A DNA stretch of 64,000 nt from Amoebophrya sp. A120 (lineage: Eukaryota; Protista; Dinoflagellata): the NCBI GenBank assembly GCA_905178155.1, contig CAJINV010000005.1, forward strand, positions 3,354,833 through 3,418,832. The letters run 5' to 3'. This document shows positions 1 to 64,000 of this stretch, piece by piece. The notes below the pieces were generated by a model. It did no database searches, had not been told where the DNA came from, and worked only from the letters and a program-made list of their open reading frames with translations. Positions within the stretch are counted from its first letter, which is position 1. Each line of letters opens with the position of its first letter. The position numbers and the translations under genes are program-made.

Positions 1-2
1 GA

Positions 3-335
3 TATTCTGTTGAAAAACGTCCCCGCCCCTCAGACTCCAGATGTTGCTGTTGGGAACTCTGCAACCCAAATCCAGGTTTTTTAAGACTCAACACGCATGA
101 CAATTCAAAGTCTCTGCTCGTACTATCTGTAGAGTAGTGCATCGCGCAACAAGTTCTCAGCAAGGGCAGCCGCAATTATACCTTGACATTAGAGCCATCT
201 TCTTATTGTGTTTCCAGCATATCAAGTTCCAAAACGCGACTAGGGCGGATGTATCATGTTGCAAATGTTTCAGTAGATGCAAATCTGCCTGACACCAGCG
301 CTAGTAGGGAGGTGGAGACGTTTTTACTTGGGATA
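3..335. mobile_element. TIR introner in UCH gene
   Basis: Left end TATTCTGTTGAAAAACGTCCCCGCCCC matches revcomp of right end TATCCCAAGTAAAAACGTCTCCACCTC. Right flank is GATGA; window begins with GA (left TSD cut off). Confidence 0.7.
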
Positions 336-1149
336 GATGAAGACGAGGATGAAGATCCGGAGGTTGATTTAGACACCGACCACCACTTCATCACCTTCAT
401 ATGCATCACAAAATTTGAATTTCGTGCTAGAAGTAATTGCCTAATTCGAATGATCCAATGATTTTTTGCTTAACCACACTAGCATGGAAAAGAAAAACTG
501 AATAAATGAAAAAGAAAATTGCATGTGCTGTTTGATACCCCCTCCAATGATCGACATTTTCCATTTTGCACGAAGTACTATATTGCAATTGCCGCGAGTT
601 GTGCGAAGATGTTTTTGCGCAGCATATCTCATCGAGAAAAACAACGTGATCTATGAATTGGACGGCCTCCGCAACATGCCACTTAAGGTCGGCACGACCA
701 GCAGTAGTTGCAGCACTACCTCCTCTATCAAATGCAAAAATGTCTGGGTCTGGAAGATTGGAACTTGTGATGCTAACTTTGGACTCTAGAAAAATCTGTA
801 TTGCATGACCAGCAAGAGGAGTCTAGTTCGTGCTACGCGGGGAGGGCGTTTGTCATGCGGAGTAGGCATCAGGAAGCCCTCTCAAAATCTGTGACGCACG
901 GCCGTGCATTGCAGAAATACTGGCTCATGCAAAACATGCATGAGAAATCTCAGAATCTTCCAGACCCAGACACTTTTACACTTCATATCCTCCTCATCTT
1001 CCAGCGCTCGTAGTACAACCACGTCGGCGAAGAACAAGTCGAATTTTCTCCCGGAGGTTGCGAAGATCATCAAAACCAAGTTCCTCAACCGTGCGCCGGA
1101 AAACATGCAGTTTGCAACCCTGGCGCTGGGCGGCAAGGAGAAATCATAA
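336..1149 (+). CDS. Ubiquitin C-terminal hydrolase (UCH, peptidase C12), 3' exons only
   Basis: Joining 336-400, 633-725 and 993-1149 gives ...DLDTDHHFITFIEKNNVIYELDGLRNMPLKVG...FLPEVAKIIKTKFLNRAPENMQFATLALGGKEKS*. This carries the UCH catalytic His (HF) and Asp (YELDG) motifs. Confidence 0.85.
401..627. mobile_element. Decayed TIR introner/non-canonical intron in UCH gene
   Basis: Short inverted ends (TATGCATCACAAAA / TTTTTGCGCAGCATA) and flanks TTCAT/CTCAT. Removal joins HFITF to IEKNNVIYELDG. Confidence 0.6.
726..987. mobile_element. TIR introner family A (262 bp)
   Basis: TATCAAATGCAAAAATGTCTGGGTCTGGAAGA...TCTTCCAGACCCAGACACTTTTACACTTCATA, perfect TSD TCCTC. Removal with one TSD keeps the UCH frame. 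Confidence 0.92.
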
Positions 1150-2225
1150 GAATTAGAAAACAAAATTCCGAAGATAGAATAAGGAATAAAAGCTGTATAC
1201 TCAGTTATAATTCACGGTGCTTGCAGCTCACCATCTCGTCTCTGTCGCAGTTGCTGTGCCACTGCGCTACAATCTTTTCAAAGATGAAGATTGTTGGCGG
1301 GGGCCGCGCAGGTTTATTTTGGAAAAAAGGACGACCCACTCCAGAATCGACATCGAGTCGGAAAAATACATGAACAAACGAACAATCAGAATTACAATCA
1401 GTTTAAAAAGTACTCAATTATGCCTCCTAATCGTGAACGAACAAACAAAGGACGCATCATCAACCGCATAATGCAGATACTTGATTTAGATTTTGCTAAT
1501 TGGCTTGCTAGTACTCCATCTACATGTGTAAAAAATATGGTCGTGCTCCATTCGTGCAATTATACCTCAGGCCCGAAAATCAAAATTCAAAACGATGAGC
1601 GCACAATTATTGTTTTGGGTAATGAAAGCCAAACTGTAGCTGCTGGGCGTATGGTCTGTTTTAGCAAGATTGTAAGGACCTCCATTACGCCCGTTTTGTA
1701 GTCCCACTTTTCTTGTGCCCCCTCTTGTACCATGCTACAAAAAAGGTCTAGTCTACTTCTACGCACCCGAGTCCAAGAACTACACAAAACGAATGAGCAT
1801 TTCATGGAAGCAGGACTAAGTTTAGGTTTAGTTTGTTTTATGATCTCGCACTCGTTCCTAATAAATAGTGACAAATTCGTCCTGAAGTACTTACAATGAT
1901 TAGACGGGCGTCTGGGCCTCATTTCCTTCTTCTAATATTGATGTGCTAATCGTGGATAAATGTGTCACTCGTGTTTTTCTTGCACCAGAACGAGGTGAAA
2001 TGTTATTGTCTTGCTCTCGACCACCTCGACCTGGAGCACTACACTGCTGATGTAAAAACAAGGATCGCATGTACGTTGATCTTGTGCAAGACCTCTCTAC
2101 ATCAAGTGCCGTTGATACGGCAATGATGTGTTGAAGGTGCTACTACATCAGCAGCAGGTTCGTTATTTGTCTCCGAAGATCAAGCAGAACTTCGGTTTCG
2201 GTAGTTGCGGTCATGAAGATGATCC

Positions 2226-2359
2226 GAAGAGCTTTCTGTTGCTGTGCCACACTTCTTGGTGTCGTTTTCACTCTCGCAATCACAAACTACTTACACAACA
2301 CAAGGTCTGTCCGATCATGGAGCGTGAGAAGTTTGAAGTCTTCGGTAATTTTGGTGTCC
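2226..2359 (+). repeat. Copy 1 of a ~135-bp diverged direct repeat (copy 2 at 9549-9693)
   Basis: GAAGAGCTTTCTG...TACACAACACAAG.CTGTCCGATC.TGGAGCG...AAGTTTGAAGTCTTCGGT.ATTTTGGTGTCC occurs at both sites. Confidence 0.85.
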
Positions 2360-2987
2360 ATCTCCATAGTTGTATCACTCCAACTCCGCTTTTGTCTGCT
2401 TTGCTCGTCGTCCGATCGGTTTTGCTCTGTAGGCCTCACCTTGAAGCCCTCGCTCGTGCCCAGTTCGGTTCGTTATGAATATCCGCCCTAATTACTTTAC
2501 TATTGCTTAGTTATGTGTACAGGAGGTAGTGCCGTGAAGGTCATCCCTTGTCTTCGGTAGTCTTGTCAAGAAGATGAAGAGACCTAAAATTTCGGTTTGC
2601 TCAGTTTTCCTGTCAAAGTAATCGGTGTAGTTTCTTCACCATACAGTTTTCGTATAGCAATGAAGAAGCGTCGAAAGCGTGTATGTAAAAGTTTTCGTGC
2701 TTCATTTGCATTTCTCTTCTCCCGATTCAAATCTGCTCAGCGATGCCGAGATTACGGTTTTTTCGAAAACATCCAGGTCCTTCACCCCTTTAATATTGCA
2801 GTGTCCTCGCACAACTACATGACCAAAAGCTAACATTTTTTTTTTACGCCCCCGTCTGACGAAGGCGTCATCACTCCTCAAAGTACATAATTTTATTTCA
2901 ATCTGACGAAAAGCGCCACTACCGCTAGAAGTGAGCTGAGCATTGCGATTGGGGCTTAGCACCAGCATATTCTCTTCCGATCTGAAA

Positions 2988-5900
2988 ATGTGGAGCCATC
3001 TCCTCTACGCAGCTAAACTTTCCTTACTTCTCCCGCTCCTGTTCCTCGAAGCAGGCAGCGACAGTGGAGGACAGACGACGGTGCGCGCAGTGAAGGTTTC
3101 TACGCCTTCTGTTGACCAAAGTCTAAATTTGACTTCGTCCTTCTTTGAACCGACGTCGCACCCCGGGAATGAAGTAGTAGCAGTGCCAGGTCCCGCAAAG
3201 ATGGACTGTCGAGATGGACAATTCCGCTCCGTGCGGCAGGCTCATGTGGGATCTTTTCTTTGTGGGATAGATGTGCATTTAAGAAATGTTGCTTTATATT
3301 TATACAAAGCATTCAAAAACAAAATCATCTTCGGAGAGTACGACTTCTGCAATTTTCTGTCGGAGGTCGCTCTCTGTGACGAACAAATTCTAGCTGATGG
3401 TTTCACCAGTCATAAAACTCTTCGTTCTGATAGATCCTGCATTTTTTAGTGCAGTTGCAGCCGCAGAGTCGCAGAGCAAGGCTCTCTCATTAAGCATGAT
3501 GAACGCAGTCGGCGTTACTTACATGCACCTTTACTTGCTTGCGCAAAGCAACAGTGACAGGGCTCTCTTGATGACACTACATACCACTTGTATTTATGTA
3601 AAAACAAAGAGCCGATGAACAAGCTCATCATCTGTTTCACGACGTTGAAAGATTCCCACCTGACGCTGGTATACTGGGTGGAAAAAAACTGGGACGCGGT
3701 CTACCATATCAACTGCAAAGCTCTACTGTAGTTGATATGAAGTTTTCGTAGAAAAAATGCCGTATTTTTGATCTTCACCACGAACCAGTCGTCATGTTGA
3801 ATGTGCCAAATAACTTAGGGCAATATGCTTGTATACTTACAAAAATATTTTTGCTATAGTCTTCCAATGAAAATGATCCTAAAGATGCGCGCTACCAGGG
3901 GCAGTGAATCAGCATTCTGCATTCTTTCCAACCACGTGAAGATCTTCACTGAGACTGAAATTAAAAACTATGTAAATGCTTTTAGTTAATAGTGCTAGGT
4001 CTACTTATATTATTTCCGACACTTCTGCCGGAAAAAGTTGACAGCTTTGCAGTGGATATGCAGAGACGTAGCGCACTTAAGGGGCAGTCGTCCCGGATAT
4101 GCTCCTCCGGGTCCGGATCAGCACGCTAGCTTGGGATTGCTGCCTCCGGATATAGTTTGCCAAGGCAGCTACAGTCAAGCTTCTCGCGTGCGCGTGGATG
4201 TGTTGCTGGATACGCTGACCGGACTTGCCGACGATGCGCTACTGAGCCACTACAAAAGAAGCGCCGCACAGAACATGGCGAGATGGGCAGAGGAGGCTGA
4301 GATCAAGAACCGCAAGAAGGTCGGGACAGAGCCACTGGAGTTGCGCGTCGTTGAGGGCGATTCCCTGCTAGCGGCACGGTACTTCTCGCAATACTACGGC
4401 GAAACTTTCACGGTTTTGAACATGGCCAACGCAGAGAGGGTCGGGGGTGGAGTGAAACATGGCGCAGCCGCGCTATCAAATGTAAAAATGTCTGGGTCTG
4501 CAACAAAGCAACTTCTCATGCTAAATCTGAATCATGTAAAACTAAAAATCTGTGTTGCATGATTGCCAAAAGCTGCCCACTTTTGACCTAATCGAGAGGC
4601 AGTCAGTCTCTCATGCAGGACCACAGGCATGATAGAACGCTCACAGATGAATCTGTCATGCTATGTCCTACATGACAGACCTCGTTGGTCATGGAAAATA
4701 ACCTGTGTGGCAACTACAAGTCTGGAACTCTTCCAGACCCGGACACTTTTGCAGTTGATACGCGCAGGAAGAAAACTTATTTCGCCGCTCGGACTGCTTG
4801 GACACCATTGGATCGGATGAAGTGGTATGCATTGCAAAAGTGTCTGGGTCTGGAAGGTTGCAACTTGTGATGCTGTTTTTGGACTCCAAAAAAATTTGTA
4901 TTGCATGACGAGCAAAAGGGGCACAATTTGCGCCACACGGAGAGGGCATTTCTCATGCGGAAGGTGCATCAGGAAGCCCTCTAAAAGTCTGCGATGCTAG
5001 GTCATGCATTACAGGCATCATGGGTCATGAGAAATATGCATGACAAATCTTGCATTCTTCCAGACCCAGACATTTTTGCATTTGATAAGTGGTGCCGGGG
5101 CTTCCGCACGCATACACCCCCGAGTCCACCGCCTTGATCAATGGAGAGGGCGGAGCGGTTATTACAATGAAAAATGCCCCCTCCCCATATCAAAACGGAA
5201 ATCTGTGATGCAGATTTGTGGTCACAAATCAGCTTTGTGATGCTAGAAGGCAAATGATGCGGATTGTAGTGCTGTCTAGCGTGGGAAAGCCTTGCAGCTC
5301 CAGGATGACAGGAGGCAGCTGGAAGTGGGAAACAGCATGACAGATTACCTGCAATTTAGGCCGCAGCTTCGTCTCTTGGCCTTCTAGCAATACAAGTCGA
5401 TTTGTGTACTCAAATACAGCATCACAAATTCGCGCATCTTCCGTTTTCGATATGGGGTGGGGGCTTTTTTTACTTTGATAGCGGTCTACCTGGACGTGGA
5501 CGACCCGCGCGTTTGCGTCAAGGGCGAGGAGGACCGGAGCGATCCTGTATCTATCGCAAATCTCATTTGTTCTGGGTCTTGCAAGGTTGTAAAACTTTTC
5601 GAAGGAACTCAGAATAGCAATAGTACATGACTCAAACCCGGTCTGTGATGCACGTTCTGAAACAGCGCTCCGTCTCTGTTATGCGAAAATGCGGACTCAT
5701 CTCATGGTCATGGCTTGCCACGCGGAGGGACCCGCAATTGAAATTTTTGTACACGCAAGTTCAAAAGTTTGTGATGCTTGGCTCAGTAAAAGAATATTAT
5801 AGGCTACTGCCTATTATGTGCAACTTTGCATAGAAGAGGACCCAGACATGATATTTGTTGTTGATATCCCCTGACCCTGGGATACAAGTGGTTGCCCTTC

Positions 5901-8853
5901 GACGAGGCCTTCTTGTGGTATGAACTGCGCGCTGCAGCCATAGATTTACCAAAACGTCTAACAAGTTACGGCGTCAACTATCAACAGCAAAAGCAAAGCA
6001 TGGAAGAGCGCATCCGCGCCCAGTTTGCTACGCTGAGAGAGAAACGCCAGAAGTTCGCCATCCTGTCTGCCTTCGGCTGTGGGGCGTTCGGAAACCCTGC
6101 ATTGGATGTGGCGCAGCTCTATAAGAAGGTGATTGACGAAGAGCAAGCGAAAGACGCTTTCTTCCACGGCGGCGTCATCATCTTCGCAATTCTTCCTGAT
6201 CAAAACCCCTCAGTAAAAAACGAACTTATATTCGCGCAAGAGTTGCTCGGGGGTAAAAGCGCAACACCGGACAAGTTGGGAGATCCGTCAGCGCTGGCGG
6301 AAGCCCCGGCTCTAGGAATTGCAACTGCGCCTCCAGCAGTCATGGGTGGGGTTGCAGGCGAGCCAGACGGGCGAGAAAGTCTAACGTCGACCATGGAGCA
6401 CAATTGTGCTTCCGCGAAAGTACGGCAACGAAAAATACATTTTTCGAAGAAACTCTTTTTGCTTCCGCATATAATTTGAGGAGACTTCTTCAAAGGCATG
6501 CAATTATACCAATATGGCAGTCGCAGAATATAATGAATAGGCCAGCGTGAAGGTCTAGAGGCGGCTTACTAGTAGTTAAGTGAATAGTCTGAAGACAGAA
6601 GGAGCAGATGATCGGTCCCAGGAGCAGATACCCGAGGAATCCGTAACGCAGCGCGCCACTGGTGCTGCGCTGCCTATGTTCTGTCTTCAGACTAGCTATC
6701 TCGGAAAGCCTTTACAGATGTAGATGTTGTCTGCATGCATTGCCTTTTCGCCGCCAAATTTCTATCTACTTATTGCTATATGGTAACTGACCTGACCAAA
6801 AAAAACTGTTTTTTGAAAAATAAAGTATTTGCCATTTCCATAGTAAGGCGGATTGGTTTTAAAAAAGTGGAACCGGGCGTTTTAAGACAAAAATGGCGAA
6901 TCAGGAACACCGTCGTACCCCGGCTACGCCCCTCCGACAGGATGGAACATCCAAGCATCTTGCGATGACCTTGCGGGGGAAACGACCAAAAAGATGAACG
7001 GCGGCCACAAGTTCCGGGTGGATGTGTTGGTTGATACCTTGAGCAAGCTTAGCGAGGACAACGGGAGGCTGTTGCAGACGTACAGGGCAAACGCGGAAAG
7101 CAACATGAGAACGTGGGCAGAGGCAGCGAAGACAAGCGGTCGAAAGAAAGCTGAACACGCCAAAGTAGACATCGAAGTCATTGAAGGAGACTCGCTGTCA
7201 ACGGCACGGTACTTTACTGAGAAATACGGCGAAATATTCACTGTGTTGAACATGGCCAACGAACAATTTATCGCACGGAAATCTTTTACGATCATAGCAC
7301 GATTGTATGTGAGTACATCGAGGTTATGGGCGCAATGAACTGAGTATAGCAATAGCTATGAATATTACAAGGGCATATGAGATATAGTGATGTGCGTGTG
7401 ACTTTAATATTCGCAAAGTCTATCCTTCGTGTGGCCCTACGGTCGTACGCCCATCACTCTGCTTGGGGTCTTCACACTTTGATGGTAGTAAGTAGCGCCT
7501 TTTCGATCTTTCTCCGAAGTATTTTCAGAATCTCGCGCTGAGGCTGAGAATGAGATGCAAGTGGTCGTGCGTAAGATTTTCCGTGCGATAGCCTTCGTTG
7601 GAGGTATGGTAAAGTATGGCACTGCTGCGCAGGAAGAAAACATCTTTCGTCGCTCGGATTGCTTGGATTCGCTTCGGAATGATCAGGTGCAGCCAGGAGA
7701 CATGGACCGGTATAACGACAAAACCCGGAGCCGGATAAATGGCTCTCGTGGCAAGGTCTACTTGGACGATGAGCATCCTCGGGTGTGCGTCAAAGGACCG
7801 GAGGACATCAAGAATACTCCCGGCGGCCGCGTAGGCGGGTACGAGTGGTTGGGGCCCGACGAGACCTTCTTGTGGTACGAAATGCGCGCGGCTGCGAAGA
7901 GGTACAAGCCCAACGACCTCGATCCGTCGGCCCCTGACCCAAGCGAGTGGCAGCCCGAAGAGGCTAAGCAACGCATCCGGGCTCAATTCGCTACCTTGTC
8001 CTTGAAGGAAAAAAACAAAAAGTTCGTGATCCTGTCTGCCTTCGGGTGCGGAGCCTTCCACCATCCGGCTGACAAGGTTGCGCAGATCTACAAAGAGGTT
8101 ATTGCCGAGCAAGGCGATGCTTTCAATGGTGGGGCGCTCATTTTCGCGATTTTGCCGAGTGGAACGAAAAATCACAAGTTGTTTGCACAAGTGCTAACGC
8201 CTGACAATAAAGATCCAGTGGCATTGGAACAGCTGGAGCCGTTGTCCGGACCAGCAAAGCTTGCAAAGCCACCGACCCCGGAGAAGCCGAACCCTGCCCC
8301 AGGTACTACTGCGACACAGCGTCTGGAACCACCGCTTCCGGAACAACCGCTGCGGGTCCCCGCCAGGGACGGTAAGAACGGGGCAGTATTACCGCCGGCG
8401 CCAGGCGTGGTCTCCACAGCAGCAGCAGCAGCAGCAGCAGCAGCTGATGGAGCACAGCCTCCCCCTCCCGCCCCGAAGATGGGCCATGGCATCGCAACAC
8501 CACCCCCGGGCCCCCCGGGAGGTGCAGCACAGCCCCAGCCGCTAGGATCAACAGGCACAGCGTCATCAAGCGTTCCTCTGCAGGGACATCAAACCCCGAC
8601 TGCACCGACAACGCCGGCTACAGCACGACCTGCGGCAACACCGTATGCACCACCTGGAGGAGATCAACCGCCTGCAGCTGCACCAACTCATAAAATAAGC
8701 TGGCGCACCCCTGGGGAGCTGGTCGTGGTGGTGCCCCCGCCCCCGCCGACTTCCGCGGCAACACCACCACAACCTGCACGGGTGCGAGTGGGCAACCTCC
8801 GGGGAGCGACAACAACGACCACCGGCCCACCCTTTTCTTGTGCGGGCTGTTAG
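2988..8853 (+). CDS. Putative secreted protein with two tandem bacterial-type PARG (DUF2263/TIGR02452-like) macrodomains and a Pro/Ala-rich tail; multi-exon
   Basis: Exon 1 MWSHLLYAAKLSLLLPLLFLEAG looks like a signal peptide; link via a proposed GC-AG intron 3240-4052 is inferred. After removing introners, domain 1 reads VLNMANAERVGGGVKHGAAAQEENLFRRSDC...ILSAFGCGAFGNP and domain 2 reads VLNMAN(EQF)VGGMVKYGTAAQEENIFRRSDC...ILSAFGCGAFHHP. An in-frame TAA at 6883-6885 lies between the domains. Confidence 0.75.
4474..4760. mobile_element. TIR introner family A (287 bp)
   Basis: TATCAAATGTAAAAATGTCTGGGTCTG...CAGACCCGGACACTTTTGCAGTTGATA, TSD CGCGC. Removal rebuilds GAAAQEEN. Confidence 0.92.
4826..5087. 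mobile_element. TIR introner family A (262 bp)
   Basis: Family-A TIRs, perfect TSD AGTGG, body similar to 726-987 and 31335-31597. Frame restored (SDEVVPG). Confidence 0.92.
5160..5480. mobile_element. TIR introner family B (321 bp)
   Basis: TATTACAATGAAAAATGCCCCCTCCCCATATC...GATATGGGGTGGGGGCTTTTTTTACTTTGATA, TSD GCGGT. Removal rebuilds GAVYLD. Confidence 0.9.
5548..5866. mobile_element. Diverged family-A-like introner (319 bp)
   Basis: Degenerate TIR with CTGGGTC/GACCCAG core, flanks TCCTG/TCCCC. Removal gives DPLTLGYKWLPFDEAFLWYE, matching domain 2 (GYEWLGPDETFLWYE). Confidence 0.8.
6421..6842. mobile_element. Diverged TIR introner (422 bp)
   Basis: TACGGCAACGAAAAATACATTTTTCGAAGAAAC vs revcomp of right end TATGGAAATGGCAAATACTTTATTTTTCAAAAAAC; flanks GAAAG/GTAAG. 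Removal puts domain 1 in frame with domain 2. Confidence 0.7.
7269..7590. mobile_element. TIR introner (322 bp)
   Basis: TATCGCACGGAAATCTT...AAGATTTTCCGTGCGATA, diverged flanks CAATT/GCCTT. Removal gives NMAN-xxF-VGG with the same spacing as domain 1. Confidence 0.85.
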
Positions 8854-9548
8854 TTACTGAGACGAGTACCCCTTGTTGGAAACTACAGAGCGCTGCCTCT
8901 TTTTTATTGCAATTCCATTGCTATACCATTACCAATACCTATACGAGTACACGTATGATATTTTTTTTTGCCGCAAATTGAATGTTAGATTGATAATGTG
9001 TTGATCATACAGCAAAGTAAAGAAAGTAAAGAGATACGTAAAAAAACTTTTTTAAGATTACAAAAACATCGTGTGCCTTTGTAACATCTCTTCATTGCTT
9101 CCCAGGACTCTTGAATAACATGTAGAGCTCTGACAGTTTTCCCTCAGAAGAAATAATTTCACTATAGATCATAGTTCCATCGTTCTTGTTGACGCCTATT
9201 ATTTTGATACGAGGACATCTCCAATGCTGAGTCTGGTCCTAAATGTGTGACGCGGAGGTGTGAATCACTGGACAAAAATTCCGAAGAAAACTCGGACGTA
9301 ATGGATCCATCGCGTAGACGAAACTTGCGATGTATTGGATTGTTTTATGATCTTGTTCTTGGATTTGGTCTCGTCGTGTCTTTGGCGGTCCACAATAATG
9401 CAGTAGCTTGTGGACTCGTCTTCCTCCGTCCCTAATAATATGCAGGTTTGCTGGTCATTGATTCAAAATCAAAAGAAGGCCATGAATAAAATCATCATGA
9501 TTTGCATCGTTAGTCGCCTTCTCACACCGGATCCAGAGCGCTGAAGAA

Positions 9549-9693
9549 GAAGAGCTTTCTGTGTGTTGCTGTGCCACACGACTTCTTGATGTCGTTCTCA
9601 CGCTCGGAACCACAAAATACTATACACAACACAAGACCTGTCCGATCTTGGAGCGACGTGAAAAGTTTGAAGTCTTCGGTGATTTTGGTGTCC
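9549..9693 (+). repeat. Copy 2 of ~135-bp direct repeat
   Basis: Aligns by eye with 2226-2359 with small indels. Confidence 0.85.
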
Positions 9694-9938
9694 CTAGTTG
9701 TATTCTATTATTCCATGACACAGATTGATAGCCGCGGCGGAAACAGAATGCATTTGCGAGCGATCTTTTCGTGTACAGTGAGCATTTTTATTTAATCGAG
9801 AACGGAACAGGATCAAACCTGGACCATGTCGGAGTGGCGCCGAAACAATTTCACACGATGTTCGAGTGTACATCCGATGGAGAATAGAAAGATAGAAAAA
9901 TCAGAATAGACCACTCTCGAAGAGCGTGCACACCAACT

Positions 9939-11215
9939 CAGTTAGAGGGCAGCGGGGCCATTTCCTTTGCTAAAAAGTGGCTAAATTTTTCGGGATTTTT
10001 TCGAAGCGTGTCGGCCGAGGCGTTGCGTTAGCCTGACCGGCTGAGCCCCGCCCTCGCAAGTGGTGCGCCGCTTCCTTTGTCTGGCCCGCCTCGCCTGGTT
10101 TTGTTTCTTTCGGCGGGCCATAGGGGCGATGGGTTCGCTGTGTTGTCTGTTGCCGCCGGGTGTTTTGTATTTGCTAGCGGGCTATGTTTTGCAGTTTAGA
10201 CGTTCGCCCCGGTTTCTCTTGGGGTGTGGAGCCTTACAATTTTGGCACGTTTCCGCTTGGTGGTGCGCCGGGTATTTTGCGTCGCGCAAAGCATCCGGCA
10301 TCTCGGGCACGTGTTTGCAGGTGCTGCGCGCAACCTCTGGTCGGGCGTGTTTGGGTTTGTTTGTGTTGTCACCTCGAAAAGCCGCGGCGGGCGGTTTCTG
10401 TGGTGGTGCTCTGTGTCGCGCCGTGTGGCGTGTTATTTCTCTTCTTCAGGCGAAGACGGCCGCCGCCCCTTTTTTTTCCTTTGTGTTCGGCTGTGGAATT
10501 TTAGAAACCAAGACGCCCGGGTCCTTTCAAATTTGCGGAAATCAGCGCCCTTTCCCCGGCTAAATTTTTGGCTAAATCGGCTGACTTTTCTTTCCTTCCC
10601 GAAATCCCTGTGGTTCCGCATTTTGCCGCCGGCTAAATTCGGCATCGCCGGGATTTCCGAAGTGAATCCCGGAAAATTTAGCCAAGATTTAGCCGACCGA
10701 TTTAGCCGACCGATTTAGCCGCATAGATTTAGCCGACCGATTTAGCCGGCCGATTTAGCCGGCCGATTTAGCCGACCGATTTAGCCGGGATTTAGCCGCA
10801 TGATTTAGCCGGTCGCGGAAGTGTAGCAGGGAAATGCAGAAACCCGCTGCGGATGGGATGTGGGCCAGCCCATAGATATCCAGGACCCGCGCAGACTTTC
10901 GCCGGCCCCGGCTTCCGTTTGGGTTTTCTATCTTGGGCCCGAGGGTTTCCGTCTTCCGGTATTTCCTTTCCGGGTATATTTCTCATTGGGCATGGGGTTT
11001 CGCATGGTTCCGCGCGCGGTCCATTCGGGCCGCCACGCAACAATCGCAGGAAGCTCCTTGGGGTTTTTGCTTTCTTCTACCCGCGCCGCGCTGGCTTTCT
11101 CTTTTCTTCCGGCGGCAGCGCCGTCGGGGCCGCTTCTGCTTGCCCGGACTTTTAAAAAATCCCGAAAAAATTAGCCAAAAAATAGCGGGCGAAGTCGCCC
11201 CAAACCCTCCAACTG
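9939..11215. mobile_element. MITE-like non-autonomous DNA element (~1.28 kb)
   Basis: ~60-bp imperfect TIRs (CAGTTAGAGGG...TGGCTAAATTTTTCGGGATTTTT / AAAAATCCCGAAAAAATTAGCCA...CCCTCCAACTG). GC-rich non-coding interior with many GGCTAAAT/ATTTAGCC motifs. No TSD recognised. Confidence 0.65.
10676..10812 (+). repeat. Tandem array of ~13-bp units (ATTTAGCCGRCCG), about 11 ATTTAGCC cores
   Basis: Directly visible; the core is the same motif found in the TIRs of the enclosing element. Confidence 0.9.
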
Positions 11216-12069
11216 ATGTTTTCTTTTTTTTTCGATGGATTGAGTCAGAAGATTTTTGAGATTACATTTTGAAATCCATATCAATATATCCTATTCTGAA
11301 TTTGACAAGATTTTGGATTAAAATCTATAGGATATATCAATGAATTATTTTAATTTCAAAAAAAAAAATATTCGGTGAAATTCTTTCATTTCAAATATCG
11401 AATATGAAATCCGAAAAATTTTTTGGAAAAATATTCGGATAATTATCGATAAGATCCTGAATTTGGATGAATCTTCAATGATGGATTCATTTATCCTCGA
11501 TAGAAGATGAAAATGATGATAGAAAGAAAAGAGATAATCTCGGATCGGATCATAGAATATTCTTCTTATCTGAGATGATCTCATGAAATCGATACATGAT
11601 TTTTTTTTCAATATATATGGAAAATTACGAAAAATTCTTAGAGAAATAATTATGAAAATCATTCAAATTCTCTGCAAATTTCTTAAAAATTTCTAAAAAT
11701 TATCTATTCATTTCTGAAAATTTATGAAATGAAATCTATTAAATAAAAATTTTCAAAAATATTTTTTTTCGAAAAAAATGTCTATTTTCCATCAACAATC
11801 CAGATCTTGGGATCCAATTGATAATTTGGGATCTCGGATTATAAATTTTCGAAAATAAAAATTTGAATTTTTTTCCACAAAGAATCAGAAACAAAGACTT
11901 TCTAATTTTGAAAATTTAAAATAATATTTTCCAAAAAAAAAAGTGATCTGTTTAGATCTGATGAATTTCAATTTTGGAAAGAATATCTATGGGATATCAG
12001 ATATATGAATTCGATAATGATGAAGATTATTGTCAATAAGAGATTTAAAGCGATGGATCTATCTTTATA
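11216..12069. other. AT-rich, GpC/ApC/GpT-depleted island (left part; continues at 20165-20526 beyond the LINE)
   Basis: Hand count: 2 GC dinucleotides vs roughly 16 CG in 11221-12060, and none in 20165-20526. Confidence 0.85.
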
Positions 12070-12495
12070 TTATTATTATCGAAGCCCTACTGGGGTTTGT
12101 GCCCGAGGTGACCACAACGAATGTACGAGAGCGGAAGGTTTGGGCATTTTGCTAGAGTTTAGGCACCTTTCCTGGCTCAAGCGTTCAAGAAGTGTCCACC
12201 GTCTTTCTTTGCTTGTAGTCGCTTCCCGCAGCGCACTACGCTCGACGGTATCGGTTAGGTTCAAGCGCATAAAGTGTTTGGCACGCTCGTTTTGTTGCGA
12301 GCCCTACATTGATTCCCGGCNNNNNNNNNNNNNNNNNNNNNNNNNNNNNNNNNNNNNNNNNNNNNNNNNNNNNNNNNNNNNNNNNNNNNNNNNNNNNNNN
12401 NNNNNNNNNNNNNNNNNNNNGTGTAGGTTGGTTTCATTGTACGGAACATAAGCGCTCGCGCCGCGGACGCGGCGTTGCACGCCCTAGCGGGCCGT

Positions 12496-15400
12496 TTATT
12501 CGTGGGCATTGTGGGTGCCCAGTTCGGTCATGGATCTGTAGTCAGGGCGCTCTTGCCAGCCGTGGGGCCATGCGCGCTCTGATGTGAGGGGGAGCACCGC
12601 TGCGCACAGTCTCCCCATCTGCGTGATCCGGTCGCCGATTCCTGTGGGTTGATGTGTAGGGCCGGTGTCCCGGACGTACTGTCTCCAGCTTTCCAGCGCC
12701 TCGCATTCTTCGAGTATGTGGCCCGGTGTCAACGGGGTCCCGCAGTAGTCGCAGTGCAACTCGTTACCGAAGGATCTACTCTGACTTCCACTGACCGTGG
12801 ACAACCAGAGGCGTTGAACCAGCCTCGCGCCACGGAGATATTTGGTGACGCCCCAGACGAAGTCGCGCGACCAGTGTCTGGCCGCCCAGTCTCGCCCACT
12901 GATGCTCCTGGTTAGCCCCAGGGACAGGATCCCCACCTCTTCTTGTGCTTCTATTTCCCGCAATAGGAGCTGCTTCACCGCTGCGTGGGTGACGGGGAGG
13001 GACGGGAGTTCCCGCATGTCCACTATCCGGGCAGCAGGGGCCACGAGCCCCAGCAACGTATCTATGAACTCGTTGCCCGCGACGCCCGTATGGGCGTATA
13101 CGTGGGTGACGAGTGCTTCGGCTGCGGGGATGCGGTCCAGGGCGGTGAGGACCGTGCACAGTTGGGGTTCGAGCCGGTTTCCACTCGCCGCCGCGGTCAT
13201 CCACCCCCTGCAGTCCCCAACCAGTCTCGCACGGGTGGCGTGGACGCCCGCCAACTGCTGTGCCCCTACCTGGGCTCCCCCTGTTTCCCCGGGGTACGCG
13301 GACGGCCCGATGCCATACAGATGTATTTCCACCGCCTGTAGAGCGTTTTGCGCGAATAGAACCGAGCCCCCGAGGATGCGGCCGTGCCTGCGGCGGTCCC
13401 CATCTATGACCGCCCCCACGAGGGAACCATCACAGAAGGACACAGCTGCCCCCTGTTCAAGCTCTTGGCGGAAGCGGTCGTTCTGCCAGGCCGCGTCCGG
13501 TTGGGTCGCGTCCTCATCGAACGGCGCCGCCCAGCGCTCGTTCGCAGGCGCTGTGTTTGCATCCCTTGTCGGGTAGCTCTCGCCCGGGTTGATTTCCCAC
13601 CTGATCTCTCGGGAGAGGCGAGGTCGCGGGCTGTAGGCTTCGCGGTGGGCGTTGCTCACGCCGATGGCTTCCAAAACCCGGTGGGCTTGGTCACCCGCGC
13701 GTCTCCCGGCCCAGGTGGCGCGCTGGGTTTCGCGCAAGTCGATAGCGTTGTATTCCCACAGGGGGCGCCCTTCCACCCGGGTTGCACGGGTGCCGGTGTG
13801 GATCACATACCGCAGTACGAAGTTGCCACCTAGTGTTTGTGGCAGGCTGGGGAAGCGGCTGAGCGCCTCGACAACGTCTGCTCGGGATGGCAGGGTGTTG
13901 CACCGCCATGGCGCGGACCCACGCGCCCCCGGCGCGCCTGCTTCTGCTGCGATGCCACTTTGTAATGCCGTGGTGGCCGGGAGTGCTTGGCCTTCGCGCG
14001 CGAACCTATCGAACCAGAGCGCCACCTCGATGGTTGCCAGGGTGTGCGCGTTGAACAGGCACGCGGAGGCCAGGAGGACTTCTATCCGGGTGTGTTGTAG
14101 GGCCCCCGTGATGAGTCGCGCGCCCTTATGTAGGATGCGCGTGTCAAGCCGCTTCATCGCCTGCTCGGGGAGGTAGGGCCCCAGCACCGAGAGTGTGAAC
14201 CGAACGAGGGAACCCACAAGCCCGAGGTATAGTGCGCGCAGAGTCACGGTGTCAGCTTTGTGCCGGTACCTCCTTATGAGTGCGAGGCGCTTGGTGCTCT
14301 TGTCCACCAGTTTGTCGCAGTGGTCAGCGAAGCACCCGTCCTCGTCAAAATGGATGCCGAGGAGGCGCCCTTGGGTGACCTGGCGGTAGGGTAGCGGGGG
14401 GAAGCGGCGCTCCGCCCCCGGTTCTGGTTGGCCTTCTGCTTCGGCGCCCGCGTCATCGACGTACTCGTCTGTAAGTACGTCGAAACAGAAGCGCGCGCGT
14501 ACTGTCTTGCGGTGGAGCTCTTTGGAGCGGCGGTAGAGCGTTTCACCCGGGTTAAGTGGGCGGAATGCCAGTGCCCATGACTTCCCGACCTCTACTTCTG
14601 CCCCGTTTTGGTTTGCCCACTCTGTGACGACCTCATGGAAGACATGCGCGGTGGCCGCCGCTGCCTCTTCCGTCGCTGCGCGAATGAGGCAGCTTGTGTC
14701 GTCCGCATACATCCCCGGAAGTGCTCCACGTGGGTTGAGGGCGTGGCGGAGTTTCCGGGCAAGCGGGATCGTGAACACAAGCCAGAGGAAGGGCGAGAGG
14801 ACTCCCCCTTGGGGAAGTCCTCCCGCTATGGGAAACGGGGCCCCGAGGTGTCCGTCTACCCTCACACGGATGGTTCTCCCTGCGAGCCACTGTCGAATCC
14901 AGTCGACCAACCAGGGTGGGCAACCTTCCTCCTTGAGGATTTGCAGGAGGCGCGCGTGTGGGACTCTGTCATAGGCCTGGGCGATGTCGATGCTCAACAG
15001 GAGCACCACCTCCTCTGCAGAGAGGCCCTCCGCGATGCCGTCGCAAATCGCGGCCAGTAACGATTGCACGGAGCGCCCCGGTGCAAAGCCACACTGCAAA
15101 TCGACGGGCGTAATGAATTCCATCAGCCGTCGAAGAACTACCGCTTCGGCTAATTTCAGGAGGCTCGACGATAGTGCAATTGGCCTGTACGAGTCCGGCG
15201 CTGTTGGCACTTTTCCTCCTTTCAACAGTGGGCACACGATGATCTGTCTCAGGCCTTCCGGGACCGCCGGTTGGCGATCACAGATGCTGAGGGAGACGAA
15301 CTTGTGCAGCGCCTCCAGGGGCAGGCGGCGGAGGATTTCGACGGTCAGGCCGTCAGCGCCCGGGGCGCGGTTCAGGGACAGTGCCCGGAGGGCCGTGCTG

Positions 15401-16611
15401 ACCTCTTCCTGCGACACGGCAGGCGCGGGGCTGGCGTCCCGGAAGTCGGCCGCGGTCCGGCGCGTGTTTGGGTCGCGGTTGCGCATCCTGTGCGCGTAAA
15501 CTTTTCCGAAGAGCGTGGCCCGGCGCCGGGCAGACTCGACCCAGCGCCCGTTTTCTTCGTCCCACAGCCGTGAGGTTGGGGGTGTCGGCGCCCCCCCTCG
15601 GTCCGGGTCGATGCTGAACAGCAGACGCCACCACCCGACGTCGCTGGTGTTCCACCGGGGTGCCCCGGCCGCCTGGTTAGGTGCTACCTGTTTGTAGGCG
15701 CCCTGTTCGCTCGCGGCCTGCTCGACTGCTCCCTGGATGGCCGCAACGGCTTCCGCGGCCGTGCCCCACTCCGAAGGAGCCAGGCTCAGCTCGCTGAGGT
15801 CGAGGCTGTCGAGGTCCAACATGCGCGCCCATGTGGCCTGCCGCGGAGCGGCCCAGGTGAGGTGCTCGACCTTGAGGCTGTGGTGGTTGCTCGCGCTTTT
15901 TCGCACCACTTTCGCCTGGGGCCAGTCGGCTGCTTCCTCGACCCAGTATGGCAGGCTTTGCCCGGGGCTGTTCGCCACCTCATCGGCAGCCGGCCAACTT
16001 ATCCAGTACATGCGGTCGGGGCATGTACCGGCCGCGGGGTACGTCGCCCGGCGGGTGGAGTTGAGCCGCTGGAGTGTGAACTCGCCGGCATCGAGCTGCT
16101 CTATCCCACCGATGTTGTCCCCGTACAGGAGCGCGCCGACGACCCCCGGCGTGGCCTTGAAGAAGGCGCGAACCCTGGCCCAGCTCGAGAGCAGTGATTC
16201 GGCTGGGGTTGCGTACCAGGCCGCAGTCAGGGTGGGCACTGATAGCTCAACCGCTTCACCTGGGTCGGTGGCTGAGGTAGGCAGGAACACGATGCCCGCC
16301 GCGATCTCTTGGCGGGGGCCAAGCGCGGGCGCTTGCAGTGGCCGCGCCGGGATCGAGTGGTGGACTGTTATCATGGCCCCGCCGGCCCGGTTCGGCGCTT
16401 CGGGTGTTGTTGGTCTGTCGGTGCGCGCGAGCACCGGTAGTCTGGCGGGCAGGGGATTCGGGTCCTCTGGCGCCAGGTGGGTTTCTACGTAGAAGTTGAC
16501 GCCGTGGCGCTCCCCTCCCGGTAGGCTCCGCGGGTATTTCTGCTGAACCCGCGCGAGCCCATCAACGTTGGCGCGTCGCCAAGCGGCGCGGCAAGATGTC
16601 ACTAATCCCAA
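12496..16611 (-). CDS. LINE ORF2: divergent AP endonuclease, reverse transcriptase, RNase H, C-terminal CCHC finger
   Basis: RT motifs APGADG, YRPIAL, QCGF, DIAQAYDRV, GLPQGGVLSP, YADD. RNase H motifs FCDGS, GDC, HVYAHTGVAGNEFID. Finger CDYC...HILEEC. APE-like VETH, GDN, SNHH. Confidence 0.93.
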   Translation of the reverse strand: MGLVTSCRAAWRRANVDGLARVQQKYPRSLPGGERHGVNFYVETHLAPEDPNPLPARLPVLARTDRPTTPEAPNRAGGAMITVHHSIPARPLQAPALGPRQEIAAGIVFLPTSATDPGEAVELSVPTLTAAWYATPAESLLSSWARVRAFFKATPGVVGALLYGDNIGGIEQLDAGEFTLQRLNSTRRATYPAAGTCPDRMYWISWPAADEVANSPGQSLPYWVEEAADWPQAKVVRKSASNHHSLKVEHLTWAAPRQATWARMLDLDSLDLSELSLAPSEWGTAAEAVAAIQGAVEQAASEQGAYKQVAPNQAAGAPRWNTSDVGWWRLLFSIDPDRGGAPTPPTSRLWDEENGRWVESARRRATLFGKVYAHRMRNRDPNTRRTAADFRDASPAPAVSQEEVSTALRALSLNRAPGADGLTVEILRRLPLEALHKFVSLSICDRQPAVPEGLRQIIVCPLLKGGKVPTAPDSYRPIALSSSLLKLAEAVVLRRLMEFITPVDLQCGFAPGRSVQSLLAAICDGIAEGLSAEEVVLLLSIDIAQAYDRVPHARLLQILKEEGCPPWLVDWIRQWLAGRTIRVRVDGHLGAPFPIAGGLPQGGVLSPFLWLVFTIPLARKLRHALNPRGALPGMYADDTSCLIRAATEEAAAATAHVFHEVVTEWANQNGAEVEVGKSWALAFRPLNPGETLYRRSKELHRKTVRARFCFDVLTDEYVDDAGAEAEGQPEPGAERRFPPLPYRQVTQGRLLGIHFDEDGCFADHCDKLVDKSTKRLALIRRYRHKADTVTLRALYLGLVGSLVRFTLSVLGPYLPEQAMKRLDTRILHKGARLITGALQHTRIEVLLASACLFNAHTLATIEVALWFDRFAREGQALPATTALQSGIAAEAGAPGARGSAPWRCNTLPSRADVVEALSRFPSLPQTLGGNFVLRYVIHTGTRATRVEGRPLWEYNAIDLRETQRATWAGRRAGDQAHRVLEAIGVSNAHREAYSPRPRLSREIRWEINPGESYPTRDANTAPANERWAAPFDEDATQPDAAWQNDRFRQELEQGAAVSFCDGSLVGAVIDGDRRRHGRILGGSVLFAQNALQAVEIHLYGIGPSAYPGETGGAQVGAQQLAGVHATRARLVGDCRGWMTAAASGNRLEPQLCTVLTALDRIPAAEALVTHVYAHTGVAGNEFIDTLLGLVAPAARIVDMRELPSLPVTHAAVKQLLLREIEAQEEVGILSLGLTRSISGRDWAARHWSRDFVWGVTKYLRGARLVQRLWLSTVSGSQSRSFGNELHCDYCGTPLTPGHILEECEALESWRQYVRDTGPTHQPTGIGDRITQMGRLCAAVLPLTSERAWPHGWQERPDYRSMTELGTHNAHE

Positions 16612-17238
16612 GCCCCTGGGCGGGAGGGGTTCCCGGGGTGCCCTGTTGCCGTGGCAGCGGGGTGGTGGCCCGACGCCGGGGCGTACCGGTCCACGCCAGT
16701 GCGCCCGCCGGGTGCGGGGCCCGCCTTCCGAGACAGGGCGGCGCGCATGCTTGCGGTGCGCGCGGCGTTGTTTGCCATGGCCGTGGCGTGGGCCATGGTC
16801 GTCCGCCGCCGAGCCCGGCGGCGGCGCGCTAAATCCCTACCCGGCCCCGTCCTACCGACCGGCTTCTGTCGCTTGATCCGCGCATGCTATGGCGCTGGGG
16901 CGATTTTCGGGGACTAACTCCGCCGGTGCTATGGGCCCGATTTGCCTGTTTCCAGGTCAGGAAAAATGGCCAGACGCTAGTTTTAGCCCGGCGGGATTGA
17001 GACCTCTTCGACCGGTTTTGGGCTCGGGGCCGCCGTCCGCCCGGGGGAAGAAGCGGCCCCCACCGTAACCCCGAACGCGGGAGGCAGGCTCGTTGCCCGA
17101 ATCGTGGGCCTTGTGGGTGGGCTCTGGCCGGTCAGTCCCACGTCTGCGTGGTCCGGGAGGGTGGGTGGGTGGGAGGGTGGGTGGGGTTTGGGGTGTTGAC
17201 ATCTTGCTGTACTGTCGAATCGATACCCATCCTTCTAG

Positions 17239-19494
17239 TCAGATCTGGGTTGGCACCATGGTGCCCGCCCCAACTTCAGTTCTGGCGTTGTCTGCTGGAG
17301 CGCTAGTGGAATCTGCATTGCCACCGGCCTTCGCAGGTGGGGTTTGCTCTTCGCTGTCACTCAGAAGCAGTATGTTCTCGACCCGAGGGCCTCGCGCCTT
17401 GGCGACGTGCGCCTGCTGCTGTCCGGCCGGCGCCTGCGGCGCCGGACGCGCCGCCGGTTTGGCAGCGGCCTTTCCCGGGGCGTCCTGGCTGTTCTGCTGC
17501 GACGAGCGGCCGCCGCGTTTCGGCACCGCGTGATACTTGGCAGGGGGGCCACCTCCTGGTGGGCCCGCCTCGCCCGGATCGTACCGTGCCGGTTTGAGGC
17601 TACCCGGGCCGGCGAGAACGCCGTAATTTTCCCCATTCACCACTACTTGCACGGCCGGATGCCCCGCGGCCGGGGCGGAGTGGCAGGCGTTGTAATGCGC
17701 GGCTATATGGGTTAAAAATTGGGACGGAAACCTGTTATTGACCTCCTTGCCGCATTCGCATTTTAATCGGGGGCGGGTGGAATCAATACAGTCGTATCCT
17801 TGGCGGGTGGGGTGCCATTCCCGCGCCGGGAGGGGAAAAATTTCGGGGCGGGGAGTGGTCTTCAGGTGCAGGGTTGCGGTAGCGGTTCCCGGCTTTGCCG
17901 ATTTCCGATACGGCATTTGGTGCGACCTCAACAACTCTCTCTCGACCGCTTGGCAAGCTTCGGCCGTCTGGAAGACCGGGCGGAGGTCACCCGGTCCAGT
18001 GGCGTATTCCTCTTGGATCTGAGCCCCCGTGCGCATGAGCTTAATCGCGCTGCCAAGGCTCAATACGCCGAAGAAATCGTCTGCCAGGCGGAGAATCGCC
18101 GTGTGGCTTTCCCCGGGGCCCTGCGGGCTGAAAATGAAGCCAAGATGGTCTTGGCTCCGTTTCACGAGTCGGTGATCGGGGAGGGGCGTGTTGGCAATGT
18201 AGGCGCCAAATTGCGGCCCGATGTCCATCAGCTCCTCCACCGAAACGACATCTTGCTCCGCCTTCGACCGGAGATGTTCCGTCCGCTCATCTCCCAGTTG
18301 GAGGATGTTTGCAAGGACATCTATTTGGCAGCTCCGATAGTGAGTAAGGTTGGCCGCTTTTTGGCTGGCCCGTAGCAGGCTTCTGCCCGTTGCGTCCAGC
18401 TGTCGGCCGCTTCCCGGGACCGGGGCGCCCGGGTCTCCGGGGTCGGGCCCTTTCCCTTTCTTTCCCGGGCCCTTGGTTTTGCCGCGGCCCTTCTGCGCGG
18501 TGTTATCCGGGGGGAAGTACTGGCCCCCAAGGGGGTCGGCGTCGCGCGCTGCGGGCGCGCCTTCCCTGTTGCTGTCCGCCTCTGCGTGGGCCCGTCGCGA
18601 GGTTTCCCGCCGCGACTTCTCCACCCCGGCGCGATGCTTCTGCAGGCAATCCTTGACCATGTTGCCGGAAGCAACGGCGCCGAACTTTTCCCGCAGCTGC
18701 GTCCGGATCTCCGCGATGGAGCCCCGCACCCGTTCCGGGGCGCCCTCCTCGTGCGGCAGCTGCTGAAGGCAGGCCAGGACCATGCTCCGCAGCTTGTCCC
18801 GCGCGCGCGGGTCCAGCTCTGCCACCGGCTGGACGCTCGGCGAGCTTGTGCCCTCGGATTTTTCCGCGCGCTGTGCATCTGCCGCGCGCCCCTGCGCTTT
18901 CGCGGTCGTGGGCTTGCCGCCCTTCCCCTCGCCGGGGGCTGCGGCGTTCTCGCCTTTGCCCGGCTTCCCTTTGGGCTTTCCACCTTTCCCTTTCCGCCAG
19001 TGCCATTGCTGGTCGTACCAGGCATCCCAATCAACATCGTCTTCTCCCCACCACCAGTCCACAGCAGCAGCGCGTTCTGTGGTCTGGGAGTCGGTAGTTT
19101 TCTTCCCTGCCCGTTTGCTAGCAGAGGTGCTCGCAACCGGGGGTGGGACGTCACTTTCGGCGTCTTCCTGTGTGCCCGCGCCCCGGGTTCTCTTCCGGTC
19201 TTGTGCTGTAGACAGAACGCTACTTCGCTCTCGTTTCCCGACCGGAGATGGAGCTTGCGCCGGCTGAGGAGGATACCCCGGAGGTGGAACTGGTGGGGGG
19301 AACGGGGGTGGGCCCGATGGCGCTGGGGGGGCAGGTGGTGGTGGTGCGTTGTAGCCCGGGTACCCATACTGCGGGTAGGGGGGGTACGGCGTCCCGTACG
19401 GCGGGGGAGGGTACGGCGGTTGTTGTGGTGGTGGTGCACCATAATAGTATCCCGGAGGCGGGGGTGCTGCGGGATACGGGTGGTAGCCGTACAT
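17239..19494 (-). CDS. LINE ORF1 (Pro/Tyr-rich N-terminus, basic region, C2H2-like finger)
   Basis: 751-aa ORF upstream of ORF2 on the same strand, within the TSD-bounded element. Motif CECG...FLTHIAAH. Confidence 0.8.
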   Translation of the reverse strand: MYGYHPYPAAPPPPGYYYGAPPPQQPPYPPPPYGTPYPPYPQYGYPGYNAPPPPAPPAPSGPPPFPPPVPPPGYPPQPAQAPSPVGKRERSSVLSTAQDRKRTRGAGTQEDAESDVPPPVASTSASKRAGKKTTDSQTTERAAAVDWWWGEDDVDWDAWYDQQWHWRKGKGGKPKGKPGKGENAAAPGEGKGGKPTTAKAQGRAADAQRAEKSEGTSSPSVQPVAELDPRARDKLRSMVLACLQQLPHEEGAPERVRGSIAEIRTQLREKFGAVASGNMVKDCLQKHRAGVEKSRRETSRRAHAEADSNREGAPAARDADPLGGQYFPPDNTAQKGRGKTKGPGKKGKGPDPGDPGAPVPGSGRQLDATGRSLLRASQKAANLTHYRSCQIDVLANILQLGDERTEHLRSKAEQDVVSVEELMDIGPQFGAYIANTPLPDHRLVKRSQDHLGFIFSPQGPGESHTAILRLADDFFGVLSLGSAIKLMRTGAQIQEEYATGPGDLRPVFQTAEACQAVERELLRSHQMPYRKSAKPGTATATLHLKTTPRPEIFPLPAREWHPTRQGYDCIDSTRPRLKCECGKEVNNRFPSQFLTHIAAHYNACHSAPAAGHPAVQVVVNGENYGVLAGPGSLKPARYDPGEAGPPGGGPPAKYHAVPKRGGRSSQQNSQDAPGKAAAKPAARPAPQAPAGQQQAHVAKARGPRVENILLLSDSEEQTPPAKAGGNADSTSAPADNARTEVGAGTMVPTQI

Positions 19495-20900
19495 TGTGTC
19501 TGGGCTTGTAGCCGGGGTGTGTTGCTTTTACAGTTGTCAAAGGTAGTGCTAGTGTTGCTCGCAGTGCAAGGAATAGGCTGGTGAGTAGTGCAAAGGTTGT
19601 CGCGTGGGGATAATGTCGATAGCAATACGCACAAGTGGAGGGCAGTTAGTAAGCGTTATCGTGCAGGAGCAAGTAATGTAATACAGTAGGTCGGAAGTGT
19701 CATAATTGAGAGTGGGTGTTGCAGTATGAGTGGTGGTACTGTGGCAGGATGAGTAGTAGGCTGTGACATTGTATATTGCGGACGAGCACGACAAAACAAG
19801 AATACTTCCTAGCCCCTAAAGTACTCTTGCCTACTTGGGTACACACACAATAGACATCCGACCGACCTATCTCTGCTGTTGAGTGCAGGCACAGACGCTT
19901 TCGACTCCGGTTTGCACGATATCGCGAGAGGTACGACAATAGCACGACAGGTACGATCTACATGTTGTACGATTAGGTGCGCTCTGGCACAGCGCACTTG
20001 CACCGACGGACGCGCGATCGTTGTACCGAGCTTGTGTTCCTTCTGGGCGAACAGAGCACCGGCATTCTAATAACTGTAGCTGATTTGGTGTCAGGCTGCT
20101 CCTACCGCGTGAGGTGGTGGCACCTCACCGCAGGATCTCCTCAGGCGTGGGCCTTCATCGGAGGGGATCTATCTTTATAAGATGAAATAGAAGACTCTTA
20201 TAAATGAAATCAATGAGATTTTGATTTCAAATTCCCCATTGATTCGATTAAAGGATATTCATCGAAAAATTTTCATGATCAAAATAATTCATCCATTTGA
20301 TGGGAGGGATTTTCATTCTTATGTGTTGGATGTGTTGGTATGTTTCATTCGGAACAGACAACAACAGATGATAAGGATATGGAGTTATTCTTTCGTTCTC
20401 ATTTGTAGTGTTTTTCATTTTCTTTGGTTATGGGAAAATCTTCGGAATAGAGAAACCACTCATCATGTAGGAAACAAACATTTTGGAAAATTCGAAAGTT
20501 AGTCAAAATCAATGTTATCGTTACCGGCACACGATAAGACTTTTTAGAGCATTGATTTAGAATTAGAGCGCGTGTTCCGGATCCGGTCGGGTGAGGTCCA
20601 GGATTATGTCAGTATGCATAGGAAATTGCTTCAATAATTCATTTCGTGTCAATATTCAAGAGAAATCTATCTGTGTCCATGTTGTGGCCGTCATTCATTT
20701 TTCTTGTTGCATGTCTTACTGGGGCGGTCATGAAAAATGTGAGCCGTCCCTTCCTGAATTCTGATCAGAAGCATGACCACAATTGCATTCGACGTCAACA
20801 TCTCATCATCGTAAAAATGTCGATTGGAGACCACCATTCATGAGATCGATTCTATCAAACAGTAAGTGCGAGGACCACTGACACCACAGAACAAGATCTC

Positions 20901-21854
20901 TCAACCCATACACAAAATCGCAAAATCTTCAAACTCGAAGCCCGGGCACACCGTGCAGCCAACGAGCGCCCAGTTGACGGAGGCGGTGCCGCTTTGCTGT
21001 TCTACTGGAGGACCATCAGCGGCCAGCATCCTGCTGCCAAAAATTTTTCCCGCCTTGACCGTGTGCTGTATTTTCTCCCCGTGCAGAATGTTCTTTCCTA
21101 GTCTTGTGATCGATACAGCATTCAATTTGCTGTTTTCTCTACCGCAATCCGGATCGATCTCCACGATTTCCAAAGTTCCGCCGGCGTAGTGATATATCCT
21201 GTGGAAACACGTAACTACGTATACGCCCTGGGGTTTGTCGAGACAAATCCCTGAAGTTTTCAGCATCTGCACCACGCATGATAGATAAAGATAATGAGGA
21301 ATTCGGACATATTTTATTATTATGCATTCTAGTCGTTCTTCTTCTTACGCTTCGCTTGCAGAGGACGCGTCAGACACCCACTCCACTGCCTCAACATCCG
21401 AATCAGCCCGTGACCAGTTTTTTTCGTTCTTCTTCATGAGCACGGCAAGAAAATCATACCGCCTGTTGTGGAAACCTGCATGCGACCACACGCTATCTCT
21501 AGCGGTATGCGAATTTGGACTTATTACAACTCTGGGGCGTCGTGCGGTATTTACGTTTTTGCACAGGATATGGTGCCAAACTTCGTCATTCCCGTTGGTC
21601 AAAACGTGCAAATGCGAGCGGTCATTTTTTCCGAGGAGGAAATAAATCGCCGTGCCGCAGACCACCTGCTTGTCGCTCGTTCCGCTCCTAGACGAAACAC
21701 TGCTCCGCCAGGTTTCCTTGAAAAAGCCACCTTCTGGGTGGGGAAGGAGTTCGAGGTGTTTTGCGACCTCCTCTTTGGTCAGCGACTCCAGGTCGATCTT
21801 GGTAGTATTTCGGACGAGGTGATTTTCACTTAAACCGTCTGTAGTCGACATCAT
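20901..21854 (-). CDS. Cupin superfamily protein (DUF985/Cupin_5), two exons
   Basis: Motifs LLPHPEGGFFKETWRS, TAIYFLL, EVWHHYAG (after removing 21195-21570) and LVGCTVCPGFEFEDF. Confidence 0.9.
21195..21570. mobile_element. TIR introner (376 bp) in cupin gene
   Basis: TATCCTGTGGAAACACGTAA...TTACGTTTTTGCACAGGATA, flanks TGATA/TGGTG. Frame restored. Confidence 0.85.
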
Positions 21855-22882
21855 CAATCTCTTGAATATCAATAAGTTCAGGTTACTGATTTATTGCAAG
21901 AGGACGACAAGCAAAGCTCAGGCGGGGGGAGGGTGCGATAACTACGGAAGATCAAAGCAACGAGAAAATGAACCCCGGCAGAACTACTTTCTACAACTTC
22001 TATCCGGCCATACTACTACACACAGACTCACAGGCCGTCATGGCGAAGAAGTCAAAAGCCACAAGTCGTGCCGACTTCGTACTTCGTCAGTTGCAACTGA
22101 AGTTGATGCTATTTCACTTGATAGATTTTTTGATGTCGTTATACATTCAGAATGTTCGAGCTCCCGAGATTGAGATTCTTGGAACTGCTCCTTGGCATTG
22201 GCATTGTTTGAAAAAAAACAATGGAACTGCAAACGAACGACGAAAAAGGACACGATTTACGAGAGCTGAGGCGAGCTGTGGCCGCCTGCACGACGAGCTC
22301 TCGTCGCTCTCTCTCAGTTCTCCCAAGCAACTCTACTTTACTTATCTGGTGTATATATTTTTTCTTCACAATGAAGAGGCTCCTCTGCACGACAATCGCG
22401 GCACGACCCAGGAATAGATCAACAAAAAGGTCCGAACATGTGTTTTTTCGGTGGAGTTAGCAACTTGACGCTGGCTGCTCGCTGTGCCTGTGTCTTCGAT
22501 AATTTTCAACATCCGCTTTTATATTTCTTCCCGCCCATAGCCATAGCCATAATTTTCATCCGAGTTTGTTCACTATCATAATTTTTCCCCGCCCTGCGGC
22601 CTTCGTTGTGACTTCTGTACAACAGGGACCGAAAATATCCCTTGTAAAAACTTCCACCAGATGAAACTACAAAAATCATCCATGGACAAAGAATTCGTCC
22701 GAAACGGAAACGCTATAAGTGCTTTTGGTACAACGGTCGACGCCTTTGTCCGCCAAGAATCGCAGCTCTTACTACAATTTTCCTTTCGCACCACAAGGAG
22801 GAGCTGCTAGAAGAGCGACAGCACTTGCTACTTGCACTTCACGATCTTCATATATTCAATTTATCTTCATCGGACTCAGATT

Positions 22883-25800
22883 TCACTTGTATTTCTCATG
22901 CAACTCCTCCTGAAACCGTTCCAGCCTGTCTAACATGGGCACCAATTCTTCCTCCGGAGGCAAGATTGTCGTGCGGAAGTGGTTATGCATTGCAACAATA
23001 TGATCGCGCTCGTGCTAATTGCGTTCATACATATGCAAAATTCGTTCTCAAGTCAAATCCGTATAATTGCATTGCTTAGAGTGAGGAAATTTGTCATGCG
23101 ATTTACACTAGTACGATACTCTTGCACTGCATAGTGGTAGGTGTTTGCTTTCTGGCCAAAGCCGTTACCGGGTACGGTGATCAGCCCAAGCTGCTCTAAA
23201 AGTTGGATGCAATACCTGAGTGATAATTTCATATTTCTTGCATACTTACATCAAAATGGAAAGACATGATCCGTGCTTTGTTCAGGGATCTTGTTCCGGG
23301 AGGAGGACGAGCACAGCCACTCAACATCATGCACAACAACACCGCTCGTATAAAATTACATGTTTAGGAGCATCATCATGATAGTACGGGATTGAAGAGT
23401 AGATGTAGAAGACAACAACATCTTCGAGGACCACGACAACATATTCGAATTATACCACGTGTCGGGTTGCTTCCCCATTTTTTCCGCCTCGGCGCAGAAT
23501 TTTTCCGGTAAATCCACTTTCGGAAAGGCGTACATCGCCCCCTCGATCGGCATGCAGTTCATGCCTTGCATCTGGTTTAGCCTTTCGTGCACAATCTTCG
23601 CTTTCCGCTTCAGCTGGCTCATCGTCGTACTTTTTTCCTTGTCGAAAAGCTCAAAACTCGGGTCGCTGGGATTTGGCGGATTCAGGACACCTGAATTTTT
23701 AAATCATGATAAACACAATCGTATAATTATCGGTCCTGCAGCATCACTACATTAAATCATAAGGCTGGCGGTCACCAAGAAATTTGTACCATACTAGTAC
23801 GAAGGTTCTGATGCAGACGCCCCATACTGCTAGGACGAGCATCGAATAAGGACCGGACGTCGCACTCCCGCTGGTGCGGTATTAAGATAGCTAAAGTTCT
23901 TTTGGTTAGAGCATTGATGTTTTGGTTTTCCGTTTTTACTATGTAGAAGAGCATGCAGATGAACTAAGACTAACAACCAACGTTAATTTAAATACGAGGA
24001 AACGCAGAAGGACCAACAAGTACTTACTTGCGATCATCCCTTGGCCGATGGTGTTTGAGCAGAGGAACATGGAGCACAGCTTGTAAATCTGCGCGTGCAC
24101 GTATGAGAGTGCACAACTCCCGCTCCTCCTCATTTGTCATGCAGAACTCCAAATCCAAGCGCTTCCCTTTGGCACTGTTTGCATGGCAGATTCCGGAATC
24201 CCAAGCAGTACTACTTACACTAAGTAGGCGCATGAATTTGTCATGCACAGGGTCGTCCACGTGTGCGGGTGTTTGTATTGCTGTTCATGCAATTATACAA
24301 ATGAGGGGGAGCCAGGGGGAGCTGTGCACTCTCATAGCACGTCCTCGGGGATGTTGGTCAGGTGCATGTAGCCCCCGCGGAGCCCGCACTCGCCGTAGCA
24401 TCAAATGTAAAAATGTCTGGGTCTGGAAACTTGTGATGCTGGGTGGCGTCTCATGATGAGGCCACAAATGCTGGCTCAGCATGACAAGTTTCTGAGCTTC
24501 TAGGTGTTGCCTATTCTGCATGACAAACTGCGTTTCTGCATCACAGGAAGATGGAGCTCTTGGGTTACGTGCATGACAGATTTAAGAGTCATGCCAGACA
24601 AGCATGACAAACATGCATTCTTCCAGACCCAGACATTTTTGCACTTGATACGTAGTAGCCTTTGCTGATGCTGTGGAAGCTGAACAGCTGGACTGCTTCC
24701 TTCATCTGCGTGTCTTCCGACTCCAGCAACACCTTGCGAAACGACAGGAACGGCTTGTCCGTTACGTTCTCGTACTATTGAGAAGAAAAATCCCCCCTCC
24801 CCATATTGAAAACGCACTCGTCTGAAAATTTGTGATGCAGATTTGAGGCCACAAATCCTGTCGGTCTTGCAAGAAGGCAAAGCCAGAGAGTCCGCCGCAT
24901 TATGCCGGCGGTTTGCGATGCTGTTGGGCTTACAGAGCCGAAATCTGTCATGCTAGTCCCCTACGTCAAAACCTCTCGACCCATGCCTGGCATATGCCTT
25001 CAGTCCTCTCCAGCAAGACAGACCTGATTTGTGTACGCAAATCCAGCATCAGAAACTTCGTTTCGATATGGCTATGGGGAGGGGGGATTTTTCCCTTTGA
25101 TACGTACACATTCTCCTGGTAAACCTCGTCCGCTAGAACTACCAGGTCGTACTTGTAGGCGAGCTTCAGCACCGCTTCGATATTTTCTCTGGACAGCACG
25201 TTGCCCGTCGGATTTCCCGGATTTATCACCGCGATGGCGCGCACGCGTTTCTTATCAAATGCAAAAATGTCTGGGTCTGGAAGAATTCATGTTTGTCATG
25301 CTTGTCTGGCATGACTCTTAAATCTGTCATGCACGTTACCCAAGAGCTCCGCTTTTCTGTGATGCAGAGGCGCAGTTTGTCATGCAGAATAGGCAACACC
25401 TAGGAGCTCAGAAACTTGTCATGCTGAGCCAGCACTTGTAGCCTCATCATGAGACGCCACCCAGCATCACAAGTTTCCAGACCCAGACATTTTTACATTT
25501 GATATTTCTTCTTGTCCAGCTCCTGCTGGATTAAGGTCTCCATGTTTTTTATCAGGGGAAAATCAAAAACCGCCTCATTGTAACAAGTGACTGCTCATCG
25601 TGTTGTTCCTTGCGATGGTCATGCGGCAGACGCGAGGACAGACACTACACGAAGTGGCTGTCTTGCTGTTCTAGGTGCACGAGTTGTAACCACCATGGTT
25701 CTTTCATTTAGCTGTGTATGTTTGATCATTGTTCTTTCATTTAGCCGTGTAGGTTTCATCCCTGCAAGCTTTGAGAGAACGCACGGCAGATTCATTTCTT

Positions 25801-27000
25801 TGTCGCGTGCAGCGGAACCTGTGAATTACGCGCGCAATTCGAATTCATCCAGCACATATTGAAGTCGCCACAGTCCTCACAATGAGACGCGGCTTTTGTA
25901 AGACGATATTTTGCAAGTCTAATCCCCAGGAAGGTTTGTCGCTATCATAGTCCTCTGTCATTTCGTACCCGACAAAACTGCCCCCCGTTCTGGCGATCGT
26001 GGCGGAATACAGTGGGTATTGTGGTATCGGGATCAACAACACATCGTTCTCGTCTTTTACCATCAGCTCGATCGCCGTCTTCACTGCGGGCGAGGCACCG
26101 TCGGTCAAGTAGAGGTGCTCGGTGTTTGTCCTGTTCGCTTCTTTGTTCAAATCTAGGCGTTTATGCAGTGCAAATGTATCGCAGTCCCAGTCGCACTTTG
26201 AGTAGAAATTGTCTAAATTGCAATTATACATTCTTCTCACAAGGAACAAACATGGAATTTCTAATGCTGCTTTCGCTTATTAAGCGTGGCGTTGCTTTGA
26301 TGTCACAGTCACACATGATGAGTACAACTAGTACGGGTGCGATACTTTTGCACAGGATAGCCATCTCTTCTGTCAATGTAGTCGGCGACCATCTGCCGGA
26401 ACAGCGGCACCCCCTTATGCCACAGACAAAGACAGGCAGGACATATTGATATTTGCCTACGCAAAAAAGATACACAAAAAAATCGCTCTTGCCTCGTGTG
26501 TTTAGCAGAATGCTATGGGGTCGTAGCCCAGTACAGATCTGTTTCTCTATTAATTTTTGCATTACAAGTGTGCCCTGCCCCTGGCCCTGCCTGTACTTTT
26601 CTGCGGGATAGCCCTTGCTGTGCGAGTACGCTCCGGGGTTCAGCGAGCGGAACTTCCAACCGCGCTGCAAAGCGTCGTCCGGAAACTGCTGGAGGCCGAC
26701 CATCATCTCTGCCGACGGGTGCGAGGTAAGAACGGACAACACCTGCCGGTGAAAGGTTAATGGCTTCGCTCCGACTGCTTGCGGATTCCCGATGTTGCAG
26801 GGAATCAGTTTGGCAAAAGGGAAAGAGCTATTTGTTTGGTTCAGCGCATTTTTCTCTTCTTGTTGCAGTAGCTGTTTCGAAATCTGCTCTGCTCTTATGA
26901 CCAATTCACCCCGAACTGCGTACTCGCTGTGAAGAACGTTGGGCGGCAGGTTTTTCGCGCTGAGCCCCAGCCTTGGAGCGAAGGATGGGGCGCGAAACAT
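22883..27000 (-). CDS. Alanine aminotransferase (class I/II PLP-dependent), ~12 exons
   Basis: Motifs EYAVRGEL, CNIGNPQ, GAYSHSKG, LTDGAS, PIPQYPLYSA, VINPGNPTG, LADEVYQENVY, FHSISKGYYGECGLRGG (PLP lysine), GAMYAFP, VPGNGFGQ and YHFRTTILP, reassembled across introns. Confidence 0.95.
22984..23133. mobile_element. TIR introner family C (150 bp)
   Basis: TATGCATTGCAAC...CTTGCACTGCATA, perfect TSD GTGGT. Removal rebuilds TYHFRTT. Confidence 0.88.
24101..24243. other. Non-canonical intron with 5-bp direct repeat TGCAC, TIR not evident
   Basis: Removal with one repeat gives VDDPVHAQIYKL in the aminotransferase. Confidence 0.6.
24399..24650. mobile_element. TIR introner family A, 252-bp subfamily (inverted relative to 25253-25504)
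   Basis: Family-A TIRs, perfect TSD CGTAG. Splits SKGYY|GECG. Confidence 0.93.
24776..25102. mobile_element. TIR introner family B (327 bp)
   Basis: AAAAATCCCCCCTCCCCATA / TATGGGGAGGGGGGATTTTT ends, perfect TSD CGTAC. Related to 5160-5480. Confidence 0.9.
25253..25504. mobile_element. TIR introner family A, 252-bp subfamily
   Basis: Family-A TIRs, perfect TSD TTTCT. Near-identical to 37978-38229 and to the reverse complement of 24399-24650. Confidence 0.93.
25550..25908. mobile_element. Diverged TIR introner (359 bp)
   Basis: TATC...CTCATTGT / ACAATGAG...GATA inverted ends, flanks TTTTT/TTTTG. Removal gives DLQNMETLIQ. Confidence 0.75.
26162..26359. mobile_element. TIR introner family C (198 bp)
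   Basis: TATGCAGTGCAAATGTATCGCA...TGCGATACTTTTGCACAGGATA, flanks GCGTT/GCCAT. Removal gives IDRRDGLDL. Confidence 0.85.
26416..26610. mobile_element. TIR introner (195 bp)
   Basis: TATGCCACAGACAAAGACAGGCAGG...CCTGCCTGTACTTTTCTGCGGGATA, flanks CCCCT/GCCCT. Removal gives HSKGVPLFRQ. Confidence 0.88.
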
Positions 27001-30000
27001 TCTTTCTTTAAAGATGGATCACAACTCGTCGAGCTCAAACAACGCAGCGGATCAAGTGTAAAACTTCTCAGCCAGGTGCGCCGTGGAGAAATAAAGGTCG
27101 TTACTCGTGTCGTCTTTTTGAGTAGTTCCGGAGTAATTTATATAGCAGGCTTTGATAAATTTATGTGGTTGTAACCAACATTTCTAGCCGCAGCCTCACT
27201 ATCAAGTGTTGGTTGGTCCTGAAGGTAGGGGAAAGAGATCGAAGCGCGTCAGAGTTGGGAGGAAAAGAAGCGGCCAATTCTTGGCCATGGCTGCTAATGA
27301 GAGTATTTTGCTCATGTAGAAGAGTAGCACGACTATCAACCTACGGGGAAATTATGCTACATGTTGCTGGGAGGTGATATACGTACCATGGATTTTAACC
27401 ACCGATGAATGTTGTTGCTCAGGACCGATATTTTTTGCAGTCATACTCTACTTGTACTTCATCTCGTCACAATTGAGGTCGCGATCATAGACTACAGACA
27501 AATGTTGCCGAAGACAGATCAGCATTCACACGACATCACACCACAATCTGCAAGAGGAGTAATTCATCGTGATATTGCTACAAGCCCACCTCCAGCATTC
27601 ATCCCGGGGCAGCAACGCTGGACAACATTGGCAGCGCAGTTGGTTCGAAGGCACTTCATAGACAGACATCGAGGACGGGCCTCAAGAACCGCGAGACAGA
27701 AATCTTAGAGGACCGATTTTGAATGCCAGAGACTCGATTCTTTTACTTAGGTGGGTCGTTGAGAAGCTCAACCGGGCCCATGGAAATAGTAGGCACAAGA
27801 AGTCGATTTCGATCATGAAGACACATACACCATAGTTGTTGTACCATCGCACCATCAGTAGAACAAGGCAGAATTTCCCCGATGCAGTTTCTCCGGATGC
27901 GGCCCTATCTGTCCGTCCACAACAACAACGAACAACAACAAGAAGATTTTTTTTCTTTCTCAAAATTACTATTAAAGGCATTACTTTGTAGTTCTTCTCG
28001 TAGTTGGGTCATCGCCTGCTGCGTCGTCGTGATCATAGTACCAATAACCTTCTGCGTCGTGGTGATGTTGATAGAAATCATGAATTTTTTGGATTGATTT
28101 GTCATTACAGGTGGAAGGGCAAGGACCTCCACTACGAGCGTATTGGTCGGTGTATCATCTATATACCACTCCACTTTCATAAACTTCTTGTCTATGTCAT
28201 CTTCCTCATTCTCAGCGTCGCGTAAAGAAATTTGTCAAATGAGCAGTCGTTCTTCTTGACCACAATGTAGTCCTCGAGAATGATGTCGTGATGTCGTGTG
28301 AAATCCTCGTCTTTATCCAAGTCGCATCTCTATTTTCAGTAGTAGAGACACCTGCGCCAGATCACAATTCGTCGAGAAATATTAACCTGCGCCGTTCGTG
28401 TCGTGCGAAAATATTAAAACCTTGAAAGTACTTAGATACAAGGCATTCTTTGTTTGGTCGTAATAGAAATAGTTGCGAACCGGAGTCGCTGAAGCTTGTT
28501 GGTTCATTTTGAAATTCATCGTCCTGGAAGTCGAATAAAACAGCGAGCAAGTCCGACCGGCAATATCCTCACAGAGGATGAAACACAACTCTACGCTGCA
28601 CCATTGACAGGAGGCGTTCAACGACACCAAGGGAAATTATACCAGAGAGCTTTTTTTGCAACGAACTGCATCCACACGGCAAATAGATCAGAGCCGATAT
28701 TGTATTCACGGGCTCGATCATTGCGTGTAGTGCTTCATCTGGATATAACTACCCCGGACGTCGGGGAACTAGCTGCACGAAAGGGCAGATGACAGGCTGT
28801 GGCGGAGAAGAAGCTCACCCGATCGGATACGCTAGTCAAACAAGTCGGTACGTACAACTTGAAGGTTTTTCGCGAAGGAGTAAATTCATTGTGATTTGCG
28901 CCGTCGGAAAGGTGCACAAGGCCTCCAATGATCGCACGCCCGCACGAGCTGTGGGCGGGTTTGCACTAGTACCTGGACACGAATCCGATGAACCCGAACC
29001 AACAATAAACCACATGGTTGCCCTGTAGTATTAAATAAAACAATCAAGTTGTTGTTGGGGTTCTCGTTCTTACCTGAAGCTGGAGATTACAGTGGTCGCG
29101 TATCTTTGATGCTGAAGCGAAGGGAAGGTTGTCGCGAAAAAAGATGCGAAAGGGTAAAAAAGAATCGCTCGAGGTGTCGTACAAAAACAAAATTCAGACG
29201 TATGGATTCAATTTCGTCTGTTTGCTGGTGATAGTAGATACAAGTACATTATGACTTTTGCTTATTCCTACAAATCTAATCGTAAAAGTTTTTTCGTTGT
29301 AGCCATTCATTTTTCAAAAAAGAAGCACATAAAGAAAAAAAAGGCGAGTATTCTAGGGTTGCGAGCAGTTGACGTCCAGCATCGTCGAGTTATTGATCAA
29401 TCACGATGATCAGCATCTTCACATGAAGAAGTGCGAAAGTTTTCTGCCATGAAATAATTGTCGTCGAAACTTCGAGATAAACCAAATGTCTTACTCGCCA
29501 CGTGACTTTGTTTTGCGAGTAGATCATTCGATTTCTCGACCTATTACGCTAGTAGTGAGTCTTTAGTTACTGCTTCGCATCATATTGTGCTATTAACTAG
29601 GCTAAAAATAATCTCGTTGTTGTTTTATCTGCTCACATGCAGTTTCCCTTATTCTATCATCGTATTCAGACACTTCGACCTATTTGACATGTAATTACCT
29701 GTTTGCTGTTTTATCGAGTTTTTTCTTCAATATCTTGATACCATCTGCTCCCCTTTGTTCGCAGAGTTCATGTTCTATTTTGGTATAATAATGTTCAAGA
29801 CGTAGGGTGGAGGACCCGGGAACAACATTTCTGTTGAAGTTTTTTCTTTGCGAGGATACAAATAAAGCGGCTCGCGGTTTCACTTCCGCCACGACGTGTC
29901 TGCGTCCGCCCGGGAGAGCTGGTCTGGTCGGCTGAGTGAGGGGTATTCCTGCTCATTCAAGTGCGGCTTGTTACTCGCCGCCCCGGGGTGCTCCGGGCTC

Positions 30001-30269
30001 TCGCCCTGCTTCTTTGACCACGCAGAGGCTTCGCTGGCGGCGCTATTGGACGCTGTTTGGTGTGGAAACGGAAACGAATTTAGATAGTAAAATCAAAAGT
30101 GAGCATAGCATTCATCATGGAAAATAAGTTGCTCAGCTTGGGAGTGCATGAATATTTCAGTATCAATATTTACCGAAATTTTTTTCATCAAACTGGAACT
30201 CCGTGTACTTATCTTAAGGTTAAGTATGGAAAACATGGCGGAGTAGATCATGAGTATGCTCGATTTTCA

Positions 30270-32620
30270 ATACTATAAAACTCTTGTTGTAAAAGCAGAA
30301 CTTGAAGAACTAGAAGTACCCCTTCCCCTTTCTCGGTCTTTGCGCTTTTTTCCGCCACCCCCGCCCGTGTTGGTAGACTGTTGCTGCTTTTCCCACTCTT
30401 CCCACTCCCAGTCCTCATAACCCTGCCAGTTCTGCCCACTGTAAGACTTCTTCGCTTCGCGACCTAATAGGGAGTTTGTCGAATATTAGGCAAGCAAAGC
30501 AATTTCTTTCATGTCAAAATAAATTCAAGATTAAAGAATTTCTAGTCGAGCGCCACCTGCGGCAATGATGTGAGTTTATAATGTACTATGGGGCAGTAGT
30601 AGTTGAAAAATCAAAATTAATAAGTAGGCCCGTAGTAGAACCCCTTGTACATACTACAGGAGCCAATGAATAATCGAGATCTACTTCGAGCATCAGTCTC
30701 GCCTTTGCAAATTCTCACCTGCCCCCCTGTTCTTGGAGTTTTTCTCTTTCGTGCCGCTTCTCCTGCCGCCTCCGTCCTTCGCCTCGCCGTCTTTGTAGTT
30801 ACTATCTTTGGCGTTACTCGCACCTGCTCCGTCGTCTAGGTGCTTGGGATGTGGGTCACCTCCAGAGAGCTCCTTGTAGCTATTGTCCCCCGGAGTGGTC
30901 GCTGCGTTGTTGTTTGTCGTGTTTCGGGAAGATTTCTGCTTGTCGTTAAACTGGCTGTAGCTGAAGGTTTTCTGGGGCAGTTCGGTCGTGCTCGCAGACG
31001 TCGTTTTTGTCGCGTCCACGGTCTGCTTGCTACTGCTGCTCTCTCCACCTGGCGGCTGGTTGGGCGGCACCGTGGTTCCGGGGGTGGTAGCAGTGGCCGG
31101 GGACTGGGGAGGCCCGTCTTTTCTGTAAATTGTTTGAAACATGGTGGAGTAGAATGAACTAGAGGTTCTGCAGCTTGGTGTTTTTCGTACCATAATCAGG
31201 ATGTTGACCACGAGCCTCAAAAGCAAGGCATGTCATAATAATTGAGACAGGTGAAGATGACCTAGATGAAGAATATTCCTTCATAATAGTACCTGTCCCA
31301 CCACCTGGCTAGGGGATCGTCTGGAGGCTTGTCGTATCAAATGCAAAAATGTCTGGGTCTGGAAGAATGAGAGCTTTGTGGTGCACATATTGCATAACCC
31401 CTGATGCCTGTAATGCATGACCTAGCATCACAGATTTTTATTGGGCTTCCTGATGCGTACTCCGCATGAGAAATGCCCTTCCCGGATAGCGCAAACTGGA
31501 CTCCCCTTACTGGTCATGCAATACAGAACTTTTTAGAATCCAAAGACAGCATCACAAGTTTGCATTCTTCCAGACCCAGACATTTTTACACTTGATATGT
31601 CGATGGGCTTTGTCCTAGGCTTCAGGTTCAACCGTGGGCGGGAACCGGGCGGCGCAGTCGACGCTATGTCCGTTGGAACTTCGCTGCCGATATCTGAATT
31701 TCATTCGATGCAGCAGTGGTGATGGGACTGCGACTGTCAACATGCAGCGAAACTAATGAGACGACTAAGACTTCTAAACTGTCATGCAGTTGTGATAGCA
31801 TACCTCCACAACTTCAAATTGCCACATATAAATCTTCACAACGTCGCTATTTAGCAGTTCTCAATACTGCTGACGGAATCGCCACCGCCGCCGCCATAAT
31901 TCTGTTGCTGGCCGCGGTTAAACTCGGGTGGGCTTTGTGGGTTCGTGTGGTCCCAATACGCTTTGCTTTTACCACCTGATTTTTTTTTCAACGGACGATA
32001 GTACTTGTGTACGATAGTACTTGTGTACTATTGATGATGGACGACCGTGCATCTTCACAAACATACAAAGACAAAGTCAAAGCATGACTTGCTGGTGCTG
32101 CACGTATGCGAGAGTGAGAGAGCCCTGCGAAGTTTCCTGTCTTTGCCTTATTTCAATACCTGAAGAGCGACCTCATTTTTTCTGAAACTTGTACTATTCA
32201 TTAGGAGACTACAAACGCAAACTCAAACATCAGAAAGTCGACGTAGGTATTAATCCACCCCGGTCTACTTCTTCGTGAAAGTGCAGAACTTCATCTGTAC
32301 CTCCCTTCGGCCCACCCGCGTTTGACGGTTGCGAATAGCCCCCGCCTCGCGCATTTCCAGCAGCTGCGCCGCCGTAGTTATCTTTGGTCCCCGCAGTGCC
32401 CGCCCCGTAATGCCCGCCGTCTTTGTCTTTTGCAAGGCCCTGTCCGCCCCCGTAGGCGTTGTCTTTGTTATGCGCCGCGCCGGCGCCACCGCCGTAGCCA
32501 CGGACATCGCCACCGCCATAATTATTGGCGTTATTACCACCTCCGCGGCCTTCGTAATTGTCGCTTTGCCCCTTGTTGCTGTGGTATTTCTCCCCCCGAC
32601 GAGGCCCCTCGTCGTAACCT
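30270..32620 (-). CDS. Gly/Arg/Asn-rich exons with RPRLNLKPR motif; probable 3' half of an eIF4B-like gene (boundaries approximate)
   Basis: GYDEGPRRGEKY...NARGGGYSQ (32260-32620), PGSRPRLNLKPRTKPID|KPPDD (across the introner), and ORF 30693-31226. Confidence 0.5.
31335..31597. mobile_element. TIR introner family A (263 bp)
   Basis: Family-A TIRs, perfect TSD TGTCG. Reverse complement resembles 726-987 and 4826-5087. Confidence 0.93.
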
Positions 32621-33432
32621 GTAGTAGGGTTCGTTATGTGGTGGATAAATCGGGGATGTTGCAGGAATGGAAAAGAAGATCAGCATTCGGGAGGTGTGAA
32701 AAAAGTCGCAAAGAGAAACGAAAAAATCTGCAACGACCTACGACGATGGAAGAAACTACACAACAAAGAGACCTCCAACTACATCTTCACGATGGAAGGG
32801 ACGATAGCGAATTTGCCTCCAGTTTGGCTTCCTTGTTGTTAGTTTTTCGTTCGATATTGGATTCGCGCCTGGCAACTGAGCAGAAGTTTGATGTTGATCT
32901 TGTCATATGTCATTACAAAATTTTGTTGTCTGTCTCTGTTCGATCGTTCTAGAAACTGGGAGTAGGACGAGATCTTTGAGTGAGTAAGAGTATCTATGTG
33001 ACTCTGCAGATGAAAAAACCTTCACATCTAGAACCTCGTTGGGTTTTGCATCAGGTGCGTGAAATCTCAGCAGGCCCAAAACTGGCCTGCAGTTCTGGAT
33101 CTTGCAGTGATCTTAGACGATACAGCCTGTCGTGGGATCTTGATCATGATCTTCAAACAAGATCTGTACTTATCTATAGAGGATCCTGAGATCTGCCTTT
33201 CTCGTGTGGGGTTTTTGCGAGCCTGCCATGCTTTCTTCCTGTACTTATTTATTGTCCGGAAAGGCGAAGGGCCGTATTCGTATTGAGTTTGCGGTAGAAG
33301 AAGTTCTGAAGACGCATCGTCTAAGATGAAACAGCACGTAAAAACAACGTAAAGCAAAAACTACCGAGAACAAAAGTACAAAAACACAGCTGTGGTCCTC
33401 TCGTTGGGACGAGTGACATGGACTCTCTACTT

Positions 33433-36365
33433 TTAATATGAGCAAACAAATCTACTAGTGTAATATGGACTATAATTCGCACCAAGGCCCCCGCCGCCGC
33501 CACCCATGCCGGCTGCGTTGCAGTGACTCGACCTCCGTTGCTGGTTGTAATTAGTCTGGCTGCTCCAGTTGCAGTTTGTATTTCCATGATTTGAAGATCC
33601 TCCTCCAGACGGCATATAGTTGGTCCCAAACCATTCCCTACCCCCTTTCGGCGTTGCAGGGGGGGCATTTACAAATGTAGTTGTCCCGGCGCCGCACTCG
33701 GTGTGCTGGGATGATCTTCGCGGATGTACTATTTGCGCACTAGCAGTGGTAGCATTTGCACTCCCATTGCTCGTGCTGGTCCCACCAAGAATTACGTCGT
33801 ATTTGTTGTTACTCGTAGAAAGTATAGTTCCAGCTGCACCTCCCTGACTCTGTTGCGTCGCAGCGGCCAGAGCTCTCTGGTGCTCGTTGACCATGCTGCA
33901 GCCGAGATCTGCGTATTCGAAGATCACGCCGCTCATTTTGCGGTCCATGATGGAGGCGCCAACAGCGTAGTCCGCCGGCGGGTTCATTCGTTCGTACAGC
34001 GACGGCCGCCCCGCAGAGGCCGGGTAGTTGGACCACATCGAGTTGCTGCGCCCGGTAACTACACTGGCCCGGTCCGGGTGGGGTTGTTGTACTTGTAGGG
34101 GAAGATGTTGGCGCTGGTGTTGTTGAGCACCAGAAGTAGTGGAGGTGGTCCTGCTTGTCGCTAAAGCCGCATGATGAGTCGTGTTGATGTCCTCGCACTG
34201 AGCAGGACCCGCGCCGCCCTTGGCGGCCGCTGCGGCGCCCAATGTAGTTGAGGAACTCGTCGGGTAAAAATCATGAAGATTATCTCCACCGCGAGTGGAA
34301 GTTCTTGCGCATGAACTGTTGCCGTAGCCACTCTGATGATTGATTCCCTGCTGCTCTCCCCGCATCAAGTCGCGGCCTGAGGAATCATTTTCGTGAGAAG
34401 TGCCGTAATTATGATGCGACGATCTGCGGGGGCCGGGGCCGCCCGCATTGGGCTGGTGGATCGAAGATGAAGTCGTATCATTCTTGTTCACAGAGCTACG
34501 ACTTACTGCGCTGCTACGACCGGGCGGGCCACGAGTTGTAGCACAGGAAGATGAACTCTGGTGGAGCTCATAATTGCTTTCACCCGCCACAGCAGGAGCA
34601 GCTCGTCCTTCGTGCAGGTTTTTACTGTTTTCATCAACTATGTCCTCTCTGTGCAGCCACGAGCTATCCATTGCATTGCTTGTTGCAGCTCCAATTAGTC
34701 CTATATGCTGATCGCCCCCTGGAGGCCCGACGACCCGCGTCTCTCGACCGTGGTAGCTACTGGCGCCCCCGTGGCTCTGCGGATACGTCGACGTGTGATG
34801 GCTCGAGCGCCGCGGATGGTCGCCATCAGTGGTATTCTTTCCAGCACCCGCGGTCGTGGCCATTTGTTGATGATCCGCTCCTGCCGAGGACGCCCCGTAG
34901 TCAAAGCTCGAAATTTGATTTTGCGACTGCAGCATAGTACCTGAACTATCGTCGTGAGCATTGCCACTGGACGGCATAATATTTTTACCGCTGCCGCCGC
35001 CCTTACTTGCGGTCGTTGAGTTCTTGTGGGTAATGTGGTGGTCTCCTCGCTCATGGTTATATCCCGCTGCGTCAGTAGTTGTGCAGCTGTTCGTGTTGCT
35101 TCGGCTTCTCCCAGGAAACGCTCCAGAAGTCTTATTGTTCCGTTGGCCGCCCTGTTGTTGCTGTGACAGCCACTCCGGACAGGGCTGCGGAGTCGTGTTT
35201 TTAATCGGATTCGGCGAAAATTTACTGTACTGCTCATTGCCACTGTACGTTGACCACGTCCGGCCCCGCGTGTTGTTTAATATCCAGTGCAAATATGATG
35301 CCTGGGTCGTCTACGAAAGGTTGCAAGAACTTGTGAGGCTGCCTTTCGATTCAATCCAAAGGCATGACCCGATTGTTCCAAGAAAATCTTGTGTATTTTT
35401 GCATGACCAGCAGAAGGAATCCAGCCGGTCATCGTACGCGGACGAGAGGGCATTTCTCATGCGGGGTAGCGAACGAGTTCGAGAAGCCTTGTAAAAATTC
35501 GATTGAGATACATCACGGTAGACGTCATGGGTTATGCAAAACGTGCATGACAAAAGTTGCACTTGTTTTCTAGACCCAGGCATGATATTGATATTGCCGG
35601 AGGATACTGTAACTGTTGTGGTTGTGGCAATTGTAGCCAGAACTACCTCCTCCGTAGCTACCTCCAGAACCGTAGCTACTGTTAGAAATGTTGTTACCCG
35701 GCGGGGCGGTCGGACCTGCAGGGGGTTTATTATGCCCGGCTCCACTACTGTGCTGGCTGTGCGCGCCGCCGCCGGCCCCCCAGTTTTGGAGCTTATTGTA
35801 ATTCTGAACACGGTCTTGATAGCTGCTCGGGTGGACGAGGTGGCTACTATGAGTATGATTTTCTCCAGATGAGTTGTTCATCTTTGATATCGCGCTGCTC
35901 GCGTGGTCGTTTCGGCCCATGATTCCGTGAGTGTGGTCCACGTTGTGACGTGGATTAAATTGCTGGTGCTCACCAGCCTGGGCCCCCTGATGCAACTTAG
36001 AAGCTCCCCCTCCTGTGCAGCCGGGGGCTGTGCCTCGCTGATGCACGTCTCCGGCTCCTCCCGAAGATCTAGTACACCTCCCCGCGCCGTCCTCCTCGCT
36101 GCCTTCAATCGGACTCAGTCCGCTGGCACAAGTTTTCAGCAGCGCGCCCAAGGCGCCGGCAGAGTCGTTCGGATGCTGGGCCATCTGGTGGGTGAGGGTC
36201 TGTAGAAACAGTTGATCCTCTAGGCGCAAAGTGGTTTTCCGCGCGATACACGTCTGGGGCGTCGGGGGTAATTGATGCGCAGCCGTGCGATTCGTTTCCG
36301 GAGTGATCCGCGGGATCAAATGCTGAGCAGCCCGGTCGGGTCGGGGCAGCGGCGTTTGCGCATCT
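33433..36365 (-). CDS. Hypothetical low-complexity (S/G/N/H-rich) protein, at least two exons; 5' end uncertain
   Basis: ORFs 35570-36511 and 33433-35292 join in frame when 35281-35606 plus 5 nt is removed. Recurrent RRSSHH-like motifs; no recognisable domain. Confidence 0.6.
35281..35606. mobile_element. Decayed family-A-like introner (326 bp)
   Basis: TATCCAGTGCAAATATGATGCCTGGGTC...GACCCAGGCATGATATTG...GGATA. TSD eroded, but the removed length fits the frame. Confidence 0.7.
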
Positions 36366-36799
36366 AAAAGATAGTCGAAAAAAGATACAGGATGTAGTAA
36401 AACAAGTAGAGCATGAAAAAATGAAGACCATGACCTCCCGCACGGGGACCCACAGGGTGGCCATAAAATGAGTGTCATTTTTTGTAGTACCAACACAGAA
36501 GAGAAGATCACGGAAATAGGTGAAGATAGGTGATCTTCTTGTTCTCATCGGTTTGGTCTGAGGGTGGCACAGGAACAGAATCCACCTCATTTGATCTTCT
36601 GTCAAGAGCCCAATTACATCCCACTGGAGAGATGAATAGTCATCTTTTAGGTCGTGATCCTTGCAGGAGCCGTGTCTAGAAGTGCGGATCAAAAATGAAA
36701 AACGAGGACAGATCTTTCTAGGTTGCTAAAAATGATATTGCAATATCGATTCAGCTCTTCGTTTTTACTGCTTGCTTCCCCAGCACGACGTGTAAGTAC

Positions 36800-38846
36800 T
36801 TGTAAAAGATGGGGTTAGAAGAAGATTTACGATCCTTCGTGTAGTCCTGTCCCCGACCGTCCCCTAGAGCTTCTTTCCTCCCAGTCTGTTGTCGTGATTG
36901 TGGAACAAACCGTGTGTAAAAGTCTGATGTTTGTACCTGCTCCCGCCGAACTGCTCCCGTATTTGTCGTATTTTGACGATTCTTTGCCGCCGCCCTTGTG
37001 GTCGCGTCGGTCGCCTTATGCACTGCAAAGAAAAGTATCTTCGCACTCGTTGCACTATTTATTGCTGTAATTTTATCGCATGACAGATCCTACAAATTCA
37101 GCTTTTCATTCTGGAAAAACTTGCATATAGAAGATACAAATTATATTTACATTTAGTACAACAACGAAGATGCTTGTTTTGCGATGCATATGTCCCTGCC
37201 GCCCTTGTCGTTCCTGTCGCGATCTCCCTTAAAGTTGTTCCGGTCGCCGCGTCGCTGATCGCGCGGGTCACGATCGTCGCGGTAGGGATTATGCAACACG
37301 AATTTAGACGATTTGTTACGACCGTTGTACGTAGTACAAGATAGAACATATACTTACACGTGACAACGACAAGTTGAACAAAATACACAACCAGACTTCT
37401 CGTTCTCATGCTGAATCAGGTGGGCAGAAGGCGAAAGGCAACATTTTGTGCAAAATTATGCGCATTAGAATTCTCCGACATAAAAATTACACCGGAGATA
37501 GAAAATTTAGCTAGATTCGTGTATCATATCGGTCATTGTTCCCCCGGTCGTTGTAGTTGTTCTGTTTCGACGAGCTCGCTCCGCCTTTGCTGTACGACCC
37601 GCCGCCCGCAGAAGATTTATTTCTCGACTCCTCGAAAAGCTCGCTCGGGAGCTCCACCAGCGTCTCGTCTGCTTTCACGATGTGCGCAGTCGACCTGGTC
37701 GGGTCGATGGATTTATTCAGGGTGATCGGGGAAAACTTCAGCGCCTTCTGAAATCCCTCCTCGGACGCCAGCTGGACGGGGATTATCCCATGAGCAAAAA
37801 TGGGGGTCCCACCCTGGTAGACTTGCCATGCAGATTATTGCAAGCCTAAAATATTTCTCATGCGTAGCGGCCCCATGTTGAGGCCCATTCTCTAGTCGGG
37901 TTCGTTGTGTCGGGTGGGGACCCATATTTTCCTCAGGATAGTGATGCAGACCTCTTCTTTGGTTCGCGCCTCCGCCGTATCAAATGTAAAAATGTCTGGG
38001 TCTGGAAGAATGCAAGTTTGTCATGCTTGTCTGGCATGACTCTTAAATCTGTCATGCACATTACCAAAGAGCCCCACTTTTCTGTCATGCAGAAACGTAG
38101 TTTGTCATGCAGAATAGGCAACACCTAGAAGCTCAGAAACTTGTCATGCTGAGCCAGCAATTGTCGCCTCCTCATGATACGCCACACAGCATCACAAGTT
38201 TCCAGACCCAGACATTTTTACATTTTATACGCCGTTTTTCCTCGCCGGACCGAACTGTTCTATGAATTGCAAAAGTATTGTACTCGTATAAATGCATTAC
38301 AAATTTTCTCAGCATGAGAGAAAAAATTTGTAATGCTGATTTACCTTAAGAAAAAGATTTGTAATGCATGACTGCAATACGAGTGCGATACTTTTGCACA
38401 GGATATGTTCTCCACCGGTTCGATGCCGAAATTCCGGAGAAAACGCTCGATGTCATTCCCCGTCACGGACAGGGCGAGGTTCCAACAGTCCACCGGGTAG
38501 GACACATTGGACTGCGAGACGGAGGTCTGTGAAGGTTTGTTCTTTTATTGCATATTCATTTTCATCTCAACAAGACGAGGAAAAAATCAGTAGACACAAA
38601 GACAATCTTGATGTTGATCTTCTATTCGAAGCAGAGGGCATGATTACTATGGCTCGATACTACAGAAAGCATGAAACAAGTCTGGCTCTATAATTATACA
38701 TCCTTTGAAGCTTTCCCGGGGACCGGTTCCGAGCTGAGCTGAAAGTCAGGCTTCGTGTGGAGACTGGGTAGCGGCTCCAGCTCCGGACTTCCCAAGTCTT
38801 CGCTCTCATCGGCCCAGCAGCGCCGTGGCTTCGCGGGCGTAGCCAT
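36800..38846 (-). CDS. eIF4B-like protein, 5' exons (WADE motif, RRM-like domain, DR/RG-rich region); 3' boundary approximate
   Basis: MATPAKPRRCWADESED; spliced WNLALSVTGNDIERFLRNFG...VQLASEEGFQKAL; NDRYRDDRDPRDQRRGDRNNFKGDRDR. Confidence 0.55.
37017..37190. mobile_element. TIR introner (174 bp)
   Basis: TATGCACTGCAAAGAAAAGTATCTTCG...CGAAGATGCTTGTTTTGCGATGCATA. TSD eroded; frame restored. Confidence 0.75.
37290..37528. mobile_element. TIR introner (239 bp)
   Basis: TATGCAACACGAATTTAG...CTAGATTCGTGTATCATA. Removal gives NDRYRDD. Confidence 0.75.
37784..37940. mobile_element. TIR introner (157 bp)
   Basis: TATCCCATGAGCAAAAATGGGGGTCCCACCC...GGGTGGGGACCCATATTTTCCTCAGGATA, flanks GGGAT/GTGAT. 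Confidence 0.85.
37978..38229. mobile_element. TIR introner family A, 252-bp subfamily
   Basis: Family-A TIRs, perfect TSD CGCCG. Confidence 0.93.
38261..38405. mobile_element. TIR introner family C (145 bp)
   Basis: TATGAATTGCAAAAGTATTGTACTCGTAT...ATACGAGTGCGATACTTTTGCACAGGATA, perfect TSD TGTTC. Confidence 0.9.
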
Positions 38847-40671
38847 GCTAGGCTTGGTATGATCGGTAGCAGGGAGAAAGAAGAAGTAGAGTCTCCTGCT
38901 TTTTTATCGAAAATTATCCAGGTCGCGGACGTCTTGCTCTTTATTCGGTCTTCTTCACTACACTTGGCGGTAGCAGTGCTAGTAGAGAAATTGCTTGAGC
39001 TAGTCGGAGGTCACAAGCGTGACTCTGATTCGCGTTTCTCTTTCTCTTCGTTCAAAACTTAAATTTTGTTGCGCCGGACCGTAGATGTGGACGCTTATTC
39101 GCGAGCGTCCACCGTTGTATTTATCCGGCAATTTCTAAAGCTCCAAAGTGCGGATGAAAGGAAGCAAATCTCTATTGCTCGAGGTTGCTTTCGCCCTGCC
39201 ACAGCCGGAGCGCGGCGCCCATCTTGTGCTGAAATGTAACTTAGGTGTCCAAAATGCTTTTTTTGTTTGAGTTTTTCAGTGTATCTCTATCGATCCGATC
39301 AAATTGGCTGTCGAACTTCAAATGTGATTTAGCGGTAGGGAAGATAGCGTTAGCGGAGAAACGAGAAGAAACAATTTTTTGAAGGAAAGTGGTCTAGCTC
39401 TAAGCTCGAAAGAAAATAATACTGAAACGACAAACTAACTACAATGTCTATACTAAAACTTTGTTGCTGGTGACTCGTCCACGACATTCTCTACAGATAC
39501 TGATCGGCTAAGCGTCTCGTGAAATTTCTCTTACTGTCTTATGCCGTGAAGATAAATGAACTACTCGCTCAAGGTCTGTATCGCAACCAATGAAACTTCT
39601 TCTACATCACAACAATACAGGTTTTGGCTGGGAGAAGCGTATGACTCTGCCGCTTGTTGTTATGTTATTGTTACTCGAAGGACGATGAACTCGCGTGAAA
39701 TAAAGCTAAAAACTATATTAGGACTCATGTACAGATTTTCTATCCACCTATATCTTACTGAAAAATGTATATTGAAACTCAAAATCAGCCGGAAAAGGTC
39801 GCCGTTTTGCGATACTCAGCTAGAACTTCTACGTTCAAGTTTGAGTACTTTCTCATATCGTTTCCCTGAATTTATTAGAAGTGAGACAAGAATGAAGTGC
39901 GAGTCGGTAATATCTGATGCAAAGTGCTCGCTATCTTGTTATTTTCTTCATCATGGTCTTCGTTCTACATTACTTATTTCGCAATTGCAAGTGGAAAATC
40001 GATCGCACATTAACGTAGAATTGATCTTAATCAAAAATCACAGTCCTGCGTTTTGATCCGCAACGTTGTAAACAATAAACTTCTGTTTTTCATCTGCATC
40101 AGCATCTCCTAGCCCTAGTAGGTCCCAAAACTTCTCCACTACGTACTTATTTAGTTTTTACTTTCCTTACTTCCACACTTACTAGGGCGCATGCAAAACC
40201 TGATCTTCATAGTATTACACCAGAGCACAGAACTCGGTCGTGGGGATCGATCAGCGACGGAGGATGTGGCAAAGAAGCATCTCATGCACCTCTTTTCGGT
40301 TACTTAAATGCAGTGCTTTCATCGTTCTTACTTTACTGTCATTTCAAAACCAACATCGTATTTGTTTCGTAATTTTTCATTTTCTTGGAAACGATAACTC
40401 ACTGGTTTCTTTTTTGTTTCATCATCTTTCGTTTCTTGCAGTAGTTGCTATTTTCTTATCATACATGGAGGTCTCATTTCTAGCAAGAGGCCTTTCCTTT
40501 TGGCCTCGTAGGATGCGTTGTCAATGAGCTTCGGTGGGAACCTCAGCGGTGGAAGCAAAAACCCACATTGCACTGGATTGATTCTGTGGTACTGAACTGG
40601 TATTTTTGCGTGGTTGTGAAGATGAGCCAAGTTGTTTATTCCCCCCGCCTCTGTTTATTCCACCCCCGCCT

Positions 40672-43600
40672 CTATCTCTGAAACGCGTAACTCCTTTTCC
40701 CGGCCATTGTGACATGCGTGAGGACGAACAGAAACAAGCCAAAACCAACGCAAGCGGCTGCCGCGTAGTGCGTGGACAAAGTCGTGTCGGTGTTGTCCAA
40801 TCCGAAAACGGCGGACAATACTGCCGTCGTTAACAACCCGATCGTTGCTATGGTCGGCGAGGTGAGCAAGATCCCCCAAGCCCACAAGTAGTGGGAGAAG
40901 AAGGAACTCATGACACTGAACAGAAACAAGTTGGAAAGCAACTCCGTGTTCTTCTCGTCGTCCTGGGCGGCGATGAAAATCTTTTCCCAAAAGCCGCTGT
41001 CGCAAATACTGATCAGAGGGATGCCGATCGCGAGAACATACAACCCGATATATCCTGTTGAAAAACATCCCCACCCATAGCCGTCATGCAAATCTGCATG
41101 CTTAAAATGTCTCTCATGCGGAGCCCCATGAGACACGTTTTGTAAGCACTACTTTTAAATTTGTGATGCTCGAATCAGCACGAGGGGCTAGCTTTGTGAT
41201 GCTGCTGCACTCGCTAAACCCGATTACACTGCGAGCCCAAACCTGTAATGCGCAACCGCCAAAGCTTGTTGATTTGTATTGCAGATTTCCGAACTCGACT
41301 CTGGTGTGGGGACGTTTTTACATATGATACGATATACCCGAGAAAGATCACCGGGTCGCGGACGTACTGGGTGATCAAAATCGCGTAGATCGCAAAAAGA
41401 AACGCCGAGGTGGAGGAAAAAACGGTCTGCGGCTGGTGCGCAAAAACCCCAAGGCTGCACAGGACGACGGCAAGCCACTTCCGGGTCTCCACCTCCTCGC
41501 CCAGCCAACTGATCGAGAGGAAGTAGACGGAAAGAGGCGAAAAACTCGAGAAAACGGCGGAGTTGGTCAGCGGAGAGAAAATGTGGGGCGAGTCGATGTT
41601 TGGGATACTGCTGGATTTATTCTCGGAAGATTCATTTTGGGGCGGTTGGGTCTCTGATATCTCGTCTTTGCTTCCTCCGGCGTGCTTCTTGTCCTCCGTC
41701 GTTGCTCCGGTTCTCGATAGTTTAGTTGTTGTTCTCGCACCAGCAGTTTTATTGGAAGTTGTAGCTGTTACCGCAACCGTACTATCGGAAAAGAGTTTTC
41801 GCTTCACAAACGCAGACATTGACAACCAGGCAGACTCGAGACGGCTGGTTAAACTAGCTGGCGCTGGTGATGTTGAGACGGACGAGTCGTGTGGCATACC
41901 AGTAGTACTGCCTTTCTCTTCTTCGCCAACGCCTTTCGCGGACGGTTTTCTGTCCTGCCCACGACGGGGATCATCGGGACCAAGAACGCCAGCAGGAGTA
42001 GAAGTAGCTCTCGACCCGCTTTTTATCGCGGTGCTCAGAAAGCTCAGCTTCACCAAGTTGGTTGTACTAGTAGGTCCGGCAACGTCGATAGGCAGCTGCT
42101 CTCTAGCTTTACCATCTGCGATCGATTGAGGTTCCTGTGTAGTTTGCCCGCGTGTTGCTGAGACCTTCTCAAAGGAAGCATAGTCATCCACATCGTCGCT
42201 CCTGTAGGGGTCGTGATCACCTCTAGTTTCACCGACAGCAGCTTTAGTCGGATGAAGTTGTCCCTTCTCCTTCTTCACCCCGCCCGCCGGCTTTATTCGC
42301 GTCAACGGCGCCACACTCGCCAAGTACGCCGTTTCCGCTTGCAGCCCCAGCCATTGCGCGAGCAGCAAAATCGGCGCGATCAATGCAATCGTCACGTACA
42401 CCGGCGCTGCCAGTCGGTAATTGTAGTTCCACAGCAAGCTTGTGAAACTGGGGGAAGTAGTGGTCATTCTCATTCCGCTTCGGTTGACGCTCCCGGGTGG
42501 TTTATCATTTAAGAATTCATGTTCGACCTCGTCAATTTCAACAAAATCCAAGTCAACATCTTGTGCAGCTCCTTGTTCCCCACCACCACTGTCCTGCTCC
42601 CCTTCTGCATTTGCAAAGCTTCCCGTCGCCTTCCTCAAATAGTACTGCGTCACTGCTTTCAACCGTTCCGGGTGCAATGGGGTGAGAAGCTGGCCTAGGG
42701 GATCGGAACTAGCGAGGGAGCTGCTGCTGCTTTCTTGTTCTCTGGAAGTAGAAGATACCGACAAATCACTGCTGACAGGAAAACGCGGGGGAAGAAAATC
42801 CACTGCAGTTCTTGGTGCAGACAAAAACTGCCGGCCCGGGGACGTCGAGAGAAGCGCGCGCTGTGAAGGGTTGCGTGTGCCGTTGGCGGCTTGTAAAAAA
42901 AGTGTGTTCTCGTCTGAGGAGGAAGAAGAGGAGAACTTGTAGTATCCGTCTGGTTCGTAAAAATTAGAAGCGCCCTCTACTTCCACATTGTCCACATATT
43001 TGTCCGCACGTGGTTCATTATCGGTAGCTGCACCAGTTGCGGGGTTATTTAAGATTTGAGCAGCTGCAGCTGTACTTGGCACAAATGACGCTCTTGCCGG
43101 CGCAGAGGGTTTCGATCTGTCTTGGTCTCCTGTTGATTCGTCGTTGTAGTAGAAGAAAGAACTCTTCGCAATTTCCTCCGCGTCTTCGACGAGTAGGGCT
43201 AAAGATCGCTTTTTCGTTTTACCACGGCCTGCTCCGACTATGTTGGTCCTGCTGTATTGGTGCTGTTGCTTCGCGAAGATGGCACTATTCTCTATTTCTC
43301 GATCGCGAGCGAGGTGTAACGCCAGCTGCTGCGTCTCTTCTCCAGCAGCACTATCATCACTGGCAGGCTCCGGGTAGAAGTGAACGCGCTTCTCCGGCGG
43401 CGGCGGCTTAGGGTTACTAGCAACCTCCGCGTTCTTAGCCTTTGCTTTGTTCTTCCTTGCTCTCTTGCCCCTGCGATTTTTACCCGTCGGAGTGGAAGAT
43501 GAAGCTCCAGCGCCTGCTGTACTCGAAGCTGCTTTTGGTGTGACGCCAGTGACAGCAGCAGGTGCAGGTGGTACTTTCTCCGTTACTCCCGCGCTTGCCT

Positions 43601-46600
43601 TCGTGGAGTTCCTTTCCTGTCGCTTCAAAATGGACCCGAGTGGCCGGCGAGCTCCAGCGGAATCCGAGTCGGAGGAGCTGAAGGCAGCGAGGGCGGCTGC
43701 TGTTCCGGAAGGTGTGTCGGTGTCGGAAGAGCTGAGGACGAGATTTTCATCGTCTGCTAAATCATCCTGTGTGTGTGCAAGAAGAACTGCTGGGTTAGTA
43801 GAAGAACTGGAGCTTGATGCGGCCGACGCGCCAGGTACAAAAAGTTCTTGACTTCTCAATCTTCTTTCCTCCCTTTTCTCCTCCTCCTTATGCTGCTTTT
43901 TCATCTCTCCAAAATCCCCTCGCGGCGTCGCCCCACTGCTTGTGCGCTTGTTGACCCGGCGGCGCCAAATGGGATCCGATTCCGAGATGGAGAGCTCGTC
44001 AAGCACTACGTCCGAGCCCGCGGCTTCGCCTTCCGCATCTAGTGCGCTTCTTCGTGCACCAGTCATGGCGGTGGAGTTGTTACTTCTCCTGTAATCAGCA
44101 AGAACCGCCGGCGACAATTCTTCTGATTGCGTTGGAAGGGCGTCACTTTGATCCCCAAACATCGCGGCCGGGGACGGCGCACCCCCGGTGCCGCCGGAGC
44201 GACTGGCTACAGTTCCGACAAGCGTGCGCGGACGACGTGTAGCCGGGGATCTTGTCATGCTAGTGACGCTAGTTCCATCTTGATCTACGCCAGGATCCTC
44301 GCTTTCTGACCCCGACCTGGACCTGTTCCTGCTCGGGGACCGGGACCACTCGTGCTGGAAGGGCTTTCCCAATGAGAGCGCACAACTCCCCCTCGTCCCC
44401 CTCATCTGTAATGCAAAATCGCCAATCCTCCAGTTGCTGCCTTGTAGCACTGTTTCCATGACAGATTCTGGAAGCGGAAACAGCATTACAGTCCGCTCAT
44501 AAACTTGTCATGCACAGCATATACTTGTGCTGTTGTTTGTATTGCTGGCCATGCCATGATTGGCATTGCCGCTCGAATCAGGGGAGGGGGTGGAGTAGTG
44601 CACTTTCATATTCCATTTTCATCCTTCCCCGGCCTTATAGGAGAGCCGCGGTGGAGGATGTGCGCTGCGAACGCCGAGCGGAGTTCCTGCGGAGACCGGA
44701 GGGCGTCGGGGGACAGGACGCGGGGTAATAATGTAGGGGCGGAGCGCAGATCTCTTTCATCATCTTTTGTCATCTCTACTACCGGTTGCGGTTGTTGTGA
44801 ATGTAGTGGTCCTGCTTGTGGTTTTTCTACTCTTTGTTCCGGAAGGAGCTCCTGCGCTATGCTATCCTTGCTGTGAGTAACAGGCGCGCTTCTGGGCGTA
44901 GGTATAGCAGCAGTTGTTGCAAATGCAAAATCTTCAGCACGAGCGGGTTCCTGCGTTGCCTGCGTTGTAGCAGACCGCCTTGCATCGTCCTGGGTAGAAA
45001 CAGGGTTCGGCTTCGGCGCGCCAACAGATTCCGCAACAACACGAATTGACGAAGGAGCGCTCGCCTCCGCTTTCTGCTTTGGTACGCCCGGCTGTGCCGG
45101 TGTAGCTTTTGCAGGAGCTCCTTCTTCTTGCGGCAGTGTAGCACTTCGCGGGCGAGGAGCTGTAGTTGCTTTTTCAGTCGTTGCAGTTGCTTCATCTGCA
45201 ATCGAATCAAAGCCGACCCCCTTCGTGTTCATGGTAGAAATTATTTCAAGACCAGAATCTGGAGAAGCTGGTACGCGATGGACTGGACCAGCTGCAGCTG
45301 CTTTCGGTTTTTTCGATTCGGATTCCTCGGACTCCTTGTCCCCGGTCACTGCTTCTCGTTGTCCCGTCAACATCGTCGTCGCAGATGAAGCGATAATTTG
45401 CTGCGCTTGAACGGCGGGAAGAAGAGGCGGTGGTGCTCCCTCAACCCTTTTGGCGGCCTCCACCGCCTCAACCACTTCGTCCGCCAGCAAGAAGACCGTC
45501 GGCCGCTCTGCCGCTTCGCCCTCCGCCTCTCCAATTGCCGAGCTTCCGGCGGGAGACATCAAAACTGGGGTTGTAGGTCGATCCGCCATGAAGCCAGCGT
45601 TTACTTTCAGCCGCACGGCAGCTGGACCTACTCTTTGCTTTAGTTCTTGCGCCCCAGAGGACGGAGTCGACGTCTCAGCCTGTACTTGTTCGCGGTCAGG
45701 GTGGTCACGCTTCCTGCGGTCCTCCTGCACACCAAACGCCGAAGTGGTTTTTCTGTTCGACGCCGAAAGTAGCAAAAACTCTTCTGTCGTACTGTCCTGA
45801 TACACGGCGTCGTAGTCGTCGTACAGATCGTGTACGTGCTCCTCCGAAGCGCGGTAATGAAACCTTGTCAACTGCCCCGGCAAAGAAACGAGCACCGACG
45901 CCGTGCTAGCATGATGTTGCGACGTCCACCTGGGACTAAGTCCGGGGAAGGAACTGGCACTGGAGCTGGACAGATTTGCGAGGGAAGTGGAGGACGTTCT
46001 GTGCTGGAGCGTATTTGTGGCGTCATTATAGATGGACCGACCACGTCGTCTGTGAAGAATGTCGTCGTCGTTCGCATCTTCTTCTCGATCCGATTCAATG
46101 AGCAAGTCGTCGCTTGGTTTACTTTCACCTTCAGCAGCGACTGGCTTCGGTCCGGTTTTGAGCATTTTCTTGGCCGGCTGGCTCCGCCGCAGGTAGTAAA
46201 AGTCGTCGTCGTCGCCAGGTACAGAAACGCCATCCTCTGGGCGCTTTCTCCCTTTACCTCGCCAAGATTGTGATGCGGTCGACGCAGAGGCGGATGTGGC
46301 CATAATTTGATGCTGCTGCGCAAGAGGAATATCCGCCTTCGACGAGGTCGCGGTCGCCGCTGTTATTCTCGCTTGCGCACTGCTGCTGATCACTGCACTG
46401 GACATGGACCAGAGGTGCAACATGTGAAAAAACCAAAAGAAAACCAAACTAAAGTTGCAGAACAGCAAGAGCGAAAAGTGGTGCTGATAGTCAAGTTGCT
46501 GCAGAATGGTTTGATGCAGCCCGGAAGACAGACAGTCGATGACGCACACGAAGAAGATCGCGCACAGCCCAATCGTAAACCGTTCATTCTCGGAATACGT

Positions 46601-46699
46601 CGTGAGCGGGTCCCGCTGTTCCCAAGCGCGCATGCGGGCGCGTCGGTAGCGCCGCTGACCCTCCGGGTCCCGGGTCTCGACGCGGAGGAGCGTTTCCAT
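40672..46699 (-). CDS. SLC35F/EamA-like (DMT superfamily) membrane transporter with very long disordered insertions; multi-exon
   Basis: N-terminal TM pair (FTIGLCAIFFVCV...HFSLLLFCNFSLVF). Later segments TNSAVFSSFSPLSVYFLS...RKWLAVVLCSLGV, SAFLFAIYAILI and SHYLWAWGILLTSPTIATIGL resemble SLC35F5-type proteins. Confidence 0.7.
41051..41329. mobile_element. TIR introner (279 bp), related to 3-335
   Basis: TATCCTGTTGAAAAACATCCCCAC...GTGGGGACGTTTTTACATATGATA, perfect TSD CGATA. Removal gives FLGYIGLYVL. Confidence 0.9.
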
Positions 46700-48316
46700 T
46701 TTTTCCAGTGATTTCTGTATGGGATTTTGTATAATTATTTTACCACGATACTACAGATCCGCTCACATGCCAGTTGCGGCGCTTACTCCTATGTCTCACA
46801 TGATATGCAAGGACGATGCTTCGAAACCAATTTCGCGGTGTTTCGAAGTGTGTTTGGTGCTGAATGTTACGGCGCCGGCGACATGCAGCTGAATCCGAGC
46901 AAGGCAGTCAAACGGACTACCACTCTGACCAGACCGGCTAAGCGCGCGCGCCCCATGCTGGCACTGAACACACATAAATATAGTGATATTGCTAATTCCA
47001 GCCGTCCATCAGGTTGAATCGTTTACGGTTTCCTGCTTGGCCTTCCCACGGGAAATAATTCGCCAAAGCACAGAGGCTGGGAGGCTGGCAAACAATCAAA
47101 CGGCCGAACGGCAACGCAACGCTCCACCACTGCCTGATGGACAACCCGCCTCGCGAATCCGGGGGAGCCAGGCGGCCAGCGGCCCGGCCGGCCGGCGAGG
47201 CGCCAGGGGTGCGAGGCCGGCCCCCACACTTATTTTTTTCATTCGGCCAACCGCAACCCGGCCGGCCAATAATGAAGGGCACTGTCCGCCGCGGAAGAAA
47301 ACAGGACACCCGCCTCCAAGCGCGGGGCGGGGCGGGCCGGGCGCCCGCCCGTCCCGCAAATGGCGGGCCGCCGGCCGGCGGGCATGCAGAATAAAACTGG
47401 CGGCCTGGCTTCGCTCCCCCCGGCCCCCGTCCTTGCTCCACATCTCAGAGAGGCCAGCCGGGGCCCCTGCCGCTTTTGTTTTGGAACACAGCGCGCCGCT
47501 GGGCACCGGCCTGCGGAGCGAGGCGCTCTATCTTTGACGCCCGTCGCTGTTCTTCCTGCCAGCTAGGGCCCGCCTGCATGGCTGCCATTGCGCCCCGGGG
47601 CCTCCCCAATGCTTCTCGGTGGGCGTGTCGCGGCCGGCTTCGCCGCTCGCCCGGTTTCTACGACCAACCACGCAAGGCCCGCGAAGGCAGGCCCCGCACA
47701 TCCGCCCGCGCCGCTATCTTTGCGCCGTCGCGTCGAACGCGGGCAAAGCGGGCACGGGGCGCGCGGGTCGCGGGTTGTGACATGCAGGAGACATCCTGCG
47801 CGATGCCCTGGCGTTGGCCCCTGCGGCGCGTATGGGCTAGGGCCTTAAGGCCTTATGGAAAGACACGCAGGGCGGGGCCGCGGGCGCCGCTAGAACAGGC
47901 GGCCGCGGCGCCTGGGCTTCCGCGGAAGCCCCTGACCCTGGCAAACATGCTCGCCCTTTGTTCTGCGCAGCAGATAGTTAAAATCTCTCACCGGTGCCCC
48001 TGCCTCTCATCGTTCCTCCGTCTGGTGCTCCGCTCGACTTCCCCGTGAAAGCTCTCGCAACATGTGCCCCTTGCAGGAGCGGGGCAAAGATCCAAACAAG
48101 AACACAGGTCTTCGTACGTACAATTTCAAACCGTCTTGGTGGCTGCCCTTCGCGCCCTCGAGTACTAGTACTCTTTATCTTATCACTTCATATCCGTGTT
48201 TTTTGTGGTATTGAAGTTCCGGCGGTAGGGCAGAAAGGAGGACCTTTCGGAAGTTTTCGTAGATGGGCTGCTTCTGCTGCAGGTGAAGCTGCAAGTAGAA
48301 ACCTAATTCCATAGTA

Positions 48317-51121
48317 TCAAGCCCTGTAAATCCTCGCAAAATTTTCGACGGGCCGTCGACAGATCGGACAGGATTTCAACACGGGGTAGCACCTGCTACA
48401 CAGACACAAATGTCCACATGGCATCGCCGCGTGGCTTTGCGGCTGGCTCAGGCAGATCACGCACGGGCCGGCCTGTCCTGGTTGCAGCGCTGTGGCGGTC
48501 AGGGGGCTGCCATGTAGTTCCTGCTGGTCAAAGCTGGCACTGTCGCTGGCCGATACGGGTCCATTACCATTGATCGTAGTGCCACCGTGCAATTGGTCCA
48601 GAGTCGGGATGGCGTTTTCCTGCTGTTTACTCTGCGTCGGACGAATCAAGTAGCGGTTAGGGGTGATAGCCTGCTGCTTTTGAGGTGCGCCATGATCTGC
48701 AGGTGCACGTCTGAGTGACTGCTCCTGGGGACTCGCAGCAGATTTTTCCGAGTTGGTTTTACTGCGAGTAGGTCCATGTACAGGTGGTGGGGGGTGAGGC
48801 TGCAAAGGCAGTGATTCCTGCTGGGTTTGGTCTAATGCTGGCTGTGCTTCCGGTTCTGCTTCTGCATGAAGTTGTAATCCGCCTGGCTCGCCGGGGTCGG
48901 GCGAGTCCTCCACCTGTCGACCACGATCTATATCTGCTACATCTTCTGGCAAAGCCTCTTCGGCGACGGTGCCTGGCGCCGCAGTCATTCCCCCAGTAGT
49001 TTGATCCTCCCGCGCTGCGCCGCGGCTGCTTTTCCGGTCGACCGAGCCGACGGTGAGGCCCAGGGACGAGGACTCTTTACTCGGCCCGCGTTTTGGAGAG
49101 GAAGTGCCAGCTTCTAGGGTGTTTGGGAGCGAGTCAGCTGCGTCGTTGTTGCTCTCTTGCACGAGGACGATGGCACCCTGTTCAGGTGGTTGAAGTGGCG
49201 CACCGCCCATGCTCACGTCGCCGAACCCTTTTTGCGGCGGCTGCGCGTGCGGGTGCGCGGCTTGTGCTGTTGCAGCTGTTTCTACAAGAACCCTTGATAT
49301 TGTGTCTCCCCCAGTGCTGTATCCTGATGTCGATGTGTGTCCTCCTTGTCTGGTGCTTCCCGCATCGCCGGATAGGTGTCTTTGCGGATAATATGCTGCC
49401 GCGGGGTCGTAGCTGCTGGCACTCCTGCTTGCCCCCTGGCCCGAGAGGAAGTGCTGCGGATTTTGATTCCCTGCAACCACCAGAGTTGGAGTTCCCCTTC
49501 CCGCTGCTATCGCTGAAAAAGCTGCTTGATCTTCATCCCCCTGCGCACCGGCACCATTGTAGATGCCGACGTCAACATCGTTCACCTGTCGACGTGGACC
49601 ACCAACGATGCTATTGCTGCTTCCACCGAATAAAGTCCCCACTGTTCTTCGTAAACCAAACTCGTCGTACACCGGACCGCTCATCCACTGTGCCGACGAA
49701 TTGCTTGCCGCTGAGATCGTTCCGCCATCACCGAAGCCACCGTTCTTTTCGTATCTCCCGAGATACGCCGCCGTACTCGGCGGAAAGAGCACGTTTAAAT
49801 TCTTCGCGTCAAGAAGTTGTACATTCGAAGCTGCTGCAGCTGCTGCTGCTGGTGCGAGAAGAATCGGCACTGGGGCGATGCTCACGCCCGGCGCAACTTC
49901 GTCTTCGAGAACGGGAATCAGATTTTGCCTATCGTGATTCGACAACGCGAAAGAGCGGCTGCTATTCGAAGTAGAGCTCGGGAACACATAATTACTCCCC
50001 CCACCTGGTGACGACGCTGGACCAAGATGTGCAGAAGCTGCTCCGGGACTGAAATGTTGACCAGCGATCGGGGACGATGATGCTCCTGTAGCTACAGTTC
50101 TATTGCTACCCGTCGCGGCTTCTGGCTCATTTATGTTTATCACACTCGCGGAACTGCTGGAGCTGGTCGCTGGCGTACTTTTGTTCGCGTGACTCTCAAA
50201 ATACCGTTGCGCAATCGACCCGGCTGCCGACGCACTACTGCTCGCGGGTCCGAGCCCGGCGGGCCGGCGAGAAGACGAAGCTGTTGACCCAGGAGCACCG
50301 AGGAGGTACTTGTTTCTTCCGACGGTAGCGGTACTAATCCCATAATTCCCTGTGCTTGTAATTGAAGCTGAACGTCCATTCTGGTTCATCCACGACCGGG
50401 GAGGGTAAGGCACGGAACTCAGCCCCGGGCCCGGTGCCGGAACAGTACTAGAACTGCTTGTCGTGGGAAAGGGAAAATCATTGTGGACGAAGGTATAATT
50501 CGGTTCTGTTCCTGCCAGTGCTGCATGAGCACTGTCTACTGGGATACTCCCCGTCGTTGCAGATGACGGCAAGGTGCTACTGCTGGAGGTCGTCGTACTA
50601 CTATGTCCAACCGGTCGTGGATGCAAGACCGACCGCGCCCCCTGCTCTGGCGAACAGAGTCGTTTCGGCACCGGGGCGTCGTTTCGAAACAGAAAGCTGC
50701 TGAGAAAGGTGTCGGAACTGGGGTTTTGGAAGACCGTGACCTCGCTGTTCGGAAGCGAGGTGGAGCTGTTTACTAAACGTTGTGTTGTCGGGTGATGCTG
50801 AGAAAACTCGAGCTGGTTGTTGTTCTCGTTCCACTGCTGATGGTGCTGAAAAGAAAAAGCCCCTTGCTGTACGAGAGAAGGCGTCGTCTGCGGCCGGGTG
50901 GCGCCCGGGGCTGCTGCGCTCCCCCCGGTTTGACCTTGAAGTAAATCTTCATTGCTAGTACCAACATTTGAAGATGTAGCAGTTGCACCTCCTGGAGGTG
51001 GTGGTACTGAAGTAGCTACCTCCGAGACGTAATTCTCGGTGAGCTGGAAAAACTCGCGAAAACAGCGCTCGGCGTGGAAAACTTCGGCGGCCGCGAGTTT
51101 GCGCAGGTAGGTGTTCAGCAC
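48317..51121 (-). CDS. C-terminal C3HC4 RING (IAP/MDM2-like) E3 ligase, possibly with an N-terminal PX-like domain in upstream exons (to ~51650)
   Basis: CVICLSQPQSHAAMPCGHLCLCSRCYPVLKSCPICRRPV at the C-terminus. LNTYLRKL...FREFFQL and upstream VSKRLRSLQVLHDQ are PX-like (weak). Confidence 0.75.
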   Translation of the reverse strand: MLNTYLRKLAAAEVFHAERCFREFFQLTENYVSEVATSVPPPPGGATATSSNVGTSNEDLLQGQTGGSAAAPGATRPQTTPSLVQQGAFSFQHHQQWNENNNQLEFSQHHPTTQRLVNSSTSLPNSEVTVFQNPSSDTFLSSFLFRNDAPVPKRLCSPEQGARSVLHPRPVGHSSTTTSSSSTLPSSATTGSIPVDSAHAALAGTEPNYTFVHNDFPFPTTSSSSTVPAPGPGLSSVPYPPRSWMNQNGRSASITSTGNYGISTATVGRNKYLLGAPGSTASSSRRPAGLGPASSSASAAGSIAQRYFESHANKSTPATSSSSSASVININEPEAATGSNRTVATGASSSPIAGQHFSPGAASAHLGPASSPGGGSNYVFPSSTSNSSRSFALSNHDRQNLIPVLEDEVAPGVSIAPVPILLAPAAAAAAASNVQLLDAKNLNVLFPPSTAAYLGRYEKNGGFGDGGTISAASNSSAQWMSGPVYDEFGLRRTVGTLFGGSSNSIVGGPRRQVNDVDVGIYNGAGAQGDEDQAAFSAIAAGRGTPTLVVAGNQNPQHFLSGQGASRSASSYDPAAAYYPQRHLSGDAGSTRQGGHTSTSGYSTGGDTISRVLVETAATAQAAHPHAQPPQKGFGDVSMGGAPLQPPEQGAIVLVQESNNDAADSLPNTLEAGTSSPKRGPSKESSSLGLTVGSVDRKSSRGAAREDQTTGGMTAAPGTVAEEALPEDVADIDRGRQVEDSPDPGEPGGLQLHAEAEPEAQPALDQTQQESLPLQPHPPPPVHGPTRSKTNSEKSAASPQEQSLRRAPADHGAPQKQQAITPNRYLIRPTQSKQQENAIPTLDQLHGGTTINGNGPVSASDSASFDQQELHGSPLTATALQPGQAGPCVICLSQPQSHAAMPCGHLCLCSRCYPVLKSCPICRRPVENFARIYRA

Positions 51122-52406
51122 ATCGACACAGAACAGTTCGTCGCGCGCCAGGTTTTCAACCGCGATGGAACTTGGGAACTCGGGGATTTGGGTGAAGGCA
51201 GGTTGATGTATATTGGCGGTGGAGGTGGACGTGAGCTGATTGTAATTTTACAAAATTATATGTTCATACTTCGTTTTCGACACGATAAAGAACGCTATGC
51301 GAAACAACAAGTGGACAGGACGTTGACATGGCCTACTGCGTTCAGAGACGATGGCTCACAACATGAGAAATACACGACAAAATTGCCACTTTCTATGTCA
51401 TCAATTTACTTGGTCGTGCAGCACTTGCAGAGACCGGAGCCGTTTCGAGACGTGGTGCGAAAAACCGTCGTCCTGTTGCTGAACCTGAATTTTAAGAAAA
51501 ACCTCGAGCACCGGCTCCACAATCGTGTCACACTCGATGATGCGAAGCTGCATGTGGCCGACAAAATAAAGTGCGGAGTCGGGATGAAATAAACCTTGTA
51601 GTACGTGGAATCAATGAAGAGCTCAATTATATATATACATCATTTTCATCTGAAGCTACTTCGTCTTCTGCTACTTTTTTCGACGGAGAAACAGAAAGTC
51701 ACTGCAACATAAAGAAATAGCTGCAGCGACTGCACCAACTCTAGCGGACGCTTCGCGGACGTGCGCGCGCGTGCGACAACTTTAGCAAAAGCCACTCAAA
51801 GTTATGCGCAGCATCAGAACTGTTCTACTCTTCTGCTCCGGCGGGTTCTTTTGGTTTTATACAAGCGTGATGAGCAGGAGCAGTTCTTTTTGCACTTCGA
51901 CTTCTTGGTGTTGAAACCTTGGAAATACATACGTCACCACCCATTCTGAACGCAGCTAAGCGACCAAAACAAGGTTGTCGTGAGTAGAGCAAAGAGTGCC
52001 TTTTGGTGTTAAGCTTGCGACGCCACTCTGTGAAATCTTCAATTTTTTGTACACGACGTTCATATCTGAAGTGCTACTGTATGCGTGTTCTTCATTGGTT
52101 TCATTTTCCATCATGTACATGTGCTCAACTTGTTGCTTGGCAACTTGAACTTCGTAAAAAACACTGCACATATATGTTCCACGATTCCATTTCTCGTGGT
52201 GGTGGCTTCAAAAAAAAGGAAAATGTAGGGCAAAACAAGACTTACAAAAACAGGTTCTTTGTCAGCGTCTCTGAGGACTCTTTGTCTGATTACTTAAATA
52301 ATTTCGTCCGCGTTTATCACGGTACGAAGACAAACTTCTACAGCTTCTTTCCTCGAAAATGATTTTTCGAGAAAGCCAACGACAACTTTCCGTCCCTCCT
52401 CCCGCG

Positions 52407-55400
52407 TCATTTTCCCTCGCAGATTTGGTACGAATACCAAATGAAATCTTCCCCATTGATGCTTTTCGTGACGTCAATTGTGCATTGCAAAAGTATGTTC
52501 GCACAGCTACCAAGTACGAATTGCATGAATGATAATTTCATAATCTTTCCATCTCAATTCATTCACTCACTCACGCAAGCTATTATCCTTCTTGAAGAGT
52601 TCTTTCATCGGTTTCCCATCGTTCTCTCTCGGATGTGCTTACAAGTGTATCGCTTTGCTAAGAATCTTCGCACGCATCAGCGCGCGGCGTAGGTCCCGTC
52701 ACTCATCTTTTGGAACCAGATGCCGCACACTCGGTATTCTGTCCGCCCCGAATTCTCACAGAAATCTTCGGCGTCGATTTGGAACGTCACGGGATCGGGA
52801 TCGGCGTCGCTTTTTTCGGTTTGCCAGGCGCTGCCTGTGGTGTTGGGAACTCTTTCCCAGCGCCTGCCGCTGATATTCGCTACGAATTCCGCTTGTTTTT
52901 GCTCGGCCTCCTCCTTTTGTTTCCGGATGTTTTCGTTTTGTCGCGCGGTCCTTGCCTTGCACGCCTTGGTCTTTCCCCTCCTGTCGGCCTTTTGCTGTTT
53001 CGGTAGCGGCTTCGTGGGCCTCTTTGCTACGAGGTGCGCCTTCACCACGTGGGCCGCTGGCTGTGGCTTTAAGTCCATGAACCCGTCGACCGGAAGGCCT
53101 ATGGCGTCGAAGTCCTCTTTTACCATTCTGCCCCAGGGGGTGTTTTTTCGGATCTCTTGCTTCGTCAGGTGGTGGCATGCTTCGTTGGGGTTGCGAAAGG
53201 TGTGCGCCGCCCACGCTACCCGCCTCTCCCGCAAGATGGTCTCTATCGGCGGCACGCCCGTCCTGTTGCAGAGGTCGAGCCGGCTTGCGTACTCTTCTGC
53301 TCCTTCCGCTTCCTCTTGTGCGTACTGCCATGCGCGTTTTTCCCCTTCCACCGTTTTCAGGGTGCTGTGCTGGAACCACCGCAAAGCCTTGAGGTCGTGT
53401 TCCCGTGGGTGCCAGGTTTCCGCGTTGTATAAAGCGACGGAGTTGGCAAGGCTTTGGTATAGAGTCGCTTTCATCCTCCTGGAGATGTCTCGGTCTCTCC
53501 AGATGCCCTTCAGTGCCTGGACCGTGGAACGCGCCATGCCGGTGCGCCTCGCGATCTCCTTCGTTGTCGCCGCGTTGTTTTCTACTTGCGTGCCCAGGTA
53601 TTTGAACAAGCTGACGGTCTTGATTTCTTCCCCGCTGTAGGTGGTTAGGTTTGCTGGGACGAGCTGCCGCGCGCGCTCTGCTTTCTGTTTCTCCAGTATC
53701 TGTCGCCCTACCCGGAGTTGTCGCTCTTCCTCTTCTGTCTTCGCTGGTCGGCAGAAGCCCGTCGCTTTGTGGTAGGTCAGTGCTTTTTGGTCGCTCAGGA
53801 TGTCGCCGCATCTGTCGCAGACAAATGCGTTCTTCTCTTGCTTCACGAACCGAATGCGGCCCATGCGTATGAGCCTTGCCGGCGTTTCGGCCCATCGCCA
53901 CCGCACTGTTGCCCACCCGCTTTTCTTCAGGATGCAGCAGTTGAAGGACCCATCATCCCACGCAAGTAGGTGCGTGGGCTTCAACCCCATGTCCATCCGT
54001 GGCGCCTTTTTCGCTCCCTGTTTCAGCTCTGGGCGCAGGTCCGCCCCACTCCACTCGACCATCCACCCGCTGCGCTCTGTGCCGCCAAGTTCCTGGAACT
54101 TGAATCGCTCTTCTCGTGCTTCTTCGTTCGTTTTTTCGGCCGGCTGCAGGTTGAACGTCATGGCCTCGGTCTTTCCATCTCAAGGGAAGATGGGATCTAT
54201 GTCTGTCATGCTCATGTAGCCCGCGGAAAAACTACATCAGATCTCCTGTCACGCCCGAACGCAATTTCATGTTTGTACAAGTGCGATACAACTTTAGCGA
54301 AGGATATCACTGAGACCGTCGCAATTCGGCCCGTCCGGCGCTCCAGGGGCGTTTAGGTCCAACGGATTTTCTGTGATGTTCCCGTTGACCGCCCCCGCCG
54401 CTTTCACGTAGCACCACTTTTTCGTGCACCAGTCTGGACGGTCCTGTGGGTCCGCGCACCGGTAATTCGCACCGGCTTTGCCGTTTTTTCCGTCAGATGC
54501 CGTCTATCCTCTGCAAAGGCAATATCGTACCTCCTTGTAGTATATTGTTCATCGAATTTTTAGTGCAGTTATTTACATACATAGTATCTGCATCTTTGCG
54601 AACTTGAATCAACATAATTAATACAAATCTCACTCTTCAATTTCATCTTGCCAAAATTTCTTGTCATGCGCTCTCTACTAATACGATACTTTTGCACTGC
54701 ATACCACCGTCTCTGTGTCTTCCCAGGCCGCGCATATCCTGAGCAAAAACGCCTCCTCCCCAGAGCTGTCACGCAAATCTGCATGCCTGAAATGCTTATC
54801 ATGCACAGCCACGGCACGAGAGGCATTCTTTCATTTCTAACGCAATCCGGGAGCCCCAGCCTGTAATGTTAGAATCAGGATAAGCATATCGATTTCTCAT
54901 CATGCGGATGCGCTAGGTAATAAACAGCAGTACGCTATCATGCGCAACAGCCAAAAGCGGTGGAAGTGTGAAGCAACGTCCTCATCTTGACTCGGGGGTG
55001 GGGAAGTTTTTGGACGGGATAACGCAGAACTCTCCGTAATTCGGACCGCCGCCGTACTTCAGCGTGTAGGCCTTTCCGTAGTCCGTGTCGTCTTTTTGTG
55101 GTGTGTATCGCGAGAAAAAACTGTTTCAACACTGGAAAGTTGTGATGCAGAGGACGCAACTACTACACCGAAGTGCTTGTCTTGCTGCACATGCAAGACA
55201 ATGCATTTATTTCAGGCGTGTTTCCCCGAGAAACAGAAAGCTCGCGTGGCAAATTTTTTTTTGTGCTGGTGTGATGCAAAGTAGCGCGCAAGATTCTTAC
55301 AGTTGTGACGCAGTTTTTTCGTGCGATAGTGTAAGCCACTCTTGGGCAGGAAACTGCAGGTCACAGGAAGCCAAGTTGTATCCCGTCCACGTTGTGTCAG

Positions 55401-57884
55401 TGCCTGTGCCACATCCGTCTCGCATCAAATAGCACTTGCGTTTGCCGCTAGCGTCTGCATTGTTTTCCAAGAAGAAGGATTTGCATTCGTCCGTTTTCGA
55501 GCACAAGTACCGGCATTCGCTCAGCGTGTAGGCACGGTTATTGTAGGTGCTGATCACGATGGGATTCGTACCTCCCAGAAGCGACGTGAAAGCGCCACCA
55601 GGCTGGCACTGACCGCCGTATCCGACTATCAAGTGCAAATATCAGGTCTGGGTGGTGTGGAAAATTGCAAAACCTGAGCAGGTGCTTCTTGTTTAACACG
55701 GCTATAGCGCGTCTGGTGTATCATGTTGCGGAAGAACAGTGAATGCCTACTGAATTAAGTGGAGTACGTATCTCATGCGCAATACGCAACACAGCCCTGG
55801 TTCCCCAAAAGATTTTCATGCTTGGAGGCCTATTGTTTCTTTGTCACCCGCGAGTCAGCATGGCAACTTTCCAGGCCATAGATACAGACATATTTGCAAA
55901 AAGGCATATCGACGGCGCAGTTACTGTCGTCGACCTGCGGCACATCTGTTGCCTCTATACAACTTGCCGTGTTTTGCTCCAAGCTATACATCATCTGCGT
56001 CGATTGGAGGTATCCAGGCGACTCGAGCGGACACAAATTGGACGGAAAATGGTGGACATTCCGAAACAAAAGCAGCGGACTTCGTCCGTCATTCATCCAT
56101 GAGAAAGATGCTGAATTCTGATGGAGCTGGGATTCTCATACAGCCATGTCTTGTGGTGCTTTGTGCTCCTGCTGCGCCTGCACACAAAACCGTAATCGAA
56201 AGAGCACCGAGCACGGCCCCACCACAGGCAAATAGAGTGGCAGATTTGGCCGCAACTGGGTGTTGCGGAAACCATGGCCGGGCCGCGCCAGGAAAAGCCA
56301 ACAGCGGCGCGAAGACTTTGGCGCGCCAGGGCAGCGGGCTGGCACGCGCGCGCCGCCCCCGTGTCGTGCGGCGGGCGGCGAGCAAAAAAATTGTGTCCGA
56401 CCTTTGGCGCGCATTGTGTCCGGTTTTTGGCGAATTGTGTCCCAAGGCAAGTGTGTCCGAGCAAAAAGCACACTGAAAATATGCACGGCATCTTTTACCT
56501 GGCGTGCGGCCGGGGCGCCGCCCACTGGGGTGGTCCGGCTGGAAAGGTTGCTGCTGGCAGTCGGAGACGCCACAGGCGCCGCCACTTCCGTGGGCTTTCT
56601 CACACAAATGAAAGAATGGGAGGCGCTTCGCAGATTGGCACCACACCCAGGCGGCAGGGCGCGGACTGCCGCGTGGCATGTCCTCCCTTCAGGTGAATTG
56701 CTTTCTTTCCGTCGGTTCTCAGCCATCGGCCCCACTGCTTCTCTTCGCCCTCTACTATTCACAGAAGCTGAAAGCGCAACTAACGCAGTCCTATGGCAGC
56801 TCGAGTGCTTCTGCATTGTGGCAATGCGATGAGGAAGCTGACAAAAAAAAAACATTCTCAGCGCTCAGGCGAAGGTGCTAGAGATTCGGAAAAAGATGAA
56901 TTTTGATTGTAATTGTGCACGTTTTTCTGCCCCGTTTTGTGTCCGCTATACGGCCTGGCGCCATCCATACGATTTCAACATTCCCATTCGTGTCGTCCAA
57001 GTACACCCGATTCGGACAGACGGCAGTGTAAAATTGGCACGTCCCACTTCTGTATGGATTGCAAATACAATGTCAGGTGTCTGATACGGGCAGGATGCAA
57101 CTTGACGTCATCCTAAGTCTGCTGACGTAGACAAAAATCCGCCGGCCTTGCTCAGTCGAAAGACACTCTGGGGTTCTTGCCTCTCACAGCTGTGGCATCT
57201 CTCATGCAGGCTACACATTGAGAGGCCTCCACGGGCACGGATCTTGTCATGACATGCTCATACTCTGAGCATGAATTCCACAACTTCTTTCTTGCAGGTC
57301 GAAAAATTATACAAATTTCTGCATTAGCATTCTTCCTGACCCAGACATAATCGAACTCTATTTGCACTTGATACTGTGTCGGACTGGTAGGCTTTGCACA
57401 TGCCGTTAGATTCCGTACGGCACTGCAGGTCACAGCGCCGCCAGAAGAAATTTTTAGAGGCGTCGAAATAATATTCCAATTGTGGGTTGACGTTGACCTT
57501 GAAGACTTCGTCTCCTGTCAGTCCACCAGACCCATTATACTGAGAATTGCACTTGCCGCTGAACTCCTTCGCGCAGATGGGGTCTGTGAAAGTACTAGTA
57601 CCGCCGGCAGCCGACAGCGACAGATCGGTCCAGGTAGGTAGGATCGGAGCAGCGTCATCCATCGAATTAACACATGTGCACGTGTCCGCCTTCTTGCTGG
57701 CTTTGGTCTGGAGGTGATTTCGATTTGTGAATGCAGCTCCTCCATCTGTGTGGGCCTGGGTCTTTTGCTGCGCTGCACCTCGTCGCAGCACCTTCACGGC
57801 TTGCACCGCCGGGCACCTAGACACGACCTGGAGGGCCGCAAGAAGACGACCGGCAAAGGAGTAACGACGCACCTGCGCGCCCAT
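52407..57884 (-). CDS. Secreted Cys-rich adhesin-like protein with PAN/apple domains and a C-terminal YG..C.AW...WC..KWCYV...YSY..C module; multi-exon
   Basis: Hydrophobic N-terminus; TLSECRYLCSKTDECKSFF...KCYL is PAN-like. Spliced end reads NYGEFCAAWED...CADPQDRPDWCTKKWCYV...CDGLSDVTKSINGEDFIWYSYQICEGK*. Confidence 0.75.
52479..54306. mobile_element. Family-C-like introner (~200 bp native) enlarged by a nested LINE fragment
   Basis: TGTGCATTGCAAAAGTATGTTCGCAC vs revcomp right end TATCCTTCGCTAAAGTTGTATCGCAC, flanks TCAAT/TCACT. Removal joins GLSD to VTKS. Confidence 0.75.
52558..54169 (-). mobile_element. 5'-truncated RTE-like non-LTR retrotransposon (ORF 52677-54161)
   Basis: 14-bp TSD TCTTTCCATCTCAA at 52544-52557 and 54170-54183, (TGAG/TGAA)n tail. 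ORF has post-RT motifs FKYLG, EIARR, LYNAETW and LRERRVAWAAH, and no catalytic YxDD. Confidence 0.88.
54505..54703. mobile_element. TIR introner family C (199 bp)
   Basis: TATCCTCTGCAAAGGCAATATCGTA...TACGATACTTTTGCACTGCATA, flanks CCGTC/CCACC. Frame restored. Confidence 0.78.
54735..55021. mobile_element. TIR introner, family-B-like (287 bp)
   Basis: TATCCTGAGCAAAAACGCCTCCTCCCC...GGGGTGGGGAAGTTTTTGGACGGGATA, flanks GCGCA/ACGCA. Removal gives GEFCAAWED. Confidence 0.85.
55106..55328. mobile_element. TIR introner (223 bp)
   Basis: TATCGCGAGAAAAAACTG...CAGTTTTTTCGTGCGATA, flanks GTGTG/GTGTA. Confidence 0.87.
55627..55908. mobile_element. Diverged family-A-like introner (282 bp)
   Basis: TATCAAGTGCAAATATCAGGTCTGGG...CAGACATATTTGCAAAAAGGCATA, flanks CCGAC/TCGAC. 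Removal gives NCAVGYGGQC. Confidence 0.78.
57053..57373. mobile_element. Diverged family-A-like introner (321 bp)
   Basis: TATGGATTGCAAATACA...TCTATTTGCACTTGATA. Removal joins CKAYQSDT to GTCQFY. Confidence 0.72.
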
Positions 57885-58514
57885 GATCCTTTTTTCACCC
57901 CACTACAATCAACATCGCGGACATTTTGAGGTTTATTCCAGCCTCGTGCATCTGAGTTGCAGCAGAGCCAAGAGGAGGATAGCAGAAGGGCAACAATGCA
58001 TAACAACTTCTGGACTCCAAGCAGCTCGGGAAAGATCTGCAAGTCCGATAGAGGCAACAGATTTCTAAAATTCTTTATCGTCCGACGCCTCCGCGTCACA
58101 CTCTCAATTTTCTCATAGTTGTGGCACTCGTGGTCAGCAGTTCATTTCTTCCAAACATTTGACTCTGCTCAGAATTGATGAATGGTCACTCGCAACACAA
58201 GTGCGCTCATTTTCTTTTGCTGACAGACAAGATCTTTAAGAAACATCACGAAAGCCAGACCTACACCTACTGGGAGGTGGGTGTGGGAGTGAGTGTGGAA
58301 CTACCTCCCCCTACATTCAATAATTTAAATTTTAGTCGCACAAAAGTTCTCGTTGCAATCCTGCGAAAGGGATCATGAACGTGATATTATCATGGAAATA
58401 ACTGCAATGGCGAAGAGGATTCCGACTCGAGGCCCGGAGCACTAAAACATTACGAGCAAGTTGTTCTTCAATATCTTTGATCTTTCTGCTTGTGGGCCAG
58501 GGCCACGTGACTGA

Positions 58515-61500
58515 TCAATAAGGCATGAATCCAGGTGGCGGATGAGGTGCCGGGCCCCCACTTCCGCCGGGAAACATGTTGTAGCCATACGGCAACGGCG
58601 CACCTGTTGACGAGTACTGCTGGTATTGTTGATTCTCATTCTGATTTATTGCCCCCGCCCGCGGCGCACTGTGTACTACTAGGTTCGTCCCCTGCTGATA
58701 GTGCTGGGGATGATTCGCGTGGTTCGCGTATTGCGGTGTCGTTTGTGTCTGAAAGTCCGGGGTATCGAAGCGGTTGAAGGTCGCGTTGTTGTGCGCCGGC
58801 GCCGTTGTTGTCCCAGCAGGCCCCAGCCCGACGTGAAAGGGGTTTACATTCGTGTTGCTCGCACTGTTGCTGTAAAGCATGTTTGACGTCGTACTTGCCC
58901 CCCCGGCCACCCCCGGCGGCCCTGCACTCGAGGACGACGAACCACCGCCAGGAGCTTGATATTGAAATTGTTGCTGTTGCTGTTGTGGTTGTCCGCCTGC
59001 TGCTCCTCCGCTTCCTGTTGGGACAAAAGAACTCGCAGCACCCGGATTGGCGTTCCACAAGGGTCCGCTGTTCAGCCGTGCGTTTTGTTCCTCGTGCGCC
59101 TCCCTTCTCTTCTCCAGCTCCTTCTCCCGTGCCTCCTCCTCCTTCGCCTTTTTTGCCTCCCGCTTCTTCGCAATCGCCCTTTGCACGTACGCGTCGTGTT
59201 CGCACGCCCTGAATTCCTTGTCCCACTTTTCCTTCATCTTGTGGTAGTGCTCCTGCCCGATGTTTTTGTGCAGCCAGGTCTTCACGTAGGCCCCGGGAAG
59301 TTCGATGTTCTTCCGTCCCATGTACTCCAGGATCCGCAGACCGACCGGCTTCAATAGCCTCGACATTTCGGACTCGTCGCTGTCGTACTCGTCGTCCTTT
59401 TTCTTCGCGAAGGCCGCACTGCTCGCGCCGGAGCGCTTCCCCCCGCGGCCCTTGCCCTTCTGCGTTATTTGTTCCCGGTCTTTTTCCTCATGTCTGCGCT
59501 GGTTGATTTTGTCCTGCAGTTTTGATTGATCTGTGCCTTTCGGGTCCTGCTTCCGGTGCATGTTTTTTTCCTTCAAAAAGGCGATGTATTTCTCCTCTTC
59601 CGCGGGCTTGGTAAGTTGCAACGCCTCCCACAGCGGATTTACCAACACCAGTCCCGTTTCTTGCTCCCGCCTCTTCTGGTGCTTTGTTTTGAACTCTTCC
59701 GACCGGTAGCTGGAGATCAAAGCCTGCGTCTCCCCCGTGCTTGTTTCCCCGAAAATAGCTTCTTGCTCGAAAAGCTCGTACGCCCGGTCGAAGAACCACT
59801 GCAGGGTTGGGTGCGTGCGGAGGAGCTCGTGGCACTTCGCGCCGCGCTATCAAGTGTAAAAGTGTCTGGGTCTGGAAGGATGTGAACTTGTGATGCGCAT
59901 TTCATAACACAGACAAATCTCTCATGCATCTTTGCAAAAGGTGCCCATATGTTGTCCCCAAAATGGGGGATTTGTCATGCGGATTAAGCAATGCGGAAGC
60001 TTCTCGAAATCTGTGATGCTAGGGCTTCCATGACAGACATTTTGTGTCATGCAAAAACAGCATGACAAAAATCTGCATTCTTCCAGACCCAGACATCTTT
60101 ACATTTGATACGCGCACGCCGTGGGGAAACTTCTCCACCGGCTTCGCGAATTCCTCCTTCAGGTTGTCTCTCGTCACGCACTGCTTGTAGTAGTTTTTCA
60201 GAATCTCCAAAATTTCGTCGTCCGGAATCAAATCCTGCCGGCAATCCACCCATTTCATAAACTCGCCGTCGGGCTTCAAAGGCTTGATCGCGTGCAGATG
60301 CGCTGTGTGCGGGTGGGGTAACGCCTGGGCCTTCACCTCCCGAGAGGCAATGGCGCTCTGCTCTTTCTTCTCGTGCTGTTTTCGCACGATCTCGGAGAAC
60401 GTGTCTTGATTTGGCTGCTCGGGGGACGAGCTCGCGCCGGTAGAATTTTTCGGGTTCCTCGCTTGTTGTTGATTTTGATGGCTTACTGTTCCGGTTGGTA
60501 CTTGATTAGGATTTTTTGGATTTCCCCTGTCTTTGCTGTTATTTTTCCCTTGATGTTCCTCTTGAGCAGCTGCACGCATCTCCCTTCGCCTTGCTCTCTT
60601 CTGCGCCTTTGTAAGACGCTTTCCCTTCATCTGGCTTGCGTTCATTTCGGCAAGATTATCCACTTGCTGTTGCTTCGTTCCCCCACCATTAGTTGTACTT
60701 TGTGCAGCTGCCTCACCTGAAGATGCTCCGCTCCCGAACGCGTTGTAGATACCCGCGCCGTGAGGTCGTTGTACTTGCTGTTGCTGCTTGTTTTGTTCTT
60801 GCCCGCCCCCCCGAGCAGTAGTAGATGATGTTGCACCAGGTCGTTTATTCATGCGTTTTTTATTTCCATCTCGAGCAAGGTGTGCAACGGCGTCGTCGTC
60901 ACTATCATCCTCGTCCCCGAGCAATGCAACTTGGTCGGCCAGTTCGAATTGGTTCTTTCCTAGGTTCGCATCCATTTCGTCCTCCGACGAATTCGAATTA
61001 TTGCTGTCATCATCTTGACCATCTTGCTCCCCGTCGCCATCAGCAGCTCTCCTTATCGCAGCCGCGTCCGTCCAACTCTTCCCCATTGCAGCTAGTGTCT
61101 CTCCCTCTTTCCTAAAAGCGGCACTGCTACCAGCACCACGACCACTCTTCTTCTTGATACTATCTCCCTCGAACAACGATCCCTGCCCCGCTTTGAAAGA
61201 GGAGCCGAGAGCTCTCTCTTCTTCCAATAGTTCGTTTTTCATCTGCTCTCTTTCCCGGAACCAGTCGGATTTTTCCTGCTTCCCCCGTCTTTCCCTTTTC
61301 AGCTGCAGCAACGTCTGCTCTTCCATGGTGGAGATTCCCTGTTTGCACTGGATCATCATCGTGTCTAGGTCATCCGTCCGCCCAATGCCCATGCCCACGT
61401 AATCCAGCTCATTCGGGTACTTCGCCTTGTACTCCTGCAAGTCTTCCAGTACTTGCGCCCGTACCCGCGCCGCGCCCTCGTGCCAAATCCCGAACTTTGG

Positions 61501-63108
61501 GTCGCACCGCGGCCCCTTGGGGGCCGGGAGCTGCTCGAGCACGTCCCAGGCAAGGGGCTTGCCCAGGGTCTCCCAGCCGGGAAAGGTGCCGTGGCGGGAG
61601 ACGTATTTCGTTTTCCCCGTTTGTCTGTCGGTTTGTTTGATTGCGGTGGTTTTGCCCGAAAACTCTCGGATGTACTGCTCGTCTGGCGTTGTCACGCTGT
61701 TGTAAAGAGTGCGGTGTGGTTGTGGAGCTGGAGGTGCAAGTATTTTACCTTGGTTAGTATTTTTCGTAGGTTGTCCTTGTCCTCCGATGGGCGGAGGAGG
61801 GGGCATCATGTTAAGATTCTTGGCCGCCGCATTTTTTGCAGCACTCGACGAAGAAGTAGAGGACGAGAACAACCCCGAAGCCGCCGCGGCGCTGCGTGCT
61901 TGATCGAGGTACTTCTGGCGATTTATCACCGTCTCGGCCGCCAATTTCGCATTTTTCAATTTTTTCCTCTCGTTGTTGCTCAAGCCTGGCTGTTGTAATT
62001 TCAGATCAATCAACTCTGGCGCAGCGGCGCGCAGGGTCTGCGAGTTCCGGATAGTGCCGTTTACAACTTTCTCTCTTGCTTGCAGTTGCCGTCGTTGCTC
62101 TTCGTCCTTGCGTGTTTTCTCTTCTGCCTTCTGCTGTAATTCCGCATGGCCGTCGCCTCGGACGATGCGCATGCCAAATTCGTCCTCGACGAGGCTGGAT
62201 TTGTTTTTGTTCTGTTCCTGTTTCCTCCGTTTTGCAGCTTGATTCATCTGATGATCATATGGCTGGAAGGAAGAACTTGAAGCCGCAGTCGCGCCGGGAG
62301 GTGCACTACCACCGCCATGAGGAGGATATTCTTCCTGCAACCCCTGCAGGTCCGCAAAACCAACTGCAGTTCCAGCCGGCCTCTTGTTCTTCTGGTTCTG
62401 GCTTTGCGCTTGCTTTGCTGATTTTCCATTTTGCGCATTAAGATCTCGACCCCCACTGCCTGCTGTAGTCCCCGCAGCTGCAGCTCCCGCGGCCGCGCCT
62501 CGCCCTCGGTTTCGCTGCGAGTTCGCTTGAAAAGCGTTTCTTAAGTTGCTTGACGAGGAAGCGGCTTGTTGCTGCTCGCCCCCCTGCTGCCCCTGCATCG
62601 CTCCTGTCGGCACAAACCCACTGACCGGGGTCTGCGGTACCGGGAACCCGGCGGGAAGGTTTCGTTGTGACCCGAGGTTCTTCTGGATTTGCGTCATGTT
62701 CATGCGGAGATTTTGCTCTGTACTCCGCTGGGTCGGGATGTTTGTGAGATTCGGGTTGTTGCGCTGATTGTTCTCGTAGTTTTGTTGCAGCTGGCGCTGG
62801 CTGTACAGAATTTGGTGATCATAACCTCCTCCTGCTCCCGCTGTCGTATTAGGATTGTTCATGTTTACCTGCTGGTGCTGTTGGATCCCAATTTGTTGGT
62901 GCAGCTGATTCGTCATGGCAATGGTGTTGTTCACCTGCTGCTGCATCTGCAGCCACGCACCGTACAGCTCCTGCTGCGTGGGCTGTCTGCTCGGGTCCAG
63001 AATCACAGGCTGCGGGGGCATTGGCATGGTGGGCGGCGGGAAGTTCGGGCTGTTTCCCTTCCCGGGTTGCTGTTGATTGTTGAAGGGAAACATGTTTTTT
63101 TTTGACAA
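58515..63108 (-). CDS. Hypothetical ~1440-aa Q/N-rich, charged protein, two exons
   Basis: ORFs 60019-63108 and 58515-59720 fuse in frame (PHGVRGAKCHELLR...) once 59848-60110 plus one TSD is removed. No domain recognised. Confidence 0.8.
59848..60110. mobile_element. TIR introner family A (263 bp)
   Basis: TATCAAGTGTAAAAGTGTCTGGGTCTGGAAG...CTTCCAGACCCAGACATCTTTACATTTGATA, perfect TSD CGCGC. Confidence 0.93.
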
Positions 63109-64000
63109 TGGGACAGGTTTCTAAATATTTCTGGTTGCGTGGAGGCGGGTCGGGAAACAAGACAAAGACTACAACATACAATGAGTAGAAATCAAACGGT
63201 TGGATGTGAAGCGAAGGGGTGGTACGTAAATTCAAAAAAACAAAAAATCTTTCTAAAAACAAAAGCGAACTTTCGAAAATTCAAACCCTGATGCGAGAAA
63301 GGCAATAAATCGGCGACCTAGATGAAGAAGTCTTCGAAGACATCAACATATAAATCTAGCGTATAAAAGATAAAGAGGCACCGGGGGAGACTTGCGACAT
63401 AGGGATCAACTTCTCGACCAATTATACGACAAGTTGCATTAATTGCGTGACGGTGAAGGAACTGAGTTAGTACTATTGCCACGCTCGATCCAGAACCACG
63501 AGCTGGAGATAGCGTCGCAAGGACGATGATCTGTCTCAGTTGGTAGATCGGTTGAACACCAGATCGAGTAGCCGTGCGGGAGCAATAGCGCTCTTGGTGC
63601 AGCATCACACAAAATCGTTCGTGTGTGTGCTCTTCGTGAAGGACTTGAAAATTCCAATCTGATAAATATAAGCAATAAATTAGTTAAAACTTCTTGTCCT
63701 CTACTGGGTCAGAGAAGTTGTTGCGTTGCGTTTAGTGTACTCGGAAACCTCCAGTTCTTTGGCCTCAAACAACATCTTGGATGCGTGGGTGCAGCTGGTG
63801 GTGCACGTGGGTCGCACATCATCGCAAATAATCAGATAATTTCATTTCAAACTTCAGCGGCAAATAATGGACATTTTTATGGTGACACTTTTTCGACGAG
63901 GAAAGGCATTTATTTCGTGTTTTTTTACCAAGTGTTGAAATGAAACTATTGAATCTGCCGCCGACGTCCTGTCGCACGCCCACCTGCTTACTTCTTCGCG

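Follow-up and report, generated by a model that had tools for sequence, protein, structure and literature searches.

Organization of the locus

The window, a stretch of 64,000 nucleotides from a contig of Amoebophrya sp. A120, carries an AT-rich island that sits between a host gene on the plus strand and a host gene on the minus strand, which end head-on. The features around it are as follows.

3033-9302, plus strand: left host gene, multi-exon, with microbial-type PARG domains (PF10021; eight joints in RNA-like contigs; codon model)
9100-9937: left flank past the inverted-repeat element; 44% GC, GpC slightly low (32 against 40.2, P about 0.05)
9938-11216: multi-copy element bounded by terminal inverted repeats and holding a 13-bp tandem array (the MITE of the preliminary description)
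11217-12069: left part of the island core, purine-C-depleted, 24% GC; the left LINE target-site duplication falls within it
12055-12069, plus strand: LINE target-site duplication, left copy, 15 bp
12070-20164, minus strand: full-length non-LTR retrotransposon (LINE), 64% GC, with a short (ATA)n 3′ tail
12321-12420: assembly gap of 100 N inside the LINE
12496-16836, minus strand: LINE ORF2, 1,446 codons, stop-free (reverse transcriptase PF00078, E 8.9e-26)
17239-19527, minus strand: candidate LINE ORF1, 762 codons, stop-free, no Pfam match
20165-20179, plus strand: LINE target-site duplication, right copy, 15 bp
20180-20323: right part of the island core, past the LINE (change point 20323)
20246-22075, minus strand: right host gene of the cupin (DUF985) family, three exons seen (PF06172, spliced joints, joined reading frame)
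20324-20526: island shoulder, GpC-free with normal ApC/GpT, within the cupin gene's 3′ untranslated region

The last ORF of the left gene stops at 8853, and spliced contigs extend to 9302. PF10021 is matched on the plus strand in two of its ORFs, one exceeding the curated cut-off and the other falling short of it, and all four coding segments are placed on that strand by the codon model. It is the only gene in view on this side, too little to show a whole plus-strand block. In the cupin gene, PF06172 is matched on the minus strand in two ORFs (E 4e-17 and 2e-16), and RNA-like contigs give the joints 20648/20912 and 21189/21571. Its stop codon lies at 20565-20563 and spliced contigs reach 20246 and 20278, the spliced 3′ exon holding the GpC-only shoulder of the island. 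Over the 43 kb to the right of the island, 24 of 26 coding segments are on the minus strand according to the codon model, which was trained on ten ORFs from this window and has Pfam as an independent check. All Pfam matches there are on the minus strand as well (cupin and RING above the cut-off, aminotransferase and EamA below it). The preliminary description had missed this head-on gene context.

The insertion within the island is identified as a non-LTR retrotransposon by its reverse transcriptase ORF, target duplication and simple-repeat 3′ tail, with no LTRs; endonuclease and RNase H domains in ORF2 are predicted from the Pfam labels of its relatives. Open ORFs, a perfect target duplication and normal GpC (observed/expected 1.03) bear out the late arrival of the LINE that had been proposed. 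The inverted-repeat element adjoins the left edge of the island, has loose contig ends at 9938 and 11216 and shows a depth of 100-400 compared with about 40; no target duplication was seen, and its three ORFs have no Pfam match. Compared with their other copies, neither the LINE nor the inverted-repeat element shows purine-C-directed loss: a purine precedes 9 of the 18 sites where the window's copy has A/T, a count drawn from 40 of 59 listed differences and unpolarised.

Could the island be an assembly error or a contaminant? The 100-N gap lies 250 bp from it, and the DNA-like runs that cover it possibly represent the assembly's own sample, so that they are not independent support. In these runs, a 911-bp contig spans 11187-12097 and a second contig spans 17191-21500, each with no differences, thereby joining the inverted-repeat element, island and LINE tail on one side and the LINE, island and host gene on the other at single-copy depth. 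Spliced contigs cover the right shoulder, and another assembly has a second island. An artefact is largely refuted and scarcely credible. Depth over the left part is 38 against 42-44 in the flanks in run X1 and 15 against 21-28 in run X2; the island is therefore single copy. No second copy was found in the window or in 133 loci sharing this genome's introner, and the less-mutated paralogues suggested as a search target yielded no ancestral copy among these loci.

Composition of the island and of a second one

With the LINE removed, the joined tract (11217-12069 plus 20180-20526; 1,200 bp, 26% GC) contains two GpC, at 11674 and 12050, against 19.7 ± 3.9 in 5,000 mononucleotide shuffles (minimum 8), and 42 ApC+GpT against 115 ± 8.4 (minimum 86), with a CpG observed/expected ratio of 1.19. 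Change-point analysis, also with the LINE removed, places the core at 11223-20323 with step-like edges. In this core the C is preceded by a purine at 19 of 240 C/G sites, compared with 184 of 397 on the left side and 192 of 428 on the right, and GC is 24%, compared with 51% in the right-hand 43 kb and 42-43% in head-on gaps that have no island. In the shoulder no GpC occurs where 5.5 are expected (P about 0.001, with the boundary picked post hoc), whereas ApC+GpT is ordinary (25 against 23.1). The near-absence of GpC, the retention of CpG and the recovery of ApC/GpT before GpC on the right, all stated in the preliminary description, are thus confirmed.

With C or T as the 5′ neighbour, the proportion C/(C+T) is 0.36-0.38 in the window island and in the second island described below, against 0.34 in AT-rich controls; with A as the neighbour it is 0.05-0.07 in both against 0.41. 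Pyrimidine-C is therefore at control level and purine-C is mostly lost, symmetrically on both strands, in line with the local purine-C-specific loss previously suggested. This is not a property of AT-rich DNA in general, since GpC observed/expected is 1.20 in 97 control windows below 40% GC, and it differs, as had been claimed, from ordinary CpG decay; decay by CpG methylation is rejected, with CpG at 1.24 in the window core and 0.80 in the second island (only seven sites) and CpA at 1.06 and 1.11, respectively. Like steps (purine-purine plus pyrimidine-pyrimidine) make up 62% of the island and 48-53% of controls; TpA observed/expected is 0.50 and TpC is near 2. Runs of at least five A/T occur at 14-18 per kb in the islands against 5-7 in island-free gaps. 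Stop counts are at shuffle level, and the island is non-coding.

The 133 introner-sharing loci (634 kb, non-redundant) belong to the species of the window or to one very close to it: of ten ORFs tested, two group with A120 proteins in clustering, and introner copies are up to 98.8% identical. They hold one further island, L060:12972-13592, with 22 of 177 purine-C sites. It too lies at a head-on junction, with an Nramp gene on the plus strand before it and then four of four coding segments on the minus strand (Pfam; codon model). In its shoulder GpC is 6 against 11.2 expected, so that in both islands GpC is the first to go at the shoulders. In dinucleotide make-up the two islands are 0.15 apart, and the nearest of 2,363 other windows lies at 0.47; no extended homology was found between them, the best match being 43 bp, which 2-4% of Markov shuffles equal. 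Insertions split or flank both islands, the L060 island apparently being split by one. Head-on gaps occupy about 7 kb of the 634 kb, which by our estimate gives a chance of about 1-2% that the L060 island would fall in one; all tests but that of this placement were made post hoc. Two head-on gaps, L058:9360-11870 and L071:2050-3265, have no island (GpC observed/expected 1.53 and 1.26), their strands being called from ORF length and the codon model, with no Pfam match above the cut-off to back them, and the junction at L034 was excluded, being an inverted duplicate with its join at an introner. Islands, two in number, are therefore present at two of four usable head-on junctions, or at one of three when the window is left aside.

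Proposed mutation spectrum and origin of the island

Simulated purine-C loss in which C>T makes up 25-50% and C>A the remainder fits both islands best (G 8-37). Pure C>T gives G 27-151 and is the worst of five mixtures in 18 of 18 fits, those with A/T runs collapsed included. These fits are single-seed, grid-based and dependent on the starting DNA, with residual misfit left, and the mutations are deduced from composition, no ancestral copy being present among the 133 loci. Among 89 singleton substitutions in introner copies there is no purine-C preference (C>T at 3 of 429 sites after A, 4 of 777 after G and 12 of 740 after T), which indicates that the purine-C loss is local.

The preliminary description had proposed C-to-T hypermutation at purine-C, RIP-like or driven by methylation or deamination, for which deamination of GpC-methylated cytosine or an AID-type deaminase would be candidates. 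Such change does yield the missing GpC and ApC, the retained CpG and the high TpC, but transitions leave like steps at 48-53% and would lift TpA to 0.9-1.06, in conflict with both observed values as well as with the simulations, and C-to-T as the sole change is very improbable. RIP acts on duplicated DNA in filamentous fungi by transitions, typically at the expense of CpA and to the gain of TpA. The island resembles its products in being an AT-rich, C-poor tract with neighbour-dependent C loss; unlike them, it occurs once, next to repeats that are unaffected, and it keeps its CpA and is low in TpA. RIP is rejected on these grounds, its restriction to transitions being refuted by simulation alone. 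The AID motif is WRC, yet W is not favoured at position −2: of the 46 purine-C sites that survive, 30 are preceded by A or T and 16 by C or G, about the share given by composition, which speaks against an AID-type scar.

We favour, at what we would call an even chance, the explanation that the island is a local mutational footprint at a boundary of transcription convergence, a sharper and context-specific form of the GC dip known from Symbiodinium. Cytosines with a 5′ purine, GpC first and ApC second, would have given way over long times to T and to A, about equally often, in the stretch in which polymerases arriving from either side stop. The cause might be chemical damage to transiently exposed single strands or, with about equal weight, a cytosine mark placed there by an enzyme. 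Junctions with no island would be younger or minor, and the AT-rich, gene-free tract would later have given the LINE a target. We base this on the plus-strand PARG gene and minus-strand cupin gene that flank the window island, the placement, improbable by chance, of the L060 island at a second head-on junction, the signature shared without extended homology, the local loss specific to C after a purine, the better fit of mixed C>T/C>A simulations, and the precedents of the Symbiodinium dip and the acetaldehyde gCn>gAn signature discussed below. Counting against it are the head-on gaps at L058 and L071 with no signature, the step-like core edges, which also suit an inserted or selected element, the LINE and inverted-repeat element with no purine-C-directed loss, the single gene to the left of the window island and the sample of two islands. 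Moreover, DNA caught between converging polymerases is expected to become overwound, which makes strand opening less likely. The peroxide signature of single-stranded DNA in yeast, too, is reported as Cca rather than purine-C (PMC6527239). A tentative and rather unlikely extension is that a dedicated Amoebophrya enzyme marks or edits purine-C, GpC above ApC, where blocks converge; it would be a cytosine-based counterpart of kinetoplastid base J that sets termination or chromosome-domain boundaries, and the mark would gradually have erased its own target sites.

The main rival to a convergence footprint, unlikely but to be taken seriously, is a small AT-rich regional centromere with its own mutation mode under centromeric chromatin, attractive to transposons and gene-free, hence its position between converging genes. 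Small AT-rich centromeres are known from diatoms, Plasmodium and some yeasts, and the tract is AT-rich, single-copy and non-coding, both islands are split or flanked by insertions, and only some head-on junctions have one. However, the probability of exactly one island in 634 kb is 0.10 for 20 centromeres and 0.21 for 50, against 0.28-0.36 if one is carried by each of about 233 convergent block junctions or by a third of them (20 and 233 being our estimates from 50 scaffolds and 516 blocks), a likelihood ratio against centromeres of only 1.3-3.7. Further, the islands share no repeat beyond the 43-bp match, a spliced host 3′ exon enters the shoulder, and the label by itself leaves the purine-C context unexplained. 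No description of an Amoebophrya centromere was found in the literature searched, and no robust centromeric H3 clade has been identified in dinoflagellates (PMC4751559).

Alternatively, the island could be a cis-element under selection, serving as a terminator or chromatin boundary, with its composition kept to stop polymerases or to exclude a protein or mark. Two non-homologous islands with nearly equal composition, sharp edges and frequent A/T tracts would suit this, as would base J and 5-hydroxymethyluracil, which are reported at kinetoplastid and often at dinoflagellate boundaries, respectively (PMC11071213). It seems improbable to us, given that an 8-kb LINE splits the window island and an insertion apparently splits that of L060, that two head-on gaps manage without one, that the dinucleotide order is no less stable than in shuffles (−1.14 against −1.13 kcal/mol per step), and that ApC and CpA stack almost equally, yet only ApC is lost. 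The step-like edges might instead mark a foreign AT-rich remnant (virus, Maverick/Polinton, organelle or bacterium) that already lacked purine-C and has persisted at convergent junctions as a harmless landing site, and Mavericks are reported at about 11% of Breviolum boundaries (PMC11071213). This origin, raised in the preliminary description, gained no positive support and has little probability. The fewest stops in any frame number 14 against 18 in shuffles for the window (11% of shuffles as low) and 8 against 10 for L060 (22% as low), the longest ORF is 105 codons in the joined core (shuffle mean 70) and 54 in L060 (69), and no terminal repeats of the island's own were seen. There was no match in the collections searched, namely Rfam, 50,697 phage records and 72,556 plasmid records. 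GpC loss continues into the host 3′ exon, and decay sufficient to lose ORFs should have restored purine-C.

Relation to known systems

What marks the ends of the one-way gene blocks of dinoflagellates, and why does GC dip there? With a sharp purine-C signature, a vague dip becomes countable by a short script in any assembly, and the chemistry indicated is a specific one, C loss after G or A with transversions. If the islands occur once per chromosome, they would be the first centromere candidates for Amoebophrya in the literature searched; if a dedicated enzyme is involved, they would be sequence-readable marks of boundaries or centromeres, neither of which is known to have been mapped in this lineage. 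Near-complete purine-C loss on both strands, limited to 1 kb, is not described in the literature searched.

Small AT-rich regional centromeres share with the islands the 1-kb scale, AT-richness, non-coding character and unique sequence. Among damage signatures, that of acetaldehyde in yeast single-stranded DNA is reported as gCn>gAn (PMC9303387), likewise cytosine-centred with a 5′-G preference and C>A; the yeast peroxide signature is rich in C>T, and gCg occurs only in the mitochondrial signature, as gCg>gTg in aged mitochondrial DNA (PMC6527239). Those signatures are scattered and induced, in yeast reporters or human samples, whereas the island loss is near-complete, heritable, on both strands, fixed to 1 kb and inclusive of ApC.

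5-Hydroxymethyluracil marks gene-array boundaries in dinoflagellates and base J those in kinetoplastids, and in Breviolum the former is reported to have no sequence preference (PMC11071213, PMC11572971; the main texts of both make no mention of Amoebophrya). The islands, known from sequence alone, are similarly tied to gene-array boundaries and to only some of them. Those marks, however, are on T, and the islands affect C or its paired G in a fixed 5′-purine context.

In Symbiodinium microadriaticum, GC is reported to dip by about 6-10% over kilobases at convergent block boundaries, which are Hi-C domain boundaries, and not at divergent sites; Nand et al. (2021) considered that the boundary is possibly encoded in sequence, and their main text contains no dinucleotide analysis (PMC8110479). 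Both organisms belong to the dinoflagellate lineage and show lower GC at convergence, in genomes of co-oriented gene blocks, of which the window shows that on the right of the island. Unlike the averaged dip of Symbiodinium, the Amoebophrya core is sharp, 0.6-1 kb long, of 24-29% GC, purine-C-specific and found at two of four junctions.

Composition and limits of the island

The core of the island, an AT-rich tract in which C hardly ever follows a purine, is located at 11217–12069 and 20180–20323, with a LINE between the two parts. In the 1,200 bp made up of 11217–12069 and 20180–20526 (26% GC, LINE taken out), only 2 GpC were found against 19.7 ± 3.9 expected from 5,000 shuffles (minimum 8), ApC and GpT together numbered 42 against 115 expected (shuffle minimum 86), and CpG was retained at 1.19 of expectation. 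The scarcity of GpC and the persistence of CpG had both been claimed in the preliminary description, and the counts uphold them. The best model by BIC has two change points; purine-C (C with a 5′ A or G, counted on both strands) occurs at 19 of the 240 C/G sites within 11223–20323, LINE removed, and a 5′ purine is present at 46% and 45% of the C/G sites outside. The loss is strand-symmetric, with 9 ApC and 7 GpT in the core. The earlier observation that ApC and GpT recover before GpC was reproduced: in the shoulder, the margin of about 200 bp beyond the core (20324–20526), there are 0 GpC against 5.5 expected and 25 ApC+GpT against 23.1.

Misassembly, which would have refuted the earlier claim, was checked with contigs of two DNA-like runs, which come from one sample and may be the assembly's own data; they span both island edges with 0 differences and at single-copy depth. 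This depth also rules out an organelle-like high copy number.

Genes and inserted elements around the island

Features flanking or dividing the island
3033–9302, + strand: multi-exon host gene with PARG-type domains; 8 joints in RNA-like contigs, reaching 9302
9938–11216: multi-copy inverted-repeat element, 1.28 kb, abutting the island's left edge, with a 13-bp unit about 10 times inside
12070–20164, − strand: non-LTR retrotransposon (LINE), 8.1 kb, with a 15-bp target duplication at its two ends
20648 to 20246 or 20278, − strand: last exon of a cupin gene right of the island, from spliced contigs; stop at 20563–20565

Since the spliced last exon of the cupin gene extends past the stop, the shoulder is host 3′ untranslated sequence. 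Farther right, 24 of the 26 coding segments are on the − strand; with a + gene on the left, the island thus lies at a head-on junction, the left side having one gene in view, so that no full + block is visible. An aminotransferase exon in the window is 100% identical to an Amoebophrya sp. A120 protein. The RNA-like contigs come from four runs of one study on two samples, "RNA" being a guessed type, with spliced joints present; they give no cover at about 9,670–11,670 and little across the LINE, and this absence is not taken as evidence. Two raw-read RNA runs gave 2 and 1 reads over the window and are uninformative. The gene at 3033–9302 apparently encodes several PARG domains of microbial type in tandem, with a tail rich in proline and alanine behind them, and non-canonical ends occur in most of the 8 introns detected. 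Just two + calls fall in the block on the right, at 47100–48000 and 56100–56800; both come from GC-rich stretches (61–72%) that are probably inserted elements.

The reverse transcriptase of the LINE has distant relatives only (23–34% identity). Its last 250 bp (from 12070) show a bin depth of 200–330 versus about 40 in the body, and its 3′ end also occurs in RNA-like contigs with another flank, again ending in a T/A-rich motif, which suggests that short copies are numerous and that T/A-rich targets are preferred. Next to these 250 bp is a 100-N gap, and one contig joins 12140 to 12421; therefore the LINE 3′ end may be mis-sized. The inverted-repeat element, called a MITE in the preliminary description, has no target duplication at the window's copy, and none of its three ORFs has a Pfam match; its insertion may have removed the left shoulder of the island. 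As described earlier, the island's composition is absent from both elements: neither shows purine-C loss relative to its own other copies, which fits recent arrival and also gives no sign of the process still being active. Inverted-repeat elements of about 250 bp are also present in the window. A 500-codon ORF on the − strand (52677–54179) has a translation resembling the C-terminal portion of another non-LTR retrotransposon, with only a weak unrelated hit in Pfam. A 145-bp sequence occurs at 9549–9693, within the island's left flank, and at 2226–2359; the two copies are 85% identical and their differences have no direction.

A second island and the kind of sequence change

A metagenome collection was scanned with the introner pattern of Amoebophrya, yielding at least 133 loci (634 kb non-redundant, about 50 of the 133 under 1 kb) from 136 of an estimated 340 or so stretches; being centred on introners, they are not a random sample. 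The pattern had no match in viral_contigs. Of the ten ORFs tested, two group with A120 proteins, and introner copies are up to 98.8% identical, from which we take the loci to belong to the same species or one closely related to it. A second island, the sole one among the loci listed, lies at L060:12972–13592 (29% GC, purine-C 22/177; also represented by L100 and L101), and a weaker patch at L060:14233–14659 (36/133) is found past an apparent insertion. An Nramp gene on the + strand precedes it and all four coding segments after it are on the − strand; as head-on gaps make up about 1% of sampled bases, this placement is unlikely by chance. The dinucleotide vectors of the two islands are 0.15 apart, the nearest of 2,363 other windows being at 0.47, and their only shared sequence is a 43-bp match, attained by 2–4% of Markov shuffles. 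Against a simple rule, the head-on gaps in L058 and L071 are island-free, with normal GpC and 42–43% GC. In the middle of the latter, a 100-bp dip (L071:2901–3000, 35% GC, purine-C share 0.31) may be due to chance or represent an early stage.

When proteins of 288–2,000 residues were searched with the L060 Nramp exon, none from Amoebophrya was recovered, and no tRNA was found in L060. The stretch of normal composition that splits the second island is bracketed by two direct repeats of about 50 bp (L060:13590–13650 and 14450–14510), diverged from each other and both ending in (AAAG)n. A junction in L034 was excluded because it is an inverted duplicate: the same gene start is on both strands (4352–5635 and 11933–16003), with orientations meeting at an introner, which points to an inverted duplication or else to a misjoin at this repeat. 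The low purine-C of L042:15101–15400 (same place as L043) was rejected as a tandem repeat inside an introner, where an 11-bp purine-rich array has expanded (15101–15300). Two marginal windows in L036 (purine-C share 0.28–0.29, 48–64% GC) were left aside.

Following C or T, the ratio C/(C+T) stands at 0.36–0.38 in both cores versus 0.34 in 97 AT-rich control windows, whereas it is 0.05–0.07 versus 0.41 after A and 0.14–0.20 (very few sites) versus 0.44 after G. Pure C-to-T change, proposed in the preliminary description, cannot alter the purine/pyrimidine pattern and raises TpA; the cores, in contrast, have 62% like steps (48–53% in controls) and TpA at 0.50–0.52. Three kinds of starting DNA were used in simulations, which are rough composition fits with mutations inferred rather than observed; 25–50% C>T plus 50–75% C>A fitted best, and of five mixtures pure C>T ranked last in 18 of 18 settings (with or without A/T-run collapse, context-free rates). 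The less-mutated paralogue sought since the first description did not appear: with purine-C converted in silico to T, or to A, in all loci and the window, searches with both islands gave no ancestral copy, the best score being 50 bits versus 51 and 60 for complement-only controls. The background, read from singleton changes in introner copies (89 changes, 29 copies, two families), shows no purine-C preference, so the island process looks local. By the tests made, the RIP-like origin suggested earlier is rejected, and so are CpG decay and an AID-type WRC scar.

Origin of the island and known boundaries

We give about an even chance to the island being a mutational footprint at a point of transcription convergence. 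Polymerases from both sides would stop in a narrow zone, where both strands would be exposed or marked alike; C after G would be lost first, then C after A, to T and A, until few remain, the reach of the loss being limited by coding sequence and distance. The agent might be a cytosine mark laid by an enzyme, and methyltransferase by-products can lead to C>T as well as C>A. It might instead be chemical damage to single strands, against which the overwinding between converging polymerases counts. In single-stranded DNA of yeast, acetaldehyde is reported to cause gCn>gAn (PMC9303387); the changes reported for peroxide are mostly C>T, with a yeast motif that is not purine-C (PMC6527239).

The island, which we regard as real and replicated once, is possibly, if doubtfully, a small centromere; island density, one in 634 kb among the loci listed, favours junctions by 1.3–3.7 only. 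One study of dinoflagellates reports that it could identify no robust clade of centromeric H3 (PMC4751559). A selected terminator or boundary element is unlikely, easy melting having been rejected as the selected trait. Foreign DNA is quite unlikely, the window having no Rfam match within 8,500–22,000. A pure C>T hypermutation scar, with its uniformly worst simulation fit, is very improbable, and an artefact is scarcely credible given the bridged edges and single-copy depth.

The dip of GC at convergent sites is already known. In the literature searched, mostly outside subscription journals and excluding supplements, no sharp 0.6–1 kb loss of purine-C on both strands at convergent sites is described; the supplements of PMC7789003 and PMC8110479 may hold relevant composition plots. 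A120 is reported to have 98.5% of its genes in co-oriented blocks, 516 of them, distributed over 50 scaffolds that add up to 115.5 Mb (PMC7789003), the main text making no mention of centromere, methylation or strand. In Symbiodinium microadriaticum, GC is reported to be about 10% lower at sites of convergence, which coincide with Hi-C boundaries, and not at divergent ones (PMC8110479). Boundaries in Breviolum are described as often, not always, enriched in 5-hmU without sequence preference, which the authors liken to base J (PMC11071213; also PMC11572971). The island is like a dinoflagellate convergent boundary in its position and its GC dip.
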